NCBI GenBank assembly: GCA_964584025.1
Contig: CAZOYE010000010.1
Location: 14,515-78,514, forward strand
From: an uncultured Ignavibacteria bacterium
GTDB taxonomy: Bacteria > Zixibacteria > MSB-5A5 > CAIYYT01
Direction: 5' to 3'
DNA length: 64,000 bases
Within the stretch, counting starts at the first letter, position 1, and each line of letters opens with the position of its first letter. Under the pieces are notes generated by a model, which was not told the origin of the DNA, searched no databases, and was given only the letters and a program-made list of their open reading frames with translations. Shown one piece after another: positions 1-64,000 of the stretch. The translations under genes and the position numbers were made by a program.

Positions 1-1347
1 GAGTCTGAAGCCGGCGTGCGCCGCTATTGTTATGAAGATTCGAGCATGGGAATCGCCGGACTTTCCGGCAAGACCGGTCGGTCGCCTGCGAACATGAAGC
101 GCGCCTCGATCGCAGACTGGCTGCGGCGAAACAACCCGGAGAGCCGAACGATCGCAGTGGCGATCAAAGACCGCGCGGCGATTCCGATGGCCGGCTACTT
201 CGCAAATGGTGCGTACTGGTACAACGCCGACGATGGCCGCTACTACACCTCGTTGCATTACTCTTCGGTGTATCCCCCGTGGCTAACCGAGCTTCTCGAT
301 ACACGTCCGGCGGATGACTATTTCGTCGGAATCTGGGATCGATTCTTGGAGCCAGGGGACTACGAAGTTCAGGGCCCGGATTCAGTGACCGCAGAAGCGG
401 ACGGCGTTCACACGACGTTTCCCCACGATTTTAGTCCGGGGCCAAACGAAGAACCGAGAAGCTATTATGACAAGCTGCTTGACACCCCCTTCGGCGATCA
501 CCTGACATTGCGGGTAGCGCGACGGGCAGTCACCGGCGAAAACCTCGGCAGCGACGAAAATGTGGATCTGCTGATGATTGGTTGTTCGGCCGCGGACTAC
601 GTGGGGCATCGGTATGGTCCCGACAGCCACGAGGTGATGGACTACTATGTTCGTCTTGACCGCTACCTCGGCGAGTTTTTCGCCTTCCTCGATTCAACGG
701 TCGGTAGCAAATCGTATGTAGTGGCGTTAAGTTCCGATCATGGTGTAGCGAACTTCCCGGAGTTACTGCGCGCTCGCGGCGAAGATGCGGGGCGCATCCG
801 CCCAGACTCGTTTACCACCTTAGTGAACAAAGCCTGCAATGAAGCCGGCTCGCAACTCGGCCTGAAAAAGCCGGTGGTAAAGAAGATTCTGCGTGGCGTG
901 TACCTCGACTATGCTGAGGCTGCTGCGGCCGGGATTTCGCGCGAGCAGTTCCAGGCTGCAGTAGCGAACGAAATACGCAAAGTCTGGTTTGTCGCGGATG
1001 TGTTCACGGAAGCCGAGATGCAATCCGGTGCGTCGGACACCCGTGAGTATCTAGACCAATTTCGCAACAACTACTTCCCTGGTCGTAGCCCGGAGGTGGC
1101 GCTTCGGCTGCGAAAGAACTACTTCCTTGATGATTCCGACAACGGCACGACGCACGGCACGTGCTACCACTATGATTGCATCGTGCCGATGATCTTCTGG
1201 GGCGCCGGAATCAGCAGTGAGAACGACTCGACAGCGATTGAAGTTGTCGATCTGGCGCCGACGCTGGCCGAGCTTCTGGGAATCCCCTTGCCCGACGGGC
1301 TGGACGGCCACAGCCTGCTCGAGAGACTAAAGAAAATCGGCGAATAA
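1..1347 (+). CDS. Alkaline-phosphatase-superfamily nucleotide pyrophosphatase/phosphodiesterase (5' end outside window; frame open to nt 1)
   Basis: Motifs LLMIGCSAADYVGHRYGPDSHEV and YVVALSSDHGV are typical of type I phosphodiesterase/NPP metal-site regions. The frame has no stop between nt 1 and the first Met. Confidence 0.6.
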   Translation, partial: ESEAGVRRYCYEDSSMGIAGLSGKTGRSPANMKRASIADWLRRNNPESRTIAVAIKDRAAIPMAGYFANGAYWYNADDGRYYTSLHYSSVYPPWLTELLDTRPADDYFVGIWDRFLEPGDYEVQGPDSVTAEADGVHTTFPHDFSPGPNEEPRSYYDKLLDTPFGDHLTLRVARRAVTGENLGSDENVDLLMIGCSAADYVGHRYGPDSHEVMDYYVRLDRYLGEFFAFLDSTVGSKSYVVALSSDHGVANFPELLRARGEDAGRIRPDSFTTLVNKACNEAGSQLGLKKPVVKKILRGVYLDYAEAAAAGISREQFQAAVANEIRKVWFVADVFTEAEMQSGASDTREYLDQFRNNYFPGRSPEVALRLRKNYFLDDSDNGTTHGTCYHYDCIVPMIFWGAGISSENDSTAIEVVDLAPTLAELLGIPLPDGLDGHSLLERLKKIGE

Positions 1348-1475
1348 GATTCGTCGCGCCGTCCCTCAACAGCAATTCTGCCGAATTTTAATCTTGAGGA
1401 TTTCGCAGGCAGCCATTATAGTGGCCGAAATCAATTAGTACTTCCGGCTGAAGATCATGGCACCAAGGAGGTGGA

Positions 1476-3038
1476 ATGACGAGAGAGCGATGGGGCACCA
1501 AGATCGGTTTGATTCTTGCGGTTGCCGGTAACGCTGTCGGTCTCGGCAATTTCCTGCGATTTCCGGTACAGGCAGCCGAAAACGGCGGTGGCGCATTTAT
1601 GATCCCATACTTTGCGGCGCTGATTTTTCTCGGGATCCCGTTGATGTGGGTTGAGTGGGGGATGGGGCGTTTCGGCGGGCGCTTCGGCTACGGCAGCACA
1701 CCGGGGATGTTCCACGCGATGTGGCGGCATCCAATTTCGAAGTATCTCGGTGCGCTCGGTCTTTTCTTGTCAATCGGAACCCTGATATTCTACGCCTACA
1801 TCCAGTCTTGGACTCTCGGATTCAGTTTCTTCTCCTTAACCGGGGAGTATCTGCACGAGAACACGTTTGAGACGATGCGCAGCTTCTTGGGGAGTTACCA
1901 GGGCGTCACTGAGGGACACTTCTCGAGTATCCTCCCTGCCTACATCTTTCTCATCATTACCCTGGCGCTGAACCACTATGTACTGCAACGCGGGATTTCG
2001 AAAGGTATTGAAAAGCTCGCTCTATTCGCGATGCCGGCGCTGTTTCTGTTCGCTATCATTCTCCTGATCCGAGTAATCTTCCTGGGCACGCCTGACCCGG
2101 TGAATCATCCTGATTGGAGTGTGTCGTCCGGATTTGCTTTTATCTGGAACCCTGACCTCTCCCAACTCTCCTCTCCGAAAGTCTGGCTGGCGGCGGCAGG
2201 GCAAATATTCTTTACGCTATCGCTCGGGTCGGGGCTGATTCAGACTTACGCCAGCTACGTCCGCGAAAACGATGATATTGCCCTTGGCGGGTTGGCGACG
2301 TCCAGCTTGAACGAGTTCGCAGAGGTTGTGCTTGGTGGAAGCATCGCGATTCCGATTGCGGTGGCGTTCTTCGGCACGGTAACGACCCAGGAAATCGCCG
2401 CGCGCGGTTCGTTTGATCTGGGATTCGTCTCGATGCCGATCATTTTCAGCCAAATTCCCTTTGGACAGTTTTTCGGATTCCTCTGGTTCCTGTTGCTGTT
2501 CTTTGCGGCAATAACCTCATCAGTGGCGATGGGGCAACCCCTGTTGGCGTTCCTGAAAGAGGAATTCAATTGGAGCCACAAGAAGGCGACCTGGATGGTC
2601 ACGTTGATCGTGTTCGTGTGCATCCAGTTCATTGTCTTCTTTATGGCCAACGGTTTCCTCGACGAACTGGACTATTGGGTCGGGACGTTCGGACTGGCGG
2701 CCTTTGCCCTCCTGGAGACCATCGTCTTTGCGTGGATTTTCGGTATGGACAAGGGCTGGGAAGAGATCACGCGGGGAGCGGAAATCAAAGTGCCGCGGTT
2801 TTTCTACTACTGCATCAAGTACATAACGCCGGTATACCTGATCTTCATCTTCATCAATTGGCTGATTATTGATGCGCTGCCGATTCTCTTCCTGGAGGGT
2901 GTCAACGAGGGCGATCTCGTCGTCCGCTGGGGCGCGCGGATCATGATGCTGGTCTTGTTTGTGATATTGTCCTTGATGGTACGGTATGCCTGGCGGCATC
3001 GCGAGGACGGGAAACTTCATGCGGAGCGTGGAAAATGA
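1476..3038 (+). CDS. Sodium-dependent transporter, neurotransmitter:sodium symporter (NSS/SLC6) family
   Basis: N-terminal NSS signature WGTKIGLILAVAGNAVGLGNFLRFP. About 12 predicted TM segments. RBS AAGGAGG lies upstream of the ATG. Confidence 0.85.
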   Translation: MTRERWGTKIGLILAVAGNAVGLGNFLRFPVQAAENGGGAFMIPYFAALIFLGIPLMWVEWGMGRFGGRFGYGSTPGMFHAMWRHPISKYLGALGLFLSIGTLIFYAYIQSWTLGFSFFSLTGEYLHENTFETMRSFLGSYQGVTEGHFSSILPAYIFLIITLALNHYVLQRGISKGIEKLALFAMPALFLFAIILLIRVIFLGTPDPVNHPDWSVSSGFAFIWNPDLSQLSSPKVWLAAAGQIFFTLSLGSGLIQTYASYVRENDDIALGGLATSSLNEFAEVVLGGSIAIPIAVAFFGTVTTQEIAARGSFDLGFVSMPIIFSQIPFGQFFGFLWFLLLFFAAITSSVAMGQPLLAFLKEEFNWSHKKATWMVTLIVFVCIQFIVFFMANGFLDELDYWVGTFGLAAFALLETIVFAWIFGMDKGWEEITRGAEIKVPRFFYYCIKYITPVYLIFIFINWLIIDALPILFLEGVNEGDLVVRWGARIMMLVLFVILSLMVRYAWRHREDGKLHAERGK

Positions 3039-3151
3039 CAATTACAACAGGTGGCTACATTTTCTTGATTCTCGCCTGGGGATCGATCGTCGGACTGGCG
3101 GCGTATTGCATGCTCAAAGTCTTGAGAGGCGAAAAGGACAAACAGAAATAG
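3035..3151 (+). CDS. Small (38 aa) single-TM protein, ATGA-overlapping the NSS stop; putative NSS small subunit (MetS-like)
   Basis: ATG at 3035 overlaps the TGA at 3036-3038. Sequence is MTITTGGYIFLILAWGSIVGLAAYCMLKVLRGEKDKQK: a hydrophobic helix plus a basic tail. It is followed by a terminator. Confidence 0.4.
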   Translation: MTITTGGYIFLILAWGSIVGLAAYCMLKVLRGEKDKQK

Positions 3152-3173
3152 GCTATAGGAACGAAAAGCACAA

Positions 3174-3212
3174 AAGGCAGCAGAACCTGAACCTGCTGCC
3201 TTTTCTGTTTTC
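3174..3212. terminator. Bidirectional rho-independent terminator between the NSS operon and pilQ
   Basis: Stem GGCAGCAG / CTGCTGCC with loop aacctgaac, followed by TTTTCTGTTTT. It lies between convergent genes. Confidence 0.55.
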
Positions 3213-3232
3213 CGGTCTGTTGCTGCCAATGC

Positions 3233-4504
3233 TCAGGGATTGACAATCCGCGGAGTGATAAACACCGCCAGGTCGGTCTTTTCCGATTGCAGGGAACGGT
3301 GTTGAAAGATCTTCCCCAGAAACGGGATATCACCCAGAAGCGGCAATTTCTTGATCCTCTCGAAGTTCGTGTCCTTGAGTAACCCGCCGATGACCAGCGT
3401 CTCGCCCTGCTTGACGCGCACGCTGGTTGTCAACGTCCGTTTCGAGGTAATCGGCCGCTGATTGTCGACAGGACCGGTGTAGCCGGTGATTTCCTCGATC
3501 TCCGGGTTGACGTCGAGGATGATATAGTTCGAGTCCGCAACGCGACCGGTGACACGCAGCGTGATTCCAACGTCCAAGTCCTGAAACGAAACGATATCCT
3601 GAATGACCGAGCCCTCGGTAAAGCGGTTGAGTGTCTGAATTGGAATTGTCGTCGTGACACCGATCTCTGCCGGCCGATTGGCGACGGTGGTCAGATTCGG
3701 GTCGGAGAGCAGGCGGGAGTTGCCGGACTTGAGCATGAAGTCAAGCGCGGCCTCGACGCTCGCTGCCGAAAACGTTCCCCAAGTTGCTTTGGCATCGAGA
3801 TCGTCAAGCGGAAAAGTCATCAACGGAACAGTATTCCCTTCCGCATCGGCGACGCCACCGGCAACCAGATTGATTGTTTCCGGCCAGTTGACGCCGATCT
3901 TGCTTTCGTCGGTAATGTTCGACTCGACGAGTTTGACGGAGATGTTCAACTGCGGTTGGGCCTGGTCAAGTTCCGCAAGAAGTCTTGACGCTGCCTCGAC
4001 GACATCACCGCGATCAGAGAGCGCCAGGATACTGGGCACGGCGCGTTTGCGCACCGGGTCTTCGCTCTCGACGAGAATTTCGATCTTGCCTGCCGGCGAC
4101 AGCAACGGCGTCAAAGCCAGCCGCGCTTCCTCAGGGGAAGTGTGGCGGAGGTTGAATAGCCTGGTCACGCGTTCGTCGATCGCCAGTGTACCCGCCGGTT
4201 TGACGACCATCAGGTTTTCTTTCATGTACCAGGACAGGTTGTTCGGGAGCAGGATGGCGTCGAGCGCTTCGTGCAGCGGCACGTTGGTCAGCGTCATCGA
4301 GACTTCGCCGGTCACTTCCCCGGCGATCGCGACATTAAACGCATTCTGCCGCGCCAGGAGACGAATCACGGACTCGACTTCGGAGCGATCGAGCGTTAAT
4401 GAGACCGGCTTCTGCAGGAAGGCGCGATCGCCGGCTACGGCCGGCGCGAGCGCGATCATTCCCAGGAGGCCGCTGACGACAAAACTAATCAGTTTCATTC
4501 TCAT
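3233..4504 (-). CDS. pilQ: Type IV pilus secretin PilQ
   Basis: Signal peptide. C-terminal secretin motif VIGGLLKDTNFERIKKLPLLGDIPFLGKIFQHRS...AVFITPRIV. Last gene of the pilus cluster. Confidence 0.85.
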   Translation of the reverse strand: MRMKLISFVVSGLLGMIALAPAVAGDRAFLQKPVSLTLDRSEVESVIRLLARQNAFNVAIAGEVTGEVSMTLTNVPLHEALDAILLPNNLSWYMKENLMVVKPAGTLAIDERVTRLFNLRHTSPEEARLALTPLLSPAGKIEILVESEDPVRKRAVPSILALSDRGDVVEAASRLLAELDQAQPQLNISVKLVESNITDESKIGVNWPETINLVAGGVADAEGNTVPLMTFPLDDLDAKATWGTFSAASVEAALDFMLKSGNSRLLSDPNLTTVANRPAEIGVTTTIPIQTLNRFTEGSVIQDIVSFQDLDVGITLRVTGRVADSNYIILDVNPEIEEITGYTGPVDNQRPITSKRTLTTSVRVKQGETLVIGGLLKDTNFERIKKLPLLGDIPFLGKIFQHRSLQSEKTDLAVFITPRIVNP

Positions 4505-4512
4505 ATCCTTAA

Positions 4513-4950
4513 CTATTCACCAAGATTCAGGACCAATTGCCGCCCACCGGATTCGACCATCGCGCTGCGTTTGCTCAACGATACGACTGTCCAGCCGTCG
4601 ACAACGTCGCCACGGGCAACGGCGTGGCCGTTGATTATCGCCATGACGATTCCATCGGCTTCTGAGACGGCGGTCAGGCGCAATCCCACTCGTTGTTCCG
4701 GTTCATCGGGAGCAACGGTAGCGGCGCCGTACGCAAACGGATCGCGCCCCCAGTCGTCGTTATGGGCCTCGGCTATGGCGGATTCGCTTGGCGCCGCCGG
4801 TAGGGGCACCAGAGGTTCGATTGTCGGAACAGTGACGGCAGCCTCGTTGGCGCTGCGTGTGCGGGGCACCAGGTTGACGACGCCATAGATGATGGCCGCC
4901 ACGAAGACGAGATAGACGATTCGCTTACGCGTTTTTTCTTCGAACTTCAT
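4513..4950 (-). CDS. PilP-like pilus assembly lipoprotein/inner-membrane protein (start trimmed to the internal Met MKFEEK...)
   Basis: Single N-terminal TM (IVYLVFVAAIIYGVVNL). Position between pilO and pilQ. Start at 4950 gives a 4-nt ATGA overlap with the pilO stop. Confidence 0.45.
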   Translation of the reverse strand: MKFEEKTRKRIVYLVFVAAIIYGVVNLVPRTRSANEAAVTVPTIEPLVPLPAAPSESAIAEAHNDDWGRDPFAYGAATVAPDEPEQRVGLRLTAVSEADGIVMAIINGHAVARGDVVDGWTVVSLSKRSAMVESGGRQLVLNLGE

Positions 4951-5513
4951 TCGGCTCCCCTCAGGTACGCCAAGAACTGGATCTGACAAAGCACGTCCGG
5001 GTTGGTACCGTCGTTGTGCGAGATACTGAGGTTGGAGATGCGCGAGAAGTAGCGCTGACTTTCCAATAACTCGATAAAGCGTCCGATCTCGAGAAAACCG
5101 GCCTGAGCCTCGATGGCAAAGCGGAGCGGTCGCAAGCGGACATTTTCCAGATTGACAGTGGAGGCAGAAAGGAGTTCCTCGATAACCGGCGCCACGTGGG
5201 CGTGCGTGAAACCGAGCGCTGCCATCTCATGGCCAAGTTGATCGACGAAAGTCTCAAGCGAGTCGGCGGAAGCGAACTCCAGAAAAGTCGCGCGGCGTTC
5301 TGCCTGAAGAGTAGAGTCGCGATCCCCGGTGTTATTGGCCCGCAAGAGAAATGCCTGCTCGGCATTGAGCTCTTGTTCGAGGGCCTCCAGTTGCACCCGC
5401 GCGTGTTCGATACGGGAACGAATCGGGAAAACCTCGATGTAGGCCAGCAGCGCCGTGAGCGCAAGACAGACCGCGATGAAAATCAGGACGCGGCTGCGAC
5501 GGTAGTTCTTCAT
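4947..5513 (-). CDS. pilO: PilO-like type IV pilus assembly protein
   Basis: N-terminal TM (VLIFIAVCLALTALLAYI) followed by a coiled coil. Gene order is pilMN-pilO-pilP-pilQ. Confidence 0.5.
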   Translation of the reverse strand: MKNYRRSRVLIFIAVCLALTALLAYIEVFPIRSRIEHARVQLEALEQELNAEQAFLLRANNTGDRDSTLQAERRATFLEFASADSLETFVDQLGHEMAALGFTHAHVAPVIEELLSASTVNLENVRLRPLRFAIEAQAGFLEIGRFIELLESQRYFSRISNLSISHNDGTNPDVLCQIQFLAYLRGAE

Positions 5514-7117
5514 TCGGCCACCTCCATTGAGACCGTGAAGTGCAGTCGCCGGCCGGCATCGCTGATGCCGACATACTGATTTCGCAGCAGTACCTGCGTC
5601 AAGTGCGGCCGCGCAGAGAGGGATTTGATATAGCGCGCCAATTGAATCTCGGGATAGGCAGTCGCATCACTGACGAACCCGGTGAGCGAAACGGCGGCGC
5701 GCCGCGCACCGTCCTCGCCCGTGATCGCCTGGACCTGCAGGTCGCTGAGATAGACCGCGGCGGGCGTGAGTTGGCTCAGGACTTTAAGCAGCCGGGCCAC
5801 TGACCAATCATCGCGATTCAGCGCCGAATACTGGGACAACCAGTGCTCGCTTTGCACGACCATATATTGAAGATCCTGATAGGCTGACGAGCCGCGAACG
5901 GCCTGGAGGTTTTGTTCCATGCCGGCTGCCGACTCGGTCAGCGTACTCAAGCGCGTGCGTTGCGCAATCACGGCGGCAACGACAACCAATAAGATGAGCG
6001 CTGTACACGCTGCAGCAACGCTGAGGATCTTGCGCTCGCGTCGGCCGCGACGATACGCCGCGGGAGTCAGGTCGAGGCCGGTGTGCTTCCGGCAGTAGAC
6101 TCGCTCCGCCGGAGCGAACAACTGCGGGGCGGATTCGTCAGACGGACCCGGCTCGCAGATCGGGTCAACGCCTACACCAAGAGCCGCAACCAGAGCCTCC
6201 TGGACAGAGGCGCAGATCTGCGGGGGCACGGACAAATAGATGCGTTCGATGATGCGCTGCGAGAACCGGCCATAGTAGTAATCCAGTTCTTCGGCAACGA
6301 GACCGGCCAGTGCTTCCACGTTGACGCTGACATAGCTGTGCGGGTCGCGATCGTAGGACTCAGCCTGCTGGAGAAAATTGAGGGAAGCGTCGAAGTCGTC
6401 GCCGGTCACAGCGGCATCCAGGTGAGATTCGCGGGTAAATTCCAGACTGCCGTTATTGAAGCACAATACGGTCAGCCGTTGGCCAAAGTAGCGGACCACG
6501 GCAACCGCCTTGTCGCGCGGCAGGTTACTTTGCTTCATCTGCGCGAGAAGGAACGGCTCCCAGATCAGCGGCGTCAGGGAGATACCGTCCAACACGAAAC
6601 GCTCGGTCAAGACGTTGCAGATCGGTTCGATACGCTGCGGCGGGATAGCCACCGCCTGGATCTGGTGCTTGCGCACTCCGCCCCACTCCAGAGTGTTGAT
6701 GACGCGCCAGGCAAACCAGTTGGGATCCGGGAGAAACGGGAAGATCTTGGTGGCCTCCCAATGTACCACCTGCCCCAATTCGTTGGACGGGACCGCCGGA
6801 ACAAAGAAGCTGCGCAGCACGGCTTCCGAAACCGAGAGCTGCAGGAAGACCCGGCACTGATCCCGGGTGATGATTGCCAAGTCTGTGAGGTACCGCTGGG
6901 CAACGGCGGGGTCACGCAATTGGCTGTCCAGAATGACGCCGCACCCGCGCAGTTTTGACTTCGTCAGTTCTCCGCCGCGCGCCGACCAGACCAAAAAGTC
7001 GTCGCCAAGTTCAAGACTGAGAAAGCGCGCCTGGCTAAGCACGGCAGCGCCGGCGGTCTCCGAGCGCGGCGGCGTGGGTTCGATCTCTGGTTTAGGCAGT
7101 GTCGTTGCAGAGTTCAT
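5510..7117 (-). CDS. Fused PilM (actin-like ATPase fold)-PilN type IV pilus assembly protein
   Basis: 535 aa. The N-terminal ~360 aa are cytoplasmic and PilM-like, then a TM (ILSVAAACTALILLVVVAAVIA) and a PilN-like periplasmic tail. Sits immediately upstream of pilO. Confidence 0.5.
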   Translation of the reverse strand: MNSATTLPKPEIEPTPPRSETAGAAVLSQARFLSLELGDDFLVWSARGGELTKSKLRGCGVILDSQLRDPAVAQRYLTDLAIITRDQCRVFLQLSVSEAVLRSFFVPAVPSNELGQVVHWEATKIFPFLPDPNWFAWRVINTLEWGGVRKHQIQAVAIPPQRIEPICNVLTERFVLDGISLTPLIWEPFLLAQMKQSNLPRDKAVAVVRYFGQRLTVLCFNNGSLEFTRESHLDAAVTGDDFDASLNFLQQAESYDRDPHSYVSVNVEALAGLVAEELDYYYGRFSQRIIERIYLSVPPQICASVQEALVAALGVGVDPICEPGPSDESAPQLFAPAERVYCRKHTGLDLTPAAYRRGRRERKILSVAAACTALILLVVVAAVIAQRTRLSTLTESAAGMEQNLQAVRGSSAYQDLQYMVVQSEHWLSQYSALNRDDWSVARLLKVLSQLTPAAVYLSDLQVQAITGEDGARRAAVSLTGFVSDATAYPEIQLARYIKSLSARPHLTQVLLRNQYVGISDAGRRLHFTVSMEVAE

Positions 7118-7129
7118 TCGTTCATTCCG

Positions 7130-8284
7130 TCAAGGTGTCGTGAAGTTGATCGTCGTGCCGTCAGAGAAAGTGACTGTGAATGCCGTGGCGGTCATGTTGA
7201 CTCGGGAGCCGCCCGAAACGGTGGCGCGGAAGTCCTCGACGCTCACACGGAGTGTTTGACCCGGAAAAATCATCTTGCTTGCGGTGAACGCTGTAACCGC
7301 ACCGCTGCCGGGACGCGGGTTATTGCGGTTGAAGACGGTCGTACCATCCCAGCGAACGTAGCGATAGTACGCGGTCTTGGCATAAGTGAGACTGATGGTG
7401 CTGATGGTCGCCGCGGCGGCGCCGGTATTGGCGATATCGAAGCGGATACTCGACTGGTTGTTCCCAAAAGTCTGCACGCTTCCGGTCACATAGCTGACAG
7501 CGGCACCGCCTCCGCCGCCACCCCCGCCACCTCCGGTTGCGGCAAATAGGGCACCCGGTAACCGCAGTGCCGTGTTGATCGTTGAATTGGGCGTGACGGA
7601 GACCAACGACTGAACCGTGTCGTTGGTCGATGAATAGATGGCACGAATGGTGTGGTTCCCGATCGGGACACAGCTATTAAACGTAAATGCTCCGGCGGAA
7701 CTGGGGTGCAACGTCGAGTCGCGGTAGCTGCCAGTGCCATTCGGGTAGCGCAAGACCACATTGACCTTGCTGGCCGAGTCGCCGGGGGGATTGCCGGCGG
7801 CATCGGTGATAATGCCGGTGACGCTATTGGCCGTTAGATCGGTCGCTGCGACGGCAATAATGCGGGTCAGCGTGTCTTCACCGCCTGTGGACACAAGCGT
7901 GTTTGATCCGGTGTAGGTGTAGACGGCGCCCCAGGCGTCGCGCTTGTAGTCGTCGGAGAAATTGCCAAAGTCAGACGCGATATACGGTCCGCGCCACGTG
8001 GCGTAGCCCGGACTCGTTACCAGAGCATCGAGGGTTGGAGGCAAGCTGCCGACATCGCCGACATAGCCGAAATCGGTTCGGACGCCATTGGAATAGAGAT
8101 TGGGGTTACCGGCAATGGCGGCAACAAGCTGGTTGAGTTCATTGCGTGTCTCTTCGACTCGCGCCGATTCAAGACCGGAATCGAGCGATTTCATCGCCAC
8201 GGCGGTTATGATGCCGAGGATGATAATCACCATCACCACCTCGACGAGCGTGAAACCCGCTTCCTTGTTCTTCAGCGACTGCAT
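7130..8284 (-). CDS. Large pilin/pseudopilin-like protein: prepilin N-terminus, GspG-like globular part, Gly10 linker, ~180-aa C-terminal extension
   Basis: MQSLKNKEAG|FTLVEVVMVIIILGIITAVAM class-III signal. WRGPYIASDF...AWGAVYTY resembles the GspG WGxPY motif. Ten consecutive Gly are encoded around 7505-7540. Start chosen at the internal ATG 8284 (the track's 8356 start overlaps the next gene). Confidence 0.6.
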   Translation of the reverse strand: MQSLKNKEAGFTLVEVVMVIIILGIITAVAMKSLDSGLESARVEETRNELNQLVAAIAGNPNLYSNGVRTDFGYVGDVGSLPPTLDALVTSPGYATWRGPYIASDFGNFSDDYKRDAWGAVYTYTGSNTLVSTGGEDTLTRIIAVAATDLTANSVTGIITDAAGNPPGDSASKVNVVLRYPNGTGSYRDSTLHPSSAGAFTFNSCVPIGNHTIRAIYSSTNDTVQSLVSVTPNSTINTALRLPGALFAATGGGGGGGGGGAAVSYVTGSVQTFGNNQSSIRFDIANTGAAAATISTISLTYAKTAYYRYVRWDGTTVFNRNNPRPGSGAVTAFTASKMIFPGQTLRVSVEDFRATVSGGSRVNMTATAFTVTFSDGTTINFTTP

Positions 8285-8285
8285 A

Positions 8286-8741
8286 CTAAAACGCCACCGT
8301 GATCGAAGTGCCGCTACCCGAGGACGTAATCGTTCGCGCCACGGGGTCAAGCGCATAGGCGGCTCCCCAGGGATCGATGAGGTAATCGCCGCCGGTGGAG
8401 TCGACGTAAGGGCCGTTCCAACCGAGTCGCGAGATCGGATTGTAAGCCGGGACTGCGGCGGGTTTGCGCACGAGTTCGGTCAGCGCCGTCGGCACTTGCC
8501 CGACGTCGCCCAGGAAGCCCACATCCGTATAGCGGCCTCCGGCAGTGACTTGCGGATTGCCGACAATGGCCCGTTTGAGAGTCTGCAGTTCGGCTTCGCA
8601 CGCCTCAATCTTGGCGGACTGCAAGAAGTCGGAATACTTGACGAGAGCGACCGTCGAGATAATCCCGAGAACGACAATAATGATGACGAGTTCGATGAGC
8701 GTGAAGCCGGACCGCGACAGTAGTGGCAGCGGCTTGGTCAT
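8286..8741 (-). CDS. Type IV pilin / GspG-like pseudopilin
   Basis: SRSG|FTLIELVIIIVVLGIISTVALV prepilin cleavage/methylation motif. Also has GWNGPYV...DPWGAAYAL. Confidence 0.7.
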   Translation of the reverse strand: MTKPLPLLSRSGFTLIELVIIIVVLGIISTVALVKYSDFLQSAKIEACEAELQTLKRAIVGNPQVTAGGRYTDVGFLGDVGQVPTALTELVRKPAAVPAYNPISRLGWNGPYVDSTGGDYLIDPWGAAYALDPVARTITSSGSGTSITVAF

Positions 8742-8747
8742 TGACGC

Positions 8748-9182
8748 TTACCAGCTATTCTCGCCGACCGTGTTCGTATTCGCCCAGACCTCTCCGGTCG
8801 TGGGATTGTAGGCCCAGCCGCCGCGCGTGCCGACGGTCACGCCCTTGGTCACGCCGGTGACGACCGAATCGGGGGCGCGCGAAGCGTCCTGGTACGGATT
8901 CGGCGGCAGCGACTGCATCATCACCGTGCCGATGCGCCGCAGGCTATCGATCGGCGGCCAGTTGGCCGTACCGGTCTTGACGGCGGTGTTGGCGTAATAA
9001 ATGGAGACGCCGCTCCGCAGACTGGAGAGAGAACCCTTCGCCGCGGCCGCTTTGGCTTCGGCAGAGATGTCTTGATACTTCGGAATCGCCACCGCAGCCA
9101 AGATCCCCAAGACCACGATGATGATCACCAATTCGATCAGAGTAAAACCTGAACGATCATTGAGACGAGTGGGCATGTGCAA
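8748..9182 (-). CDS. pilA: Type IV major pilin (PilA-like)
   Basis: DRSG|FTLIELVIIIVVLGILAAVAIPKY. 144 aa. RBS AGGAGG upstream. Immediately downstream of pilC. Confidence 0.7.
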   Translation of the reverse strand: MHMPTRLNDRSGFTLIELVIIIVVLGILAAVAIPKYQDISAEAKAAAAKGSLSSLRSGVSIYYANTAVKTGTANWPPIDSLRRIGTVMMQSLPPNPYQDASRAPDSVVTGVTKGVTVGTRGGWAYNPTTGEVWANTNTVGENSW

Positions 9183-9254
9183 ACCTCCTGGTAATAGTTC
9201 ACCGCGCCCCGCTGGTTACGTTGATATTTTCGACCAATTTTGGACTGAGTTAAG

Positions 9255-10475
9255 TTATCGAGGGCGAAATACTTCGACCAGGTTCCACATGGGCAGAAAT
9301 ATCGCCAATGCCATGACCAGCACCACGGCGCCCAGGAACATGATCAACAGCGGCTCGATCAGAGTCAGCAGCCGGCGCGTCGTATAGTCGACTTCCCTGT
9401 CGAAGAAGGCAGCGACTTGTTGCAACATGAAATCGAGCGAGCCCGACTCGAGGCCAACCTGCATTAAGGAGACCGCCAAACTGGGAAAGTGCGGCAATTG
9501 GCTGCGGATTGCGGATATCGACTGTCCCTGTTGTACCTGGTTGCGAATGCGTTCGATTTCGCTTTCGACCACCCGATTTCCCACCGCACTCTTTACCGAG
9601 TCGATCGCCGAGAGCAGCGGCGCGCCGGAGGAAAATGCCACGCCAAGCAAATGCGAGAAGCGGGCGACATAAATCTTGTTCAGTAGGCGTCCGAAAATCG
9701 GCAGTTTCAGGACGAGGCCGTCCAGGCGGACACGAACTTGTTTCATTTTGAACAGCTTGATCGCTACCGGGATCAGCACCACGCCGATGACCAGCAGCAC
9801 CGGCCAATAACCGCTAATCAGCCGGTTGAGGTCGAGCATGATCTGCGTCGGCAACGGCAAAGCGGCGTTGTTCTTGGCGTAGAACTGGGCGAAGCGCGGC
9901 ACGACGAAAGTGACCAGACCAAAGAAGGCCAGGATGACCATCACCACGACAATGATGGGATAGCGGATGGCGGTCTTGATCTGTTCGCGCGTTTCGAGAT
10001 CGCGCTCAAGCGTCGTCGCCAGCCGCTCCATGACGACATCCAATCGGCCCGTTTCTTCCGCGACGCGGACCGCGTTAACGTAGGTTTCGTTGAAGACCCC
10101 CGGATGTTGTGCGACGGACTCGGAAAACGAATATCCCTGCTCAAGATCGGAGCGCAGGCGCGAAGCGACATCGGCGAAGCGCGGTGTACCCTCCTGGTCG
10201 GCGATAATACCGAGGGCTCCGCTCAGTGGGATACCGGCACGGTAGAGAGCATTGAGCTTGCGGGTGAAGAGAATCAGGTCCTCGCGCGAGGATTTCTTCT
10301 GCATTTGTGTCTTGAGCTGTTGCAGCAGGCTGTCGGTCCGCGGGCGAATGTCGATCGGAATCAGGTTTCTTTCGGCGAGAAAATCGCGGACAGCTTCCTT
10401 GGAGTCGAGGCGCGCCACACCGTTGACGGCGGCTCCCTGGTAATCGCGCGCCTTATAGGCAAATTCAGTCGGCAT
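9255..10475 (-). CDS. pilC: Type IV pilus assembly platform protein PilC (GspF family)
   Basis: 406 aa polytopic membrane protein with the duplicated GspF architecture. Adjacent to pilB. Confidence 0.85.
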   Translation of the reverse strand: MPTEFAYKARDYQGAAVNGVARLDSKEAVRDFLAERNLIPIDIRPRTDSLLQQLKTQMQKKSSREDLILFTRKLNALYRAGIPLSGALGIIADQEGTPRFADVASRLRSDLEQGYSFSESVAQHPGVFNETYVNAVRVAEETGRLDVVMERLATTLERDLETREQIKTAIRYPIIVVVMVILAFFGLVTFVVPRFAQFYAKNNAALPLPTQIMLDLNRLISGYWPVLLVIGVVLIPVAIKLFKMKQVRVRLDGLVLKLPIFGRLLNKIYVARFSHLLGVAFSSGAPLLSAIDSVKSAVGNRVVESEIERIRNQVQQGQSISAIRSQLPHFPSLAVSLMQVGLESGSLDFMLQQVAAFFDREVDYTTRRLLTLIEPLLIMFLGAVVLVMALAIFLPMWNLVEVFRPR

Positions 10476-12186
10476 GGCTTACCATCAACGGCTGCTCATC
10501 CTGCTGCGTAACGCGCACGATCTCGCGATAGGTGGTGATGCCTTGAATGCCCTTGGCGATCACCTGTTCGCGCATCGTTCTCATGCCGGCTGCCTGAGCC
10601 GCCTGCTTGATGGCGGCTGAAGACGTATTCGCGAGGATCATGTCGCGGATGCGGTTGGAAACGCGCAAGTACTCGTAGACCCCGATTCGTCCCTGGTAGC
10701 CGGTATTGCCGCACTCCTCGCAGCCTGCCCCGGTTCGGAAGTCTTGCTCGTGACCCCTCAGGTCGGAGCCGAGCGCCTCGAGGACGCTGGGAGGTATCGT
10801 GTCCTGGGTCTTGCAGGCCGGACAGATTGTGCGCACGAGTCGCTGCGCGAGAATACCCAACAAACAACTGGCGACAAGATAGTCGTCGACGCCCATATCG
10901 AGCAATCGCGCCACAGCCCCCGCGGCGTCGTTGGTGTGAATGGTGCTCAGGACGAGATGTCCCGTCAAGGCCGCGCGCACAGCCATCTGCGCGGTCTCGG
11001 CGTCGCGGATTTCTCCGACCATAATGACGTCGGGGTTCTGCCGCAGGATCGAGCGCAGGGCAGAGGCGAAAGTGAGTCCTGCCTTCTCATTGATTTGAAC
11101 CTGGTTGATCAATGCCAGGCTGTATTCCACCGGATCCTCAATAGTGATGATGTTCTTCTCGATGCTCTTGATTTCATTGAGCGCCGCATAGAGCGATGTG
11201 GTTTTTCCGGAACCGGTCGGCCCGGTGATCAGGATCAAGCCCTCGGGCTTGCGGATACATTCCTCGAAATCGCGCTGCGTGAGCTGGTCAAAACCCAGGT
11301 TGTTTAAGCCAATCAGCAGGTTGCGCCGGTCGAGAATGCGGAGAACGACTTTTTCCCCATGAATTGTCGGCAAAGTCGAGGCGCGGACATCGATATCGGC
11401 GGAGCCGACCTTCACGACGAAGCGGCCATCCTGGGGAACTCGTTTCTCCGAGACGTCCATATGCGCCATGACCTTGATGCGCGAAACCATGCTGGCGTGG
11501 AGGTTGCGGGGCGGCGCTTGTTGATCCTTGAGAAGACCGTTGATCCGGTAACGCACGCGCAAACGGGACTCCTCCGGCTCAATGTGGATGTCGGACGAGC
11601 GCTCCTTGATCGCCTGGACGATCAGCAAATTGACGAGCTTAATAAGGGGCGCTTCCGAGGCCGCCCCTTCGGCTTCGCTAATGGTAGCCGCCAGTTCATT
11701 CGAACCGGGCACGGCTTCGTCGCCAATGTCCTTGATGACTTCCGCCATCGACTCGCGCAAGGAGTAATACTGGTCAATGGCGCGGGCGATCGATTCGCCG
11801 GAAGCGACGGCACGATTGAGCTTGAGCTTGGTGACGTACTTGAGTTCGTCGAGCGCGATGATATCGAGCGGGTCCGACATGGCAATGGTCAGTGTGGAGC
11901 CGATGCGGAAGACCGGAATCAGGCCATGCTTCTTGGCAATCGAAAGCGGCACCAGTTCGATGACGTTGGGGTCGATGACGATGTTTTCCAGAGAGAGCTT
12001 GGGAATGCCAAGGCGCTCGTGAATCACATCAACGAGGTCGGACTCAGAAATCAGCCCCTTGGTCAGGAGGATCTGGCCAAGGCGCAGCCCGGTACGGGTT
12101 TGCTCTTCCAACACAGCCTGGAGCTGGTTGGTCGTGAGCAAGCCGCGTTCGACCAAGAGATCGCCGATGCGTTTTGTTGTGCTCAT
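10465..12186 (-). CDS. pilB: Type IV pilus assembly ATPase PilB (GspE family)
   Basis: N-terminal GspII_E domain. Walker A GPTGSGKTT. Asp box, Walker B and His box. Tetracysteine CPACK...CEECGNTGYQGR. Confidence 0.9.
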   Translation of the reverse strand: MSTTKRIGDLLVERGLLTTNQLQAVLEEQTRTGLRLGQILLTKGLISESDLVDVIHERLGIPKLSLENIVIDPNVIELVPLSIAKKHGLIPVFRIGSTLTIAMSDPLDIIALDELKYVTKLKLNRAVASGESIARAIDQYYSLRESMAEVIKDIGDEAVPGSNELAATISEAEGAASEAPLIKLVNLLIVQAIKERSSDIHIEPEESRLRVRYRINGLLKDQQAPPRNLHASMVSRIKVMAHMDVSEKRVPQDGRFVVKVGSADIDVRASTLPTIHGEKVVLRILDRRNLLIGLNNLGFDQLTQRDFEECIRKPEGLILITGPTGSGKTTSLYAALNEIKSIEKNIITIEDPVEYSLALINQVQINEKAGLTFASALRSILRQNPDVIMVGEIRDAETAQMAVRAALTGHLVLSTIHTNDAAGAVARLLDMGVDDYLVASCLLGILAQRLVRTICPACKTQDTIPPSVLEALGSDLRGHEQDFRTGAGCEECGNTGYQGRIGVYEYLRVSNRIRDMILANTSSAAIKQAAQAAGMRTMREQVIAKGIQGITTYREIVRVTQQDEQPLMVSHAD

Positions 12187-12437
12187 AAATTGCGCTCACT
12201 TCCTCTTGTCGGGAAATTCCCGGTGCGCTTGAGCGAGGTTTCGCTATGTTGCGTTGCCCAAGCTACTTGCCTGCTGAACTGCTGCGCGGGCTGCTGTTTC
12301 CCTTCGAAATTCCGCTGTTCCAGAAGTGATGTGGCATTTGTGCACACCCCCGCGAGCAATTGCACCGGGCTCCGATACTGTGCAGTGACGAGCGAACTCA
12401 TCAGCCTCAATTAGTCAGTGGATACGGAGGTACAATC

Positions 12438-12872
12438 ATGCCGACTATCGAATGGAGCAACGGACTCGAAATCAACGTACCGGAGATCGACCAGCAGCAC
12501 CGGCAGTACGTGACGTTAATGAATGATTTGCATCAGGCCGTAGAAGCTCGACAGGAAAAGGCCGATTTGATAGCGATTGTTGCGCGCATGGTCAACCACG
12601 GCGAGCGGCAGTTTGTCGACGAGGAAGCGTTGATGTATCGCGTCGGCTACCCGCAATTACAGGCGCACCGGACAGCGCATCGGCGACATTTGGACCGCAT
12701 CCTGGAATTCAAGTCCGAGATCCAGAAATCGGGCGCGGCAAGCGCGCAGGAAATGTTGCTCTACCTCAAAAATTGGGTGATAACCCACTTTCAGCACGAA
12801 GACAACGGGTATGGCCAGTTCATTGCAAAGCAGAAGGATGCGACACAGAAGATCCCGACGGCCCTGCGTTAG
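12438..12872 (+). CDS. Hemerythrin-like (bacteriohemerythrin) protein
   Basis: IEWSNGLEINVPEIDQQHRQYV and HF..E..LM..VGYP.L..H...H motifs. Start placed at the ATG 12438, which has a GGAGG RBS. Confidence 0.8.
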   Translation: MPTIEWSNGLEINVPEIDQQHRQYVTLMNDLHQAVEARQEKADLIAIVARMVNHGERQFVDEEALMYRVGYPQLQAHRTAHRRHLDRILEFKSEIQKSGAASAQEMLLYLKNWVITHFQHEDNGYGQFIAKQKDATQKIPTALR

Positions 12873-13016
12873 CGACGGGAATAAGCGTCGGCGGCTGTCC
12901 CAGCAAAGTTAAGGGCACTCACTTCTCCCGGTAACTGGATTAGAGGAGCGATTTGCCGACAGAGATCGGAAAGAACACGCGACATGGTAATCTACTGACG
13001 ATAACTCGGAGGATGT

Positions 13017-13433
13017 ATGGCATTCTTTGACTGGAACGACAAGCTCAGCGTCCAGGTCCCGGAAATGGACCAGCAACACAAGAAGCTGATTGCGATCATC
13101 AATGAACTTCACGAAGCGATGTCGAATCGTCGCGCCGCGAATATGATCGACGGCACGATTGCGCGCCTGGTCGACTACACCAAGACGCATTTTGGCGATG
13201 AAGAACGTTTCCTGCAACGCATCAACTATCCGAAGCTGCAAGCGCAGAAAAGCTCGCATGTCCGTTTTGTCGACCGCATCAACCAATTCAAGGCGGAATA
13301 CGAGAGGAACCAGGCGGTGTCCGCGCCGGAGATGATGATGTTCCTGAAAAACTGGCTGACCGGCCACATCCAGAGTGACGACGCCGAATACGGCAAGTTC
13401 GTCACAAGCAATCAGAAGACCGGCGTCCGCTAG
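13017..13433 (+). CDS. Hemerythrin-like (bacteriohemerythrin) protein, paralog
   Basis: FDWNDKLSVQVPEMDQQHKKLIAIINELHEA...HFGDEERFL...H..FV. RBS GGAGG upstream. Confidence 0.8.
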   Translation: MAFFDWNDKLSVQVPEMDQQHKKLIAIINELHEAMSNRRAANMIDGTIARLVDYTKTHFGDEERFLQRINYPKLQAQKSSHVRFVDRINQFKAEYERNQAVSAPEMMMFLKNWLTGHIQSDDAEYGKFVTSNQKTGVR

Positions 13434-13448
13434 CGGCGCAGAACCGGA

Positions 13449-14198
13449 CTACTTGTCGCGGGGTTGGCAGCACGACGACTCGGTTTGCGCCGTCTGCTCG
13501 TTATAGCTGATCTTGGGGCTGAGGATCGGGATCCCCAGTGACATGCCGCGGAGAATGAACAATAACGCCAGGACGCTCGCGAGCACCGGGAGCGTCCGGC
13601 GCAGCGCATGCCGCCAGCGCTGCCCGATAAAGTCCCCGACATACGAAAACGCCAGCAGGATCGGGATTGTACCGAGTCCAAACGCGGCCATGTAACCGGC
13701 GCCTATGGCGGCGCTTCCCGTGGCCACCGCGCCAGCCAGCGCAAGGTAAACGAACCCGCACGGCAGAAATCCGTTCAGGACGCCGATGGCGTAGAGAGAG
13801 GACTTGGAGTTGTTGCGAAAGAGGCGTCCCCACCAACCGCTGATTCGGGCATACAGCCGACCCAGCCCAAGCGTGTCTATCAGCCGTTGCGAGTAGCGTG
13901 ACGGAACAACAAGAACCAGCACGATCAGCACACCGAGAGCGATCGAGAGTCCCTGTTGGTAGCCGGCGATAAAAATCGAGTGGCCGATCAGACCGAAGAC
14001 CAATCCGATAATGGCGTAAGTCGTAACCCGGCCTAGATTGTAGACGAGGCGACCGAGCAGAAACGAGAGACGAGTACGATGGTCTGCGGGAAGAGCAGCG
14101 ACGATCGGCCCGCACATGCCCACGCAGTGAAGGGATCCAGCCAAGCCCACGATAAAACCGGCGATAATGGCAGTCATCGCAATATTACTCCAAATCAA
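13449..14198 (-). CDS. Polytopic membrane protein with HCxGMCGP motif (TauE/SafE- or DsbD-like), associated with the cbb3 cluster
   Basis: LAGSLHCVGMCGPIV and FLPCGFVYLALAGAV are repeated half-motifs. About 8 TM. Lies downstream of ccoH. Confidence 0.45.
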   Translation of the reverse strand: MIWSNIAMTAIIAGFIVGLAGSLHCVGMCGPIVAALPADHRTRLSFLLGRLVYNLGRVTTYAIIGLVFGLIGHSIFIAGYQQGLSIALGVLIVLVLVVPSRYSQRLIDTLGLGRLYARISGWWGRLFRNNSKSSLYAIGVLNGFLPCGFVYLALAGAVATGSAAIGAGYMAAFGLGTIPILLAFSYVGDFIGQRWRHALRRTLPVLASVLALLFILRGMSLGIPILSPKISYNEQTAQTESSCCQPRDK

Positions 14199-14688
14199 TG
14201 TTCAGTTCTGAATAGAGTTCTTCGGCGCCGAGGTGCCACATAAATTTGAGCTTCCAGGCGCCGCGCGGCAGGCGAGTGCAATCGATCACTTGCCGATTCT
14301 TGTCGTCGAGCGAGATGTCGTAACTGCGGTCGGAGGCGGCATTGGCCGGACGAAAGAGCATGAGCTTGCCGCTCACTTGATCCCGCGGCAGCCCGGCAGG
14401 ATAATCGACAATAATACTATTGGTCTGCCGATCGAAGTTGGCGATGATGAGATGTCCCAGCTCGGCGGTGCGCCTAAGGCGGTCGATCTGATCCTGGTAC
14501 TTCACTTCCTGTTCATAGTAGTCGCGAGCCACCAGATCACTCCGCTGAAACCTCGAGGCGATTACCAAGCCGACCATGAGCAGCATGAATGCGCCGTAGA
14601 CGACGGCAATCCCGATTCCCCAATGGCTCTTCTTAGTCGTCGTCATCCCGATGGTCCTCCTTCTCGTGCTTTGCGATTCGTGGACCAA
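14185..14688 (-). CDS. ccoH: FixH/CcoH-like cbb3 oxidase assembly protein
   Basis: N-terminal TM (GIGIAVVYGAFMLLMVGLVIA) plus a periplasmic domain. Position after ccoG. Confidence 0.55.
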   Translation of the reverse strand: MVHESQSTRRRTIGMTTTKKSHWGIGIAVVYGAFMLLMVGLVIASRFQRSDLVARDYYEQEVKYQDQIDRLRRTAELGHLIIANFDRQTNSIIVDYPAGLPRDQVSGKLMLFRPANAASDRSYDISLDDKNRQVIDCTRLPRGAWKLKFMWHLGAEELYSELNIDLE

Positions 14689-16078
14689 GGAACTTGGTCT
14701 TGACTTCTTCCATCAATATATTGCCCGCCCAAACTTGAACTGTGAGATCATCATGCGAGGACAGCAGATCGGCCCGCGGCCGATCAATGAAAAACGCCTG
14801 TTCAGCCAGACCCTGGGGCTCGAGACTGATTGCGCCGGCAACCATGGTGATGCTGCCGCTGACATCTTTCAGCTTGAGCTCGATCTCCATCGGATCGAAT
14901 GTCTTATTGATGACCTTGAAGGAATAAAGATTGCGAATCAAGTCACCCTCCGTCTCCTGGTACATAACGCCCGGAGTGCGAAAGATCGTGGTCTCAATGT
15001 CACTGCGCCCTGCCAGAAACACGATCAGCAGAGTAAGCAACGCCGCGAGCACGAGCGAATATCCGATGATTCTCGGCGTCAGACGCAGGCGTTCGCCCTG
15101 GGCAATGCCGCGATGGGAGGCGTAGCGCACCAGCCCCTTTGGCAGGCCGACCTTGTCCATGACCTTGTTGCAGGCGTCGATGCAGGCCGTGCAGTTGACG
15201 CATTCGAGTTGCGTGCCATTGCGGATGTCGATGCCGGTCGGACAAACTTCGACGCATTGGTTGCACTCAATGCAGTTGCCGGCCTTGCGTTCGGCAAGCG
15301 GTGTCTTGGGCGAGAGCGGCGCGCGCGGCTCGCCGCGCTTAAAATCGTAGGAGACGACGATCGAGCGGGCGTCGAGCAGCACCGATTGCAGCCGACCGTA
15401 GGGGCAGACGATGAAGCAGACCTGCTCGCGAAAGCGCGCGAAGACGCCGTAAGTAATCAGGCTGAAGATGACGACGGCGATGAAGGCGCCCAGATGCGGT
15501 CCTGGACCGTCGGCAACCAATTGCATGAGTTTGTCGACTCCGACCATCCAGGCCACGACGGTGTTTCCAACCAGAAAGGAAATCGCGAGGAAGATCGCGT
15601 GCTTGGAAAGCTTCTTGAAAGCCTTGCTGCCGCTCCAGGGGGCGCGATCGAGAGCGCGCTGCTTGCCGGAATTGCCTTCGATCCAGTACTCAACTTTACG
15701 GAAGACCATCTCCATGAAGATGGTCTGGGGACAGGCCCAGCCGCACCAGAGTCGGCCGAAGATCACCGTGAACAGCACGATGAAGACCACAAAGGTGAGG
15801 GTCGCGAGAACGAAGAGGTGAAAATCCTGCGGCCAGAATGCGAGCCCAAACAAAACGAATTTGCGCTCGAAGACATTGAAGAGCAGCAAAGGGTGATCGC
15901 CGACCTTGATAAACGGCGCCCCGAACATGAACGCGAGCAGCGCTACCGCGACCCAGGCGCGCGCGCGGTGAAACGGACCGCGCGGTTTGGAGGGATAGAT
16001 GACGACGCGCTTGCCCTGATCGTCGACCGTGGCAATATGGTCACGATACGAGTTCTTGTCCTGCCTGGCCGTTGACAA
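14633..16078 (-). CDS. ccoG: CcoG/FixG 4Fe-4S ferredoxin-type cbb3 oxidase accessory protein
   Basis: CIECNQCVEVCPTGIDIR and CVNCTACIDACN ferredoxin motifs. Multiple TM. Confidence 0.8.
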   Translation of the reverse strand: MSTARQDKNSYRDHIATVDDQGKRVVIYPSKPRGPFHRARAWVAVALLAFMFGAPFIKVGDHPLLLFNVFERKFVLFGLAFWPQDFHLFVLATLTFVVFIVLFTVIFGRLWCGWACPQTIFMEMVFRKVEYWIEGNSGKQRALDRAPWSGSKAFKKLSKHAIFLAISFLVGNTVVAWMVGVDKLMQLVADGPGPHLGAFIAVVIFSLITYGVFARFREQVCFIVCPYGRLQSVLLDARSIVVSYDFKRGEPRAPLSPKTPLAERKAGNCIECNQCVEVCPTGIDIRNGTQLECVNCTACIDACNKVMDKVGLPKGLVRYASHRGIAQGERLRLTPRIIGYSLVLAALLTLLIVFLAGRSDIETTIFRTPGVMYQETEGDLIRNLYSFKVINKTFDPMEIELKLKDVSGSITMVAGAISLEPQGLAEQAFFIDRPRADLLSSHDDLTVQVWAGNILMEEVKTKFLGPRIAKHEKEDHRDDDD

Positions 16079-16178
16079 TTCTAACTCACTTTGTCAAAGC
16101 GACTGTGGCAGAGCACTCGGCTGCTCCGCCTCCGTAACAGGCTGCGCAAAGCGATACCGCAGCCTGGTGCTACTCCCG

Positions 16179-16886
16179 TTATGGGACTACTTTCTCTCCC
16201 TGCGGCGCCTTCCCGTTCGGCGGGTTGGTGCCATACAGGGTCAAAACGTAACTGGCGACCTGGTGGATTTCTTCTTGTTTGAGGAATCCGCGCCAGGCGA
16301 TCATCCCTTTGGCAGGGACACCGAATTTGATCGTCTTGAGTACATTATTGACTCCGGCGCCGTGCAACCAATAATCGTCCGTCAGGTTCGGTCCGATGCC
16401 GCCTTCACCGACAGCGCCGTGGCACTGGACGCAGTTTTTCTTGTATGTCGCCTGCCCTGCCGCCAACGCCGCCTCATCAGTGAGTGCGGCATATTCCGGT
16501 TCATCCTCCGGTCGCTCTTCGACAAATGCCTGTCGTGGGCCGCTCATGGCAATCGAGTAGGGCGTTTCATCCCCACCCGGCCGGTGCCAGGGCGACTGGA
16601 ACGGCGTAAAGACCGTGGAGGGAGAGTAATTGGGGTTCATGTCGCGCGTGTACTTGGGATTGACTTCACTCTGGTACTCGTCGTAGCTGGTGTATCCTGC
16701 CCCGACGATATGGTAAAAAGTGAAGTACAACACGGCCCAGACGATGGTGATATAGAACATGTAGAGCCACCAGGGCGGCAGATCGTTATCAAGCTCCTGA
16801 ATCCCATCGTAGTCGTGGTCGAGCAGTTCGTCTTTATGCTTGGCCATTCTATCTATCTCCGCAATCGTCGAGAGTAGTTGAGTCAT
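16179..16886 (-). CDS. ccoP: cbb3-type cytochrome oxidase c-type cytochrome subunit (CcoP-like, single CxxCH detected)
   Basis: N-terminal TM. Heme motif CVQCHGAVGEGGIGPNLTDDYWLHG. Confidence 0.7.
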   Translation of the reverse strand: MTQLLSTIAEIDRMAKHKDELLDHDYDGIQELDNDLPPWWLYMFYITIVWAVLYFTFYHIVGAGYTSYDEYQSEVNPKYTRDMNPNYSPSTVFTPFQSPWHRPGGDETPYSIAMSGPRQAFVEERPEDEPEYAALTDEAALAAGQATYKKNCVQCHGAVGEGGIGPNLTDDYWLHGAGVNNVLKTIKFGVPAKGMIAWRGFLKQEEIHQVASYVLTLYGTNPPNGKAPQGEKVVP

Positions 16887-17037
16887 CGAGCGGCAGCCGG
16901 CTGAGCCGGACCACTTCCTGTTTGCGCATGCGCAGCGCCCAGATCACGACGCCAATGAAGGCGCCAAAGAAGAGCAGCAACGTGATGATCGGGTACAACT
17001 GGACGCCGCCGATGGAGCTGAGGACTTCGCTGATCAT
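16849..17037 (-). CDS. CcoQ-like small membrane subunit
   Basis: 62 aa with one TM (LYPIITLLLFFGAFIGVVIWAL). Lies between ccoNO and ccoP. Confidence 0.4.
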   Translation of the reverse strand: MISEVLSSIGGVQLYPIITLLLFFGAFIGVVIWALRMRKQEVVRLSRLPLDDSTTLDDCGDR

Positions 17038-19169
17038 TGGGCCACCTGTGTTCCGACTTTGATGTCTGTTCCCAAGCGCTGCAAATAGGCGATCAGTGCG
17101 ATGATTTCATCGTCCCAGTTGGCGATGATCTTCGACTCTTCCAGCCTCTTGGTGATTTCCATCCCCTGCTTCTGCATATCGTCCAGGGCCTGCGCTTCAT
17201 AACCCTCCGGGTACGGCACGCCGAGCGAGCGCATGGCGCCGATCTTGCCGACCGTGTGATCGGTGTTGAGCTTGTCGGTTAGCAGCCACGGGTAAGGCGG
17301 CATAATCGAACCGGGCGACATCGAGGTTGGGATTTCCATATGCTGGTAGTGCCAGGCATCAGGATACTTTCCGCCGACGCGGTGCAAGTCCGGCCCGGTG
17401 CGTTTTGATCCCCAGAGAAACGGATGATCATAAACGAATTCGCCGACCTTGGAGTACTCGCCGTAGCGCTCAGTCTCTGAGCGGAATGGCCGCACCATCT
17501 GCGAGTGGCAATTGTTGCAGCCTTCGCGAATGTAGATGTCGCGTCCTTCAAGTTCGAGCGGCGTGTACGGCTTAACCGAGGCGATCGTGGGGACGTTCGA
17601 CTTCACCAGGAAAGTCGGGATGAACTCGATCACGCCGCCAATCGCTACGGCGACGAGAGAAAGAAGCATGAAGCGTACCGGCTTGGACTCGATCCAGCGG
17701 TGACCGTAGCCTTCCTTGAGGTCGAAACGCTCTTCGTGGTGCGCAACCAGACCCGGCGCCTGCGCTTCCTCGTTATCAACGGCTTTCCCGGTTTTGATCG
17801 TCTTAAAGAGGTTGTAGCCCATCACAAAGACGCCGGCCAGAAACAACGTGCCGCCGAAGGCGCGGATCGCGTACATCGGCGTGATTTGCGAGACGATTTC
17901 CAGGAAGTTCGGATACTGAAGCAATCCGACATCGTTGAATTGCTTCCAGAGCAATCCTTCCGTCCAGCCGGCAAAATACATCGGCACGGCATAGAAGACG
18001 ATGCCCAGCGTCGAAATCCAGAAGTGGAAGTTTGCCATCTTGCGCGAATAGAGCTGGGTGTTGAACATTCGGGGAACGAGCCAGTAGAGCATACCAAAGG
18101 TCAGCAATCCGTTCCAGCCAAGTGCGCCGACGTGAACATGGGCGATCGTCCAACTGGTGTAGTGCGAGATGGCGTTGACGCTCTTGATCGAGAGCATCGG
18201 TCCTTCGAAGGTCGCCATGCCATACGCTGTAACGGCAACGACCATGAACTTGAGCACGGGATCTTCGCGCACTTTGTCCCAGGCGCCGCGCAGGGTTAAC
18301 AAACCGTTGATCATACCGCCCCAGGAGGGCGCGATGAGCATGATCGAGAAGACGGTACCGAGCGACTGTGCCCAGTCGGGAAGCGCCGTGTAGAGCAAGT
18401 GGTGCGGCCCGGCCCAGATGTAAATGAAGATCAGCGCCCAGAAGTGAATGATCGAGAGTCGGTAGGAAAACACCGGACGTCCCGACATCTTCGGAATGAA
18501 GTAGTACATCAATCCGAGGTAGGGCGTTGTCAGGAAGAACGCGACAGCGTTGTGTCCGTACCACCACTGCACGAGCGCATCCTGAACCCCGGCATAGACC
18601 GGATAGCTCTTGAAGAGGTTGACGGGGATTTCAATCGAGTTCACGATGTGCAGCATCGCGACCGTTACGACAGTCGCGATGTAGAACCAGATCGCGACGT
18701 ACATGTGCCGCTCGCGCCGCTTGATGATGGTGCCGAACATGTTGATGGCAAAGATCACCCAGACGGCGGCGATCAGGATGTCGATCGGCCACTCGAGTTC
18801 CGCGTATTCCTTGCTCGTCGTCATCCCCAGCGGCAGTGTAATTGCGGCGAGCACGATAATCAGTTGCCAGCCCCAGAAGTGCAGGTGGCTGAGCACGTCC
18901 GAGAACATCCGGGCCTTACACAGGCGCTGGAGCGAGTAGTAGACTCCCGTGAAGATGCCGTTGCCGACGAAGGCAAAGATCACCGCGTTGGTATGCAGCG
19001 GCCGCAGCCGGCCGTAGGTGAACCACGAGATGCCGTGATTGGCGCCGGGCAGGAATATCTGCAGGGCGATGATCACCCCGACCAGCATCCCGACGGCACC
19101 CCAGACAACCGTGGCGTACGTAAAGTATCTGACAATCTTGTTGTCATAACTAAACGTTTCGAGTTGCAT
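17034..19169 (-). CDS. ccoNO: cbb3-type cytochrome c oxidase, fused CcoN (catalytic heme-copper subunit)-CcoO (monoheme cytochrome c)
   Basis: 711 aa. 12+ TM with His ligands (HVHVGALGW). C-terminal CNNCHSQMVRPF heme c site. Confidence 0.9.
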   Translation of the reverse strand: MQLETFSYDNKIVRYFTYATVVWGAVGMLVGVIIALQIFLPGANHGISWFTYGRLRPLHTNAVIFAFVGNGIFTGVYYSLQRLCKARMFSDVLSHLHFWGWQLIIVLAAITLPLGMTTSKEYAELEWPIDILIAAVWVIFAINMFGTIIKRRERHMYVAIWFYIATVVTVAMLHIVNSIEIPVNLFKSYPVYAGVQDALVQWWYGHNAVAFFLTTPYLGLMYYFIPKMSGRPVFSYRLSIIHFWALIFIYIWAGPHHLLYTALPDWAQSLGTVFSIMLIAPSWGGMINGLLTLRGAWDKVREDPVLKFMVVAVTAYGMATFEGPMLSIKSVNAISHYTSWTIAHVHVGALGWNGLLTFGMLYWLVPRMFNTQLYSRKMANFHFWISTLGIVFYAVPMYFAGWTEGLLWKQFNDVGLLQYPNFLEIVSQITPMYAIRAFGGTLFLAGVFVMGYNLFKTIKTGKAVDNEEAQAPGLVAHHEERFDLKEGYGHRWIESKPVRFMLLSLVAVAIGGVIEFIPTFLVKSNVPTIASVKPYTPLELEGRDIYIREGCNNCHSQMVRPFRSETERYGEYSKVGEFVYDHPFLWGSKRTGPDLHRVGGKYPDAWHYQHMEIPTSMSPGSIMPPYPWLLTDKLNTDHTVGKIGAMRSLGVPYPEGYEAQALDDMQKQGMEITKRLEESKIIANWDDEIIALIAYLQRLGTDIKVGTQVAQ

Positions 19170-19172
19170 GCC

Positions 19173-19358
19173 TCAATTCTCCCTCACTGTATGTGAATCG
19201 TTATTTTGCGGACTTAATGGCGGGTCGTCGTGCAGCATCCGCACACTCGGTGTGTAGGTATCCTCGTATTGCCCGTGACGCACCGCCCAGATAAACATGA
19301 ACAGAAAGCCAACAGCGGCCAGTAGGCTGAATCCGATGAGCAGAAAGAGCGCCGACAT
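19173..19358 (-). CDS. ccoS: CcoS cbb3 oxidase maturation protein
   Basis: 61 aa: MSALFLLIGFSLLAAVGFLFMFIWAVRHGQYED, the typical CcoS. Immediately downstream of ccoI. Confidence 0.7.
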   Translation of the reverse strand: MSALFLLIGFSLLAAVGFLFMFIWAVRHGQYEDTYTPSVRMLHDDPPLSPQNNDSHTVREN

Positions 19359-21823
19359 CAGTTCAACCCCAGCCTGCGTGCCGTCAGGCGCGTGCCCAGG
19401 ACGGCGAATCCGACGACGGAGATCGAGCTAACCGGCATCAGGATCGCCGCAATCAATGGCGAAAGACTGCCGCTCACGGCAAAATAGAGCCCGACCAGGT
19501 TATAAAGAAGCGAGATCACGAGGCTGGCGATCACAATGCGCGCCGCCGCGCGGCTGAGCCTCACGAAGCGCGGCAAATCGCGCAGCGCGGTAGCCGACAA
19601 GATTCCGTCGCAAGCGGGTGAAAACGCGGAGACTTCGTCTGAAACGGCAATTCCGACATCCGCCGCCGCCAGTGCCCCGGCGTCATTCAGGCCGTCGCCC
19701 ACCATGACGACTTTGCGACCCGATTCTCGTAAATTCTCAATGAAAGAAAGCTTCTCATGCGGTGACTGGCGAAACTTCATCTTGTCGTGCGTTTCGAACA
19801 ACGGCAGCAGCGCTTCCGCAGCGGCCGCGGGATTGTCGCCCGAAAGCAGCCAAAGATTGTGACTCTGCCTGAGTTCCGGAACGATTTGAGTTGCGCTCTC
19901 GCGAAATGTCGGGGCCAATTCGAAGCGACCGACAAATTCGTTCCCGATCGCAATGTGTACCCGCGACATCTCGCCCTGGGTTTCGGAGGGCACCGCAATG
20001 TTGAATTCGTTTAGCCAGGCGGCCGAGCCGACCAGGATCTCGCTGCCCGCGACAGTCGCTTTGACACCTTGTCCGATTGATTCATGAAAATCCCTGACGT
20101 CAACCACATCGGCGTCTGCAAGATGGCCGTCAACGGCACGACTCAGCGGGTGGGTCGACTGCCGGGCTACGGAGCGCACGGCAGCGCGCTCAGAACCGGA
20201 TAGCACACGGCCTTCGTAGCGGACCGTCGCCGCCTGGGCGTCGGTCAGAGTCCCGGTCTTGTCGAAGACGATGGTGTCGCTCGAAGACATCTTCTCGATC
20301 ACTGCCTGATCGCGCAAGAATAAATGACGCCGGCCGAGGATCGTCATCGCCGTGCCGAAAGTAAACGGAATCGCCAGCGCCAATGCGCACGGACAGGCGA
20401 CGATTAGAACGGCCGTAGCGTTCGTGACGGCCTCGCCGATTCCACCCTTGAGCCAATAGACAAACGTCAATGAAGCGATCGTGATGACGGCGTAGGTAAA
20501 CTTGTCTGCGACTTGCAGCGAGATGCGAGTGGCCAGACCATCCTGCCGCCGCGCGAATTTCTCAGAATCCCACAGACTAACCAGGTAACTTTGTGAGACC
20601 TCTTTGACGGTCTCCAATTGCGCTGCGCCACCCGTGATTCGTCCGCCGGCGTAGATCGTGTCGCCGGAATTCCGGATCACCGGGGTTGACTCGCCCGTGA
20701 CGAAGCTGTAATCGATCGCGGCGGAACCACCGATCAAGATTGCATCAGCCACTACCAGTTCACCACCACGCACCAGAATCCGGTCTCCGACTTCGAGACG
20801 CTGGACGCCGATCTGCTCCTCGCGACCAGACCTAAGGCGCGTTACAAACAAAGGAAAGTACGACTTGTAGTCCCTGTCGAACGAGAGCGCCTGAAAGGTC
20901 TTGGCCTGTACCACGCGCCCGATCAGGAGCAGAAACACCAGCCCGGACATTGAATCGAAGTAACCCGACCCGACACCGGCAATGACTTCGTACGCGCTGC
21001 GCAGAAAGAGCGCTGCGATGCCGAGCGAGATGGGGACGTCGAGATTGATCTGGCGCTGCTTGAGTCCTGTAACGGCGGTCCGGAAAAAGTCGGCACTCGA
21101 ATAGAAGAGAACCGGAAAAGCCAAGAGCAAGCTGAGATAACCGAAATAGGCGGCAAATTCGTGCGGCAAAGCGGCGACTGTCGCCAGATAGTCCGGGAAG
21201 CTGAAGAGCATGATGTTGGCGAAAGCGAATCCCGCAACACCGGTTCGGAGAATCAGTTTGCGATTGTCCTGGAAGAAGGACCGTTTCTCCAAGTCCCCCA
21301 TCGTCAACTTCGGCGTGTAGCCCAACATGGCAAGGAGCTCGACCAATCCGCGAAGCGTGAGATCCTGAGAGCGAAAGGTCACCGACAAGCGCCGACGCGG
21401 GAAATTCACGCGCGACTCCATGATAGCCGGATTGAGCCGCTGCAGGTTCTCGAGAAGCCAGATGCATGCCGAACAGTACATTTGCGGAACGTAGAAGGTC
21501 ACCCGACTGGTGTTGCCATCGGCAAAATCGAGCAAGCGGCGCGCCACCAACTCGTCATCCAAATAGCTGAACTGATCGGTGACGTTGCGGCCTTTGAGCG
21601 AAAGCCCGCCTCCCCCGGCGATGTCATAGAAACTATCGAGTTTATTATCGCGGAGAAGTTGGTAGACAGCTTTGCAACCGGTGCAGCAGAAGTGCAGATC
21701 GCCCAAAGCAACCGAGCCATCGGAGCAGGGGTCACCGCAATGCGCGCACGGCGTTTTACTCGCGGTGTCCGCGACAGGAACTGCATTATTGCCAGTCACA
21801 GCTTGCTTTGTGAATTTCTGCAC
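19358..21823 (-). CDS. ccoI: Copper-translocating P1B-type ATPase (CcoI/FixI-like)
   Basis: CPC motif (IVACPCALALAIP). DKTGTLT phosphorylation site. GDGLNDAGALAAADVGIA. N-terminal Cys-rich metal-binding region. Confidence 0.85.
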   Translation of the reverse strand: MQKFTKQAVTGNNAVPVADTASKTPCAHCGDPCSDGSVALGDLHFCCTGCKAVYQLLRDNKLDSFYDIAGGGGLSLKGRNVTDQFSYLDDELVARRLLDFADGNTSRVTFYVPQMYCSACIWLLENLQRLNPAIMESRVNFPRRRLSVTFRSQDLTLRGLVELLAMLGYTPKLTMGDLEKRSFFQDNRKLILRTGVAGFAFANIMLFSFPDYLATVAALPHEFAAYFGYLSLLLAFPVLFYSSADFFRTAVTGLKQRQINLDVPISLGIAALFLRSAYEVIAGVGSGYFDSMSGLVFLLLIGRVVQAKTFQALSFDRDYKSYFPLFVTRLRSGREEQIGVQRLEVGDRILVRGGELVVADAILIGGSAAIDYSFVTGESTPVIRNSGDTIYAGGRITGGAAQLETVKEVSQSYLVSLWDSEKFARRQDGLATRISLQVADKFTYAVITIASLTFVYWLKGGIGEAVTNATAVLIVACPCALALAIPFTFGTAMTILGRRHLFLRDQAVIEKMSSSDTIVFDKTGTLTDAQAATVRYEGRVLSGSERAAVRSVARQSTHPLSRAVDGHLADADVVDVRDFHESIGQGVKATVAGSEILVGSAAWLNEFNIAVPSETQGEMSRVHIAIGNEFVGRFELAPTFRESATQIVPELRQSHNLWLLSGDNPAAAAEALLPLFETHDKMKFRQSPHEKLSFIENLRESGRKVVMVGDGLNDAGALAAADVGIAVSDEVSAFSPACDGILSATALRDLPRFVRLSRAAARIVIASLVISLLYNLVGLYFAVSGSLSPLIAAILMPVSSISVVGFAVLGTRLTARRLGLN

Positions 21824-22003
21824 AATCTCATTCTCTCAAAGACGCGCTAATCATAACGAACACAACGATTCTGTCAAGCCAATTTGTCGGATGAAATAGG
21901 TTAATTGGAGCGTTGTTGTCATCAATCGACGCGGTCTCAATCGTTTGCCGGCGACGACTGTGTCTGGAAGGATGTCAACTCAACCGAAGAAAATTCTTGA
22001 AGA

Positions 22004-22092
22004 TGGTGCCGGAGGGGGGAATCGAACCCCCACGGGGTTTAGGCCCCGCCGGATTTTGAGTCCGGTGCGTCTACCAATTTCACCACTCCGGC
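22004..22092 (-). tRNA. tRNA-Leu (anticodon CAA), long variable arm, encoded CCA
   Basis: Reverse complement is GCCGGAGTGGTGAAATTGGTAGACGCACCGGACTCAAAATCCGGCGGGGCCTAAACCCCGTGGGGGTTCGATTCCCCCCCTCCGGCACCA. Anticodon loop CUCAAAA. T-arm GTTCGATTC. Confidence 0.85.
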
Positions 22093-22256
22093 CTGAAGAG
22101 AGATGAATAAGTGAAGGGCGCTTTAAAGTCAAGCAGTTCTCTGCCGGCGGCCGCCGGAGCCAAATCACTCGACTTGCAGCGCTGCAAAATGTCATTGGCG
22201 AAACTCCTTCGGATTCGTATATACGGCCCTGATATCGGAGGGAGAAGAGCGGCAAC

Positions 22257-22754
22257 ATGACCAAGCGATCTGATTACCTACATTGGGACGACTACTTTAT
22301 GGGAGTCGCGCTGCTCTCGGCACAGCGGAGCAAAGATCCGAATACCCAGGTAGGTGCGTGCATCGTCAGCGCGCAGAATAAAATCGTCGGGATCGGTTAC
22401 AACGGCTTTCCGATCGGCTGCAGCGATGATCTGCTTCCGTGGGAACGCGAAGCCGGCAGCAAGCTTGACACCAAGTATCCCTACGTCTGTCACGCCGAGA
22501 TGAACGCGATCGTCAATTCGACAAAGGCTGATCTCTCGGGATCACGACTCTATGTCAGCCTGTTCCCTTGCAACGAGTGCGCCAAGTTGATCATCCAGGT
22601 CGGTATTAAGAAAGTGATCTTTCTGAGTGACAAGTATGCGCATGAAGATCTCTTCAAGGCCGCGCGGCGGATGTTCGAGCTCGCCGGTGTCGAGTGCGAA
22701 CAACTCCGCCCCTTGACGACCAAGATCAATCTCGATTTCAACAAATTCTCCTGA
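22257..22754 (+). CDS. dCMP deaminase (ComEB/CDA family)
   Basis: HAEMNAI and PCNECAKLI zinc-binding motifs. Confidence 0.85.
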
Positions 22755-22764
22755 TACAAATGAA

Positions 22765-22788
22765 AGCGCCGTCAACGATGACGGCGCT
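22765..22788. terminator. Hairpin between convergent genes (candidate terminator, mainly for the minus-strand gene)
   Basis: AGCGCCGTC aacgat GACGGCGCT. A T-rich run follows on the minus strand. Confidence 0.35.
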
Positions 22789-22820
22789 CGCACTTCACAA
22801 CACGACTCTCTGCGCGACTT

Positions 22821-24776
22821 CTACTTTTTCTCAAGCAGAATCAGGAAATTCTTGGGCGAGGAGTAATCATCGTACGCCTTCTTAAACGCGGGGTATTCGT
22901 CGGTGTCGATGTCGATATCACTGATCGTAACCAGCCCGCTGTAATAGACTTCGGTCGAGTCAGCGTTCAGCGACAACTGGGACTGCCAGATACCGAACTC
23001 ATTTTCGATCTTGAGCGGGTCTGCAACGTAGACGGCCTTGTAGCCCGCCGGCAGGTGTACAACGCCTTCTTTCTTGACGGTTAGATGATCCTCCAACTTC
23101 ATGTCGTAGTTCCGGACGTCCTGCCCGGGATTCACCGGAATCTGGGCGAACGAAAACGGCACGTCTTTCATCCGAAAGATCATCATATCTCCCTGCACGA
23201 TGCCGAACTCGGGAGTCCAGTAATCCTGAGCAACTTGCACGCTCGCCATCAGGTTCGCCAGGTCGGAGACCTGGTAATCGCGATTCAGCGAACCTTCGCC
23301 CATGTCGTTGGCAGTAGCGAGGAAGAACTGCTCGCGCTCCTTGGGAGTAGCGTCTTTCAGGGTTGCGCGCGCCATGTAATCGAATAGTCCGGTTAACTGG
23401 CAGCCGGCGGACCCATCCACGTCGCCGTTGGCCTTGACGAGCATCTCGAAGCGGCAGTCGGCCAGATTGGCATCGGCCGGCAAATCTGCTACAGGCAGCA
23501 ATTCGCTGGAGTCATCTCTAACCAGCAGTCCGGTTGAACCCTGGCCGTTGGGAGTATAACCGAATTGCGCTTCGCTGCTGAAGGGATCGATCCAAAGAGC
23601 GCGGCCGCGAAAGTTGGGGACGTAGACATAAACCGCGTCAAACTGCTTCATTGCCGGATGCTCCTGCGCCAACACGGCGTCGCTGCGATTGACGTAATGC
23701 GGGAAACACTCGATTCCCGCAGAGCGCAACAACGAGACCAGCAGCACGCTCTTGTCGCGCCAATCGCCGTACTTGTTTGCCAGCACGAGATTGGCATCGT
23801 TGGGCTCATACCCGGCGAGTCCGAGCGGCAGGGAGTTTCCGGCGACGCTGCGAATTTCCTTAATCACAAAGAGGCCGAGCCGCTCGATCTTTTCATCGGC
23901 CGAGGTCGCGCCCTTGGTTAGTGCCGCAGCCTTCTTCGCGATGTCACCGTCGGTCTTGACGTGCTTGTAGAACTTGGCGCCAACCCACTTGCCTATCTGA
24001 TCCCAGTCAAGAGCGTTGGTGTATACCAGTCGCGGGGCGATTCGGTTCATGTCGGGCATCGACGGCTCAGAAATCACCTGCGCAATGTTGGTAGCAGTCC
24101 AGTTGTGAGTCACCTTGCCGTTCTCGGTCGAGGTCGAGTAATCAACGCCTTCATTTTGGTAGGTATAGCGAATCGCGAACTCCTCCGGCACGGTGAGCGA
24201 AATCTCCTTGAATCCAATCGGATCGAATCCCTGGAAAAGGTCAGCTCCCCAGGTGAAGCGCTCCTCATCGGACTCGGGGGCCTTGTGGAAGACCCGCAGG
24301 TGGAGTTCGATCGTCACGCCAGTCGCCATCGCCGGGAAGTTCACGACCTTCTGCATGATATTCGAATAAATCGCGGCATTGGCGAGTCCCGCCGGCGTGA
24401 GATCATGAATTGCCTTGGCTTCGACCGGCATGATACTGCCGTCGGCCCTGTGCGTAACCGCCTTGATCACAACGACACTATCGTTGTCCTTGTTGTACTT
24501 GTACTTTACGTCACCCAGGGTCTCTTTACCGCGATCGGCCAGAATCTTCACAACGTAAAGCCAATCGGTCGTTCCGCTGCCATCGTCATTGAGCACAGTA
24601 GCCCTCTGATTAACGAGCGTGTAACCGGCGGCCTGCGGGTAGCGTTCAGCGGTCGGCGCGGAAGCGATCAACCGCGAGATCTCTTCATCGGTAAACGTTT
24701 TCGTGACCGCCCCTGACGATGCGCATAGTGAGAGTGCGATAGCGGCAGCGAGTATTACCAGGAATGTCTTGTTCAT
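22821..24776 (-). CDS. Secreted DUF3857/transglutaminase-like protein, predicted catalytically inactive paralog (Cys to Trp)
   Basis: Signal peptide. KYGDWRDKSVLLVSLLRSAGI aligns to KYGVCRDVATMMVAMLREVGIP of the neighbouring paralog, with the catalytic Cys replaced. Confidence 0.55.
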   Translation of the reverse strand: MNKTFLVILAAAIALSLCASSGAVTKTFTDEEISRLIASAPTAERYPQAAGYTLVNQRATVLNDDGSGTTDWLYVVKILADRGKETLGDVKYKYNKDNDSVVVIKAVTHRADGSIMPVEAKAIHDLTPAGLANAAIYSNIMQKVVNFPAMATGVTIELHLRVFHKAPESDEERFTWGADLFQGFDPIGFKEISLTVPEEFAIRYTYQNEGVDYSTSTENGKVTHNWTATNIAQVISEPSMPDMNRIAPRLVYTNALDWDQIGKWVGAKFYKHVKTDGDIAKKAAALTKGATSADEKIERLGLFVIKEIRSVAGNSLPLGLAGYEPNDANLVLANKYGDWRDKSVLLVSLLRSAGIECFPHYVNRSDAVLAQEHPAMKQFDAVYVYVPNFRGRALWIDPFSSEAQFGYTPNGQGSTGLLVRDDSSELLPVADLPADANLADCRFEMLVKANGDVDGSAGCQLTGLFDYMARATLKDATPKEREQFFLATANDMGEGSLNRDYQVSDLANLMASVQVAQDYWTPEFGIVQGDMMIFRMKDVPFSFAQIPVNPGQDVRNYDMKLEDHLTVKKEGVVHLPAGYKAVYVADPLKIENEFGIWQSQLSLNADSTEVYYSGLVTISDIDIDTDEYPAFKKAYDDYSSPKNFLILLEKK

Positions 24777-24797
24777 ATCGTTAGATCCTCGCCTCCG

Positions 24798-26786
24798 CTA
24801 ATTCGTGGTACCGTTTTCACGCTGCATGATCAACTCGCCCCGCGCGGACTTGGAGGCTGCTCTCATCACGGCTTTGAACTGGGCATACTCCGCCGGAGAC
24901 ATCTCCTTCGCGTTGATGAGCAGTTCCTTCTGGTAGGTCACCTTCGTGCCTCCGGTCGCCAGTTCTTCGGCCTGTGCGCTGCCGTAGGTCATCCGGTATT
25001 CAACCGGCCCATCACTCAGCGCGACCGGGTCTGGCATCGACTTGACCTTCATGCCGGGTGGAAGATTGATGATTTCTTCTTCGCTGGCGCCAAACGTAAA
25101 ACCGAGCAGGTACGGATATTTGCGTTCGGGGAGCGAGGCATTGGCGAGAAGGAATTTGGAAATCAGTTCGAAGGCGCCCATGGAGACCGGGCTTTTCATC
25201 AGGACGAACTCGCCGGCCTCGGTCGGGTAGTTGTCGACCTGGTAGCTGAATTTGACTTCAAACGGCTTGGTCAGATCTTCGGGATCGCTAACCTTAAATC
25301 CGGTCAGTCGGGTACCGGGATAAACCGCCTGAACCACGTAGTTCCAGATCATCGACATCTGCGCCGAGGGCATCGACTTGGCCCAGGAGCGAAGCGCCAG
25401 ATCGTAGATGCCGTCGGTGGCGATCGTCACATCCGAAGTGAACAGACCTGTCTCAGTGAGATTCGAAACGGCTTTGATCGTCCCCATGTTTTCGCGAGCC
25501 GGGGTCAGCGGCGTATCGGCCAATGTCTTCCCTTGATCGTCACAGACAAGCACTTGCTGTTGGCTTTCCACGGCAGGCAGCCAGTCGATCGAGTTGTCAA
25601 CCGTCGGATCGGCGTACGTGTAGCTGCCGTCGGCGTTTTTGATCGCCACAATCGCGTGGTTGAAGTAAATATGCGGAATGTCGTAGCTGACCTTGTCTCC
25701 CATCATTGTTAGCACGACGTCGGAGGGAATTCCGACCTCGCGCAGCATGGCCACCATCATAGTCGCTACGTCGCGGCAGACACCGTACTTCGTTTCAAAC
25801 GTCTCGTTAACCGGCTTGGGTTCGAAGCCTTTCTTCTTGCCCGTTCCCAACCCCATATAGCGCACCTTCTGCGCGACGTAGTGATAAATCGCGTCGATCT
25901 TCTCGTCCTGCGACGTTTTGCCGGCAACCAGATTGTTCACCTCGGCCTTGAACTCGTCGCTCATCACCATTTGCTTGCCCGCCATCTCATTCCACCAGCG
26001 GCTGATCTTCTCCCACGACTCGATAGTGCTGAATATCACGGTTGGAGCGACATCCGTGAGCGGCGGCATCGCCGGCTCTTGAATAATGCGATCGACGTTC
26101 TCAACCGACCAGGTATACTTGATCTTGTCGCCCTGCTCCTTTTGCGAGAACTTCACCTTGCCATTCTTGACGAGGTGACGCAGCGGCTTTGATTTCGGGC
26201 CGATAACGGTGACTTCCTTGTTCAGAATCGGATTGAAGTTCTGGAAGACCTGCAGGCCGTCGAATTCGCCCTCCATCGGCGTGTGAAAAAGATAATCGTT
26301 AACTGACAGTTCAATGCAGTCGCCGACTTCCAGGTTCTTGAAGGGGATCACGCGCTCCAGTGCATCGCTCTCGTAGATGTTCATATATTCGGACGAAGTC
26401 GAAGAGATATCCTTCATGTCTTCGGCCGGGACATCAATCACGCTGCCGTCCTGCTTGATGACGCGTGCCGCCGTTACGACAAGGCTGTCGTAAATGCGAT
26501 AGTATGGTATGCGGATTTCGCCGTAGTCCTTGAGTCCGGCTTCGGTGACGATGCGAGCAAGCATGTAGTCGCGGGTAACACAACTCCCGTCATCCTGGTA
26601 CTCATAGTCCGTTTGATTCTTGATCATAATGGCGTTGGCATCGGGATACTTTTCGAGCCCTCCCGCCTTCTTGATCAATTCTGCCGTCTCCTTACTCAGT
26701 TCCGAAGCTTGCAGCGGCGCCAGCAGCATGAGAGCCAGAGCCAGCGTCGCAAGCAGCAAGCCGGAAATCGAAATGATCCGCTTCAT
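24798..26786 (-). CDS. Secreted DUF3857/transglutaminase-like protein (intact Cys-His core)
   Basis: Signal peptide. Transglutaminase core YGVCRDVATMMVAMLREVGIPSDVV...HIYFNHAIVAI. Confidence 0.65.
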   Translation of the reverse strand: MKRIISISGLLLATLALALMLLAPLQASELSKETAELIKKAGGLEKYPDANAIMIKNQTDYEYQDDGSCVTRDYMLARIVTEAGLKDYGEIRIPYYRIYDSLVVTAARVIKQDGSVIDVPAEDMKDISSTSSEYMNIYESDALERVIPFKNLEVGDCIELSVNDYLFHTPMEGEFDGLQVFQNFNPILNKEVTVIGPKSKPLRHLVKNGKVKFSQKEQGDKIKYTWSVENVDRIIQEPAMPPLTDVAPTVIFSTIESWEKISRWWNEMAGKQMVMSDEFKAEVNNLVAGKTSQDEKIDAIYHYVAQKVRYMGLGTGKKKGFEPKPVNETFETKYGVCRDVATMMVAMLREVGIPSDVVLTMMGDKVSYDIPHIYFNHAIVAIKNADGSYTYADPTVDNSIDWLPAVESQQQVLVCDDQGKTLADTPLTPARENMGTIKAVSNLTETGLFTSDVTIATDGIYDLALRSWAKSMPSAQMSMIWNYVVQAVYPGTRLTGFKVSDPEDLTKPFEVKFSYQVDNYPTEAGEFVLMKSPVSMGAFELISKFLLANASLPERKYPYLLGFTFGASEEEIINLPPGMKVKSMPDPVALSDGPVEYRMTYGSAQAEELATGGTKVTYQKELLINAKEMSPAEYAQFKAVMRAASKSARGELIMQRENGTTN

Positions 26787-26942
26787 AATGTTCTTCTCCT
26801 CACCAGTGAAGATGCGATATAATTTTTCAATTCTTTTCAGATCCTTGGTACTTCCCGAAGAGTGCAGTTTAGCAGGCGGGACGTCGCCTGGACAACTGCA
26901 GATTCACTCGGCGTAATATACTTGGTGCCCGATGAATTTGTT

Positions 26943-27242
26943 TCAGTTCTTGTTCTCATTGTCGTTTCGAAGCTCCACTAACGTTGCCCCCCAGGAAGAA
27001 CTCGATTGGCTGTCGAGTCTAAAGCTCTGGACATGCTCGTTTCGTTCGAGCAAGGCGTGGACGGTGCGTCTTAGATTGCCGATTCCCTTGCCGTGAATAA
27101 TCCGGAGCTGGCGAATCTTCCTGGCGAGACAAGCCTCGATATACGCCGGAATCAACTCGCGGACATCACGCGGCGCGAATTCGTGGAGATCAAGTACACC
27201 ATTGATCGGGTACTCATGAATCGGTTCAGAATCATCGCTCAT
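26943..27242 (-). CDS. Smr domain protein
   Basis: LDLHEF...ARKIRQLRIIHGKGIGNLRRTVHALL Smr/MutS2-C-like motif. Confidence 0.75.
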   Translation of the reverse strand: MSDDSEPIHEYPINGVLDLHEFAPRDVRELIPAYIEACLARKIRQLRIIHGKGIGNLRRTVHALLERNEHVQSFRLDSQSSSSWGATLVELRNDNENKN

Positions 27243-27415
27243 TTGACTGACAGATAAAGTGCTACTTTAGGCTTGCTCCACAAGCGATTTTTCCTATATT
27301 AGCGGAGCCATTTGGTTTGGCATCTTGGGCGCGACCCGGGAAACAGGTACCTCGCACTTTTCACGAGCTATTGTCTACTACTTCAACCGCTTGGTAAACA
27401 CCAGGCTAACAACAA

Positions 27416-29443
27416 GTGACTGTCATCGTGATCCGTCTGGCTTTTGCCATCGGCCTATTCTGCTCCCTGCACACCCACATCTGGGCTTACTCGGTATCGA
27501 CTTCCGGAACCGACATTCTGCCAAGCGTTACCATTCCCGCGAACCTGCAGGTCTCGGATCGCTCCGCTCTGCCTGTGGCATTCGAACTTCCGCGGCACTT
27601 CCCCACCGACACCTCAGGTCTCAAGTTTGATGTGGAGGCGTATCAACCGGACAATCCCCGCCACCTTCTTGACCAAGCTTTGGGCGACGGAGATCGAGGC
27701 TCAGGCGGGTTGGGTCCCTGCAAAAGCTTCAGTGGCGCAACATACACGGGCTGGGACCCTCCGGATCCGCAGATTGCGGTCGGCCCGAACCACATCGTTG
27801 AAGTCGTCAATAGTGCGATCTCTGTCTTCGACAAGAATACCGGGAATTTGCTGCTCAGCGCCTCCGCGCAATTCTGGTTTGCCGGCGTGCAGCCGGCGCC
27901 GCCGAGCACGTTTATTTACGACCCCAAGGTGATTTATGATCGCGTGTCGGGACGATTCGTGTTGTTGTTCTTGTGCACCGACGGTGTCGAGAAGGCGGCA
28001 TTCTTGCTTTCGGCCTCACAAACATCAAGTCCACTCGGAAACTGGTGGAGCTACTGTCTTGATGCGACGCTTAATGGAGCAAGTCCGAGCGGGAGTTGGC
28101 CCGACTATCCAGGGTTGGCTTGCGATTATGATGAAGCTGTCTATCTCAGCGCCAATATGTGGGATTTTGCCGGCACTTACATGTACCCCAAGGTCAGGAT
28201 TATTCCCAAGAACCGGTTGTATAGCGGTATGTCTCTGACCTACTCAGATATCTGGGATATCCGTTACCACAACGCAATGGCTGCCTTTGCCGTCAAGCCG
28301 GCGACAATGACGAGCGACGCCAACGGCATGTTCCTCTGGAGCAATCAATGGGCCGGTGGAGACTATGTAACGTATTGGAAGATCACCAACCCGCTTTCAA
28401 CGCCGGTGCTGACAATCCGGCCGAAGGTCAATGTCGCGGCGTACTCGATGCCGCCCAACGCAGCGCAAATGGGCGGGAGTAGCATTGGGATGATCGGCCC
28501 GATGACTCAAGATGTGATCTTTCGCAACGGCAAACTCTATAGCGCCTTCGATCAGGCATTCAATTGGGGTGGCGGAGCCGTCGCCGCCATTCGCCTGCTC
28601 GGCATTGATACTACGATATCGTCGGCGGTCGTCGATTACGTCATCGGCGGTCCGGGGAAACACTACTATCTGCCGAACATCTATGTCGATGCCGACAACC
28701 GCATTTTCGCGGCCTTCAATCGGTCCGGCGCCGATGAGTACGTTGGAGTCCACTATATCGAGAATTTGTCGGGCGATGTTCGTTCCCGGCCGCTCAAGAA
28801 CGGTGAGGGTCCGCGAGGCGGCAGCGCTCCGGTGCGCTGGGGCGATCACTGCGGGATTTCCGGGGATCCAAACGACGCGTCCAAGGTCTGGATGTGCGGC
28901 GAATATAACACGAGCTCTCCATTCCACTGGGGGACGTGGATCGGCAACCTGCCTTCGGGTGTTCCCTCTCCCGCCGTCGCCACACCCGCCCCTGGCAGCG
29001 GTCAGAAACCGCCGGTGAAGCTTGCCTGGGATCCGGAACTTCCCGCCGAGAGTTATTCACTGCAAATCGACGACGACTCCAGTTTTGCCTCTCCCCAGAT
29101 TAGTGTGGTTGTCGACACCAACGTTTATGTCGCCGCTAACCTGTCGGTTGGGACCGTCTATTTCTGGCGGGTCAGGGGCATGACGGCGTGTCCGGACAAC
29201 CCCTGGTCAAACACCTTTTCATTCAAGGCTTGCAGTCGACAGCCCGGCGATGTTGACGGTAACGGAATCGTCACAATCAGCGACGCTGTCTACCTGATTA
29301 CATTCATCTTTTCCAACGGGCCGATGCCGACGCCGCAAGAGGCGGGCGACTCGGACTGCAACGCGATCGTCAACGTGTCTGACGCCGTTCGCGTCATCGG
29401 CTATATCTTCTCCAGCGGCGTGGCGCCTTGCGGTCCATGTTGA
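27416..29443 (+). CDS. Secreted protein of unknown function with Fn3-like module and Cys-capped double dockerin-like C-terminal domain (CTD)
   Basis: Hydrophobic N-terminus. C-terminus [28 protein letters not shown]...[32 protein letters not shown]. Confidence 0.5.
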
Positions 29444-29481
29444 AGGGGGATTTCCAGCGAGCCTGTCATCGACGATCTTCA

Positions 29482-29510
29482 TTGACAAAATGCGTCGATT
29501 ATCGTATCTT
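29482..29510 (+). promoter_or_regulatory. Candidate sigma70-type promoter (TTGACA-17-TATCTT) upstream of the reprolysin-like gene
   Basis: Direct sequence match. The -10 element lies 43 nt upstream of ATG 29553. Confidence 0.35.
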
Positions 29511-29552
29511 ATTGTCCAACAACGCCAATCAACCCATAATATTGGGAGTCTC

Positions 29553-31355
29553 ATGCGCATTGCATTTATCGCATTGACCGCAGTACTGATCGCGGCTGCT
29601 GGCTCCGGCCTGCTCGCGGCTCGACCCGACACAATTCGCGTCGAAGTCGACTACATGGTGGGCAACGGCCACTCGCACAAGCTGCAGCCTGCCGAAGTGG
29701 ATATGATCGTGGAGGCCTTTGCCTGCCAGGGGATCGTGATGATTATTGAAGTCTCCGACTCCGTTCCGCACTTCGACAATATGACCGGAGCTTCGTTCTT
29801 CACAAATACAGCGCCAAACGGCTTCGCCTGGTACAAGAACAATTACATGGATCATCTTGGCGACCCGGGTTGGCATTACTGCATCATGGTTCACCAGTAC
29901 AACGGTTCGGGCAGTTCGGGACTGGGAGAAATATTCGGGGACGATTTTATTGTCTCACTCGGCAGTTGGTCGGGCCAGATTGGAACGCCCTTCGATCGCG
30001 CGGGCACTTTCATGCACGAACTCGGGCACAATCTGGGACTGCGCCATGCCGGAAACCAGGATGAAGGCGCGATTGGGCAGTACAAGCCCAACTATGCCAG
30101 CGTGATGGCTTATCGTTACCAGGTCGACGCGGTGCGGCGCGGCATGCTCTGCACCGAGTTGGCGGATCTTCTGCTGATCGACCGCAAGAATCTCGATTAC
30201 TCCGACGGCACCCGGCCGTCGCTTGATGAAAATGCGCTGATCGAGGCCGACGGCATCGGATACGGTCCGGTCGATTGGAACTGCAACGGCATTATCGATG
30301 CCGGCCCCGTCTCACAAGACCTAAGGAATCCCGGCTGGTGTTCGTCGTCTTCGACGCTGCAAGTACTGAACGACTACGATGACTGGGACAATCTCACAGA
30401 TGTTACGCTATTCAAGTCGGGGCATATTCACCAGAGTGACGAAATAGTAGAGTGCATCACCTACGAAGAAGTGCTGGCGATGCGAGCGGCCAAAGCGGAT
30501 GTCTGTGATGGGCCGTTTGTCGAAGTCGAAGACTGTACCTTCCAGTACATTTGTAACGACGTCGACCAGGACGGCTGGGGCGACCCGGACGACACGCTGA
30601 ACAATTGCGAACTCGACAACTGCGGTACCGCATTCAATCCGGATCAATCAGACGTCGACGGCGACAGTCTTGGCGATGTCTGTGACCCGGACGCCGACGG
30701 CGACGGCCTGCTGAATGCTGCCGACAACTGCTGGCTGGTTGTCAACCTCGGCCAGGAGGATGCCGATGCCGACAGCGTTGGCGACGCCTGCGACAATTGC
30801 CCCGCGGTTTACAACCCGGAGCAACTAGATGAAGACGACGACGGCAACGGCGATCTTTGCGACGGCCGCGTGCACATTTACACGCCGACTACGCTTCCGA
30901 CGGCTTACAAGAACCAGCCGTATTTCTACCAGTTCGTCGGGGTCGGCGGTATCGGTACGCTCACGTGGACATTCCTCGGCGGCGACACACCGTTCGGATG
31001 CGATTTCAATGGCGGCACAGTCGGTACCTTGACCGGTACACCGTTCTTCTCGGCGCAGTTCTTCTTCACGGTGGAGTTGTCCGACTCGAATGTCCCGGCC
31101 TCGAAGGACACGATCAGCGTTTCAATTACCGTTGTCGACCCGCCCTATCTCTGCGGCGACGCCGACGACAGCGAGATCATAACAATTTCGGATGCCGTGT
31201 ACCTGATCAACTACATCTTCGGCGGAGGTCCAGCGCCATCGCCGCTCGAGGCCGGTGATGCGGATTGCAGCGGGATTGTGACAATCTCTGATGCCGTATA
31301 CCTCATTGCTTTCATCTTCGGTGGCGGTCCGGCGCCTTGCGCAGCCTGTCCATAG
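29553..31355 (+). CDS. Secreted reprolysin (M12B)-like metzincin with thrombospondin type-3 (TSP3) Ca-binding repeats and Cys-capped double dockerin-like CTD
   Basis: Signal peptide [36 protein letters not shown] matches HExxHxxGxxH. Repeated DxDxDGxGDxCDNC / NPxQxDxD units. CTD ends ...[14 protein letters not shown]. Confidence 0.7.
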
Positions 31356-31387
31356 GCTGACAGAAATTCAATCTCCGAACTTTGCGA

Positions 31388-31417
31388 AGAGGAACGCCGG
31401 GCGTTCCTCTTTTTTAT
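31388..31417 (+). terminator. Rho-independent terminator after the reprolysin-like gene
   Basis: GAGGAACGCC gg GCGTTCCTC followed by TTTTTTAT. Confidence 0.6.
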
Positions 31418-31528
31418 CCCTCTGCCAAACCTGCGAGCGAACGCGTCAAAAAACAATACCTAAATCGATGTATATACTCTATATTAACTGACGATCGCAG
31501 TTGCAGACACGGACCCGGGGAGAATTCG

Positions 31529-34500
31529 ATGAACTCACGTTTCTATCTCAGCCTTTTGTTGGCCGGACTTGCGGCTCTCTATGCGTACACGCCGTCGGCG
31601 AGCGCCGATGATTGCGGCACGGAGCTGACTGCCGCCGACATACAGGCCATATCATCTCTGCTTGACGAGCAATCGCTGGCCCGCGAAACGCGCTCCAACG
31701 ACTTCTATGACCTGCCGATCGCCATGCACATCGTGCGGCAAAGCAATGGTACCGGCGGAATCAGCGCCGCAGAAGTCGAGGCGTCCATCGACAGCGCGAT
31801 CATTCTGTTTGCGCAGGTCAACGTCTCGATCTACGAAATTCAGCCGGTGAACTTCATCGACGAAGATTTCTTCTATTTTGATATGTCGAGCAGCACGCAG
31901 ATGGACAGTCTCAAGCGCTACGACAAGGTCGCCAATGCGGTGAATATCTACTGGGTGCCGAGCTCTTCCGGATTTGGCTATTGCGGTATTTCGTCGTTTC
32001 CTTCGTCCGGTGTTCAGGGGATCATCATGAACAATAATTGCGGCGGCCTGCTCTCGAAAAACTCGACATTGGTGCACGAAATCGGCCATTACTTCAACTT
32101 AATGCATACTCACGAGCCGGCCTTTGGCATCGAGTGTCCTAACGGCAGCAACTGCACAACAGCGGGAGACCTGGTTTGCGATACGCCGGCCGATCCCAAC
32201 GTCAGCGGACACGTGGGCTTGCCGCCGGATTGCCTCTACGACAACTTCGCTTCTCCGCCGGGCGGCTGCGACGCAACACCCTATAGCCCGCCGGTCGACA
32301 ATATCATGTCCTACTCACGCCAATCATGCCGCGACATCTTGACTCCCGGACAGGTCGACCGTTTTCGTTTCGCCGTCGAGAAGCTGCGGCCGGAGCTGGC
32401 AACCTTGATTAACGGCGTCCTGATCACTCCCCTCGCGGTCAATCCGCTGATTGTGCCACTGGCAACAAAGCAGGACTCGGCGATTGTGCTTCAGAATTTC
32501 GGAGGCAGTGCCGTGACCTTCAACAGCGCGACCTCGGTCTTCGGGAATGTGGTCGTGACCGGAGGAACCCCGGTGACCCTGATGCCGTCGGAAGTCGGCA
32601 ATGTAACCTTCGAGTACGATGCCCTGGCGCTCACGTCGAGCTGCGATCTCGGAGTCGTCACCGATACGATTGTCATCACGATTTCGGCTCCGACCGTGTG
32701 GGAAGTGCGTATTCCTGTTACCGTGAATATTGCTTATGCGATTCCCGCGCAGGCGCAAAACTCATTTCAATCGACCTGTTTGACCTTCACCGTGCCGAAT
32801 ACGCCCGCCCTCGGCGACCGCACTTCGGCTGCATTCTTGGATCCCATCAGCAACGTGCTTTACGACGGTTCATTGTTGCTGGGCCTTATCGACGGGTCAG
32901 ATACCACCGTCTACATGGACATGTTCTCGCAAAGCGATTATCTCGCGGCCGATGGGTTCGTGGCCGGCACCGACGAATACGGCCGCACGACCCAGACCTT
33001 GCGCTTCGCGACCAACGATGCGCGCTTGAGCGGCGAAGTCATATATCATCTTGGCGGCGATATCGGGACCCCGGATAGCTGCCAGGTCATTGAAATCGAA
33101 TATCGCGTGCGCAATGATTGCGATACAAACTTGCAGGTCGTTGCCGGGATCGCCGCGGATTTTGATATCGACGGCTCAGGGTCGAACAACGCCCTTGTCG
33201 ATGGCGTCAACCACATTGTCTATGTCGATCAAGGCGCTCATGCGGCGGGTTTTGCGAATTTGATGCCTTGCCCGGAACAGGGTTCCTTGCGGACGATCTC
33301 CAACGCAGTCTCTATTTACCCCACCAACGGCCTCATTGACGGCGCGACGTACCTGGAGATGGTTTCTCCGAACAGCGGCGATATATTTGCGCAAGACGTC
33401 TCCGTGCTGCTCTCATTCGGCAAATTCCATCTTCACACCGGTACGGAGCGGACATTGCGCGCGGCATTGATGTCTTCCCAGTTCACGGGAGTCGGTCTGC
33501 AAGCTGCCGCCAATGGATTGCGTACTCTGAGCCCACCCGGGCCGTGCTTCCTCGAAGTTCCTCAAATCTACGGTACGATTCAAGAGGCAATCACGGCAGC
33601 GGTTGATGCTGACACGATCGTTCTCGCACCCGGGACCTACACCGGGTTCGGCAACAAAGACCTTGATTTCCAGGGCAAAAAGATCGTCGTGCGCGGCGCC
33701 GGGCCAACATCAACGTTTATCGACTGCGCCGGTTCGGCGGGAAGTCCGAGTCGTGGATTGCGCTTTGACGACGCCGCTGAGAACAGCAGTGTTCTGATTG
33801 AAGGGTTGGCGATCAAGAACGGATATGCTCCTGCTGACGGCCCGAGTTTTCGTCCGAACGGGGGCGCGGTTATTGTCATGAACGGCGCTTCGCCGACTTT
33901 CCGCAACTGCCGCTTCGAGTTGAACTTTGGCAAGCGCAATGGCGGTGCGATTTCCGTCGAGGTCGGGTCAAGTGTGGCACTTGAAAACTGTCTCTTCGTT
34001 GACAACTCCGTCTTCGACCCCCTGGACAACGAGTATTGGGGAGGCGCAGTCTATCTTGGGTCATCAACTTCCGCGGTGATCACCGCTTGCGAATTCATCA
34101 ACAACTCGGCATTTGCCGGCGGCGCACTCGCGTTAGACAATAGCGCTGTAACGATTGTTTCCGGTTGTCGGTTCATCGCCAACAGCGCCCAGTTTGCCGG
34201 CGTCGTGATTTGCGACGCTGCGGCAGCCGACTTCAACGGCTGCGCCTTCGCCGATAACTTCGCGGAGATTGCAGCGGGGGTTGGCTACTCGTTTAACGAG
34301 ACATTGTCGTCAAACTTCACGAATTGTACATTCGTCGGCAACTTCCTGTCGACCCCAAATCCAAATTCAGGAAGCGTCTATTATGCCCAGGATGCGGCTG
34401 TCGATTTCAGCCGCAGCATTTTCTATGACAACAGCGGCGATGAAGTGCTGGTGTGCAGTGGCACTGGCGCTTTCACAATCGACTGCTCCAACATTTTTGG

Positions 34501-35269
34501 CAATGCATCCGGTGATTGGACCGGCTGCGTCGCCAGTCAGTCGAGCAGCAACGGCAATTTCTCGGCTGATCCGATCTTTTGTGACCTGCCAGGGGATGAT
34601 TTCCGGGTCAGAAGTTCTTCGCCCTGCGCGCCGGCAAACAACTCATGCGCCGTTCTGGTCGGCGCTGGATCGCCCGCCTGCGGCAATACGCCAGCAGGAA
34701 GCGACGTAGCTGTCGCTGTGACCGACAGCGTGACGGTGACATTCAACACCGTGACCGACGACGGTGAAACTTCGGTGACGATCTCCGAAAGTGGACCGAA
34801 TCCGCCGGCCGGATTTGAAATTGTGCCATCGACGCCGGAGGCCTACTACGAGATTTCGACGACAGCACCGTACTCTGGCGTGATCGAGATCTGCATCTAC
34901 TACGATCCGGCACAGGTTACCCCCGGTAACGAGGCTGACTTAAAGCTCTTCCACTACGATGGATCAAACTGGTCCGATATCACCAGTACCATTGATCAAG
35001 GCGCCAATGTGATATGCGGCGAAACGACGTCGCTGTCGCCGTTTATCGTCGCGCGGCCGTCGTACATTTGCGGCGACGCCGACGGCACGGCGATTGTAAC
35101 GATCTCTGATGCAGTGTACCTGATCGGCTACATTTTTGGCGGCGGCCCGGCTCCTTCCCCACTGGCGAGCGGCGACGTCGATTGCAGCGGCATCGTGACG
35201 ATTTCGGATGTAGTCTACTTGATCAACTACATCTTCGGCGGCGGCCCGGCACCGTGCGCGGGGTGTTGA
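31529..35269 (+). CDS. Secreted M43 (pappalysin/ulilysin)-like metzincin fused to right-handed beta-helix repeats and Cys-capped double dockerin-like CTD
   Basis: Signal peptide MNSRFYLSLLLAGLAALYA. VHEIGHYFNLMHTHE plus CDTPADP. Repeated NxxAxxGGA(I/L)xxxxS beta-helix-type units. CTD ...[13 protein letters not shown]. Start moved to ATG 31529 because the terminator at 31388 lies inside the longer ORF. Confidence 0.7.
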   Translation: MNSRFYLSLLLAGLAALYAYTPSASADDCGTELTAADIQAISSLLDEQSLARETRSNDFYDLPIAMHIVRQSNGTGGISAAEVEASIDSAIILFAQVNVSIYEIQPVNFIDEDFFYFDMSSSTQMDSLKRYDKVANAVNIYWVPSSSGFGYCGISSFPSSGVQGIIMNNNCGGLLSKNSTLVHEIGHYFNLMHTHEPAFGIECPNGSNCTTAGDLVCDTPADPNVSGHVGLPPDCLYDNFASPPGGCDATPYSPPVDNIMSYSRQSCRDILTPGQVDRFRFAVEKLRPELATLINGVLITPLAVNPLIVPLATKQDSAIVLQNFGGSAVTFNSATSVFGNVVVTGGTPVTLMPSEVGNVTFEYDALALTSSCDLGVVTDTIVITISAPTVWEVRIPVTVNIAYAIPAQAQNSFQSTCLTFTVPNTPALGDRTSAAFLDPISNVLYDGSLLLGLIDGSDTTVYMDMFSQSDYLAADGFVAGTDEYGRTTQTLRFATNDARLSGEVIYHLGGDIGTPDSCQVIEIEYRVRNDCDTNLQVVAGIAADFDIDGSGSNNALVDGVNHIVYVDQGAHAAGFANLMPCPEQGSLRTISNAVSIYPTNGLIDGATYLEMVSPNSGDIFAQDVSVLLSFGKFHLHTGTERTLRAALMSSQFTGVGLQAAANGLRTLSPPGPCFLEVPQIYGTIQEAITAAVDADTIVLAPGTYTGFGNKDLDFQGKKIVVRGAGPTSTFIDCAGSAGSPSRGLRFDDAAENSSVLIEGLAIKNGYAPADGPSFRPNGGAVIVMNGASPTFRNCRFELNFGKRNGGAISVEVGSSVALENCLFVDNSVFDPLDNEYWGGAVYLGSSTSAVITACEFINNSAFAGGALALDNSAVTIVSGCRFIANSAQFAGVVICDAAAADFNGCAFADNFAEIAAGVGYSFNETLSSNFTNCTFVGNFLSTPNPNSGSVYYAQDAAVDFSRSIFYDNSGDEVLVCSGTGAFTIDCSNIFGNASGDWTGCVASQSSSNGNFSADPIFCDLPGDDFRVRSSSPCAPANNSCAVLVGAGSPACGNTPAGSDVAVAVTDSVTVTFNTVTDDGETSVTISESGPNPPAGFEIVPSTPEAYYEISTTAPYSGVIEICIYYDPAQVTPGNEADLKLFHYDGSNWSDITSTIDQGANVICGETTSLSPFIVARPSYICGDADGTAIVTISDAVYLIGYIFGGGPAPSPLASGDVDCSGIVTISDVVYLINYIFGGGPAPCAGC

Positions 35270-35296
35270 GGATCGCTTACAAGGATCTGCCATCGC

Positions 35297-37396
35297 TTAG
35301 TTGTTTGACTCAGCGAACTCCACAAGAGTCTGGCGCAAAATCGCGTGGAGTTCGCTTCTCTGACTACTGGTCAGCCCATCGTCGTGCGGCGGCCAAATCA
35401 TCGCGATCTCCCCAAGAGCCTCGATTCGTCGTCCCGAGTTGTGTTCGAACTGCAGTGCCTGCAATGCGGCATCGAGTTCACCATATCGCGCGAGGGCCAT
35501 GGCACAGCCAGCCACTTCTTTATCGATAATCGGGTCTAAAGTCCCGATCAATCTTGAAGTGGATATTGCGAGGTACCTGTTGATCAACTGAATTGCGCGG
35601 TTCGCACAGCCACTGGCGTGTTGCGCGTCTGCTATTCTGATAATCATATCCGGCCTTATTCTCATCAAGACCGAATCGCGGGCATCAATTAGAGTAGACG
35701 TCGCTTTATCAATGTAGAACTTCACTCGCCCTTTCTTCAGCCAGATATTGCTCGGATTTCCAAGCGATAGCCAATAGTCCAGTTGCTGGGGGATCTCCAA
35801 TTCCTTGCATTTCTGATCAGCTGCTACGAGAACACGTTCAGCCTCGCTGGGATCAGGCCCGTCATACGGCTCTTGAAACCACTCCATGACAAAGCCGACG
35901 TAATCTTCTGGTGCTTTGACCAACTCAAGAATTGTAAGAAAGTCATCAGTGCTTGCGCCGATATCCTGCAATTCGGATGCAACCTTCGCCAGCATCCAGG
36001 AGCGCAACTGAGCATCGCGAATCCTTGCGATTACACGAAGCGCATGCCCCTTGTTGCTGGTGCGGATGCTGGTGTGTATGTATTGACCCAGTTCGTAGCT
36101 GAAGTCCTGTGTCGAAATCGAATCCTGCAACAGGTCTCTCAGTGGACCATAGGAGGGCACCAGTTCATACAAGTTGGTTGCGACAGGGTACCAAGCATCG
36201 CGAGCTCTTGCACTTGGGACTTTCGGTAGTTCCTTCAGATGCGACTCAATAAGTGCCCGCACGTCATCGATTCGCCCACAGATCAGGAATATTCTCGCCA
36301 GTTGCTCTGTAATCTCGAAATGAGTCCATGGATTTGTTACCGATTCAAACGACTCACGTCCTCTCGCGAGCAAGGTCCGGGTGAGAGCAGAGTCTCCGCT
36401 CGCGTGCGCAGCTGACACGACTGGAAGTGCCAGTCGACAGAAGTCATCGCGTTTTGCCCCCAAAGTTATCTCGGAAGCAACAGCGAGCGCTTCATGTGCC
36501 CCCTCCGAATCGCCCGCCAGGACGAACCGGTCGTACGCCGATAGCAACGCGCGAAGCGACCAAGTCGGGAATTGGTCAGCAGCGCGCCGAGCTTTCTCTA
36601 CGGCCTGACTCAGGTCAACATCGAGATACGCCTCCGCAAGTCTCAAGTCAGCCGATGCCTCCTCACTAGGTAAGGTTGCAAGACTTTCTAATTGCTCCAG
36701 GAGAGCCCGGCGTTCGTGAATTCCAAGCAATGGTGAGACCGCCTCGTAAATCAAGTCGAAACGACCCAAGTACCATTTGGGAAATCGTTGCTTGGCAACG
36801 ACAGTCGCGAGCGCGCTATCGGTTAACTCCCGCTGCAGTTGCTTGTCTCCAAGTCTTGCTGCAAGACTCGCTCCCCGTGAGAAGAGCAAGTACTTTCGGT
36901 CATTAAGCGATGGAGTACACAGTGCCTTCAAGCCACGATCAAGATCGCCATAGTCTAAACTAGTTTGAGTGAGGGCGAAAATCAGACTGTGCCGCGTCGA
37001 GATGTGCGTTCCCTCAACAAGTTCGTGCCTTTGTCCCGTTTTAGGGTCGATAGTCTCCACGCGAGGGAATGATTTTGCCAAATATAAGGCCGCACTAAAC
37101 AAGTCCCCTTCTGCCCCTGCACGCTCTCTAAACATCGGCGCCACCGAATCCATTATGGTCGTGGCACTCATCTCGCGCCCGTTGACCACAAAGCGACTAT
37201 CCGGAGCGAGACTGTGGAGTGCCGACAATGCGCGCTCCAGATATTCCCGAGCTTGAGCAAAGCTGGTGCCCTCTGCGACTACCGCACTGTCGAGTACCGC
37301 CTGGATTTTCGCGCTCGAATCAGCGATCAAGTCGCTGTTATAGAAAGCAAGGACGATGACAATCACCGACCTGAATATTGAATTGGACCCTTTCAT
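35297..37396 (-). CDS. Hypothetical secreted alpha-helical repeat protein (no recognisable catalytic motif)
   Basis: Start at the internal Met MKGSNSIFRSVIVIVLAFYNS (signal/TM). Leu/Ala-rich helical composition. Lower local GC. Confidence 0.4.
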   Translation of the reverse strand: MKGSNSIFRSVIVIVLAFYNSDLIADSSAKIQAVLDSAVVAEGTSFAQAREYLERALSALHSLAPDSRFVVNGREMSATTIMDSVAPMFRERAGAEGDLFSAALYLAKSFPRVETIDPKTGQRHELVEGTHISTRHSLIFALTQTSLDYGDLDRGLKALCTPSLNDRKYLLFSRGASLAARLGDKQLQRELTDSALATVVAKQRFPKWYLGRFDLIYEAVSPLLGIHERRALLEQLESLATLPSEEASADLRLAEAYLDVDLSQAVEKARRAADQFPTWSLRALLSAYDRFVLAGDSEGAHEALAVASEITLGAKRDDFCRLALPVVSAAHASGDSALTRTLLARGRESFESVTNPWTHFEITEQLARIFLICGRIDDVRALIESHLKELPKVPSARARDAWYPVATNLYELVPSYGPLRDLLQDSISTQDFSYELGQYIHTSIRTSNKGHALRVIARIRDAQLRSWMLAKVASELQDIGASTDDFLTILELVKAPEDYVGFVMEWFQEPYDGPDPSEAERVLVAADQKCKELEIPQQLDYWLSLGNPSNIWLKKGRVKFYIDKATSTLIDARDSVLMRIRPDMIIRIADAQHASGCANRAIQLINRYLAISTSRLIGTLDPIIDKEVAGCAMALARYGELDAALQALQFEHNSGRRIEALGEIAMIWPPHDDGLTSSQRSELHAILRQTLVEFAESNN

Positions 37397-37421
37397 TCCT
37401 CTCCTCCCAAAGTAGTGCAGA

Positions 37422-38057
37422 TCACTTGTCTCTATGAGGATGACGAATCTGTGTCCGTAATGCAAAATCTTTGCGACCACTTGCACCTGCGTTTCGCTTC
37501 GCTATCATGGGAGCGGTTCTCGAGTCGAGCTCCCGGCTTCCGGTCAACCAAATTCGGCCAAAATCACTCTCCCCTCCTTGCCAAATGCTAACAATTCCGT
37601 CCCAAAACACGATTCTCAGGCTGCCATAAACCCCCGAGTCAAGTATGCCGATCTTGACTTCGGCGCTGCCCGTTTCATATTTCCACGCCTCCGGTGCGTT
37701 AATATCAGCGTCTTCAGTGCCGCCGAACTGGCCGGTATTGTCCAGCGCCCACTGCTGCGAGACTGAATCGTCATCTACAACCGCACCGTGCCAGTCGATG
37801 ATTCCGTTCTGTACCGCGCTCAGTACGTCTTCACTCGATTCTAACTCCTGCGCGGCCCGAGAGGCGCTTGCCGAATCTTCAAAGGTCAGGTTGTAAACAC
37901 CTTTCAGAGTCGGCTTCTCAACCCATATCCCGTCACGACCCTCAACCAAGACATAGTCCGAGTCATTGTCCTCAAAGGTTCGATTGATATAAACCGCGTG
38001 AAACGGTTCGAGAGCGTGCAATATCTCTTCAGATAGGATTGTTGATGTGTCACACAA
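37422..38057 (-). pseudogene. Truncated S8 subtilisin gene fragment (propeptide plus the first catalytic Asp region only)
   Basis: QQWALDNTGQFGGTEDADINAPEAWKYETGSAEVKIGILDSGV parallels QYALNNTGQSGGTVDADIDAPEAWDITTGG...VAIVDGG of the full subtilisin at 59707-63540, then diverges. No ATG start (the track's start is TTG), no signal peptide, and no His/Ser regions. Confidence 0.5.
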
Positions 38058-38148
38058 GTGAAGAGATTTTCCTGCCGGCAGATTGACTATCTCGCCGTGG
38101 AAAATTACACTGACGCTCTTGTGAATTTCAGCCCCAACGAGTGCTGAA

Positions 38149-38172
38149 GAGAGAGAGAGAGAGAGAGAGAGA
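38149..38172. repeat. (GA)12 dinucleotide microsatellite
   Basis: gagagagagagagagagagagaga read directly. It is intergenic, about 90 bp upstream of the subtilisin fragment. Confidence 0.9.
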
Positions 38173-38306
38173 CGACAAGAACGAGGATACGAGTAACCAC
38201 GTTCGTTGTGGCGTCTTGAGATGCCCGAGTACAGTTGACGCTCTGCGCCATATTGCCTCCTGTGCTTCTACTGTACCTTGTCTTTTTAGCCCAATTTCAA
38301 ACGTAC

Positions 38307-39215
38307 TTAGAAAGTAATCTGGTGTTTTTCGCTGCCATCCGGCCGCATCAACCAGAGATGACCATTGTCAGGATCGATCTCCGTAAAGACGATCCATTCT
38401 CCATCGGGCGACCATGCCGGATATCCACCTCCTTTCGATGTAAGTCTCCTGTATTCCTGCGTCCTACAGTCAAAATTCCAGATATTGATCAAACTCGTGC
38501 CCTCAATCCGGCTGATCAGTATCTCTTTACCATTGGGGCTTGCGGCAGCGTAGCGTTTGAGTTGATCCAAGAAAGGGAGCGAAATTGACTCCTGCGCCGA
38601 GATCGAGTAGAGTGAGAGTTCTCCCTGCCAAGTAACCGCGAAGCTGAGTACTGCGATAGAGTCGCAACTTCCGAGCCAATCCCCATACGAAGCGTACTGC
38701 AGAATCAAATTCTGTGCGCCAGATGCTGTGTTGAATTGGTGCATTCCGGCAGTCTGACCAACTCGGATAAAGTAAACGATCTTATCACCGCACGGCGACC
38801 AGCGCGGAAAATGGGCACTCTCGTCGGTTTCAATGTGCTCAACACTATCCTTGGCCAGATTGGTGATGTAGATTTGCCCACCTGTTTTCATCGCGATTCG
38901 AGTGCCATCAGGCGACCAGTCAAAGTCCGAGGCCCAGAAGTTTTCCCACAACAGGGAATCAGAACCTGACTCAACATCATGCAGGAACACCCCCCACACC
39001 CATTGCGTGTCTTTCTGATCAGAGTCATTGTTGAAACTTTTGAAGTAGATGATCTTCTTTCCATCCGGCGACCAGGCGGGAGAGATGTCGATCTCCGTTT
39101 GAGGAATCGGCGGCCAGAATCCATCCTTGTCGTTGTTTCCTTTGTCGCTGCAACCGACTAAGAGTGCCGCCGATAGGCACAGCATAGAAATGAATAGAAA
39201 TCGAATCACAATCAC
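38307..39215 (-). CDS. TolB-like PD40 beta-propeller lipoprotein
   Basis: Lipobox LLVGC. Repeated WSPDG motifs (AWSPDGKKIIYF, FDWSPDGTRIAM, PRWSPCGDKIVYF, AWSPDGEWIVF). Confidence 0.7.
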   Translation of the reverse strand: MIVIRFLFISMLCLSAALLVGCSDKGNNDKDGFWPPIPQTEIDISPAWSPDGKKIIYFKSFNNDSDQKDTQWVWGVFLHDVESGSDSLLWENFWASDFDWSPDGTRIAMKTGGQIYITNLAKDSVEHIETDESAHFPRWSPCGDKIVYFIRVGQTAGMHQFNTASGAQNLILQYASYGDWLGSCDSIAVLSFAVTWQGELSLYSISAQESISLPFLDQLKRYAAASPNGKEILISRIEGTSLINIWNFDCRTQEYRRLTSKGGGYPAWSPDGEWIVFTEIDPDNGHLWLMRPDGSEKHQITF

Positions 39216-39378
39216 CCCCGGGAGCCCACGCCCCGAATTTCAATGTTGTGAATTAGTTCACATCTAATTCAACGCGCGAACTGCGATTTTGTCAAGTGCA
39301 AACTCGCATTCGTTGACAGCACTTTTTGGCGGCAGCGATTGTCGGACGCTACTGCCCAGTTCTGCAAGCGAAGACATT

Positions 39379-39450
39379 ATCTCCGAATCTTGCGTCGTGA
39401 CTGACCGTTACATCTTCGGCGGCGGTCCGGTACCGTGCGCGGGGTGTTGA
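39379..39450 (+). pseudogene. Orphan 3' remnant of a dockerin-like CTD gene (last ~24 codons plus stop)
   Basis: Translates IISESCVVTDRYIFGGGPVPCAGC*. The nucleotides are near-identical to 35220-35272 (acatcttcggcggcggcccggcaccgtgcgcggggtgttga). There is no upstream ORF. Confidence 0.55.
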
Positions 39451-39560
39451 GGGTTTCGGTGACATGTCGTTACTGACAAATACACAACAGCCGCCCGAAT
39501 CGCTTCGGACGGCTGTTTGTTTCCCGGTCCCTGGATCTGGTCAGATCAGATGCGCTAATC

Positions 39561-40940
39561 CTACCCGAATACATCCTTGTTAGTATCGATTTCGTACTTC
39601 TTGATCTTCTCAAATAGAGTGGTATAGTCGATTTGCAGAATGTCAGCGGTCTTGCGCTTGTTGCCGCGCGTCTGGTTGAGTACGCGAATGATCATCGCGC
39701 GCTCAGCCTGCATTTGCGCCAACTGGCCGACTTCCTTGAGGCCCGCACCTTCACGAAGGCGGACATCTTCAGATGTCGACAGACGAATCGCCAGATGCTC
39801 CGGCTTGATCTTCTTGCCTTCCGCCAGAATAATCGCGCGCTCCATCGTATTTTCCAGCTCGCGCACATTGCCCGGCCAGTGATAGCGCTCGAGGATCTGC
39901 AGCGCCTCACGCGAGAGCGATTTCTCACCCTTCTTCATCTGGCGCCAATACTTGTTGATGAAGTAGTTCGCCAACGGAATGACATCCTCGCGGCGCTCGC
40001 GCAGCGGCGGAATATGAATCGGGAATACCGAGAGGCGATAGAACAGGTCTTCGCGGAATTTCTTCTTACCGATGGCTTCTTGAAGATTCATGTTGGTCGC
40101 CGTGATGATGCGGACATCCACCTTGATCGGCTTGGTGCCGCCGAGGCGTTCGAAAGTCTGCTCCTGAAGCACACGCAGGAGCTTGGCCTGCAGCGAGAAT
40201 TCCAGATCGCCGATTTCATCGAGAAAGATCGTGCCGCCGGAAGCGATCTCGAACTTGCCCATCTTGCGGGCGTGCGACGAGGTAAATGCGCCCTTCTCCG
40301 AACCAAACAACTCGTTTTCAAGCAGCTCGCCGGGGATCGCGGCGCAATTGATCGTGATATAGGGTTTGGTCTTGCGCGCCGAAAGCGAATGGATCGCCCG
40401 CGCGAACAGCTCTTTACCCGTGCCCGATTCGCCGGTGAGGAGGATCGTCGTGTCCGAGGAGGCCACCTTCTGGACCAGCCGCATGACATCGATCATCTTC
40501 TCGCTGGTGCCGATGATATCGGTGAAGCCGAGCGATTCGGCCAGTTCCTCGCGCAGGAGGTTGTTTTCCGCGACCAGGCGTTGATTTTCCAGCGCGCGCT
40601 CGACGATCATGCGCAGATGGCTGGTGTCGAACGGCTTTTGCAGGAAATCAAACGCGCCGCGCTTCATGGCCTCGACAGCGGTCTCGATCGTGCCGTAGGC
40701 GGTCATCACGATTACCGCCGAGTCGGGATCAACGTTGCGCACCTGTGACAGTACGTCCATTCCGGAGATATCCGGCATACGCAAATCGGTCAGGATAACG
40801 TCGAAGTGCTTTTCACGTGAGCGCGCGACGCCGACATCGCCGGTTTCTGCGGTTTCGACATCGTAACCGTCCGCGGACAGCGACGCCTTGAGCATTTCGC
40901 GCATGCTGTCTTTGTCATCGATGACAAGAATGTTAGACAC
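39561..40940 (-). CDS. Sigma-54-dependent response regulator (NtrC/Fis family)
   Basis: REC domain (DLRMPD). AAA+ core with GESGTGKELFA and GAFTSS. C-terminal HTH. Confidence 0.9.
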   Translation of the reverse strand: MSNILVIDDKDSMREMLKASLSADGYDVETAETGDVGVARSREKHFDVILTDLRMPDISGMDVLSQVRNVDPDSAVIVMTAYGTIETAVEAMKRGAFDFLQKPFDTSHLRMIVERALENQRLVAENNLLREELAESLGFTDIIGTSEKMIDVMRLVQKVASSDTTILLTGESGTGKELFARAIHSLSARKTKPYITINCAAIPGELLENELFGSEKGAFTSSHARKMGKFEIASGGTIFLDEIGDLEFSLQAKLLRVLQEQTFERLGGTKPIKVDVRIITATNMNLQEAIGKKKFREDLFYRLSVFPIHIPPLRERREDVIPLANYFINKYWRQMKKGEKSLSREALQILERYHWPGNVRELENTMERAIILAEGKKIKPEHLAIRLSTSEDVRLREGAGLKEVGQLAQMQAERAMIIRVLNQTRGNKRKTADILQIDYTTLFEKIKKYEIDTNKDVFG

Positions 40941-41048
40941 GGATATCCCTTCACCTTCAGGTGAATGCCGTTAATCGATCACTCCTCGATTATCGACAGA
41001 TCGGGGAAATCCTTAAGTGCGTGATTTGTATTCGGATATAGCGTTTCG

Positions 41049-41720
41049 CTAAGGCTTGCAATTGCGGCACGGCGAATAGCACTCGTCGAGAAACTCCTCG
41101 CGGCTATCGCGACGGATCAGGTGCTTGCTTTCACCGCTCGTCACGGCGTCGCAAGTCGAGCGGTGGAAGCGGCGACTTTCGGTGTTGCCGAAGTAGGCCG
41201 TGTCGGGCCTCTCCGCCGGCAGCGACCAGATTCCCAGCTTCAACCGCAGCGCCGAACGTTGGGCGGCACAGAGCTCCTGAAAGGCCGCATTCGCCAGCTG
41301 GCCTTCGAAGAAGTAGGCTGCGGCCAGCCCCTCTTCGACCAGACGCTCGTTGACGAAAACAGTATCGACGTACACAAACGCGAGCGTTCGTTGATAGCGG
41401 TCGCGGCGTTCCTTACCGTACTCGTAGCGCAACTGGCTTCCGGAATTCAACATCTCTTGAAGTGCTACTTCAGCTTCGCGGGCGAAAGGCTGGCCCTTTT
41501 CAGGAGTGTCGATCCCGAGCAGCCGGATCGTGTTCCCTTCTGAATCACTAAACGTGTCGCCGTCGACGACCTTGATTCCGGCGCCCGCAGGGACGACGTC
41601 GCGCTCGGGAATGTCGGGTTTCTTGCTAATTTCCCGGTAAAGCAGGACGGCAAGGATCAGGAGAATTACGACGAAGAGATGCGAAAACCGAAGGCGCCTG
41701 GAAGAGCGGGATTTGCTCAA
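41049..41720 (-). CDS. Membrane-anchored thermonuclease (SNase)-like nuclease with C-terminal Cys/His-rich tail
   Basis: VVDGDTF...[10 protein letters not shown]... matches the SNase motif. N-terminal TM. Tail HRSTCDAVTSGESKH...CYSPCRNC. Confidence 0.65.
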   Translation of the reverse strand: MSKSRSSRRLRFSHLFVVILLILAVLLYREISKKPDIPERDVVPAGAGIKVVDGDTFSDSEGNTIRLLGIDTPEKGQPFAREAEVALQEMLNSGSQLRYEYGKERRDRYQRTLAFVYVDTVFVNERLVEEGLAAAYFFEGQLANAAFQELCAAQRSALRLKLGIWSLPAERPDTAYFGNTESRRFHRSTCDAVTSGESKHLIRRDSREEFLDECYSPCRNCKP

Positions 41721-43075
41721 TACGACTCGCCCCGGAGCCTTTCGCGCAGCAGCCGCATCTCCTCGGTATCGCGGCCATATTCCTCTGCTTCACCCAGGTG
41801 ATGCTGAGCGCGTTTGTGCTCCCCTTTTTCGTAGAAGATCTCCGCCGCGACGATGTGTGCCGGTTGGTGTGCCGGATTCAAGCGGATGGCCGTATCGATG
41901 GCTTCCGCCGCTTTGTCGAGACGATTAAGAATCAGGTTGTATTCCGCGATAACGATCAACGGTTCCGGATAGGACGGATCAAGTTCCTGAGCGCGGCGAA
42001 CCAACTGCAGCAAGCGCTCGTCGTCACCCACATCCGTCGACTTGATGCGTTCGAGGTGGGCGTAGGCCAAGCCAATTAGGTATCCCGGATCGTAGGGATT
42101 CTTGCGGATCGCCTTCACGAACTCGGCCTCGGCATCATCAATCCGGTCCTGCATGAGATAGACCCAGGCGAGCGCGAAGTTGACCTGCGAACTCTCCGGA
42201 TTCGAACGAAAAGCGCGTCGAATAAACTCTTCCGCCTTATCGTATTGCTGCATCTCCTTGAAGTTGTAGGCGATCCCCATCAGCATTTCGAAATCGACCG
42301 GGTTAAGATCAAGCGCCTCTTCAAACGCCTCGCGGGCGGCTTCGTGATTGCCCTTGCCCAGCAGGAATTCGGCGCGTTGCCGGCAATCGGACTCCAGTTC
42401 CAGCGCCAGATGGAGAAGCGAGTGAACCTCGCGCTTATCGTAATCGAGCTCGAGCGCGCGCAGAAACGCCTCGCGAGCCGCTGCGGCGCGACCCGATTCC
42501 AGCAGGCACTGCCCTAACCCGAGAAGCGCCTTGTGGCTGTATTCGCGGCTTTCGGTGAGATCGCACTCGACGGCTTGCTCGAAATAGTGCACCGCCTCGT
42601 CACGATAAGACATCGCCGCAAGCGTCAGCCCCATTTCTGTAAGATACTTCGACGAATTGGGAAATTCAGAGAGTGAACTTTCCAGCTCCGTCCGGCTCGA
42701 CTTCAGCCGCCCGGACCGTTGATAAACCAGCGAGCGGTGGTAATGAGCTTCGGAAGCCTCCGGGAATTCCCAGCGCACGAATGACTGGGTAGGATTGTGG
42801 CGGATGAAATTATTGTACTCCTCGGCGGAATTGAATTTCATCGCCTGGCTCACGCGTCGGCGGAGGATCCGCGTAATCGAGCTGTTGCGGGAAATGATGC
42901 GATCGGTTTCGCGCAAGACCGTATCGTAGTCGCCGGCCTCCAGGGCCAGGTTAATCGAATCAAAAGGCGCCTGGGGGTCGCCGGCACGCCGGATTCGACG
43001 GACAACTGCCTGCACGAGGTTCCGGAGTCGTTCGATCATACGGGAGCAATGTACGGCACTTTGCCGGATCGTCAA
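41717..43075 (-). CDS. TPR repeat protein
   Basis: Multiple 34-aa TPR-like units (AEAEFVKAIRKNPYDPGYLIGLAYAHL and others). 4-nt overlap with the nuclease gene. Confidence 0.6.
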   Translation of the reverse strand: MTIRQSAVHCSRMIERLRNLVQAVVRRIRRAGDPQAPFDSINLALEAGDYDTVLRETDRIISRNSSITRILRRRVSQAMKFNSAEEYNNFIRHNPTQSFVRWEFPEASEAHYHRSLVYQRSGRLKSSRTELESSLSEFPNSSKYLTEMGLTLAAMSYRDEAVHYFEQAVECDLTESREYSHKALLGLGQCLLESGRAAAAREAFLRALELDYDKREVHSLLHLALELESDCRQRAEFLLGKGNHEAAREAFEEALDLNPVDFEMLMGIAYNFKEMQQYDKAEEFIRRAFRSNPESSQVNFALAWVYLMQDRIDDAEAEFVKAIRKNPYDPGYLIGLAYAHLERIKSTDVGDDERLLQLVRRAQELDPSYPEPLIVIAEYNLILNRLDKAAEAIDTAIRLNPAHQPAHIVAAEIFYEKGEHKRAQHHLGEAEEYGRDTEEMRLLRERLRGESY

Positions 43076-43085
43076 GGCTAAAAGT

Positions 43086-43108
43086 TGATAGTATTATTGA
43101 TACTAATC
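43086..43108. promoter_or_regulatory. Palindromic motif copy 1 (AGTATTATTGATACT)
   Basis: Inverted half-sites AGTAT...ATACT. Lies 10 bp upstream of the TPR gene start. Confidence 0.3.
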
Positions 43109-43265
43109 CAGACAACTCGTCGGCGCCCGAGTTGAGAGCGGCCCGTTTCTTTGTAAGCCTTTGATTAATAACGCCGCCATGGCAAGACGGCGAATCTGCA
43201 GATATGACCTGTCTGGCAATTCTGGTCGAAACGACCAGTCGCCGTTGTTGCCTTGGTCATTATTT

Positions 43266-43280
43266 AGTATTAGTGATACT
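43266..43280. promoter_or_regulatory. Palindromic motif copy 2 (AGTATTAGTGATACT)
   Basis: Same 7-1-7 palindrome, 180 bp from copy 1. Confidence 0.3.
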
Positions 43281-43464
43281 TATTAATCTCTCGCGACACA
43301 CCGATTTCATCGTAATGGAGATCGATGCCTCCCGAGCCGTCTTTGCGGGCGTTACACCACTTGTGTTGCTTTGCAAGCAGTTAGCCTGGGCGACCTTTGT
43401 AGAAGCGCCCGCGGGGGGTGCGAATCAACCCGACGCGGCGTCCTGTCTTGGAGCTGATATTGAA

Positions 43465-43479
43465 AGTATTAATGATACT
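43465..43479. promoter_or_regulatory. Palindromic motif copy 3 (AGTATTAATGATACT)
   Basis: Same palindrome, 199 bp from copy 2. Confidence 0.3.
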
Positions 43480-43752
43480 ATATGCTCATTTAGGGCGTGT
43501 CTTCGCGATGCCATTGCGAAGAGGCTTTCGGTGCCGGGCCTTTCGGCCAAACACCCTTCAAATCCGACTATTCAGTTGCGCTCACTCTATAAGACTGAAG
43601 ATTGGGTCAGAAAAGCCGGAACTGGCTGGCCATGCGAGGCAGACACCACAGCCCGTAGCCGTGAATTGGGAGAAACTTAAGCCGGCTCCCTCCGGCCAGC
43701 CGGCGGCTCGCTTGACCGGCAGCTGCTGGGCCTGAGAAAACCAAAAATTTTC

Positions 43753-43780
43753 TTGACAATTTCTTGTCCGACTGTACATT
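43753..43780 (+). promoter_or_regulatory. Candidate promoter TTGACA-16-TACATT far upstream of the giant gene
   Basis: Direct sequence match. Would yield a ~600-nt leader. Confidence 0.25.
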
Positions 43781-44374
43781 GTTGCCGGTTGGTTGAACGT
43801 TTTGATGTACCTACCGTACATTACTCTCAGCACAAACAGCACGTTTTAGTTAACGAATTAGTTAACAGCACAAGCCTCTCACACTAGGCACTGTCATTTC
43901 GATGCGATTTTTGTTACACAAGATCGTGCTCGTGGTGAACTGCGTCCTCCTATTCTCTTTATTCACCAAATCCTCATTCGCTTGACTTGTCGCAACTACT
44001 AACTGATTGAAGCAAGACGCAGTCTTGAGGAGGTGTGATCGCTTCGGGCGGTTCACAGTCGATAAAGCTATCGAGACGAAAATTACTGTGTACGACCTTA
44101 CCCGGGGAAACTAATGCTACGTTCGGAAGTACCGAAACTATTAGCAGAGGTAACCCCAATCTCCAAGATTAGGAATCCTTGAGACAAGTAGTTGGCCTGC
44201 TGACCCACAACCCTAGACAAGTTACGGGTCGCCGCCAGCTCCAAGGTCCCTGATCGGCTGTCGCAGGCTACATGATCTGCTGCAACGACAGGGTACTTAG
44301 GTTGGTGTGCCGCAGCTTTGAGCTGCAAGGCCGGACTACAAACGTATTTTCCTAACTGTGTAAGGAGGAAGTAC

Positions 44375-47300
44375 ATGTTCAAAAGACTTTTGCTGGTCGT
44401 GTTGACTTTGGCCTTGATTCTGGGCCTGAGCAGCATGGCTTTTGCAACCAAGGATCCGAGTTCCTTTAAAGTTGGCACGTATACGATCGGCACTCCTGGA
44501 GCCGGCCGCGCGCTACATCAGCCGCAGCCGATCCATCCGCCGACGACTCCGTATTCAGGCGGCATTGCTCAACCTTTGCCGAATCCGCAGCAGCCGGCCG
44601 CTCGTTCGAGCGCGGCCACCTGCGACTGGCAGGCCCAGTATGGCACCATTAGCTTCTATTTTAATGGTTCCGCTGGATTCGGCCAGGCAGTGCGTTGGTC
44701 ACAGACCAATTCTGCTGAAGTCTGTTCCCTGAAGACGATTAGTCTGTTGATTTACGGCGCCGCGAGCACCTTTGGTGCTTCGGCGGGCGTAACCTCCTAC
44801 GTATGGGCCGACGATGGAACCGGACTTCCTGGTGCCGTCATCTACTCAGTGAACGTTCCGCATGCGAGCATTCTGTTCTATCCGTCATACACGGATGTCG
44901 ATGTCTCGTCTGCGAATCTTGTTTTCTCCGGTGTGACTGAATACCACACTGGTTTCATTCCGAACAGCATTGCCGACACCTACGCCTGCTTGATGGATAA
45001 CGGCGACGGCGGACCGAACGCGTCCACCAGTCTCTACATCCAGGGCACGGGTTGGTTCGGTAACGGCGGCGTGTTCGTGAGCGGTGACATCAACTGGGCG
45101 CAAGAGATCTACACCTGCTGCTACGAAGCTGGTGACCCGGGTATCTGCGATACTCAGTTGTGGCATTGCGGTGTTGTGTATCGCTGGCCCGGTTTCTGGG
45201 CTGCCGAGCGCTTCACTGCCGCTGGCGAATGCACGCTGAAGACGGTGCGTCTGAGCATCTCTTCGTTCGGTACTGCCGCTTATGTCGGTGGTATTGACGC
45301 TCTCATTTACGCCGACAACGGCGGCCTTCCGGGAACGATTCTCGGCAGCGTCCACGTCCCGGATGCATCGATTACGTTTGCTCCTGGCATGACGTCAGTC
45401 GACGTTTCGGGTCTGGGCCTCGTGTTCAATAACGAGGACTACCACGTCGGTTATCGCCCGGTCAATCCGGCTGAAGATTATCAGCCGATTGGCGACGACG
45501 GCGAAATTCCGGCGACCTGTCCCGAGGGCGGCGTCCTTCGTGGTTCCGCGTCCCTTGATTTGGGCGCCACCTGGGATTACATGGCCAACATCGACATCGG
45601 TTACGATGATAACTGGGTGTTTGAAGTTGACTATTGCTGCGCGGCTGTCGTGAACCTTTGCGACAACCTCAACTATGCTGGTTCTCCGTTCTATTACTGG
45701 ACTGAGCCGGACGTTTATGGCGACCAGTTCCGTAACATGCGGTTTACCAACGCCGAATACTGCACGCTGAAGACCGTCAACCTGAACTTCTATGCTCCGG
45801 GTTCAGTCGGTGCTCCGGGCGCGCAAATCTACATTTGGAATTCGGACGGCCAGTTCCCGACTTCCGTGATCACGACCTACAACGTGAACCCGGTTGTTGA
45901 TTACTTCCCGACCGCGACCAGTGTCGATGTTTCGGCTGCGAACATTCTTCTGGCGGGTGACTACCACGTCGGATATTCCACGATTCTTAACGCCCCGACC
46001 GATGTGTTGGCGATTCTTTCGGACGACGGAACCACAGGTTCGCTTCGTTCGAGCGAGTTCTACTCCGGTCAGTGGTGGTTAATGGCGAACAGCTGGGGTG
46101 CGGATGTCAACTTCTTGATTGACGTCGACCGCTGCTGCACGCCTCCGGGTTATTGCCCGATCTTCTGCTCGCCGACCGATCAGTGGCCGACCTTCTCGCA
46201 CGACTATGCTCGTACGGGCCAGTCGCAACTGACTCTGGGCGACCTTTGCGGTATCGTGAAGGTTTGGCAGTATGACGGTCCCGCGGCTGTCAACGGCCTC
46301 AACTTCACCCAGCCCTTGATCTACAATGACCTGGTTTATGCTGCTTACAACGATCGCGTTGTCGCTGTCGACCTGCAGACCGGCGCGCTGGTGTGGGATA
46401 CCTTTACCCTCGGGTATGGTCTCATCATCACCAACTCGCTGCGTTGCCAGATGACGATCGACCCGACCGGCTTGTACTTTGGTACTGGTGCTCTCCGCGG
46501 ATTCGCGAAAGCAGATCTGGCGACCGGTGCGAACATCTGGGCGCGCGGCGTTGGCGTTGCCAACCCGCTTCCGGGTACGCCGGGCCAGACTCGTTTCGCC
46601 GGTTCCGTGATCGTCGGCAACGAAGTGTACTTTGGTTGCGAAAACTCCCAGATCTACGCTCTCAATGCCACGACCGGTGCCGACCTGTACTCAGCCCAGC
46701 TTTACACCGATGCCGGCAACACCGTGAAGGGTTCGATCTACGGACCGGCCACGACCGACGGCAGCGATTTGTTCTTCGGGTTGACCGCCAACCTTCTGGG
46801 CGCGACCAACGGCCTTGGCGCCGTGATCTCGGTCAGCTACGGTGGTGCGTTTACCCAGAACTGGAAGCACATCAGCGCTTTCCAGGCTGTGCTGCATGAG
46901 AACTTTGCGGCAGGCACAACCTATCGTTGTGACAACCTGTTCGTTCACGCTTCGTTTGCCTTCGGCAACCAGGGCGACTATTCCGGTTACCGTCAGAACC
47001 TCGATCCGGCTACGGGTACCCCGATCTGGACTTCGACGTTCCTGATGGGCCAGAATATCTTCTGCCCGCCGGCTGCCGGCAACGAACTGGTGTTCTTCCC
47101 GAACATCAATAACGGCTTCGGCAGCCCGAACGCCGGAACCCGCGGCGTGCGTGCGGTCAACTTTGCGAACAGCACGGTTTGGCTCAATGCCGCTTCCGAT
47201 GCCGCGAACAACAACGTGTTCAACTCGCCGGCGGTCACCTGCGATCCGTACGTCATGTATGGTTCGTATGACCTGATCGGCTTTGACTACCACTGGGGTA

Positions 47301-49267
47301 TCTTCGATGCCAATACTGGTGCGAACCTGATCGATTACATCGTCAGCGGTAACATCATGGGCACGGCGATTGCCAGTGGCACCGATGGCAACAACTACAT
47401 CGTCACCGCGATCCGCAACGCCAACGACGCCCAATCGGGCCGTCTGCTTTGCTTCGCGAACGGTGGCCCGCGTCCGCGTCTGAATATCCCTGAACTCCTG
47501 GTCCAGTTCACCGGCACCAATACGTCGGAAGCTGCTCCGGTTCAGAGAACCGACAATGACGCCGTTGTCAACACCGGTTGCGCGACTCTTAACGTTACGG
47601 CCACGCTTGAAGCCGGCGCTCCGCCGACCGCTCGCGTCATCTCCGACATTCATCCGGCTCTGGCGAACAAGGCGGAAGCTTTGGTTGCCGACTTGACGGA
47701 TTACACGGTCGAATCGATGATGGGCCGCGTTGCTCAGTCGATCAACACCAAGGGCGCTTCGATGTTCGAAGTGACCTCGGATGGCGAGACGATTGAAAAG
47801 GCGATCACGGCTGTGAAGCCGGCGATGGCCAATTCCGAGAGACTGGCTCCCCCGACCTGGGTGAGTTGGATTCTGCCGCTTTCGGGTGGCGCTTCGGTCA
47901 ACTTCGCAGTTGCCGGTGGTGGAAGTCAGGACTTTACGTTTGAGTTCGACCGCAGTGGAATGAACTTCCTTGCCCCGAACTACTACTATGTGTACATCGA
48001 TTCGGATGATCCGGATTACTTCGTCGAACAGTCCCCGCAGCCGTCCCCGCAGGCGATCATCGAGTACCAGATTGCGTACGAGTATTGTGCAAAAGACACA
48101 AGCCGTATCGACTTTGGTGCCGCTGGTAGCGCTTGGGCGACGAACTACGGCGCTCTGGCCGACGGCAACGTCGCGTTCGAATTCTCGCTGGATTCGAGCT
48201 CTGACGGCGCCTACGCCTACGAAGGCACCATGTTCTTCATGACGTCGATGGACGACGCCGCCTGGAACGTGTTTGGTAGCTTTGATGCTCAGTATCTCTA
48301 CCCGTTCTATGTCGGCCCGTTTGTCAACGGTGATTGTGGTGGCTGCGATATCGGCGTGAATCTCCCTGTCGAATACACAACTAATGGCGGCGCGACCTAC
48401 GCCCCGACCGTTGGTGATATTTGCACCTTCGCGATGATCGACTCGTTGCAGGGTATCCTGAATGCTCACCAGGCTGGTCCGTCGATCGGCTTGTTGATCG
48501 ATACCCGCGAAATCGGCACCTACGGCGCTGACTTCGCTGACTTCGCGTTGTTCGTCGTCGATGTTAACGAACGTAACGGCAACCCGATCACGGGTATGTA
48601 TTACGGCTCCTTCATGGATTGGGACATTGGCACAGACGGTGGCGGCGGCGACGTTGCCAAGGGCTTTGTCTACCAGAACGACGGCGTAGAAGTGCGCGGC
48701 TTTATCGGCCTGCCGCTTGCCGGTTCGTACTGGCCGGACGGCACCAAGACCGACCCGATGTACAATGCTCATATCCTTGAGAACTCGCTCGTTGTCTATC
48801 CGACCGCTCCGTGCTCCGACTGCTTACCGGATTCTCTGTATGCATTCGTGGACGGCGTGGCCGAAGGCGCTCTGGTTATCATGCCAGACGGCACCGGCCC
48901 GGATAAGTCGACGATTGCTACCTTCGGCAAGGCAAACATTGCCGGCGGCGGCACGCATAGCTACGGCTTCGCCATCTTCGGTCATGCCAACTCGGCTGAC
49001 CCGAACGGCGACACCGAAGCCATGAGCAAGTTCATCAACAAGTACGCCGGTTTCGCTCGCGGTGACGTGAACGACGACGACTTGATTGATCTCCGCGACC
49101 TGGTCAAGCTGAGCAACTACGTTGGCTCAGGCGGCCCTGGTCCGGCTCCGTTCAAGCACCTTGGCGACGTGAACAACGACGGCGTTGTTGACGCTGCTGA
49201 CTGCGCTTACCTGGCGGCTTACTACTTCACCGGTGGTGCCCCGCCGCAGAGCGCGTTCGTGTTCTAA
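44375..49267 (+). CDS. Giant secreted protein (~1630 aa): Pro/Gln-rich linker, three Cys-rich tandem ~165-aa modules, PQQ-like beta-propeller, divergent double dockerin-like C-terminus
   Basis: RBS AAGGAGG 7 nt before ATG 44375. Signal peptide MFKRLLLVVLTLALILGLSSMAFA. Three repeats each containing ECTLKT...(W/Y)ADxGG(L)PG...VDVS.ANL...HVGY...CC. PQQ-type motifs AVDLQTGALVWD, ALNATTGADLYS, KADLATGANIWA. C-terminus GDVNDDDLIDLRDLVKLSNYVGSGGPGP...GDVNNDGVVDAADCAYLAAYYFTGGAPP. Confidence 0.75.
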   Translation: MFKRLLLVVLTLALILGLSSMAFATKDPSSFKVGTYTIGTPGAGRALHQPQPIHPPTTPYSGGIAQPLPNPQQPAARSSAATCDWQAQYGTISFYFNGSAGFGQAVRWSQTNSAEVCSLKTISLLIYGAASTFGASAGVTSYVWADDGTGLPGAVIYSVNVPHASILFYPSYTDVDVSSANLVFSGVTEYHTGFIPNSIADTYACLMDNGDGGPNASTSLYIQGTGWFGNGGVFVSGDINWAQEIYTCCYEAGDPGICDTQLWHCGVVYRWPGFWAAERFTAAGECTLKTVRLSISSFGTAAYVGGIDALIYADNGGLPGTILGSVHVPDASITFAPGMTSVDVSGLGLVFNNEDYHVGYRPVNPAEDYQPIGDDGEIPATCPEGGVLRGSASLDLGATWDYMANIDIGYDDNWVFEVDYCCAAVVNLCDNLNYAGSPFYYWTEPDVYGDQFRNMRFTNAEYCTLKTVNLNFYAPGSVGAPGAQIYIWNSDGQFPTSVITTYNVNPVVDYFPTATSVDVSAANILLAGDYHVGYSTILNAPTDVLAILSDDGTTGSLRSSEFYSGQWWLMANSWGADVNFLIDVDRCCTPPGYCPIFCSPTDQWPTFSHDYARTGQSQLTLGDLCGIVKVWQYDGPAAVNGLNFTQPLIYNDLVYAAYNDRVVAVDLQTGALVWDTFTLGYGLIITNSLRCQMTIDPTGLYFGTGALRGFAKADLATGANIWARGVGVANPLPGTPGQTRFAGSVIVGNEVYFGCENSQIYALNATTGADLYSAQLYTDAGNTVKGSIYGPATTDGSDLFFGLTANLLGATNGLGAVISVSYGGAFTQNWKHISAFQAVLHENFAAGTTYRCDNLFVHASFAFGNQGDYSGYRQNLDPATGTPIWTSTFLMGQNIFCPPAAGNELVFFPNINNGFGSPNAGTRGVRAVNFANSTVWLNAASDAANNNVFNSPAVTCDPYVMYGSYDLIGFDYHWGIFDANTGANLIDYIVSGNIMGTAIASGTDGNNYIVTAIRNANDAQSGRLLCFANGGPRPRLNIPELLVQFTGTNTSEAAPVQRTDNDAVVNTGCATLNVTATLEAGAPPTARVISDIHPALANKAEALVADLTDYTVESMMGRVAQSINTKGASMFEVTSDGETIEKAITAVKPAMANSERLAPPTWVSWILPLSGGASVNFAVAGGGSQDFTFEFDRSGMNFLAPNYYYVYIDSDDPDYFVEQSPQPSPQAIIEYQIAYEYCAKDTSRIDFGAAGSAWATNYGALADGNVAFEFSLDSSSDGAYAYEGTMFFMTSMDDAAWNVFGSFDAQYLYPFYVGPFVNGDCGGCDIGVNLPVEYTTNGGATYAPTVGDICTFAMIDSLQGILNAHQAGPSIGLLIDTREIGTYGADFADFALFVVDVNERNGNPITGMYYGSFMDWDIGTDGGGGDVAKGFVYQNDGVEVRGFIGLPLAGSYWPDGTKTDPMYNAHILENSLVVYPTAPCSDCLPDSLYAFVDGVAEGALVIMPDGTGPDKSTIATFGKANIAGGGTHSYGFAIFGHANSADPNGDTEAMSKFINKYAGFARGDVNDDDLIDLRDLVKLSNYVGSGGPGPAPFKHLGDVNNDGVVDAADCAYLAAYYFTGGAPPQSAFVF

Positions 49268-49295
49268 TCTGACAGATATCTGTTAGGATAGATCG

Positions 49296-49329
49296 CCGGG
49301 GTCTCGGAAACGAGACCCCGGTTTTTTTT
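49296..49329 (+). terminator. Rho-independent terminator after the giant gene
   Basis: CCGGGGTCTCG gaaa CGAGACCCCGG followed by TTTTTTTT. Confidence 0.7.
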
Positions 49330-49410
49330 CGCCCTGATTGCCGCTTGCCGTAAAGCTGTTGGCGAATCTGGAACTGCCGATTCATATTAGGTGTTGAAGA
49401 AAGAGACACT

Positions 49411-50478
49411 ATGGCTACCTCAGTTGCAGAATCCGTGATAAATGACATCATCGCAGTCGTTGCGCGCTACGTGACCGTCGACGGCTATTATTCTCGGCGG
49501 CGGGAGATCAATATTCGCGCCAGTCTCGAGCAGGCGCCCGCGGACTGGAAGCTGCAGTTATCGCGCGAACTGGCTCCCCTCGGCTACTCGCTGTCGGTGC
49601 ATGTCAACGGAATGACGGCGCATCTTCAGATCTATCCCGGCGGCAAGCGCTTCCCGTGGCTGAATATCCTGCTGTTCGTCTTAACGGCGATTTCCGTCTC
49701 GATCCTGCCCGGGCTTTTCAGTGAAGGCACCCGTATCTTCAGCGAGCCCGCCGTGTTTCTGCACTGGCAGAAGTTTGCCGTTCCACTGCTCTTGATTCTG
49801 CTCTTTCATGAATTCGGCCATTACCTGGCGGCGCGACGCCGGGGGATTCGCGTATCGTTGCCGTACTTTCTGCCCGCACCGACGATCATTGGGACATTCG
49901 GCGCCTTCATCAAGTCGAACTCTCCGTTTCCGTCGCGCCGCGATTTAATGGAGGTCGGCGCTTACGGACCGATCGCGGGGTTTGTCGTCGCCGTGGGCGT
50001 GCTCGCTGTGGCTCTGGCGGACGTGACCTACCGTCTGACGCCACCGATTGCAGAGGGCGGTATGCTGGTGGAGCCGCTGATTATGCGGCTACTTGAGGCG
50101 CTCATCTGGACACATCCCTCGCCCGCAGGATACAATATCTATCTGCAGGACAATCCGCTGCTTTTCGCTGCCTGGGTCGGAATGATCGTGACCGCCCTCA
50201 ATCTTCTGCCGGTGGGTCAGCTCGACGGCGGGCATATCGTCTATTCACTTTCGCCGCGCTGGCACTATTGGATTTCGCGCCTCATGTTTGGCTTCATGGT
50301 GGCGATGGGATTCATGTGGGAGGGCTGGTGGATCTGGGCGGCGATGGTTTTCTTCGTGATTCGCTTCGCTCATCCGCCGACGCTCAACGATTATGAGCCG
50401 ATTGACCGCCGCACGCGCTGGACCGGATTTGCCGCGCTGGCGATCTTTGTTCTGACGTTCTCGCCGGTACCGTTCTGA
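49411..50478 (+). CDS. Site-2 protease family (M50) intramembrane metalloprotease
   Basis: HEFGHYLAARRRG (HExxH) in a TM segment. LNLLPVGQLDGGHIV matches the LDG motif. Multiple TM. Confidence 0.8.
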   Translation: MATSVAESVINDIIAVVARYVTVDGYYSRRREINIRASLEQAPADWKLQLSRELAPLGYSLSVHVNGMTAHLQIYPGGKRFPWLNILLFVLTAISVSILPGLFSEGTRIFSEPAVFLHWQKFAVPLLLILLFHEFGHYLAARRRGIRVSLPYFLPAPTIIGTFGAFIKSNSPFPSRRDLMEVGAYGPIAGFVVAVGVLAVALADVTYRLTPPIAEGGMLVEPLIMRLLEALIWTHPSPAGYNIYLQDNPLLFAAWVGMIVTALNLLPVGQLDGGHIVYSLSPRWHYWISRLMFGFMVAMGFMWEGWWIWAAMVFFVIRFAHPPTLNDYEPIDRRTRWTGFAALAIFVLTFSPVPF

Positions 50479-50509
50479 TTGCGTGAAAATCCGAAAACTG
50501 AGGCGTGGG

Positions 50510-52033
50510 CTACGAGACGTTGGCGTGGGCATGCTGCTCGTCCGTCTCAGCGACGAAATTGTAGATCGTGTCGAGCTTGTCGCGGTTCTTCTGGATTGCT
50601 TCGATGAAGATCTCAACGATCTGGGGATCAAATTGCCTGCCGGCGAAATCGCGCAGTTCCTGTACGGCCGCTGCGATGCTCTTGCCGCGCCGATACGGGC
50701 GGTCGGTAACGATGGCGTCAAACGTGTCGGCGACCGCGAGAATGCGCCCCTCGACGGGTATGCCCTCGGCCGTTAATCCGGCTGGATAGCCGGAACCATC
50801 CCACTGCTCGTGATGCGACATGATATAGGGGAGACACGGCTGCAGAAAGGGAATGCCTTCGATCATGCGGGCGCCGACTTCGGTGTGGCGCTGCATAATG
50901 ACGCGCTCGGAATCGGTGAGGCGGCCCGGTTTGTTAAGAATCGAATCGGGTACGCCGATCTTGCCGATGTCGTGAAGAGAACAGCCCATCGTCAGAGTGA
51001 AAATCCTCTCGTCATCCCACTCGAGCTGTTTGGCGATGAGTTCCGCCAGATAGGTAACGCGCACGGTGTGCCCGGAAGTGTAGCGGTCGCGGGCTTCAAC
51101 GGCATTGGCGAGCGCGATGATCGTCGACAAGTACGCCTTTTCGAGGTCATCGTAGAGTTTCGAATTGGAAATGGCGTAGGCCGCTTTGGAGGCGATCACC
51201 TTCAAGCATTGCAGTTCTCCCGTTGAAAATTCGCGATAGAGGCTGTTGCGGGCGATATTGAGCACGCCTAAGACCCGGCCGCGTACCAGCAGCGGGCAGG
51301 ACAACAGCGACTCCACACGCGACTGGCTGGCGGCGTCGATTAAAGCGGGGTTCTCGAAGTAGATATTCTCGATTTCGATCACGCGGGATTCGGCGGCAGC
51401 CTGCGAGTGCCGCGTCCGTCCTTCGAGAAACTCCCGATCGACCGGAATCTCCGGAACCGTTTGAATCGCCTGGAGAATGAAGCGATTGGCCAACGCCTGG
51501 TCGTAGAAGAGGATCGAAGCGCCGTCGGCGTTGAATTCTTTGATTGTCAGCCGCAGCACCTGATTGAGAGCGGTTCCGAGATGAATCGTCGACCCCATCG
51601 CTTCGGCGATCTTGAACAGGGCGAGTTGTTCCTTGAGGTGGATGTTCTCGCGCGCCAGCATCTGCTTGCGCAGCCCGCGTTCCACGATCGCGAGGAGATT
51701 CTCCATCTTGAACGGCTTAACGATATAGTCGTAGGCGCCATGCTTGAGCGCGTCGATGGCGTTCTCCATCGTCGGGTAGCCGGTCATGAGAATGACAATG
51801 GTATCCTCGGCATGTTCAAGGGCGGCTTCGATCATTTGCATGCCGGAATGCGAGCCCATCATCAGGTCGGTGAGCACGAGGTCGAACTGGCTGGATTTGA
51901 GCATCGCCAGAGCCTTCTGAGGGTCGCTTTCGGCGATGACGCGATAGGAGTCGTGGACCTGGATCATCTCCCGGACGACATCACAGACGATCGGCTCGTC
52001 GTCGATTACTAGGACCCTGTGTTTGTGGATCAT
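50510..52033 (-). CDS. Response regulator with GAF and HD-GYP (c-di-GMP phosphodiesterase) domains
   Basis: REC (VLVIDDEP...DLVLTDLMM). HD-GYP motifs HTVRV...LHDIGKIGVPD...GYP. Confidence 0.8.
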   Translation of the reverse strand: MIHKHRVLVIDDEPIVCDVVREMIQVHDSYRVIAESDPQKALAMLKSSQFDLVLTDLMMGSHSGMQMIEAALEHAEDTIVILMTGYPTMENAIDALKHGAYDYIVKPFKMENLLAIVERGLRKQMLARENIHLKEQLALFKIAEAMGSTIHLGTALNQVLRLTIKEFNADGASILFYDQALANRFILQAIQTVPEIPVDREFLEGRTRHSQAAAESRVIEIENIYFENPALIDAASQSRVESLLSCPLLVRGRVLGVLNIARNSLYREFSTGELQCLKVIASKAAYAISNSKLYDDLEKAYLSTIIALANAVEARDRYTSGHTVRVTYLAELIAKQLEWDDERIFTLTMGCSLHDIGKIGVPDSILNKPGRLTDSERVIMQRHTEVGARMIEGIPFLQPCLPYIMSHHEQWDGSGYPAGLTAEGIPVEGRILAVADTFDAIVTDRPYRRGKSIAAAVQELRDFAGRQFDPQIVEIFIEAIQKNRDKLDTIYNFVAETDEQHAHANVS

Positions 52034-52246
52034 GCTGCCCTGTGAACCTGTCCTCTGTTAACTTAATGCGTCCGGTAAGTACTAACGCTTTTTTGCCTAA
52101 CCCATTCCAACTCACCTCTTGTATCGTCCACTCCGCGAACTCAGATTACCCGGCACGCTGTGCAAATGTTGGCCTAATGCGGCGGATGTGCGAAAAACGC
52201 GCATGAAGTCTTGACAGAAGCGCCGATATTATTAATAGTAAGTTTC

Positions 52247-52795
52247 ATGCTGGTAACACGTACCGATTTGATCATCATGGCCTGCCTGTCAGAGCAACCC
52301 GCGCACGGTTGGGATATCGACCGCCGACTGGTTGAGATGGGCGCCGATCTCTGGGCCGAATACTCACGCCCGAATCTCTACTATGCCTTGCGCAAACTCG
52401 AGCGCGGCGGCATGATTGAACGCGTCAAGCAGGGCGCGCAGGGGCTACGTAAACCGTACCGAATCACTTCGCGCGGGCAGGCGGCGCTGCACGACACCGC
52501 CAATCTGGAACAGCTGTTTCACAGTCGGACTTACTTCGATTTCGATCTGATTCTGGGATTTGCCGGGCAGCTGGCGTCGCGCGATACCGACTGGGCCGCC
52601 TTGATCGAACGCCGTCAGGAAGAGCTCAGCAGCGAACTCGACCGCGCGCAGGAATTGTGGCAGCAGGCGGAAATGACCGCGGGGATATCTTTCGGGCGGC
52701 AGGCTGCCATGCGCCACCGCATCAAGTTTCTCAAGTCGGAAATGGAGTTCGTCAAGTGGCTGGCGAAAAATGCGCCGGAGGACTGGACGAAGTAA
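52247..52795 (+). CDS. PadR-family transcriptional regulator
   Basis: LSEQPAHGWDIDRRL...LYYALRKLERGGMIER winged-helix PadR signature. Start placed at ATG 52247 (the track's 52211 start is a TTG within a TTGACA box). Confidence 0.7.
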   Translation: MLVTRTDLIIMACLSEQPAHGWDIDRRLVEMGADLWAEYSRPNLYYALRKLERGGMIERVKQGAQGLRKPYRITSRGQAALHDTANLEQLFHSRTYFDFDLILGFAGQLASRDTDWAALIERRQEELSSELDRAQELWQQAEMTAGISFGRQAAMRHRIKFLKSEMEFVKWLAKNAPEDWTK

Positions 52796-52801
52796 AACAG
52801 A

Positions 52802-52829
52802 AGATCCGCCCGCGGCTGCAGACGGATCT
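52802..52829. terminator. Hairpin between convergent PadR and trxB genes
   Basis: AGATCCG...CGGATCT inverted repeat with a weak T tract. Confidence 0.3.
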
Positions 52830-52854
52830 TGTATCTTGAGTAATCTGTTCGCGA

Positions 52855-53811
52855 CTACTTGACGCCGGCAGCGCTTACGCCGGCTTCTTTGTCTTCCAAC
52901 TCTTCGATGTACTTCGATGCCGCCATCGCCGCTGTCGTGGCATCGCCAACCGCGTTGGTTACCTGCCGGACAAGTTGGTGGCGAACATCACCGCAGGCGA
53001 AAAGGCCCTTGATCGATGTCTGCATGTTCTCATCAGTCAGTATGTAGCCGTTTTCGTCGGTCGCCACAGGCTCGCGGGTAATCTTGGAGTTAGGGACGAA
53101 ACCGATGAAGACAAAAACGGCGCCGCAGTCGACGCGTTCGCTCTTCCCTGTCCTGGTGTTGCGGACATTAACATGCGTAACCTTGGCATTGCCCTCGATC
53201 GACTCAACCACGCTGTCCCAGATGAACTCCAATTTCGGATTCCGAAAGGCCCGATCTTGAATAATCTTCTGCGCGCGCAGTTTGTCGCGCCGATGAATAA
53301 GAATCACCTTGGAGCCGTACTTGGTGAGAAAGATGCCTTCTTCGACGGCGGCGTCACCGCCGCCGACAACCACGATCACCTGGTTCTTGAAGAACGCGCC
53401 GTCGCAAATTGCGCAGTAGGATACTCCTTTGCCGGCAAATTCCTTCTCACCCGGCACCTTGAGAAGATTCGGCGAGCCGCCCGTGGCAAGTATCACAGTC
53501 TTGCTTGTAAACGAAGATTCCGCCGTCTTGATGAAGAATCGGTCACCTTCTTTGTAGACCTCCTCAACGGTGTCGCTGATGATCTCCAGTCCGAATTTGC
53601 GAGCATGGGATTCAAACCGTGCGGCCAGCTCCGAACCGAGAATGTGCTCGAATCCGGGATAGTCTTCCACCTCCGCCGTATTCGCAATCTGCCCGCCGGG
53701 GAGGTACTTCTCAATGGAGAGCGTCTTGAGATTGGCGCGGGCGCCGTACATTCCTGCTGTCAGCCCGGCCGGTCCGCCGCCAATGATGATGATATCGTAG
53801 TCAGTGTTCAT
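52855..53811 (-). CDS. trxB: Thioredoxin-disulfide reductase
   Basis: IIIGGGPAGLTAG FAD site. Redox-active CAICDG. GGGDAAVEEG NADPH site. Confidence 0.9.
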   Translation of the reverse strand: MNTDYDIIIIGGGPAGLTAGMYGARANLKTLSIEKYLPGGQIANTAEVEDYPGFEHILGSELAARFESHARKFGLEIISDTVEEVYKEGDRFFIKTAESSFTSKTVILATGGSPNLLKVPGEKEFAGKGVSYCAICDGAFFKNQVIVVVGGGDAAVEEGIFLTKYGSKVILIHRRDKLRAQKIIQDRAFRNPKLEFIWDSVVESIEGNAKVTHVNVRNTRTGKSERVDCGAVFVFIGFVPNSKITREPVATDENGYILTDENMQTSIKGLFACGDVRHQLVRQVTNAVGDATTAAMAASKYIEELEDKEAGVSAAGVK

Positions 53812-53908
53812 AAACCCTCAACTGCCTGTTGCTCACGTCCGTACGGGCGGCAAACTCGACAAAACCCACTATGCTATCTAAACCTGATCGAAAGAAATTG
53901 TTCCCCTG

Positions 53909-54457
53909 CTACCAGTCAATGGCTTTCTGAGCCAGTATTCCCTGCTGAAACGGATGTTTGATCTCGCGCATCTCGGTAACGAGGTCAGCCAACTCGATCA
54001 GCTCTGGGGCCGCGTTGCGACCGGTAATGACGAGATGCAACTGGGCAGGTTTGTTTCGGACCAATTCAAGTACGGACTCAAGCGTGATTAACTTCAAGTC
54101 CACCGCCACGTTGAGTTCGTCGAGAATCACGATATCGTATCTACCCGATTGAACTACCGCCGCTGCATTCTCCAAACCTTGCCGGGCAGCCACCTCGTGG
54201 ACTTGGCGGTCTTTGTTATCGTCGATAATTCCTACAAATCCTTCTCCGACCTGCTCCATTTCGACGAATTCCGAGAGGAGTTTGATCCCCTTGAGTTCGC
54301 CATATTTCCAACTGCCCTTGACGAACTGCAGGATCTTGATCTTCTTTCCGTAGCCTGCCGCCCGAATGCACATGCCAAGCGCTGCAGTGGTCTTACCCTT
54401 GCCATTCCCGGTATAAACGATTACTAAACCCTTGTTCTCTTCTACTTTTGCGGTCAT
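53909..54457 (-). CDS. cobO: Cob(I)yrinic acid a,c-diamide adenosyltransferase (CobO/BtuR)
   Basis: VIVYTGNGKGKTTAALG P-loop typical of CobA/BtuR. Start trimmed to ATG 54457, which has a GGAGG RBS. Confidence 0.8.
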   Translation of the reverse strand: MTAKVEENKGLVIVYTGNGKGKTTAALGMCIRAAGYGKKIKILQFVKGSWKYGELKGIKLLSEFVEMEQVGEGFVGIIDDNKDRQVHEVAARQGLENAAAVVQSGRYDIVILDELNVAVDLKLITLESVLELVRNKPAQLHLVITGRNAAPELIELADLVTEMREIKHPFQQGILAQKAIDW

Positions 54458-54806
54458 TTCAACTCCTCGGCACAATCATCAGAAACAATACGAAGCTTTG
54501 CCGGTCTTGTAAAGCTTTAACCACCAAGAGTTAACGAATTCAATCGACTGGTCGTCAATGACTTACAATCAAAGCCAATGTGAAAAAAATCACTAAATAA
54601 TAGTTGACACAAATTATAGTAATTTTTATGTTGAGCCCAGCGATGTATTTGGCGAAAAACACAATATAGAGAAGGAAAGAACTGCGGTAGCCGGCGAGTG
54701 ACGACTTATGCAAGAAAGTATTGTGAAATCTTTCACATTATTGTCGGCGCGCACTGACGCTTGCCGCATGCCATCTGATCTCTAATGCAGGGAAAGAGGT
54801 ATCGCC

Positions 54807-55214
54807 ATGCAGTTCACAAAAGCTGAAGAATACGGAATCTTCGGCATCATGTATCTGGCCGCACAGCAGCCGGGACGGATTACGCCGCTTTCCGAAATTT
54901 CGGAAAACCAGAAAGTCCCGGAGAAGTTTCTGGCCAAGATCTTCCAGTCTCTTTCGCGCTCCGGACTGATACGGTCACACCGCGGCGTTAAGGGCGGATT
55001 TACGCTCGGAAAGACTCCGGAAGAAATCACCATCAAAGAGGTTGTCGAGAGCATTCAGGGACCCTATTTTATCTCCAAGTGCCTCACCGAACCGATCGAC
55101 GGTCAGTCGCCGGCGATGTTGAGCCTGCGCAAGTTGCTGGAAGAAGCCCAGGGCCGACTGCTGCGGGTCTTCTCCGAGCATACGATCAAAGATCTGATCG
55201 ATTGGCAGGACTAA
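54807..55214 (+). CDS. Rrf2-family transcriptional regulator
   Basis: MQFTKAEEYGIFGIMYLA...LAKIFQSLSRSGLIRSHRGVKGGFTL Rrf2 HTH signature. Confidence 0.85.
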   Translation: MQFTKAEEYGIFGIMYLAAQQPGRITPLSEISENQKVPEKFLAKIFQSLSRSGLIRSHRGVKGGFTLGKTPEEITIKEVVESIQGPYFISKCLTEPIDGQSPAMLSLRKLLEEAQGRLLRVFSEHTIKDLIDWQD

Positions 55215-55269
55215 ACCGCCCGTTCTTACCTTGTCGCCGGTTGAGAACTTTGCTTAATATGGATCATAT

Positions 55270-55830
55270 ATGTCGATAAAGCCGGACCACTGGATCGTCC
55301 GCATGGCGCGGACGCACAAGATGATCGAGCCCTTCGCGCACAAACAGGTCGCCCGTAAAGTGATCTCGTTTGGCGTTTCGGCTTACGGCTACGACATGCG
55401 GCTGTCCGATGAGTTCCAAGTCTACACGCCCGTTCATGCGGCGGTTCTGGACCCCAAGGAGCATTCCCCTGATGACTTTGTGAAGATGAAGCGGGCGACG
55501 ATCAAGATTCCGCCTAATTCCTTTGTGCTTGCACGCAGCCTCGAGTATTTCCGCATTCCGCGCGATGTCCTCGCGATCTGCTTCGGCAAATCCACCTACG
55601 CGCGCTGCGGCGTAGTCGTTAATGTGACGCCCCTCGAACCGGAATGGGAGGGCTTCGTCACTATTTCCATTTCCAATACCTCTCCCCTGCCGGTCAAGCT
55701 CTACGCCCGCGAGGGAATCGCCCAGGTGCTGTTCCTCGGCGCCGACGAGATTTGCCGCGTGTCTTATGCCGACAAGAAAGGGAAATATCAGGCGCAGAAA
55801 GCGATTACCAACGCGCGCATCAAGCGTTAG
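55270..55830 (+). CDS. dcd: dCTP deaminase
   Basis: [10 protein letters not shown]...[10 protein letters not shown]...typical Dcd/dUTPase-fold motifs. 186 aa. Confidence 0.9.
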
Positions 55831-55908
55831 ACCGCCGGCGCCATGTTCCAATGAAGATAGTTGCGACGTCGTGTGACGCCGCTTTAAGAAAGGATCAGGT
55901 GATCTTTC

Positions 55909-58900
55909 ATGATACACGAGCAGAAAGCCGATACGAAATCCACCACGACCGCGGCCGAGAACAAGAAACCAAAACGGCGCATGGTCTCCATCGACGGCAA
56001 CACGGCGGTCGCGCATGTCGCGCACGCCACGAACGAAGTTATCGCTATCTACCCGATCACGCCGTCATCGGTGATGGGCGAAATCGCCGACGCGAAGTCG
56101 GCCAAACTCGAACGTAACATCTGGGGGACCATCCCCTCGGTGGTCGAGATGCAATCCGAAGGCGGCGCTTCGGGCGCCTGCCACGGATCATTGACGACCG
56201 GCGCCCTGACCACGACGTTTACAGCCTCCCAGGGCTTGCTCCTGATGATTCCGAACATGTTTAAAATCGCCGGCGAGCTGTCACCGACGGTATTCCACGT
56301 CTCCGCGCGCGCCGTCGCGGTGCAGGCGCTCTCGATTTTCGGCGATCACTCCGACGTCATGGCTACCCGCTCGACCGGCTTTGGCCTGCTGGCCTCCGGC
56401 TCGGTGCAGGAAGTTATGGACAACTCGCTGATCGCGCAGGCGATTGCCCTGCGCTCGCGTCTCCCGTTTGTCCACTTCTTTGACGGTTTCCGAACCTCGC
56501 ACGAGGTTGCCAAGGTTGAAGAGCTGACATTTGACGACATGCGGGCAATGCTCCCGGACGAGTTGATCATCGCCCATCGCATGCGCGCCCTGACACCCGA
56601 TCGCCCGCTCCTGCGCGGTTCGTCGCAAAATCCCGACGTCTACTTCCAGGGCCGCGAACGCGTCAACGAGTTCTATCTCAAAGCGATTCCGCTTGCCCAG
56701 CAGGTGATGGACGAGTTCGCCCAGCTCACCGGTCGCCGGTATCACCTCTTCGACTATATCGGTGCGCCCGATGCCGAGCGCGTCGTCGTGATGATGGGCT
56801 CCGGCGCTGAATGCATGCACGAAACGATTGACCATTTGAAGGCCAAAGGCGAAAAAGTTGGAATGATCAAGGTTCGGCTCTATCGCCCGTTCTCGGTTGA
56901 CGATTTCGCCAAAGCGATACCGGCATCGGTTAAGGCAATTGCCGTGCTCGATCGCACGAAGGAACCGGGCTCGGTAGGTGAGCCGCTCTACACCGACGTG
57001 CAGGCTGCCCTCGAAGAGATGGTTGCCCGCAACATCGCGCCGTTCAAGAAGACGCCGCAGATCGTCGGTGGGCGCTATGGATTGGGTTCCAAGGAATTCA
57101 GCCCGGCGGCTGCCAAGGCCGTACTCGACAATCTCAAGTCAGAAATGTCGAAGAACCACTTCACCGTTGGCATCGTTGACGATGTCACCAACACTTCCCT
57201 GCCGATGGACCCGGATTTTGACACCGAGCCGGCGGATGTGTTCCGCGGTTTGTTCTACGGTCTCGGTTCCGACGGCACCGTCGGTGCGAACAAGAACTCG
57301 ATCAAGATTCTCGGCGAGACCACTGATGGCTATGCCCAGGGTTACTTCGTCTACGACTCCAAGAAGGCCGGCGCGGTAACCGTCTCGCATGTGCGCTTCA
57401 GCCAGCGCCCGATTCAGAGCCCCTATTTGATTTCGCGCGCCAATTTCGTGGCCTGTCACAATTTCTCCTTCGTCGAGAAATACGACATGCTCGGCAAACT
57501 CATCGCCGGCGGGACATTCTTGCTGGCATCGCCGTATTCTGCGACCGAGGTCTGGGATCACCTGCCGATCGAGATGCAGCAGGAGATGATTGACAAGAAG
57601 ATCAAGTTCTACGTGATCGACGCTATCAAGATCGCCAAGGAGCTGGGACTCGGTGCGCGCATTAACATGATCATGCAGACGGCGTTCTTTGAAATCTCGA
57701 AGATTATCCCGCACGACAAAGCGTTCGAGGCAATCAAGAAGGCAATTCATAAGACGTACGGGATCAAGGGTGAGAAGGTCGTGGCAATGAACGTCGCCGC
57801 CGTCGACGCCTCGGCTGCCGGAATTCAGGAAGTCAAGTATCCCGGCAAGGTGACCAGCAAGGCCAAGCGTCCGCCGGTGGTTCCGGATGAGGCTCCTGAC
57901 TTTGTGAAGCTGGTTACCGGTAAGATCATCGAAGGCAAAGGCGACGACCTCCCGGTGAGCGCATTTCCGGATGACGGATCGTACATGACCGCAACGACAC
58001 AATTTGAGAAACGTAACATTGCGATCGATATCCCGGTCTGGGAACCGGAGATTTGTATCCAGTGCAATATCTGCGCGCTGGTCTGTCCGCACGCGGCGAT
58101 TCGTCCCAAAGTTTTTGACCCGGCATTGCTCTCCAAGGCGCCCGCGACCTTTAAGGCAGTTGACGCGATGACCGGACCGATGAAGGGTCTGAAGTACTCA
58201 CTGCAGGTCGCCCCGGAAGACTGCACCGGTTGCGTGGTCTGCGTCGATGCTTGCCCGGCAGTCGCCAAGGACGAACAAGGCAACAAGACCAACCGCAAAG
58301 CGATCAATATGGCGCCGCAGATGCCGCTGCGTGAACAAGAGCGCGTGAACTTTGCGTTCTTCCTTGATCTGCCGGAGCCGGACTATTCGCGTTTCAATAT
58401 GGCGACTGTCAAAGGCAGCCAGTTTGTTACGCCGCTATTCGAATTCTCCGGTGCCTGTGCGGGCTGCGGTGAGACCCCGTACGTGAAACTGATGACGCAA
58501 ATGTTCGGCGACCGCGCCGTGATCGCCAACGCGACCGGCTGCTCGTCGATTTACGGCGGCAACCTGCCGACCACGCCTTACTGCAAACGCTCGGATGGTC
58601 GCGGACCGGCCTGGTCAAACTCGTTGTTTGAGGACAATGCCGAATTCGGATTTGGCATGAGACTGACCATCGACAAAATGCACGAATTCGCGCTCGAGTT
58701 GCTCGCCAAGCTGATGCCGGCGCGAGTGGATGAGTTCCGGCTTGCACCCCAGTCGACGCAAATGGAGATCGAAGCGCTCCGCGTGAAGGTCGACCAATTG
58801 AAGAGCGAGCTGTCGCGGATGAATACTTCTGAAGCAAAGCACTTGCTCGCCGTGGCGGACTACATTGTCAAGAAGTCGGTGTGGATCGTCGGCGGCGACG

Positions 58901-59544
58901 GCTGGGCGTACGATATCGGATTCGGAGGCCTCGACCACGTCATGGCTTCGGGCCGCAACGTCAACTTGCTGGTGCTTGATACCGAGGTTTATTCCAACAC
59001 TGGCGGCCAGATGTCGAAATCGACACCGCTGGGTGCGATCGCGCAGTTCGCCGCGGGCGGACGCCCATCTCCGAAGAAAGATCTCGGATTGGAAATTGCC
59101 AGTTACGGCAACGTTTACGTCGCGCGCGTAGCCATGGGCGCCAGCCCGAATCAGACCGTGAAGGCATTCGCCGAAGCGGAATCTTTCGACGGCCCGTCGC
59201 TGATTATCGCCTACGCTCACTGTATCGCCCACGGCATCGACATGGCCTTCGGTCTCGAAGAGCAGAAGAAGGCCGTGGATTCCGGTCACTGGATCATGTT
59301 TCGCTACGATCCACGCCTGCGCCCCCAGGGCAAGAACCCGTTGCAGCTTGACAGCAAGAAGCCGTCGATACCGTACGCCGAATATGCGTACGGCGAGAAT
59401 CGCTTCCGCGCCCTCAAGTCGCAGAATCCGCAAGCTGCCGCGAAGTTCATCGAGGAAGCGCAAGCGGAAACCAATGCCCGCTGGAGGTACTACGAACAAC
59501 TGGCGGCCATGGATTTCGCGGTCGATCGCGAGTTTCGCAAGTAG
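55909..59544 (+). CDS. nifJ: Pyruvate:ferredoxin (flavodoxin) oxidoreductase, single-polypeptide PFOR
   Basis: 1211 aa. Two 4Fe-4S ferredoxin motifs (CIQCNICALVCPHAAI, CTGCVVCVDACP). TPP-binding GDGW/GGQ region. The biological start may be the internal Met MVSIDGN. Confidence 0.9.
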   Translation: MIHEQKADTKSTTTAAENKKPKRRMVSIDGNTAVAHVAHATNEVIAIYPITPSSVMGEIADAKSAKLERNIWGTIPSVVEMQSEGGASGACHGSLTTGALTTTFTASQGLLLMIPNMFKIAGELSPTVFHVSARAVAVQALSIFGDHSDVMATRSTGFGLLASGSVQEVMDNSLIAQAIALRSRLPFVHFFDGFRTSHEVAKVEELTFDDMRAMLPDELIIAHRMRALTPDRPLLRGSSQNPDVYFQGRERVNEFYLKAIPLAQQVMDEFAQLTGRRYHLFDYIGAPDAERVVVMMGSGAECMHETIDHLKAKGEKVGMIKVRLYRPFSVDDFAKAIPASVKAIAVLDRTKEPGSVGEPLYTDVQAALEEMVARNIAPFKKTPQIVGGRYGLGSKEFSPAAAKAVLDNLKSEMSKNHFTVGIVDDVTNTSLPMDPDFDTEPADVFRGLFYGLGSDGTVGANKNSIKILGETTDGYAQGYFVYDSKKAGAVTVSHVRFSQRPIQSPYLISRANFVACHNFSFVEKYDMLGKLIAGGTFLLASPYSATEVWDHLPIEMQQEMIDKKIKFYVIDAIKIAKELGLGARINMIMQTAFFEISKIIPHDKAFEAIKKAIHKTYGIKGEKVVAMNVAAVDASAAGIQEVKYPGKVTSKAKRPPVVPDEAPDFVKLVTGKIIEGKGDDLPVSAFPDDGSYMTATTQFEKRNIAIDIPVWEPEICIQCNICALVCPHAAIRPKVFDPALLSKAPATFKAVDAMTGPMKGLKYSLQVAPEDCTGCVVCVDACPAVAKDEQGNKTNRKAINMAPQMPLREQERVNFAFFLDLPEPDYSRFNMATVKGSQFVTPLFEFSGACAGCGETPYVKLMTQMFGDRAVIANATGCSSIYGGNLPTTPYCKRSDGRGPAWSNSLFEDNAEFGFGMRLTIDKMHEFALELLAKLMPARVDEFRLAPQSTQMEIEALRVKVDQLKSELSRMNTSEAKHLLAVADYIVKKSVWIVGGDGWAYDIGFGGLDHVMASGRNVNLLVLDTEVYSNTGGQMSKSTPLGAIAQFAAGGRPSPKKDLGLEIASYGNVYVARVAMGASPNQTVKAFAEAESFDGPSLIIAYAHCIAHGIDMAFGLEEQKKAVDSGHWIMFRYDPRLRPQGKNPLQLDSKKPSIPYAEYAYGENRFRALKSQNPQAAAKFIEEAQAETNARWRYYEQLAAMDFAVDREFRK

Positions 59545-59568
59545 GCGGTCGGCGCAGAGCTGAGTAAG

Positions 59569-59601
59569 AACGGGCGGAGAGTTCTCCGCCCGTTTTCGTT
59601 G
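59569..59601 (+). terminator. Rho-independent terminator after PFOR
   Basis: AACGGGCGGAGAG ttc TCCGCCCGTT followed by TTCGTT. Confidence 0.55.
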
Positions 59602-59632
59602 CAGCAGAAGTTCTCGATCACGTACCGAAACA

Positions 59633-59667
59633 CAACGGGCGACCCCTTGGGGTCGCCCGTGTTGTTT
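59633..59667. terminator. Second hairpin in the convergent intergenic region (candidate terminator for the minus-strand subtilisin gene)
   Basis: ACAACGGGCGACCCC ttg GGGTCGCCCGTGTTGT. Confidence 0.35.
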
Positions 59668-59706
59668 ATCCGCTACTACCGGAGCGCGGGAGCAGGTTGC
59701 CAATGA

Positions 59707-62700
59707 CTACGGACAGGCCGCGCAAGGCACGCTGCCGCCCGAGAAGATGTAGCCGATCAGGTACACCGCATCCGAGATGTTCACCAGCGCATCGCAGTTC
59801 GAATCGCCCGCTTCCAGCGGATTCGGCGCCGGACCACCAGAGAAGATATAGGAGATCAGGTACACTGCGTCTGAGATATTCACGATCTCATCCTCGTTGC
59901 AGTCGCCGCACATGTAGAATGGCCCCGGAGGCAACACGTTCAGCGTCGCCGGCAGAATCAGCGGATTGTTCTGCGGCAACGGATCGTTCGACGTGATCTT
60001 CACGTTCGCCTGATAGGTTCCCGTATCCAAATCGGTAGAGACAAACTTCAAGCTCAGCGTGTCCGCTTCTCCCGGCGCCACCGTCCCCGACAGCGGCTCG
60101 ACATACAGCCACTGTTTCGGCTTGGCAAACTCGATCGCCAGGTTCGGATGGATGTAGCTCGTGTTCAGCGACACCTGCAAGCCGTCGGTGCCCCCCAGGT
60201 TCTCCGTCCCGATCGTGTTGCTCGTCAGGTCAAAACCCGCCCCCATGCTCTGGTACTGCAGCTTGATCCCGCCGTCCGGCGACAAGATCATCTGCGCCGT
60301 GATCACATCCCCCGGATTCACCCCCGACTCATATTCGGGATAATTGATCCAGGAAATCACTAAAGCGCCGCCCACGTTCTGATACAGCACCTTCCCCCCC
60401 GGATTGTCCGCATCGTCCGGGTTCAAGTCGGTCCAGCACCAGTAAATCGCGTTGTTCGGCGTCGCCGCCGCCGGAATCGCGGCGTTAAACCGGCTGCCGT
60501 AGTTGTCCGTCGGCCCAAAGCCGATATACCCGTTCGACGCCATGTAAAACTGCGTGTAATTGCCGTCGTAGTACGGGAAGGTGAAACCGATCGGATACGG
60601 CCCGGAGAAGTTGTCGTCATTGAGCGCGCCGATAATATCGGTGCCGGTCGCCGAGATGTCGATCCAGTTGTAGGTCGGGCCGCCCGGATCATCCGAGTCG
60701 ATCCAGATGTAACCAAACGTGTCGGGACCACCCGCATCGTAGATCACGTCCGGACCCCGCGGCGCCTTGTCGCGCTGATCCTTCGGCAACTCGATCGCCG
60801 GCAGCTCGCTCTCACCGTGCGCCGTCTGCACCCGGTCCTGAGCTGCCAGCTCCGCAAAGCGCGCTTCGCTCTTGGTCAGCAGCGGCTGCACCACCACCGA
60901 GTAACTCAGACCGCCCAGACCCGAGTTGTCGATTACCAGTTCATCGTAGGTCGAATCGTCTTCGTGCAGGTTCTCGACGAAGCTGCCCGGGTTGACCGCG
61001 ATCGCCGGACCAAAGTCGATATTGATGTTGTCGACGAACCAGTCATCCAACGCGCCCGCCGTCGCCACCGTGCGGAAGCGGATGCGGAACGCCGAGTGAT
61101 AACCGTTGCTCGGCACGCCGGTCGAGAAGTACGAATAGGCCGTCATATCCGCGCTCGAACCGAGATGGCGCGTCAGTTCTGCCCAGGCGCCGGCATCGGT
61201 GTAGTACTCGACGATCAGATCGTCGCCCGCTTCGGGGCTGTCGCCGCCGCCCTTCTTCTCGTAGTAGTAGCCGATGTTCACCCCGGAGGCGACATTCATA
61301 TTGATCGCCTGCGACATCAGCGTATCGGCCCCCGTCGGATTGCCGTTTAAGCGCACGCTGTTGGGTTCCGACGGTTCGGCGATACCCACCCCGTCGATCG
61401 TCACGTTGGTCCATTGCACCCACAGGCTCGGGTCAACCGTCGTCGTCACGAAGTTGTCGACAAACGGCAGTTCCACCGGTTGTCCCGCCGAGGTCGTGCG
61501 CAGCGACGAACTCTGCGACACCAGCGCATCGGCCTGCGAAGTCGCCGTCACCGTAGCAGTATCAACTTGCCCGTAGAAACTCGCCGGGATAATCACCCGC
61601 GCCTTAAAGTCGAATGTAGCATTCGGCGTCAGGTTCGGCGTTGCCGTGATCTGCGACGACTGCGTCTCATCCCACAACGTCGTCGCCCAGTCCGCGCCAA
61701 ACAGCGACAGATTGTAAGCGTCGTCAAACAAACCGTCGTTCGTCACGGTCAGATCATGCCACACCGTGTCATCTACCGCCCCGGAGCCGAGGGAGATGTC
61801 CGGCGAAAGTAGCACTGCATAGTCGATAACGCTGAACGAGTAGACTTCGGTCGTATCACCCTTGCCGTTGATGGCGTGGGCTTCCATGTAATATGAGATA
61901 TCCGTGCCGGGTCCCTGCGCCGGAATGTATCCGACGTACTCGTTTGGATTGCCGGTCGCAACCAGAGTATCGAGGTAATTTGTTGCCGAAATCGTGTAAT
62001 GCAGAAGCAGCGAATCCGCAATCAGCGCGGCATCGCCAACGATGTTGGCCACGACAGGATAAGGATTCACTGTCTCTTTGGTATCCGGCAAACCTTCGTG
62101 CGAGATAGCAACACCGCAAGGATAGGACTGCACCAGCAACAAGCTGTTGTACACATTGAGTCGTCCACCGGTGACCGTTATGCCGGCCAGCGACGGCTTA
62201 GGATCGGTGCCGTCGAGCAGGTAATCGCGCATGATCAGCGCCAGCGCCCCCGGATTCTGCTTGTAGGCATTTATCATCGTCGGACAGGCTTCCGACCACA
62301 ACAGGGCGATCGCGCCGCAAACGTGCGGCGTCGCCATCGAGGTGCCGGTCAGCGTGGAATAACTCGAGCCCGGAACCGTCGAAAGCACATCGGTGCCCGG
62401 CGCGCCAAGGTCGATCGTCGTAGCACCATAGGCGGCACCGCTGTTCTTCGTATCGGTGCGTGTGGTATTGGTCACCGCAATCATGTAAGGGCTCGGGCAA
62501 GCTGTCGGGATATCGCCCTGAGCGTCAATGTCGATATTGAGATTTGCGGTCGCGCCGGCGTTAAGAACACCGACCGAACCGAGCGAATCATACATCGCGC
62601 ACCAGATCGGGAAATTTGCCGGTTGGCCGAAGTCGACGCCGAACGAGGCATTGGTGGCCACGACAAACGCCCCTTTCAGTCCGTTGGTCTGGTTGTACAG

Positions 62701-63540
62701 GCGCCGCATGGTCAGCGCATACTGGTACGCGCGGACGGCGATCGACTCGGTGCCGGAGGAACCGGCAATAGCCATAACCTTGGCGCCCCAGTTCACGCCA
62801 CTGACGCCGAGGGCGTTATTGCCGCGCGCAGCCGCGATACCGGCCACGTGCGTTCCGTGCGTGTTGCTCGGGATTGAGCCGTCCATCGCGTAGGCATCCC
62901 AGCCGTCATAATCGTCGATGTAACCATTGAGATCATCGTCGATGCCGTTACCGGCGATTTCATTGCGATTCTTGAAGTAGACAATATCGGCGTGGTTGAT
63001 ATCAAAGCCGCCGTCGACGATGGCAACGACGATGGTGTCGCCCGTCGATGTCACGCCGCCCGTCGTGATATCCCAGGCTTCCGGCGCGTCAATGTCGGCG
63101 TCAACTGTGCCGCCTGACTGGCCGGTGTTATTCAGCGCGTACTGCTGGCCGAACTGCGTATCGTTCGGGATCGTCGCGCGCATGGCAATGTGGTGGTTGA
63201 ACTGAACCGCCAGAACGCCGGGATGATATTTCACGTTTTCGAGAAGTTGCTCGCGATCGGCCTTCTGCATTCCCGCATCGTCAAACTCGTAAAGCCAGAC
63301 GTTCAGATCCGGCGCGAGGAGTTCGACCGGGTGAAGATTCACCCCGAAGAAAGCGTCGCCAACAGCTTTGGCGTCCGCATCGCGGGCGACTTGAATCATT
63401 AGCTGATTGGGTTCGTAGGTCGGCTCCTTGATTTGAATGGGTTGGGCCTGGATCGCTGTGGCGACAGCCAATAGCAGAATGGCCATTGCCGTCCACACGC
63501 GCAAATGAGTGCGGGAGGACATTAACGCTCGATCGTTCAT
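59707..63540 (-). CDS. Secreted subtilisin-like serine peptidase (S8) with large C-terminal extension and Cys-capped double dockerin-like CTD
   Basis: Signal peptide. Catalytic triad regions VAIVDGG, HGTHVAGIAAARG, GTSMATPHVCG. C-terminus [29 protein letters not shown]...[33 protein letters not shown]. Confidence 0.85.
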   Translation of the reverse strand: MNDRALMSSRTHLRVWTAMAILLLAVATAIQAQPIQIKEPTYEPNQLMIQVARDADAKAVGDAFFGVNLHPVELLAPDLNVWLYEFDDAGMQKADREQLLENVKYHPGVLAVQFNHHIAMRATIPNDTQFGQQYALNNTGQSGGTVDADIDAPEAWDITTGGVTSTGDTIVVAIVDGGFDINHADIVYFKNRNEIAGNGIDDDLNGYIDDYDGWDAYAMDGSIPSNTHGTHVAGIAAARGNNALGVSGVNWGAKVMAIAGSSGTESIAVRAYQYALTMRRLYNQTNGLKGAFVVATNASFGVDFGQPANFPIWCAMYDSLGSVGVLNAGATANLNIDIDAQGDIPTACPSPYMIAVTNTTRTDTKNSGAAYGATTIDLGAPGTDVLSTVPGSSYSTLTGTSMATPHVCGAIALLWSEACPTMINAYKQNPGALALIMRDYLLDGTDPKPSLAGITVTGGRLNVYNSLLLVQSYPCGVAISHEGLPDTKETVNPYPVVANIVGDAALIADSLLLHYTISATNYLDTLVATGNPNEYVGYIPAQGPGTDISYYMEAHAINGKGDTTEVYSFSVIDYAVLLSPDISLGSGAVDDTVWHDLTVTNDGLFDDAYNLSLFGADWATTLWDETQSSQITATPNLTPNATFDFKARVIIPASFYGQVDTATVTATSQADALVSQSSSLRTTSAGQPVELPFVDNFVTTTVDPSLWVQWTNVTIDGVGIAEPSEPNSVRLNGNPTGADTLMSQAINMNVASGVNIGYYYEKKGGGDSPEAGDDLIVEYYTDAGAWAELTRHLGSSADMTAYSYFSTGVPSNGYHSAFRIRFRTVATAGALDDWFVDNINIDFGPAIAVNPGSFVENLHEDDSTYDELVIDNSGLGGLSYSVVVQPLLTKSEARFAELAAQDRVQTAHGESELPAIELPKDQRDKAPRGPDVIYDAGGPDTFGYIWIDSDDPGGPTYNWIDISATGTDIIGALNDDNFSGPYPIGFTFPYYDGNYTQFYMASNGYIGFGPTDNYGSRFNAAIPAAATPNNAIYWCWTDLNPDDADNPGGKVLYQNVGGALVISWINYPEYESGVNPGDVITAQMILSPDGGIKLQYQSMGAGFDLTSNTIGTENLGGTDGLQVSLNTSYIHPNLAIEFAKPKQWLYVEPLSGTVAPGEADTLSLKFVSTDLDTGTYQANVKITSNDPLPQNNPLILPATLNVLPPGPFYMCGDCNEDEIVNISDAVYLISYIFSGGPAPNPLEAGDSNCDALVNISDAVYLIGYIFSGGSVPCAACP

Positions 63541-63818
63541 GATTTGCTCCTAAAAGTCCCGGGTTGAGGGGTTAAAACGTTCGTCATCGTTGCTCGCATC
63601 GGTGCATGGAAAAGACGTTTCCGCCCAGTGACTTGGGGCCGCTGGGGCGGCGTAAGTATATATCCAGCTTGGCTAAACTAATATAAAGCGTTTAACGCGC
63701 TTGTCAACGAAAGACAACAACAATTCCGGCGCCAATTTGGGGGATTCAACAGATTGCCGACCAAGCCGTTAGCACCCCTGCGGCCTCCCGGATCTCTGGT
63801 CTGAATCAACGTCGGCGC

Positions 63819-64000
63819 CTACGGACATGCCGAGCAAGGGCTGGCGCCGAAATTGAAGAAATAGTTCAACAAAAACACCGCATCTGAAATATCCAAACGC
63901 AGGTCGCAATTCACATCAGCCGATTCAAACTGACTCGGTGCCGCTCCCGCCGCAAAAATGTAGTTCACGATAAACACCGCATCTGAGAAGTTCACCTGCT
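63819..64000 (-). CDS. 3' end of a further gene with Cys-capped double dockerin-like CTD (partial; continues beyond window end; not in supplied ORF track)
   Basis: Reverse-complement translation is QVNFSDAVFIVNYIFAAGAAPSQFESADVNCDLRLDISDAVFLLNYFFNFGASPCSACP*. Confidence 0.6.
   Translation of the reverse strand, partial: QVNFSDAVFIVNYIFAAGAAPSQFESADVNCDLRLDISDAVFLLNYFFNFGASPCSACP

Follow-up and report, generated by a model that had tools for sequence, protein, structure and literature searches.

A cysteine-stapled type I dockerin as the putative surface-display tag of secreted proteases in a Zixibacteria-like bacterium

The window, which here means the whole analysed stretch of 64,000 nucleotides, closes with two minus-strand genes whose products share a C-terminal module. 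The locus contains the following features.

59635..59660 (no strand): palindromic GC-rich hairpin, 11 bp stem with 9 GC, then T-runs on both strands
59707..63540 (-): S8 subtilase gene, ORF of 1277 aa
59710..59910 (-): dockerin module of the subtilase, residues 1211-1277 (translation, PF00404, AF2, Foldseek)
59713-59715 (-): tail Cys C1276
59722-59724 (-): tail Cys C1273
59770-59805 (-): Ca loop 2 of the subtilase dockerin, followed by helix 3
59794-59796 (-): C1249, loop-2 position 4
59869-59904 (-): Ca loop 1 of the subtilase dockerin, followed by helix 1
59908-59910 (-): clasp Cys C1211
62275..63042 (-): Peptidase_S8 catalytic domain, residues 167-422 (Pfam match)
63680..63707 (-): promoter-like site TTGACA-16-TATATT, 11/12, by consensus match only
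63819..63998 (-): 3' end of the window-edge gene, 59 codons and a stop, translation QVNFSDAVFIVNYIFAAGAAPSQFESADVNCDLRLDISDAVFLLNYFFNFGASPCSACP*
63825-63827 and 63834-63836 (-): tail Cys of the edge gene
63882-63917 (-): Ca loop 2 of the edge gene, DVNCDLRLDISD
63906-63908 (-): loop Cys of the edge gene

The subtilase begins with a signal peptide (MNDRALMSSRTHLRVWTAMAILLLAVATAIQA/QP), followed by the Peptidase_S8 domain (96.5 bits in Pfam), an uncharacterised middle part of about 790 aa, and the C-terminal dockerin. Both the Asp-His-Ser triad and the oxyanion Asn of subtilases are present (D176, H228, S401, and N297), and the motifs VAIVD176, H228GTH, and GTS401MATPH are intact. The promoter-like site, within the 278-nt spacer ahead of the start codon, suggests that the gene may be a transcription unit of its own. 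The hairpin, located between the convergent pyruvate:ferredoxin oxidoreductase gene (end at 59544) and the subtilase gene (end at 59707), is likely a bidirectional terminator.

The first-pass annotation held that both genes end in the module, and this is borne out: the translation of 59707-59910 (-) is exact, the ORF at the window edge is in frame, and Dockerin_1 is recognized in both products. The extent of the edge ORF had to be corrected, as the end at 64000 given for it is two bases out of frame and the in-frame fragment is 63819-63998. Of dockerin repeat 1 this fragment retains the second half, and it continues through Ca loop 2 and helix 3 to the two tail Cys. It had also been expected to belong to a full gene with an enzyme domain and not to a frameshifted remnant. 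In agreement with that, locus L001, colinear with the window at 88.4% nucleotide identity (L001:10137 corresponds to window position 64000), encodes a syntenic ortholog (L001:8582-10318) that is a complete 578-aa protein with the layout signal peptide/Peptidase_M43/TSP3/Ig-like/dockerin (Pfam M43 36.1 bits, Dockerin_1 33.8 bits). The edge gene is another M43, and therefore adds no catalytic class.

The module had been described as an unnamed "CTD family" with a Cys-capped double structure. According to Pfam, PDB profile, and Foldseek comparisons, it is an ordinary type I dockerin (PF00404, Dockerin_1), here of a cysteine-stapled form that is common among Zixibacteria-like bacteria; the dockerin domain itself is known, and it is the four-Cys frame that sets the module apart. 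At a Pfam gathering cut-off of 22.9 bits, Dockerin_1 scores 28.9 bits in the subtilase (E 1.4e-6) and 25.2 bits in the edge fragment (E 2e-5), far beyond chance. Two tandem repeats of about 22-24 residues are present, each made of a 12-residue loop and a helix (F-hand), and the loops are expected to be EF-hand-like and to bind Ca2+. Ligand positions 1, 3, 5, 9, and 12 are occupied by D/N/D/N(D)/D in every loop, in line with the conserved Ca-loop residues noted at the first reading of the sequence; the subtilase loops are DCNEDEIVNISD (loop 1) and DSNCDALVNISD (loop 2), and the linker GGPAPNPLEAG between helix 1 and loop 2 contains the short helix 2. The two subtilase repeats are identical at 20/27 positions, which amounts to a high internal twofold symmetry. 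The AF2 model of the module (pLDDT 87) has three helices, two of them spanning model residues 21-33 and 54-66 and a short one spanning 41-44. With this predicted structure as the query, every Foldseek match in the PDB with probability >=0.9 (ranks 1-31) is a dockerin; the type I dockerins 4uyp_B, 2mte, 4dh2_B, and 4fl4 superimpose with TM 0.72-0.79 and rmsd 1.9-2.3 A. Likewise, all PDB matches of a profile of 95 modules are dockerins, the best being 8x39 (E 7.5e-8), and NCBI labels relatives as 'dockerin type I domain-containing protein [Candidatus Zixiibacteriota]'. The module is far from absent elsewhere, with 11,556 cluster representatives at E<=1e-10, and of the 51 matches that 1 Mb of related loci yielded, most lie 0-3 residues from the stop codon.

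A six-frame HMM scan of the window detected seven copies of the module: five of the Cys type (four complete and one cut at the window edge), one Cys-less, and one remnant. The copies outside the S8/edge locus belong to the following features.

27416..35269 (+): first dockerin locus, three adjacent signal-peptide proteins, each with a C-terminal 4-Cys dockerin
27416-29443 (+): 675-aa dockerin protein
29490-31355 (+): 621-aa metzincin with He_PIG and dockerin
31382-35269 (+): 1295-aa protein with Peptidase_M43, beta-helix, and dockerin
39409..39452 (+): intergenic 44-nt remnant, encoding ...YIFGGGPVPCAGC*; a 20-residue copy at about 39390-39450 in the HMM scan
44318..49267 (+): 1649-aa PQQ-like beta-propeller protein with a canonical Cys-less dockerin (Dockerin_1 35.2 bits, PQQ_2 37.8 bits)

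The Cys-less dockerin at 44318-49267 represents another dockerin subtype of this genome, next to the Cys type. The remnant is 95.5% identical to 35228-35271, the last 44 nt of the gene at 31382-35269. The nucleotide sequences of the window modules are as diverged as had been proposed, with 44-73% identity, and the dN/dS check called for at that time is in agreement with selection on the module and not with recent duplication: pairwise pS is 0.60-0.87 and dN/dS 0.05-0.40. With synonymous sites saturated and dN/dS this low, the modules are old paralogues under purifying selection. The module is indeed shared by different secreted proteases, an S8 enzyme, M43 enzymes, and a weak M12B/M66-like metzincin. 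However, the three "catalytic classes" seen in them hold as three MEROPS-like families, whereas the catalytic types are only two, serine and zinc-metallo.

The cysteines were analyzed in 267 unique C-terminal modules, which are interrelated and were gathered with a profile built from 4-Cys modules. In this set of related sequences, the number of tail cysteines equals the number of cysteines present at the N-terminal and loop-2 positions in 149/165, 34/44, and 34/39 cases, and the Fisher p-values of co-occurrence, to be read with the same relatedness and 4-Cys profile in mind, are 2e-21 and 2e-24. The tail Cys is found at offset +7 if the loop-2 Cys alone is present, at +8 if the N-terminal Cys alone is present, and at both +7 and +10 in 119/156 modules having both; 78% of the 267 modules have an even number of cysteines. 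Because the cysteines co-vary as pairs, the four conserved ones most likely form two intramolecular disulfides. One, a clasp, would link the Cys located two positions ahead of loop 1 to the last Cys (C1211-C1276 in the subtilase), and the other would join the Cys at loop-2 position 4 to the one seven residues past helix 3 (C1249-C1273); the periplasm of the diderm cell is where both would be formed. The clasp would be geometrically natural in view of the pseudo-twofold dockerin symmetry, whereas the bond between loop 2 and +7 is not obviously so. The subtilase module bears a fifth, unpaired cysteine, C1214, at loop-1 position 2.

What the tag binds is the functionally important question, and it was not raised in the first-pass annotation. 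No cohesin was detected in the 64-kb window or in the 13 kb of L001, the closest relative, by Pfam on 22 of the long ORFs or by two custom cohesin HMMs in six frames. In related sequences, Pfam Cohesin and this dockerin occur in one polypeptide (P0145, P0266, P0225, and P0175). Two loci (L067 and L068) encode dockerin-cohesin-dockerin proteins, the former with further Cys-dockerin genes alongside, and in adaptor proteins a cohesin at the N-terminus is combined with a Cys-dockerin at the C-terminus. Other MAGs encode proteins of about 700 aa with a signal peptide, a single N-terminal cohesin, Big_9, BACON, and a T9SS CTD; in the L069 protein Cohesin scores 30.9 bits and Por_Secre_tail 36.5 bits, and homologues that match it over the full length at 52-90% identity carry Zixibacteriota names. 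Such names are found on the cohesin-type proteins P0276, P0278, and P0314. The Pfam cohesin model misses most members of this family, and what assigns them to the cohesins is the one Pfam match in L069, together with a custom HMM, a PDB profile match that is weak (E 0.0025-0.011), and the predicted fold: in the AF2 model of the N-terminal domain of P0283 (pLDDT 88.6), the best 50 PDB matches are all cohesins. P0283 itself, 68% identical to the L069 protein, is encoded on a 1.9 Mb contig (contig_8898) together with the Cys-dockerin P0084 and the Cys-dockerin gene of L010. The MAG of P0283 also has a full-length homologue of the window S8 (L012, 58% identity) that ends in a 4-Cys dockerin; in the nearest MAG shown to have a cohesin/T9SS-CTD protein, the S8 is only 50-58% identical to the one in the window.

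These observations point to a role of the module as a plug that docks Sec-exported proteases onto a cell-surface cohesin, and we consider such a surface-display tag the probable function, judging from sequences and structural models. The dockerin at the extreme C-terminus of the S8 subtilase and the M43 metalloprotease would hold the enzyme non-covalently and in a Ca2+-dependent manner on the cohesin of a surface protein encoded elsewhere in the genome. As in the relatives, this partner would have a T9SS CTD that fixes it to the outer membrane, and the outcome would be a protease-rich, cellulosome-like surface display. The system would thus work like a cellulosome anchor, yet it is not a cellulosome proper: each protein of the partner family has a single cohesin, with no multi-cohesin scaffoldin among them, and the dockerin cargo of the window, which in Pfam terms consists of proteases, one beta-helix protein, and one PQQ-propeller protein, gave no CAZyme match.

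The module could also be a dockerin by descent that does not bind cohesin in this organism, attaching instead to another surface ligand (polysaccharide, LPS, S-layer, or a prey or substrate surface) or serving as a Ca2+/disulfide-stabilised cap against autoproteolysis. The failure to find a cohesin in the window or L001 speaks for this, and Peer et al. in 2009 (cited in PMC8542988) reportedly described many genomes having dockerin-like modules and no detectable cohesins. Moreover, the helix face is conserved across thousands of proteins and in both repeats, a closer fit to a universal ligand than to the species-specific pairing usual in cellulosomes. However, the Ca ligands and the predicted dockerin fold are fully intact, and in relatives cohesins are fused to, adjoin, or share a contig with this very subtype; we regard such an orphan dockerin as unlikely. 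Alternatively, the Cys-dockerin could be primarily a secretion or sorting device, recognized directly by an outer-membrane translocon or carried piggy-back through the type IX system while bound to the cohesin/T9SS-CTD carrier. The module is strictly C-terminal; homologous S8 enzymes of Calditrichota and Bacteroidota have a T9SS CTD (PF18962) at exactly its position, the cohesin partner family bears such a CTD, a PorV-like gene adjoins a dockerin gene in L064, and disulfides would imply periplasmic folding ahead of outer-membrane transit. But a C-terminal position is the norm for cellulosomal dockerins too, the module lacks a PF18962 match and is helical and not a beta-sandwich, and for folded proteins the type II secretion or type IV pilus-like cluster present in the window would be a possible export route that needs no tag at the C-terminus. 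We know of no experimental precedent for such a device and consider it improbable.

Least credible, to the point of being negligible, is the original idea of a previously unrecognised Cys-capped CTD family unrelated to known domains, as is a related version in which gene conversion or recent duplication produced the similarity. With Dockerin_1, the three copies at 27-35 kb reach 19.2-22.4 bits, just under the gathering score, and no NCBIfam model matches them; in addition, the 95% identical 44-nt remnant is a sign that dockerin 3' ends have to some extent been copied recently. Nevertheless, both copies of the S8/edge locus pass the Pfam threshold, dockerins are the sole matches of the profile and of the predicted fold, and synonymous sites are saturated between the intact copies. 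The Pfam scores, these saturated sites, the PDB profile, and Foldseek together rule this idea out.

Docking onto a surface cohesin, the reading preferred here, has counterparts in described systems. Clostridial type I dockerins (PF00404; 1OHZ_B, 2MTE, 4DH2_B, and 4UYP_B) have the same two F-hand repeats, D/N ligands, and three-helix fold, the same C-terminal location on signal-peptide enzymes, and the twofold symmetry known from dual-binding-mode dockerins. In contrast to them, the module described here has four conserved cysteines, absent from the solved dockerins aligned, and a very conserved sequence on both helices; its host is a diderm FCB-group bacterium, and its cargo is proteases instead of glycoside hydrolases. 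The best PDB sequence match of the module profile is the double dockerin of the C. thermocellum S8 protease Clo1313_0689 (8X39/8X3A), also an S8 enzyme with C-terminal dockerins. This double dockerin forms an intramolecular clasp and binds the cell-bound scaffoldin ScaD, and has been proposed as a surface anchor (PMC12484212). There, however, the clasp is non-covalent and the dockerins are in tandem, whereas a single dockerin with a probable disulfide is found here, and anchoring in Firmicutes proceeds via SLH-bearing scaffoldins and not a T9SS CTD. In another FCB-group candidate phylum, Cloacimonadota, a cellulosome-like complex has been deduced for 'Ca. Stygibacter', with signal-peptide S8/S53 and C25 peptidases having C-terminal dockerins and a cohesin scaffoldin with a conserved CTD for cell-surface attachment (PMC8542988). 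That scaffoldin, 3,755 aa long, has cohesins in tandem and also CBMs, as opposed to the single N-terminal cohesin on Ig-like spacers here, and no Cys frame is reported in PMC8542988. Finally, the T9SS CTD (PF18962/TIGR04183, type A CTD) has the same extreme C-terminal position and serves the same end, a secreted enzyme kept on the outer surface; however, it is a beta-sandwich and a signal for secretion and covalent anchoring, whereas the dockerin would be a helical, Ca-binding, non-covalent plug. Neither PF18962 in the window proteins scanned nor a custom CTD HMM in the window gave a match; T9SS CTD and dockerin coexist in the Zixibacteria loci L012 and L024.

All sequence and fold comparisons identify the C-terminal module shared by the 1277-aa subtilase and the gene cut by the window edge as a type I dockerin. 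In Pfam, Dockerin_1 (PF00404; gathering score 22.9) scores 28.9 bits in the subtilase, 25.2 bits in the edge fragment and 33.8 bits in the full-length ortholog of the edge gene. Searched against all PDB sequences, a profile built from 95 members of the family retrieved dockerins only, and its best match was a C. thermocellum S8 protease double dockerin (8x39, E 7.5e-8). The AlphaFold2 model of the subtilase module (mean pLDDT 87; helices at model residues 21-33, 41-44, and 54-66) resembles the type I dockerins 4uyp_B, 2mte, 4dh2_B, and 4fl4 with TM 0.72-0.79, rmsd ~2 A, and probability 1.00. The D/N ligands occupy loop positions 1, 3, 5, 9, and 12 in the subtilase loops DCNEDEIVNISD and DSNCDALVNISD, and the edge-gene loop DVNCDLRLDISD has the same canonical ligands at 1, 3, 5, 9, and 12. 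What the first-pass annotation called a double module is the two F-hand repeats of the dockerin, identical in the subtilase at 20 of 27 positions; such internal symmetry underlies dual binding in clostridial dockerins. That annotation was right about a selected, common tail, but the Cys-capped family that it proposed as new is the known dockerin domain, as Pfam, the PDB profile, and the predicted fold agree. Two further copies of a common tail are ordinary, the domain being annotatable automatically, and so is the locus itself; its interest is modest and comes from subfamily-level features.

An HMM built from the copies and applied to all six frames finds seven module instances in the window, five of the Cys type, one canonical and Cys-less, and one a remnant. 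These and two flanking signals are as follows.

27416-29443 (+): ORF with Cys-type module
29490-31355: ORF with Cys-type module
31382-35269: ORF with Cys-type module
~39390-39450: 20-residue dockerin remnant
44318-49267 (+): 1649-aa ORF, PQQ-like beta-propeller protein with a canonical Cys-less dockerin at its C-terminal end (Dockerin_1 35.2 bits)
59635-59660: strong hairpin between the subtilase gene and the convergent PFOR gene
59707-63540 (-): 1277-aa subtilase with Cys-type module
63707-63680: near-consensus promoter-like site upstream of the subtilase gene
63819 onward (-): cut ORF with Cys-type module

The translation of 59707-59910 (-) is the module closing the subtilase ORF, and the edge ORF reads QVNFSDAVFIVNYIFAAGAAPSQFESADVNCDLRLDISDAVFLLNYFFNFGASPCSACP* in frame 63819-63998 (-); both gene ends had been described correctly, except that the edge-ORF frame ends at 63998, not 64000. 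The subtilase has a signal peptide, a Peptidase_S8 domain (96.5 bits in Pfam), and an intact catalytic apparatus (D176, H228, S401, and N297). Neither the subtilase, with either of two candidate starts, nor the PFOR protein had an identical database entry by which the window might be extended. At 88.4% nucleotide identity, the end of the window matches the syntenic relative L001 (contig CAZNWJ010000013.1), whose position 10137 corresponds to window position 64000. In L001 the ortholog of the edge gene is complete and hence no frameshifted fragment there, with 578 aa comprising a signal peptide, Peptidase_M43 (36.1 bits; HEVGHCLGLWH), TSP3 repeats, an Ig-like region, and a dockerin.

Dockerin carriers in the window comprise one S8 and two M43 proteases, one weakly M12B/M66-like metzincin, one PQQ-propeller protein, and one protein with an unassigned N-terminal domain; the proteases therefore amount to two catalytic types, not the three classes counted previously. 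The unassigned N-terminal part of the 27416-29443 protein is an uncharacterised secreted domain: its 605 aa have no sequence relative in the PDB, and the corresponding ~600 aa (27416-29230, +) match no Pfam family, apart from a weak FN3-like match. Directly upstream of the three-gene dockerin cluster at 27416-35269, 22821-26786 (-) encodes two paralogous secreted proteins with DUF3857 and transglutaminase-like domains. A 211-aa ORF at 37422-38057 (-), which abuts a 729-aa ORF (35297-37486) with no Pfam match, looks like a truncated S8 paralogue (pseudogene); its residues 78-142 match residues 109-178 of the subtilase with 43% identity, and the match stops after the catalytic Asp motif (GILDSGV).

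In a codon alignment of the six usable module copies, analyzed by the Nei-Gojobori method, nucleotide identity is 44-73%, synonymous sites are saturated (proportion of differences 0.60-0.87), and dN/dS is 0.05-0.40. These values bear out the proposal of selection on the module rather than recent duplication: the intact copies are old paralogues kept by purifying selection. The exception is the remnant, 44 nt at 39409-39452 (+) in the intergenic region between 38307-39215 and 39561-40940, which encodes ...YIFGGGPVPCAGC* and is 95.5% identical to the last 44 nt (35228-35271) of the 31382-35269 gene. In contrast to the saturated divergence among intact copies, this stretch was copied recently, and only in part, from a dockerin 3' end.

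The sole unusual feature of the module is its cysteine frame, with the consensus C-G-D(loop 1)...G-D-x-[DN]-C(loop 2, position 4)...Y-I-F-x-G-G-P-x-P-C-x-x-C. From 572 near-full-length module instances in 313 proteins we retained 267 unique C-terminal ones, and in most of these the number of cysteines in the tail after helix 3 equals the number upstream. Two tail cysteines accompany the joint presence of the cysteine before loop 1 (N-Cys) and that of loop 2 in 149 of 165 modules, and a single one accompanies the loop-2 cysteine alone in 34 of 44 and the N-Cys alone in 34 of 39 (Fisher p 2e-21 and 2e-24 for co-occurrence among sequences that are not independent). Positions follow the same rule: counted from the last aromatic residue of helix 3, the tail cysteine stands at +7 in 25 of 40 loop-2-only modules and at +8 in 16 of 26 N-only modules, while modules with both have +7 and +10 (119/156) or +7 and +17 (21/156). 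The cysteine number is even in 78% of modules. If the N-Cys paired instead with the loop-2 Cys, and the tail CxxC internally, one would expect modules with both upstream cysteines and no tail cysteine, and modules with two tail cysteines and neither upstream one; these patterns were seen once and never, respectively, among the 267 modules, and this alternative pairing was rejected. From the counts, the positions, and the failure of the alternative we infer, on statistical grounds, two intramolecular disulfides per module, a terminal clasp and a bond between loop 2 and the tail. In the subtilase these would be C1211-C1276 and C1249-C1273, respectively; a fifth cysteine lies at position 2 of loop 1. 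The clasp is further supported by the tandem poly-dockerin protein P0121, since each of its modules holds exactly the clasp pair.

Five proteins (P0121, P0123, P0126, P0129, and P0130) are little more than tandem arrays of 6-11 dockerin modules, every module being flanked by a Cys pair of its own, and one such poly-dockerin is annotated as a 'peptidoglycan-binding protein' in a Parcubacteria MAG. To our knowledge, poly-dockerins of this length are unusual, only double dockerins having been described. In the searchable literature, itself incomplete and hence no proof of novelty, we found no description of Cys-stapled bacterial dockerins or of dockerins in Zixibacteria. A very large subfamily putatively stapled by two disulfides matters for the stability of dockerins and for the engineering of dockerins with a covalent clasp.

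The module extends far beyond the window: at thresholds of E<=1e-3, 1e-10, and 1e-30 its profile matches 38,854, 11,556, and 177 cluster representatives, respectively, among 1.84 billion. Those relatives that bear a name are 'dockerin type I domain/repeat-containing protein' entries of Candidatus Zixiibacteriota MAGs. Homologues of the subtilase with 39-73% identity likewise terminate in dockerins, whose Cys patterns are of several kinds; the MAGs of these homologues carry the label Zixibacteriota, Ignavibacteria, or simply bacterium. The module is a general tail for secreted proteins, fused in 55 representative carriers to FG-GAP, beta-helix, TSP3, M14, M23, PAD, PKD, and other domains. Short 'dockerin proteins' of 60-125 aa were considered as stand-alone dockerins and rejected, being mostly contig-end or frameshift fragments of long genes. 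Many such database entries are likely frameshift fragments, because in the related locus L064 (7018-10291 and 10358-11371) the 96-aa 'dockerin protein' P0021 overlaps the end of a 1011-aa reprolysin/TSP3 gene; the next gene downstream is PorV-like (T9SS).

The occurrence of two dockerin subtypes side by side in one genome may reflect two cohesin specificities. No cohesin is encoded in the window, as judged by Pfam on 22 of the long ORFs and by two custom cohesin HMMs in six frames. The first custom HMM gave nothing significant in the window or the related loci then collected, and phmmer with the C. thermocellum CipA cohesin, a test too insensitive to mean much, gave no match in related loci. 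Elsewhere, PF00963 shares a polypeptide with the dockerin in P0145 (34.1 bits), P0266 (37.6), P0225 (37.4), and P0175 (27.1), and cohesins clearly belong to the world of the Cys-dockerin subfamily. A metagenome scan with cohesins of this type yielded dockerin-cohesin-dockerin proteins in L067, which has three further Cys-dockerin matches, and in L068. The same scan found, in L066 and L069, ~700-aa proteins composed of a signal peptide, an N-terminal cohesin, Big_9, BACON, and a T9SS sorting domain (Cohesin 30.9 and Por_Secre_tail 36.5 bits in L069). Full-length homologues of the L069 protein, 52-90% identical (P0276, P0278, and P0314), are annotated 'T9SS type A sorting domain-containing protein [Candidatus Zixiibacteriota bacterium]'. 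P0283, another homologue with 68% identity, maps to 280-303 kb of contig_8898 (1,898,640 bp), which also carries the Cys-dockerin P0084 and the Cys-dockerin gene of L010; the same MAG has a full-length homologue of the window subtilase, 58% identical and with a 4-Cys dockerin end (L012). The predicted structure of the P0283 N-terminal domain (pLDDT 88.6) has cohesins as all 50 of its 50 best PDB matches (TM up to 0.79), and the four top PDB matches of the cohesin sequence profile, weak ones (E 0.0025-0.011), are cohesins as well. The 'non-cellulosomal' dockerins of a Gram-negative candidate phylum acquire a candidate, testable cohesin partner anchored by a T9SS CTD.

Four proteins of ~1,100 aa (P0295, P0313, P0319, and P0339) join the N-terminal cohesin of the T9SS-anchored family to a C-terminal Cys-dockerin that replaces the CTD. 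They look like adaptors, with an adaptor-scaffoldin-like architecture that would imply hierarchical assembly. In L026, from a MAG labelled Ignavibacteria, a 429-aa ORF (154-1440, -) combines a cohesin-like domain at its N-terminus (E 7e-7 with the profile of the Zixibacterial cohesin domain) with a single-repeat 'half dockerin' as its tail; an S8-dockerin gene lies within a few kb. In the alignment of that domain C117 is invariant, C14 nearly so, and a C-terminal DCG motif is conserved; the cohesin partner may also be disulfide-stabilised.

Homologues of the subtilase in Calditrichota and Bacteroidota, 46-60% identical in the catalytic half, bear a T9SS CTD (PF18962, 32-60 bits) exactly at the position of the window dockerin, and both tail types occur together in the Zixibacteria-type loci L012 and L024. 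Therefore the dockerin is probably an alternative means of holding the enzyme at the surface and does not replace T9SS as such. The domain identities, the cysteine covariation, and the existence and co-occurrence of the partner family are observed. We propose that the tagged enzyme would be exported by Sec; the later steps we infer, namely that it would fold, load Ca2+, and be stapled by disulfides in the periplasm, pass the outer membrane, and use helices 1 and 3 to dock onto the cohesin of the T9SS-anchored surface protein.

Such working would resemble the cell-surface anchoring branch of cellulosomes, as in the binding of the C. thermocellum S8 double dockerin to ScaD (PMC12484212) and the cellulosome-like complex inferred for Cloacimonadota (PMC8542988). 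Strictly speaking, however, it does not qualify as a cellulosome, because only one cohesin is present in the partner and glycoside hydrolases were not among the cargo seen here; the putative disulfide staple, the T9SS-anchored mono-cohesin protein, and the protease cargo set it apart. A wider proposal is a phylum-wide 'proteolytic cellulosome' in Zixibacteria-like diderms, where enzymes tagged with a dockerin stapled by two disulfides would fold in the periplasm and then plug into the mono-cohesin protein. In its boldest form the latter would be both surface anchor and carrier of dockerin-tagged cargo through the type IX translocon, a role that would explain orthologous S8 proteases with CTD or dockerin at one position; we regard this proposal as improbable. 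It appears that these bacteria of sediment and soil keep batteries of proteases on display at their surface instead of releasing them, which bears on how they break down protein-rich detritus.

Two other loci of the window touch on export and disulfide formation.

3233-12186 (-; 3.2-12.2 kb): type II secretion or type IV pilus-like cluster, with a secretin with STN domain, a large N-methyl pseudopilin-like protein, GspF/PilC, and GspE/PilB with MshEN
14633-19169 (-): fused cbb3-type oxidase (COX1 and FixO in one 711-aa ORF) adjoining a FixG-like ferredoxin

The former is a possible outer-membrane route for folded, disulfide-bonded dockerin enzymes. The latter suggests microaerobic respiration, which would fit an oxidising periplasm able to form disulfides.
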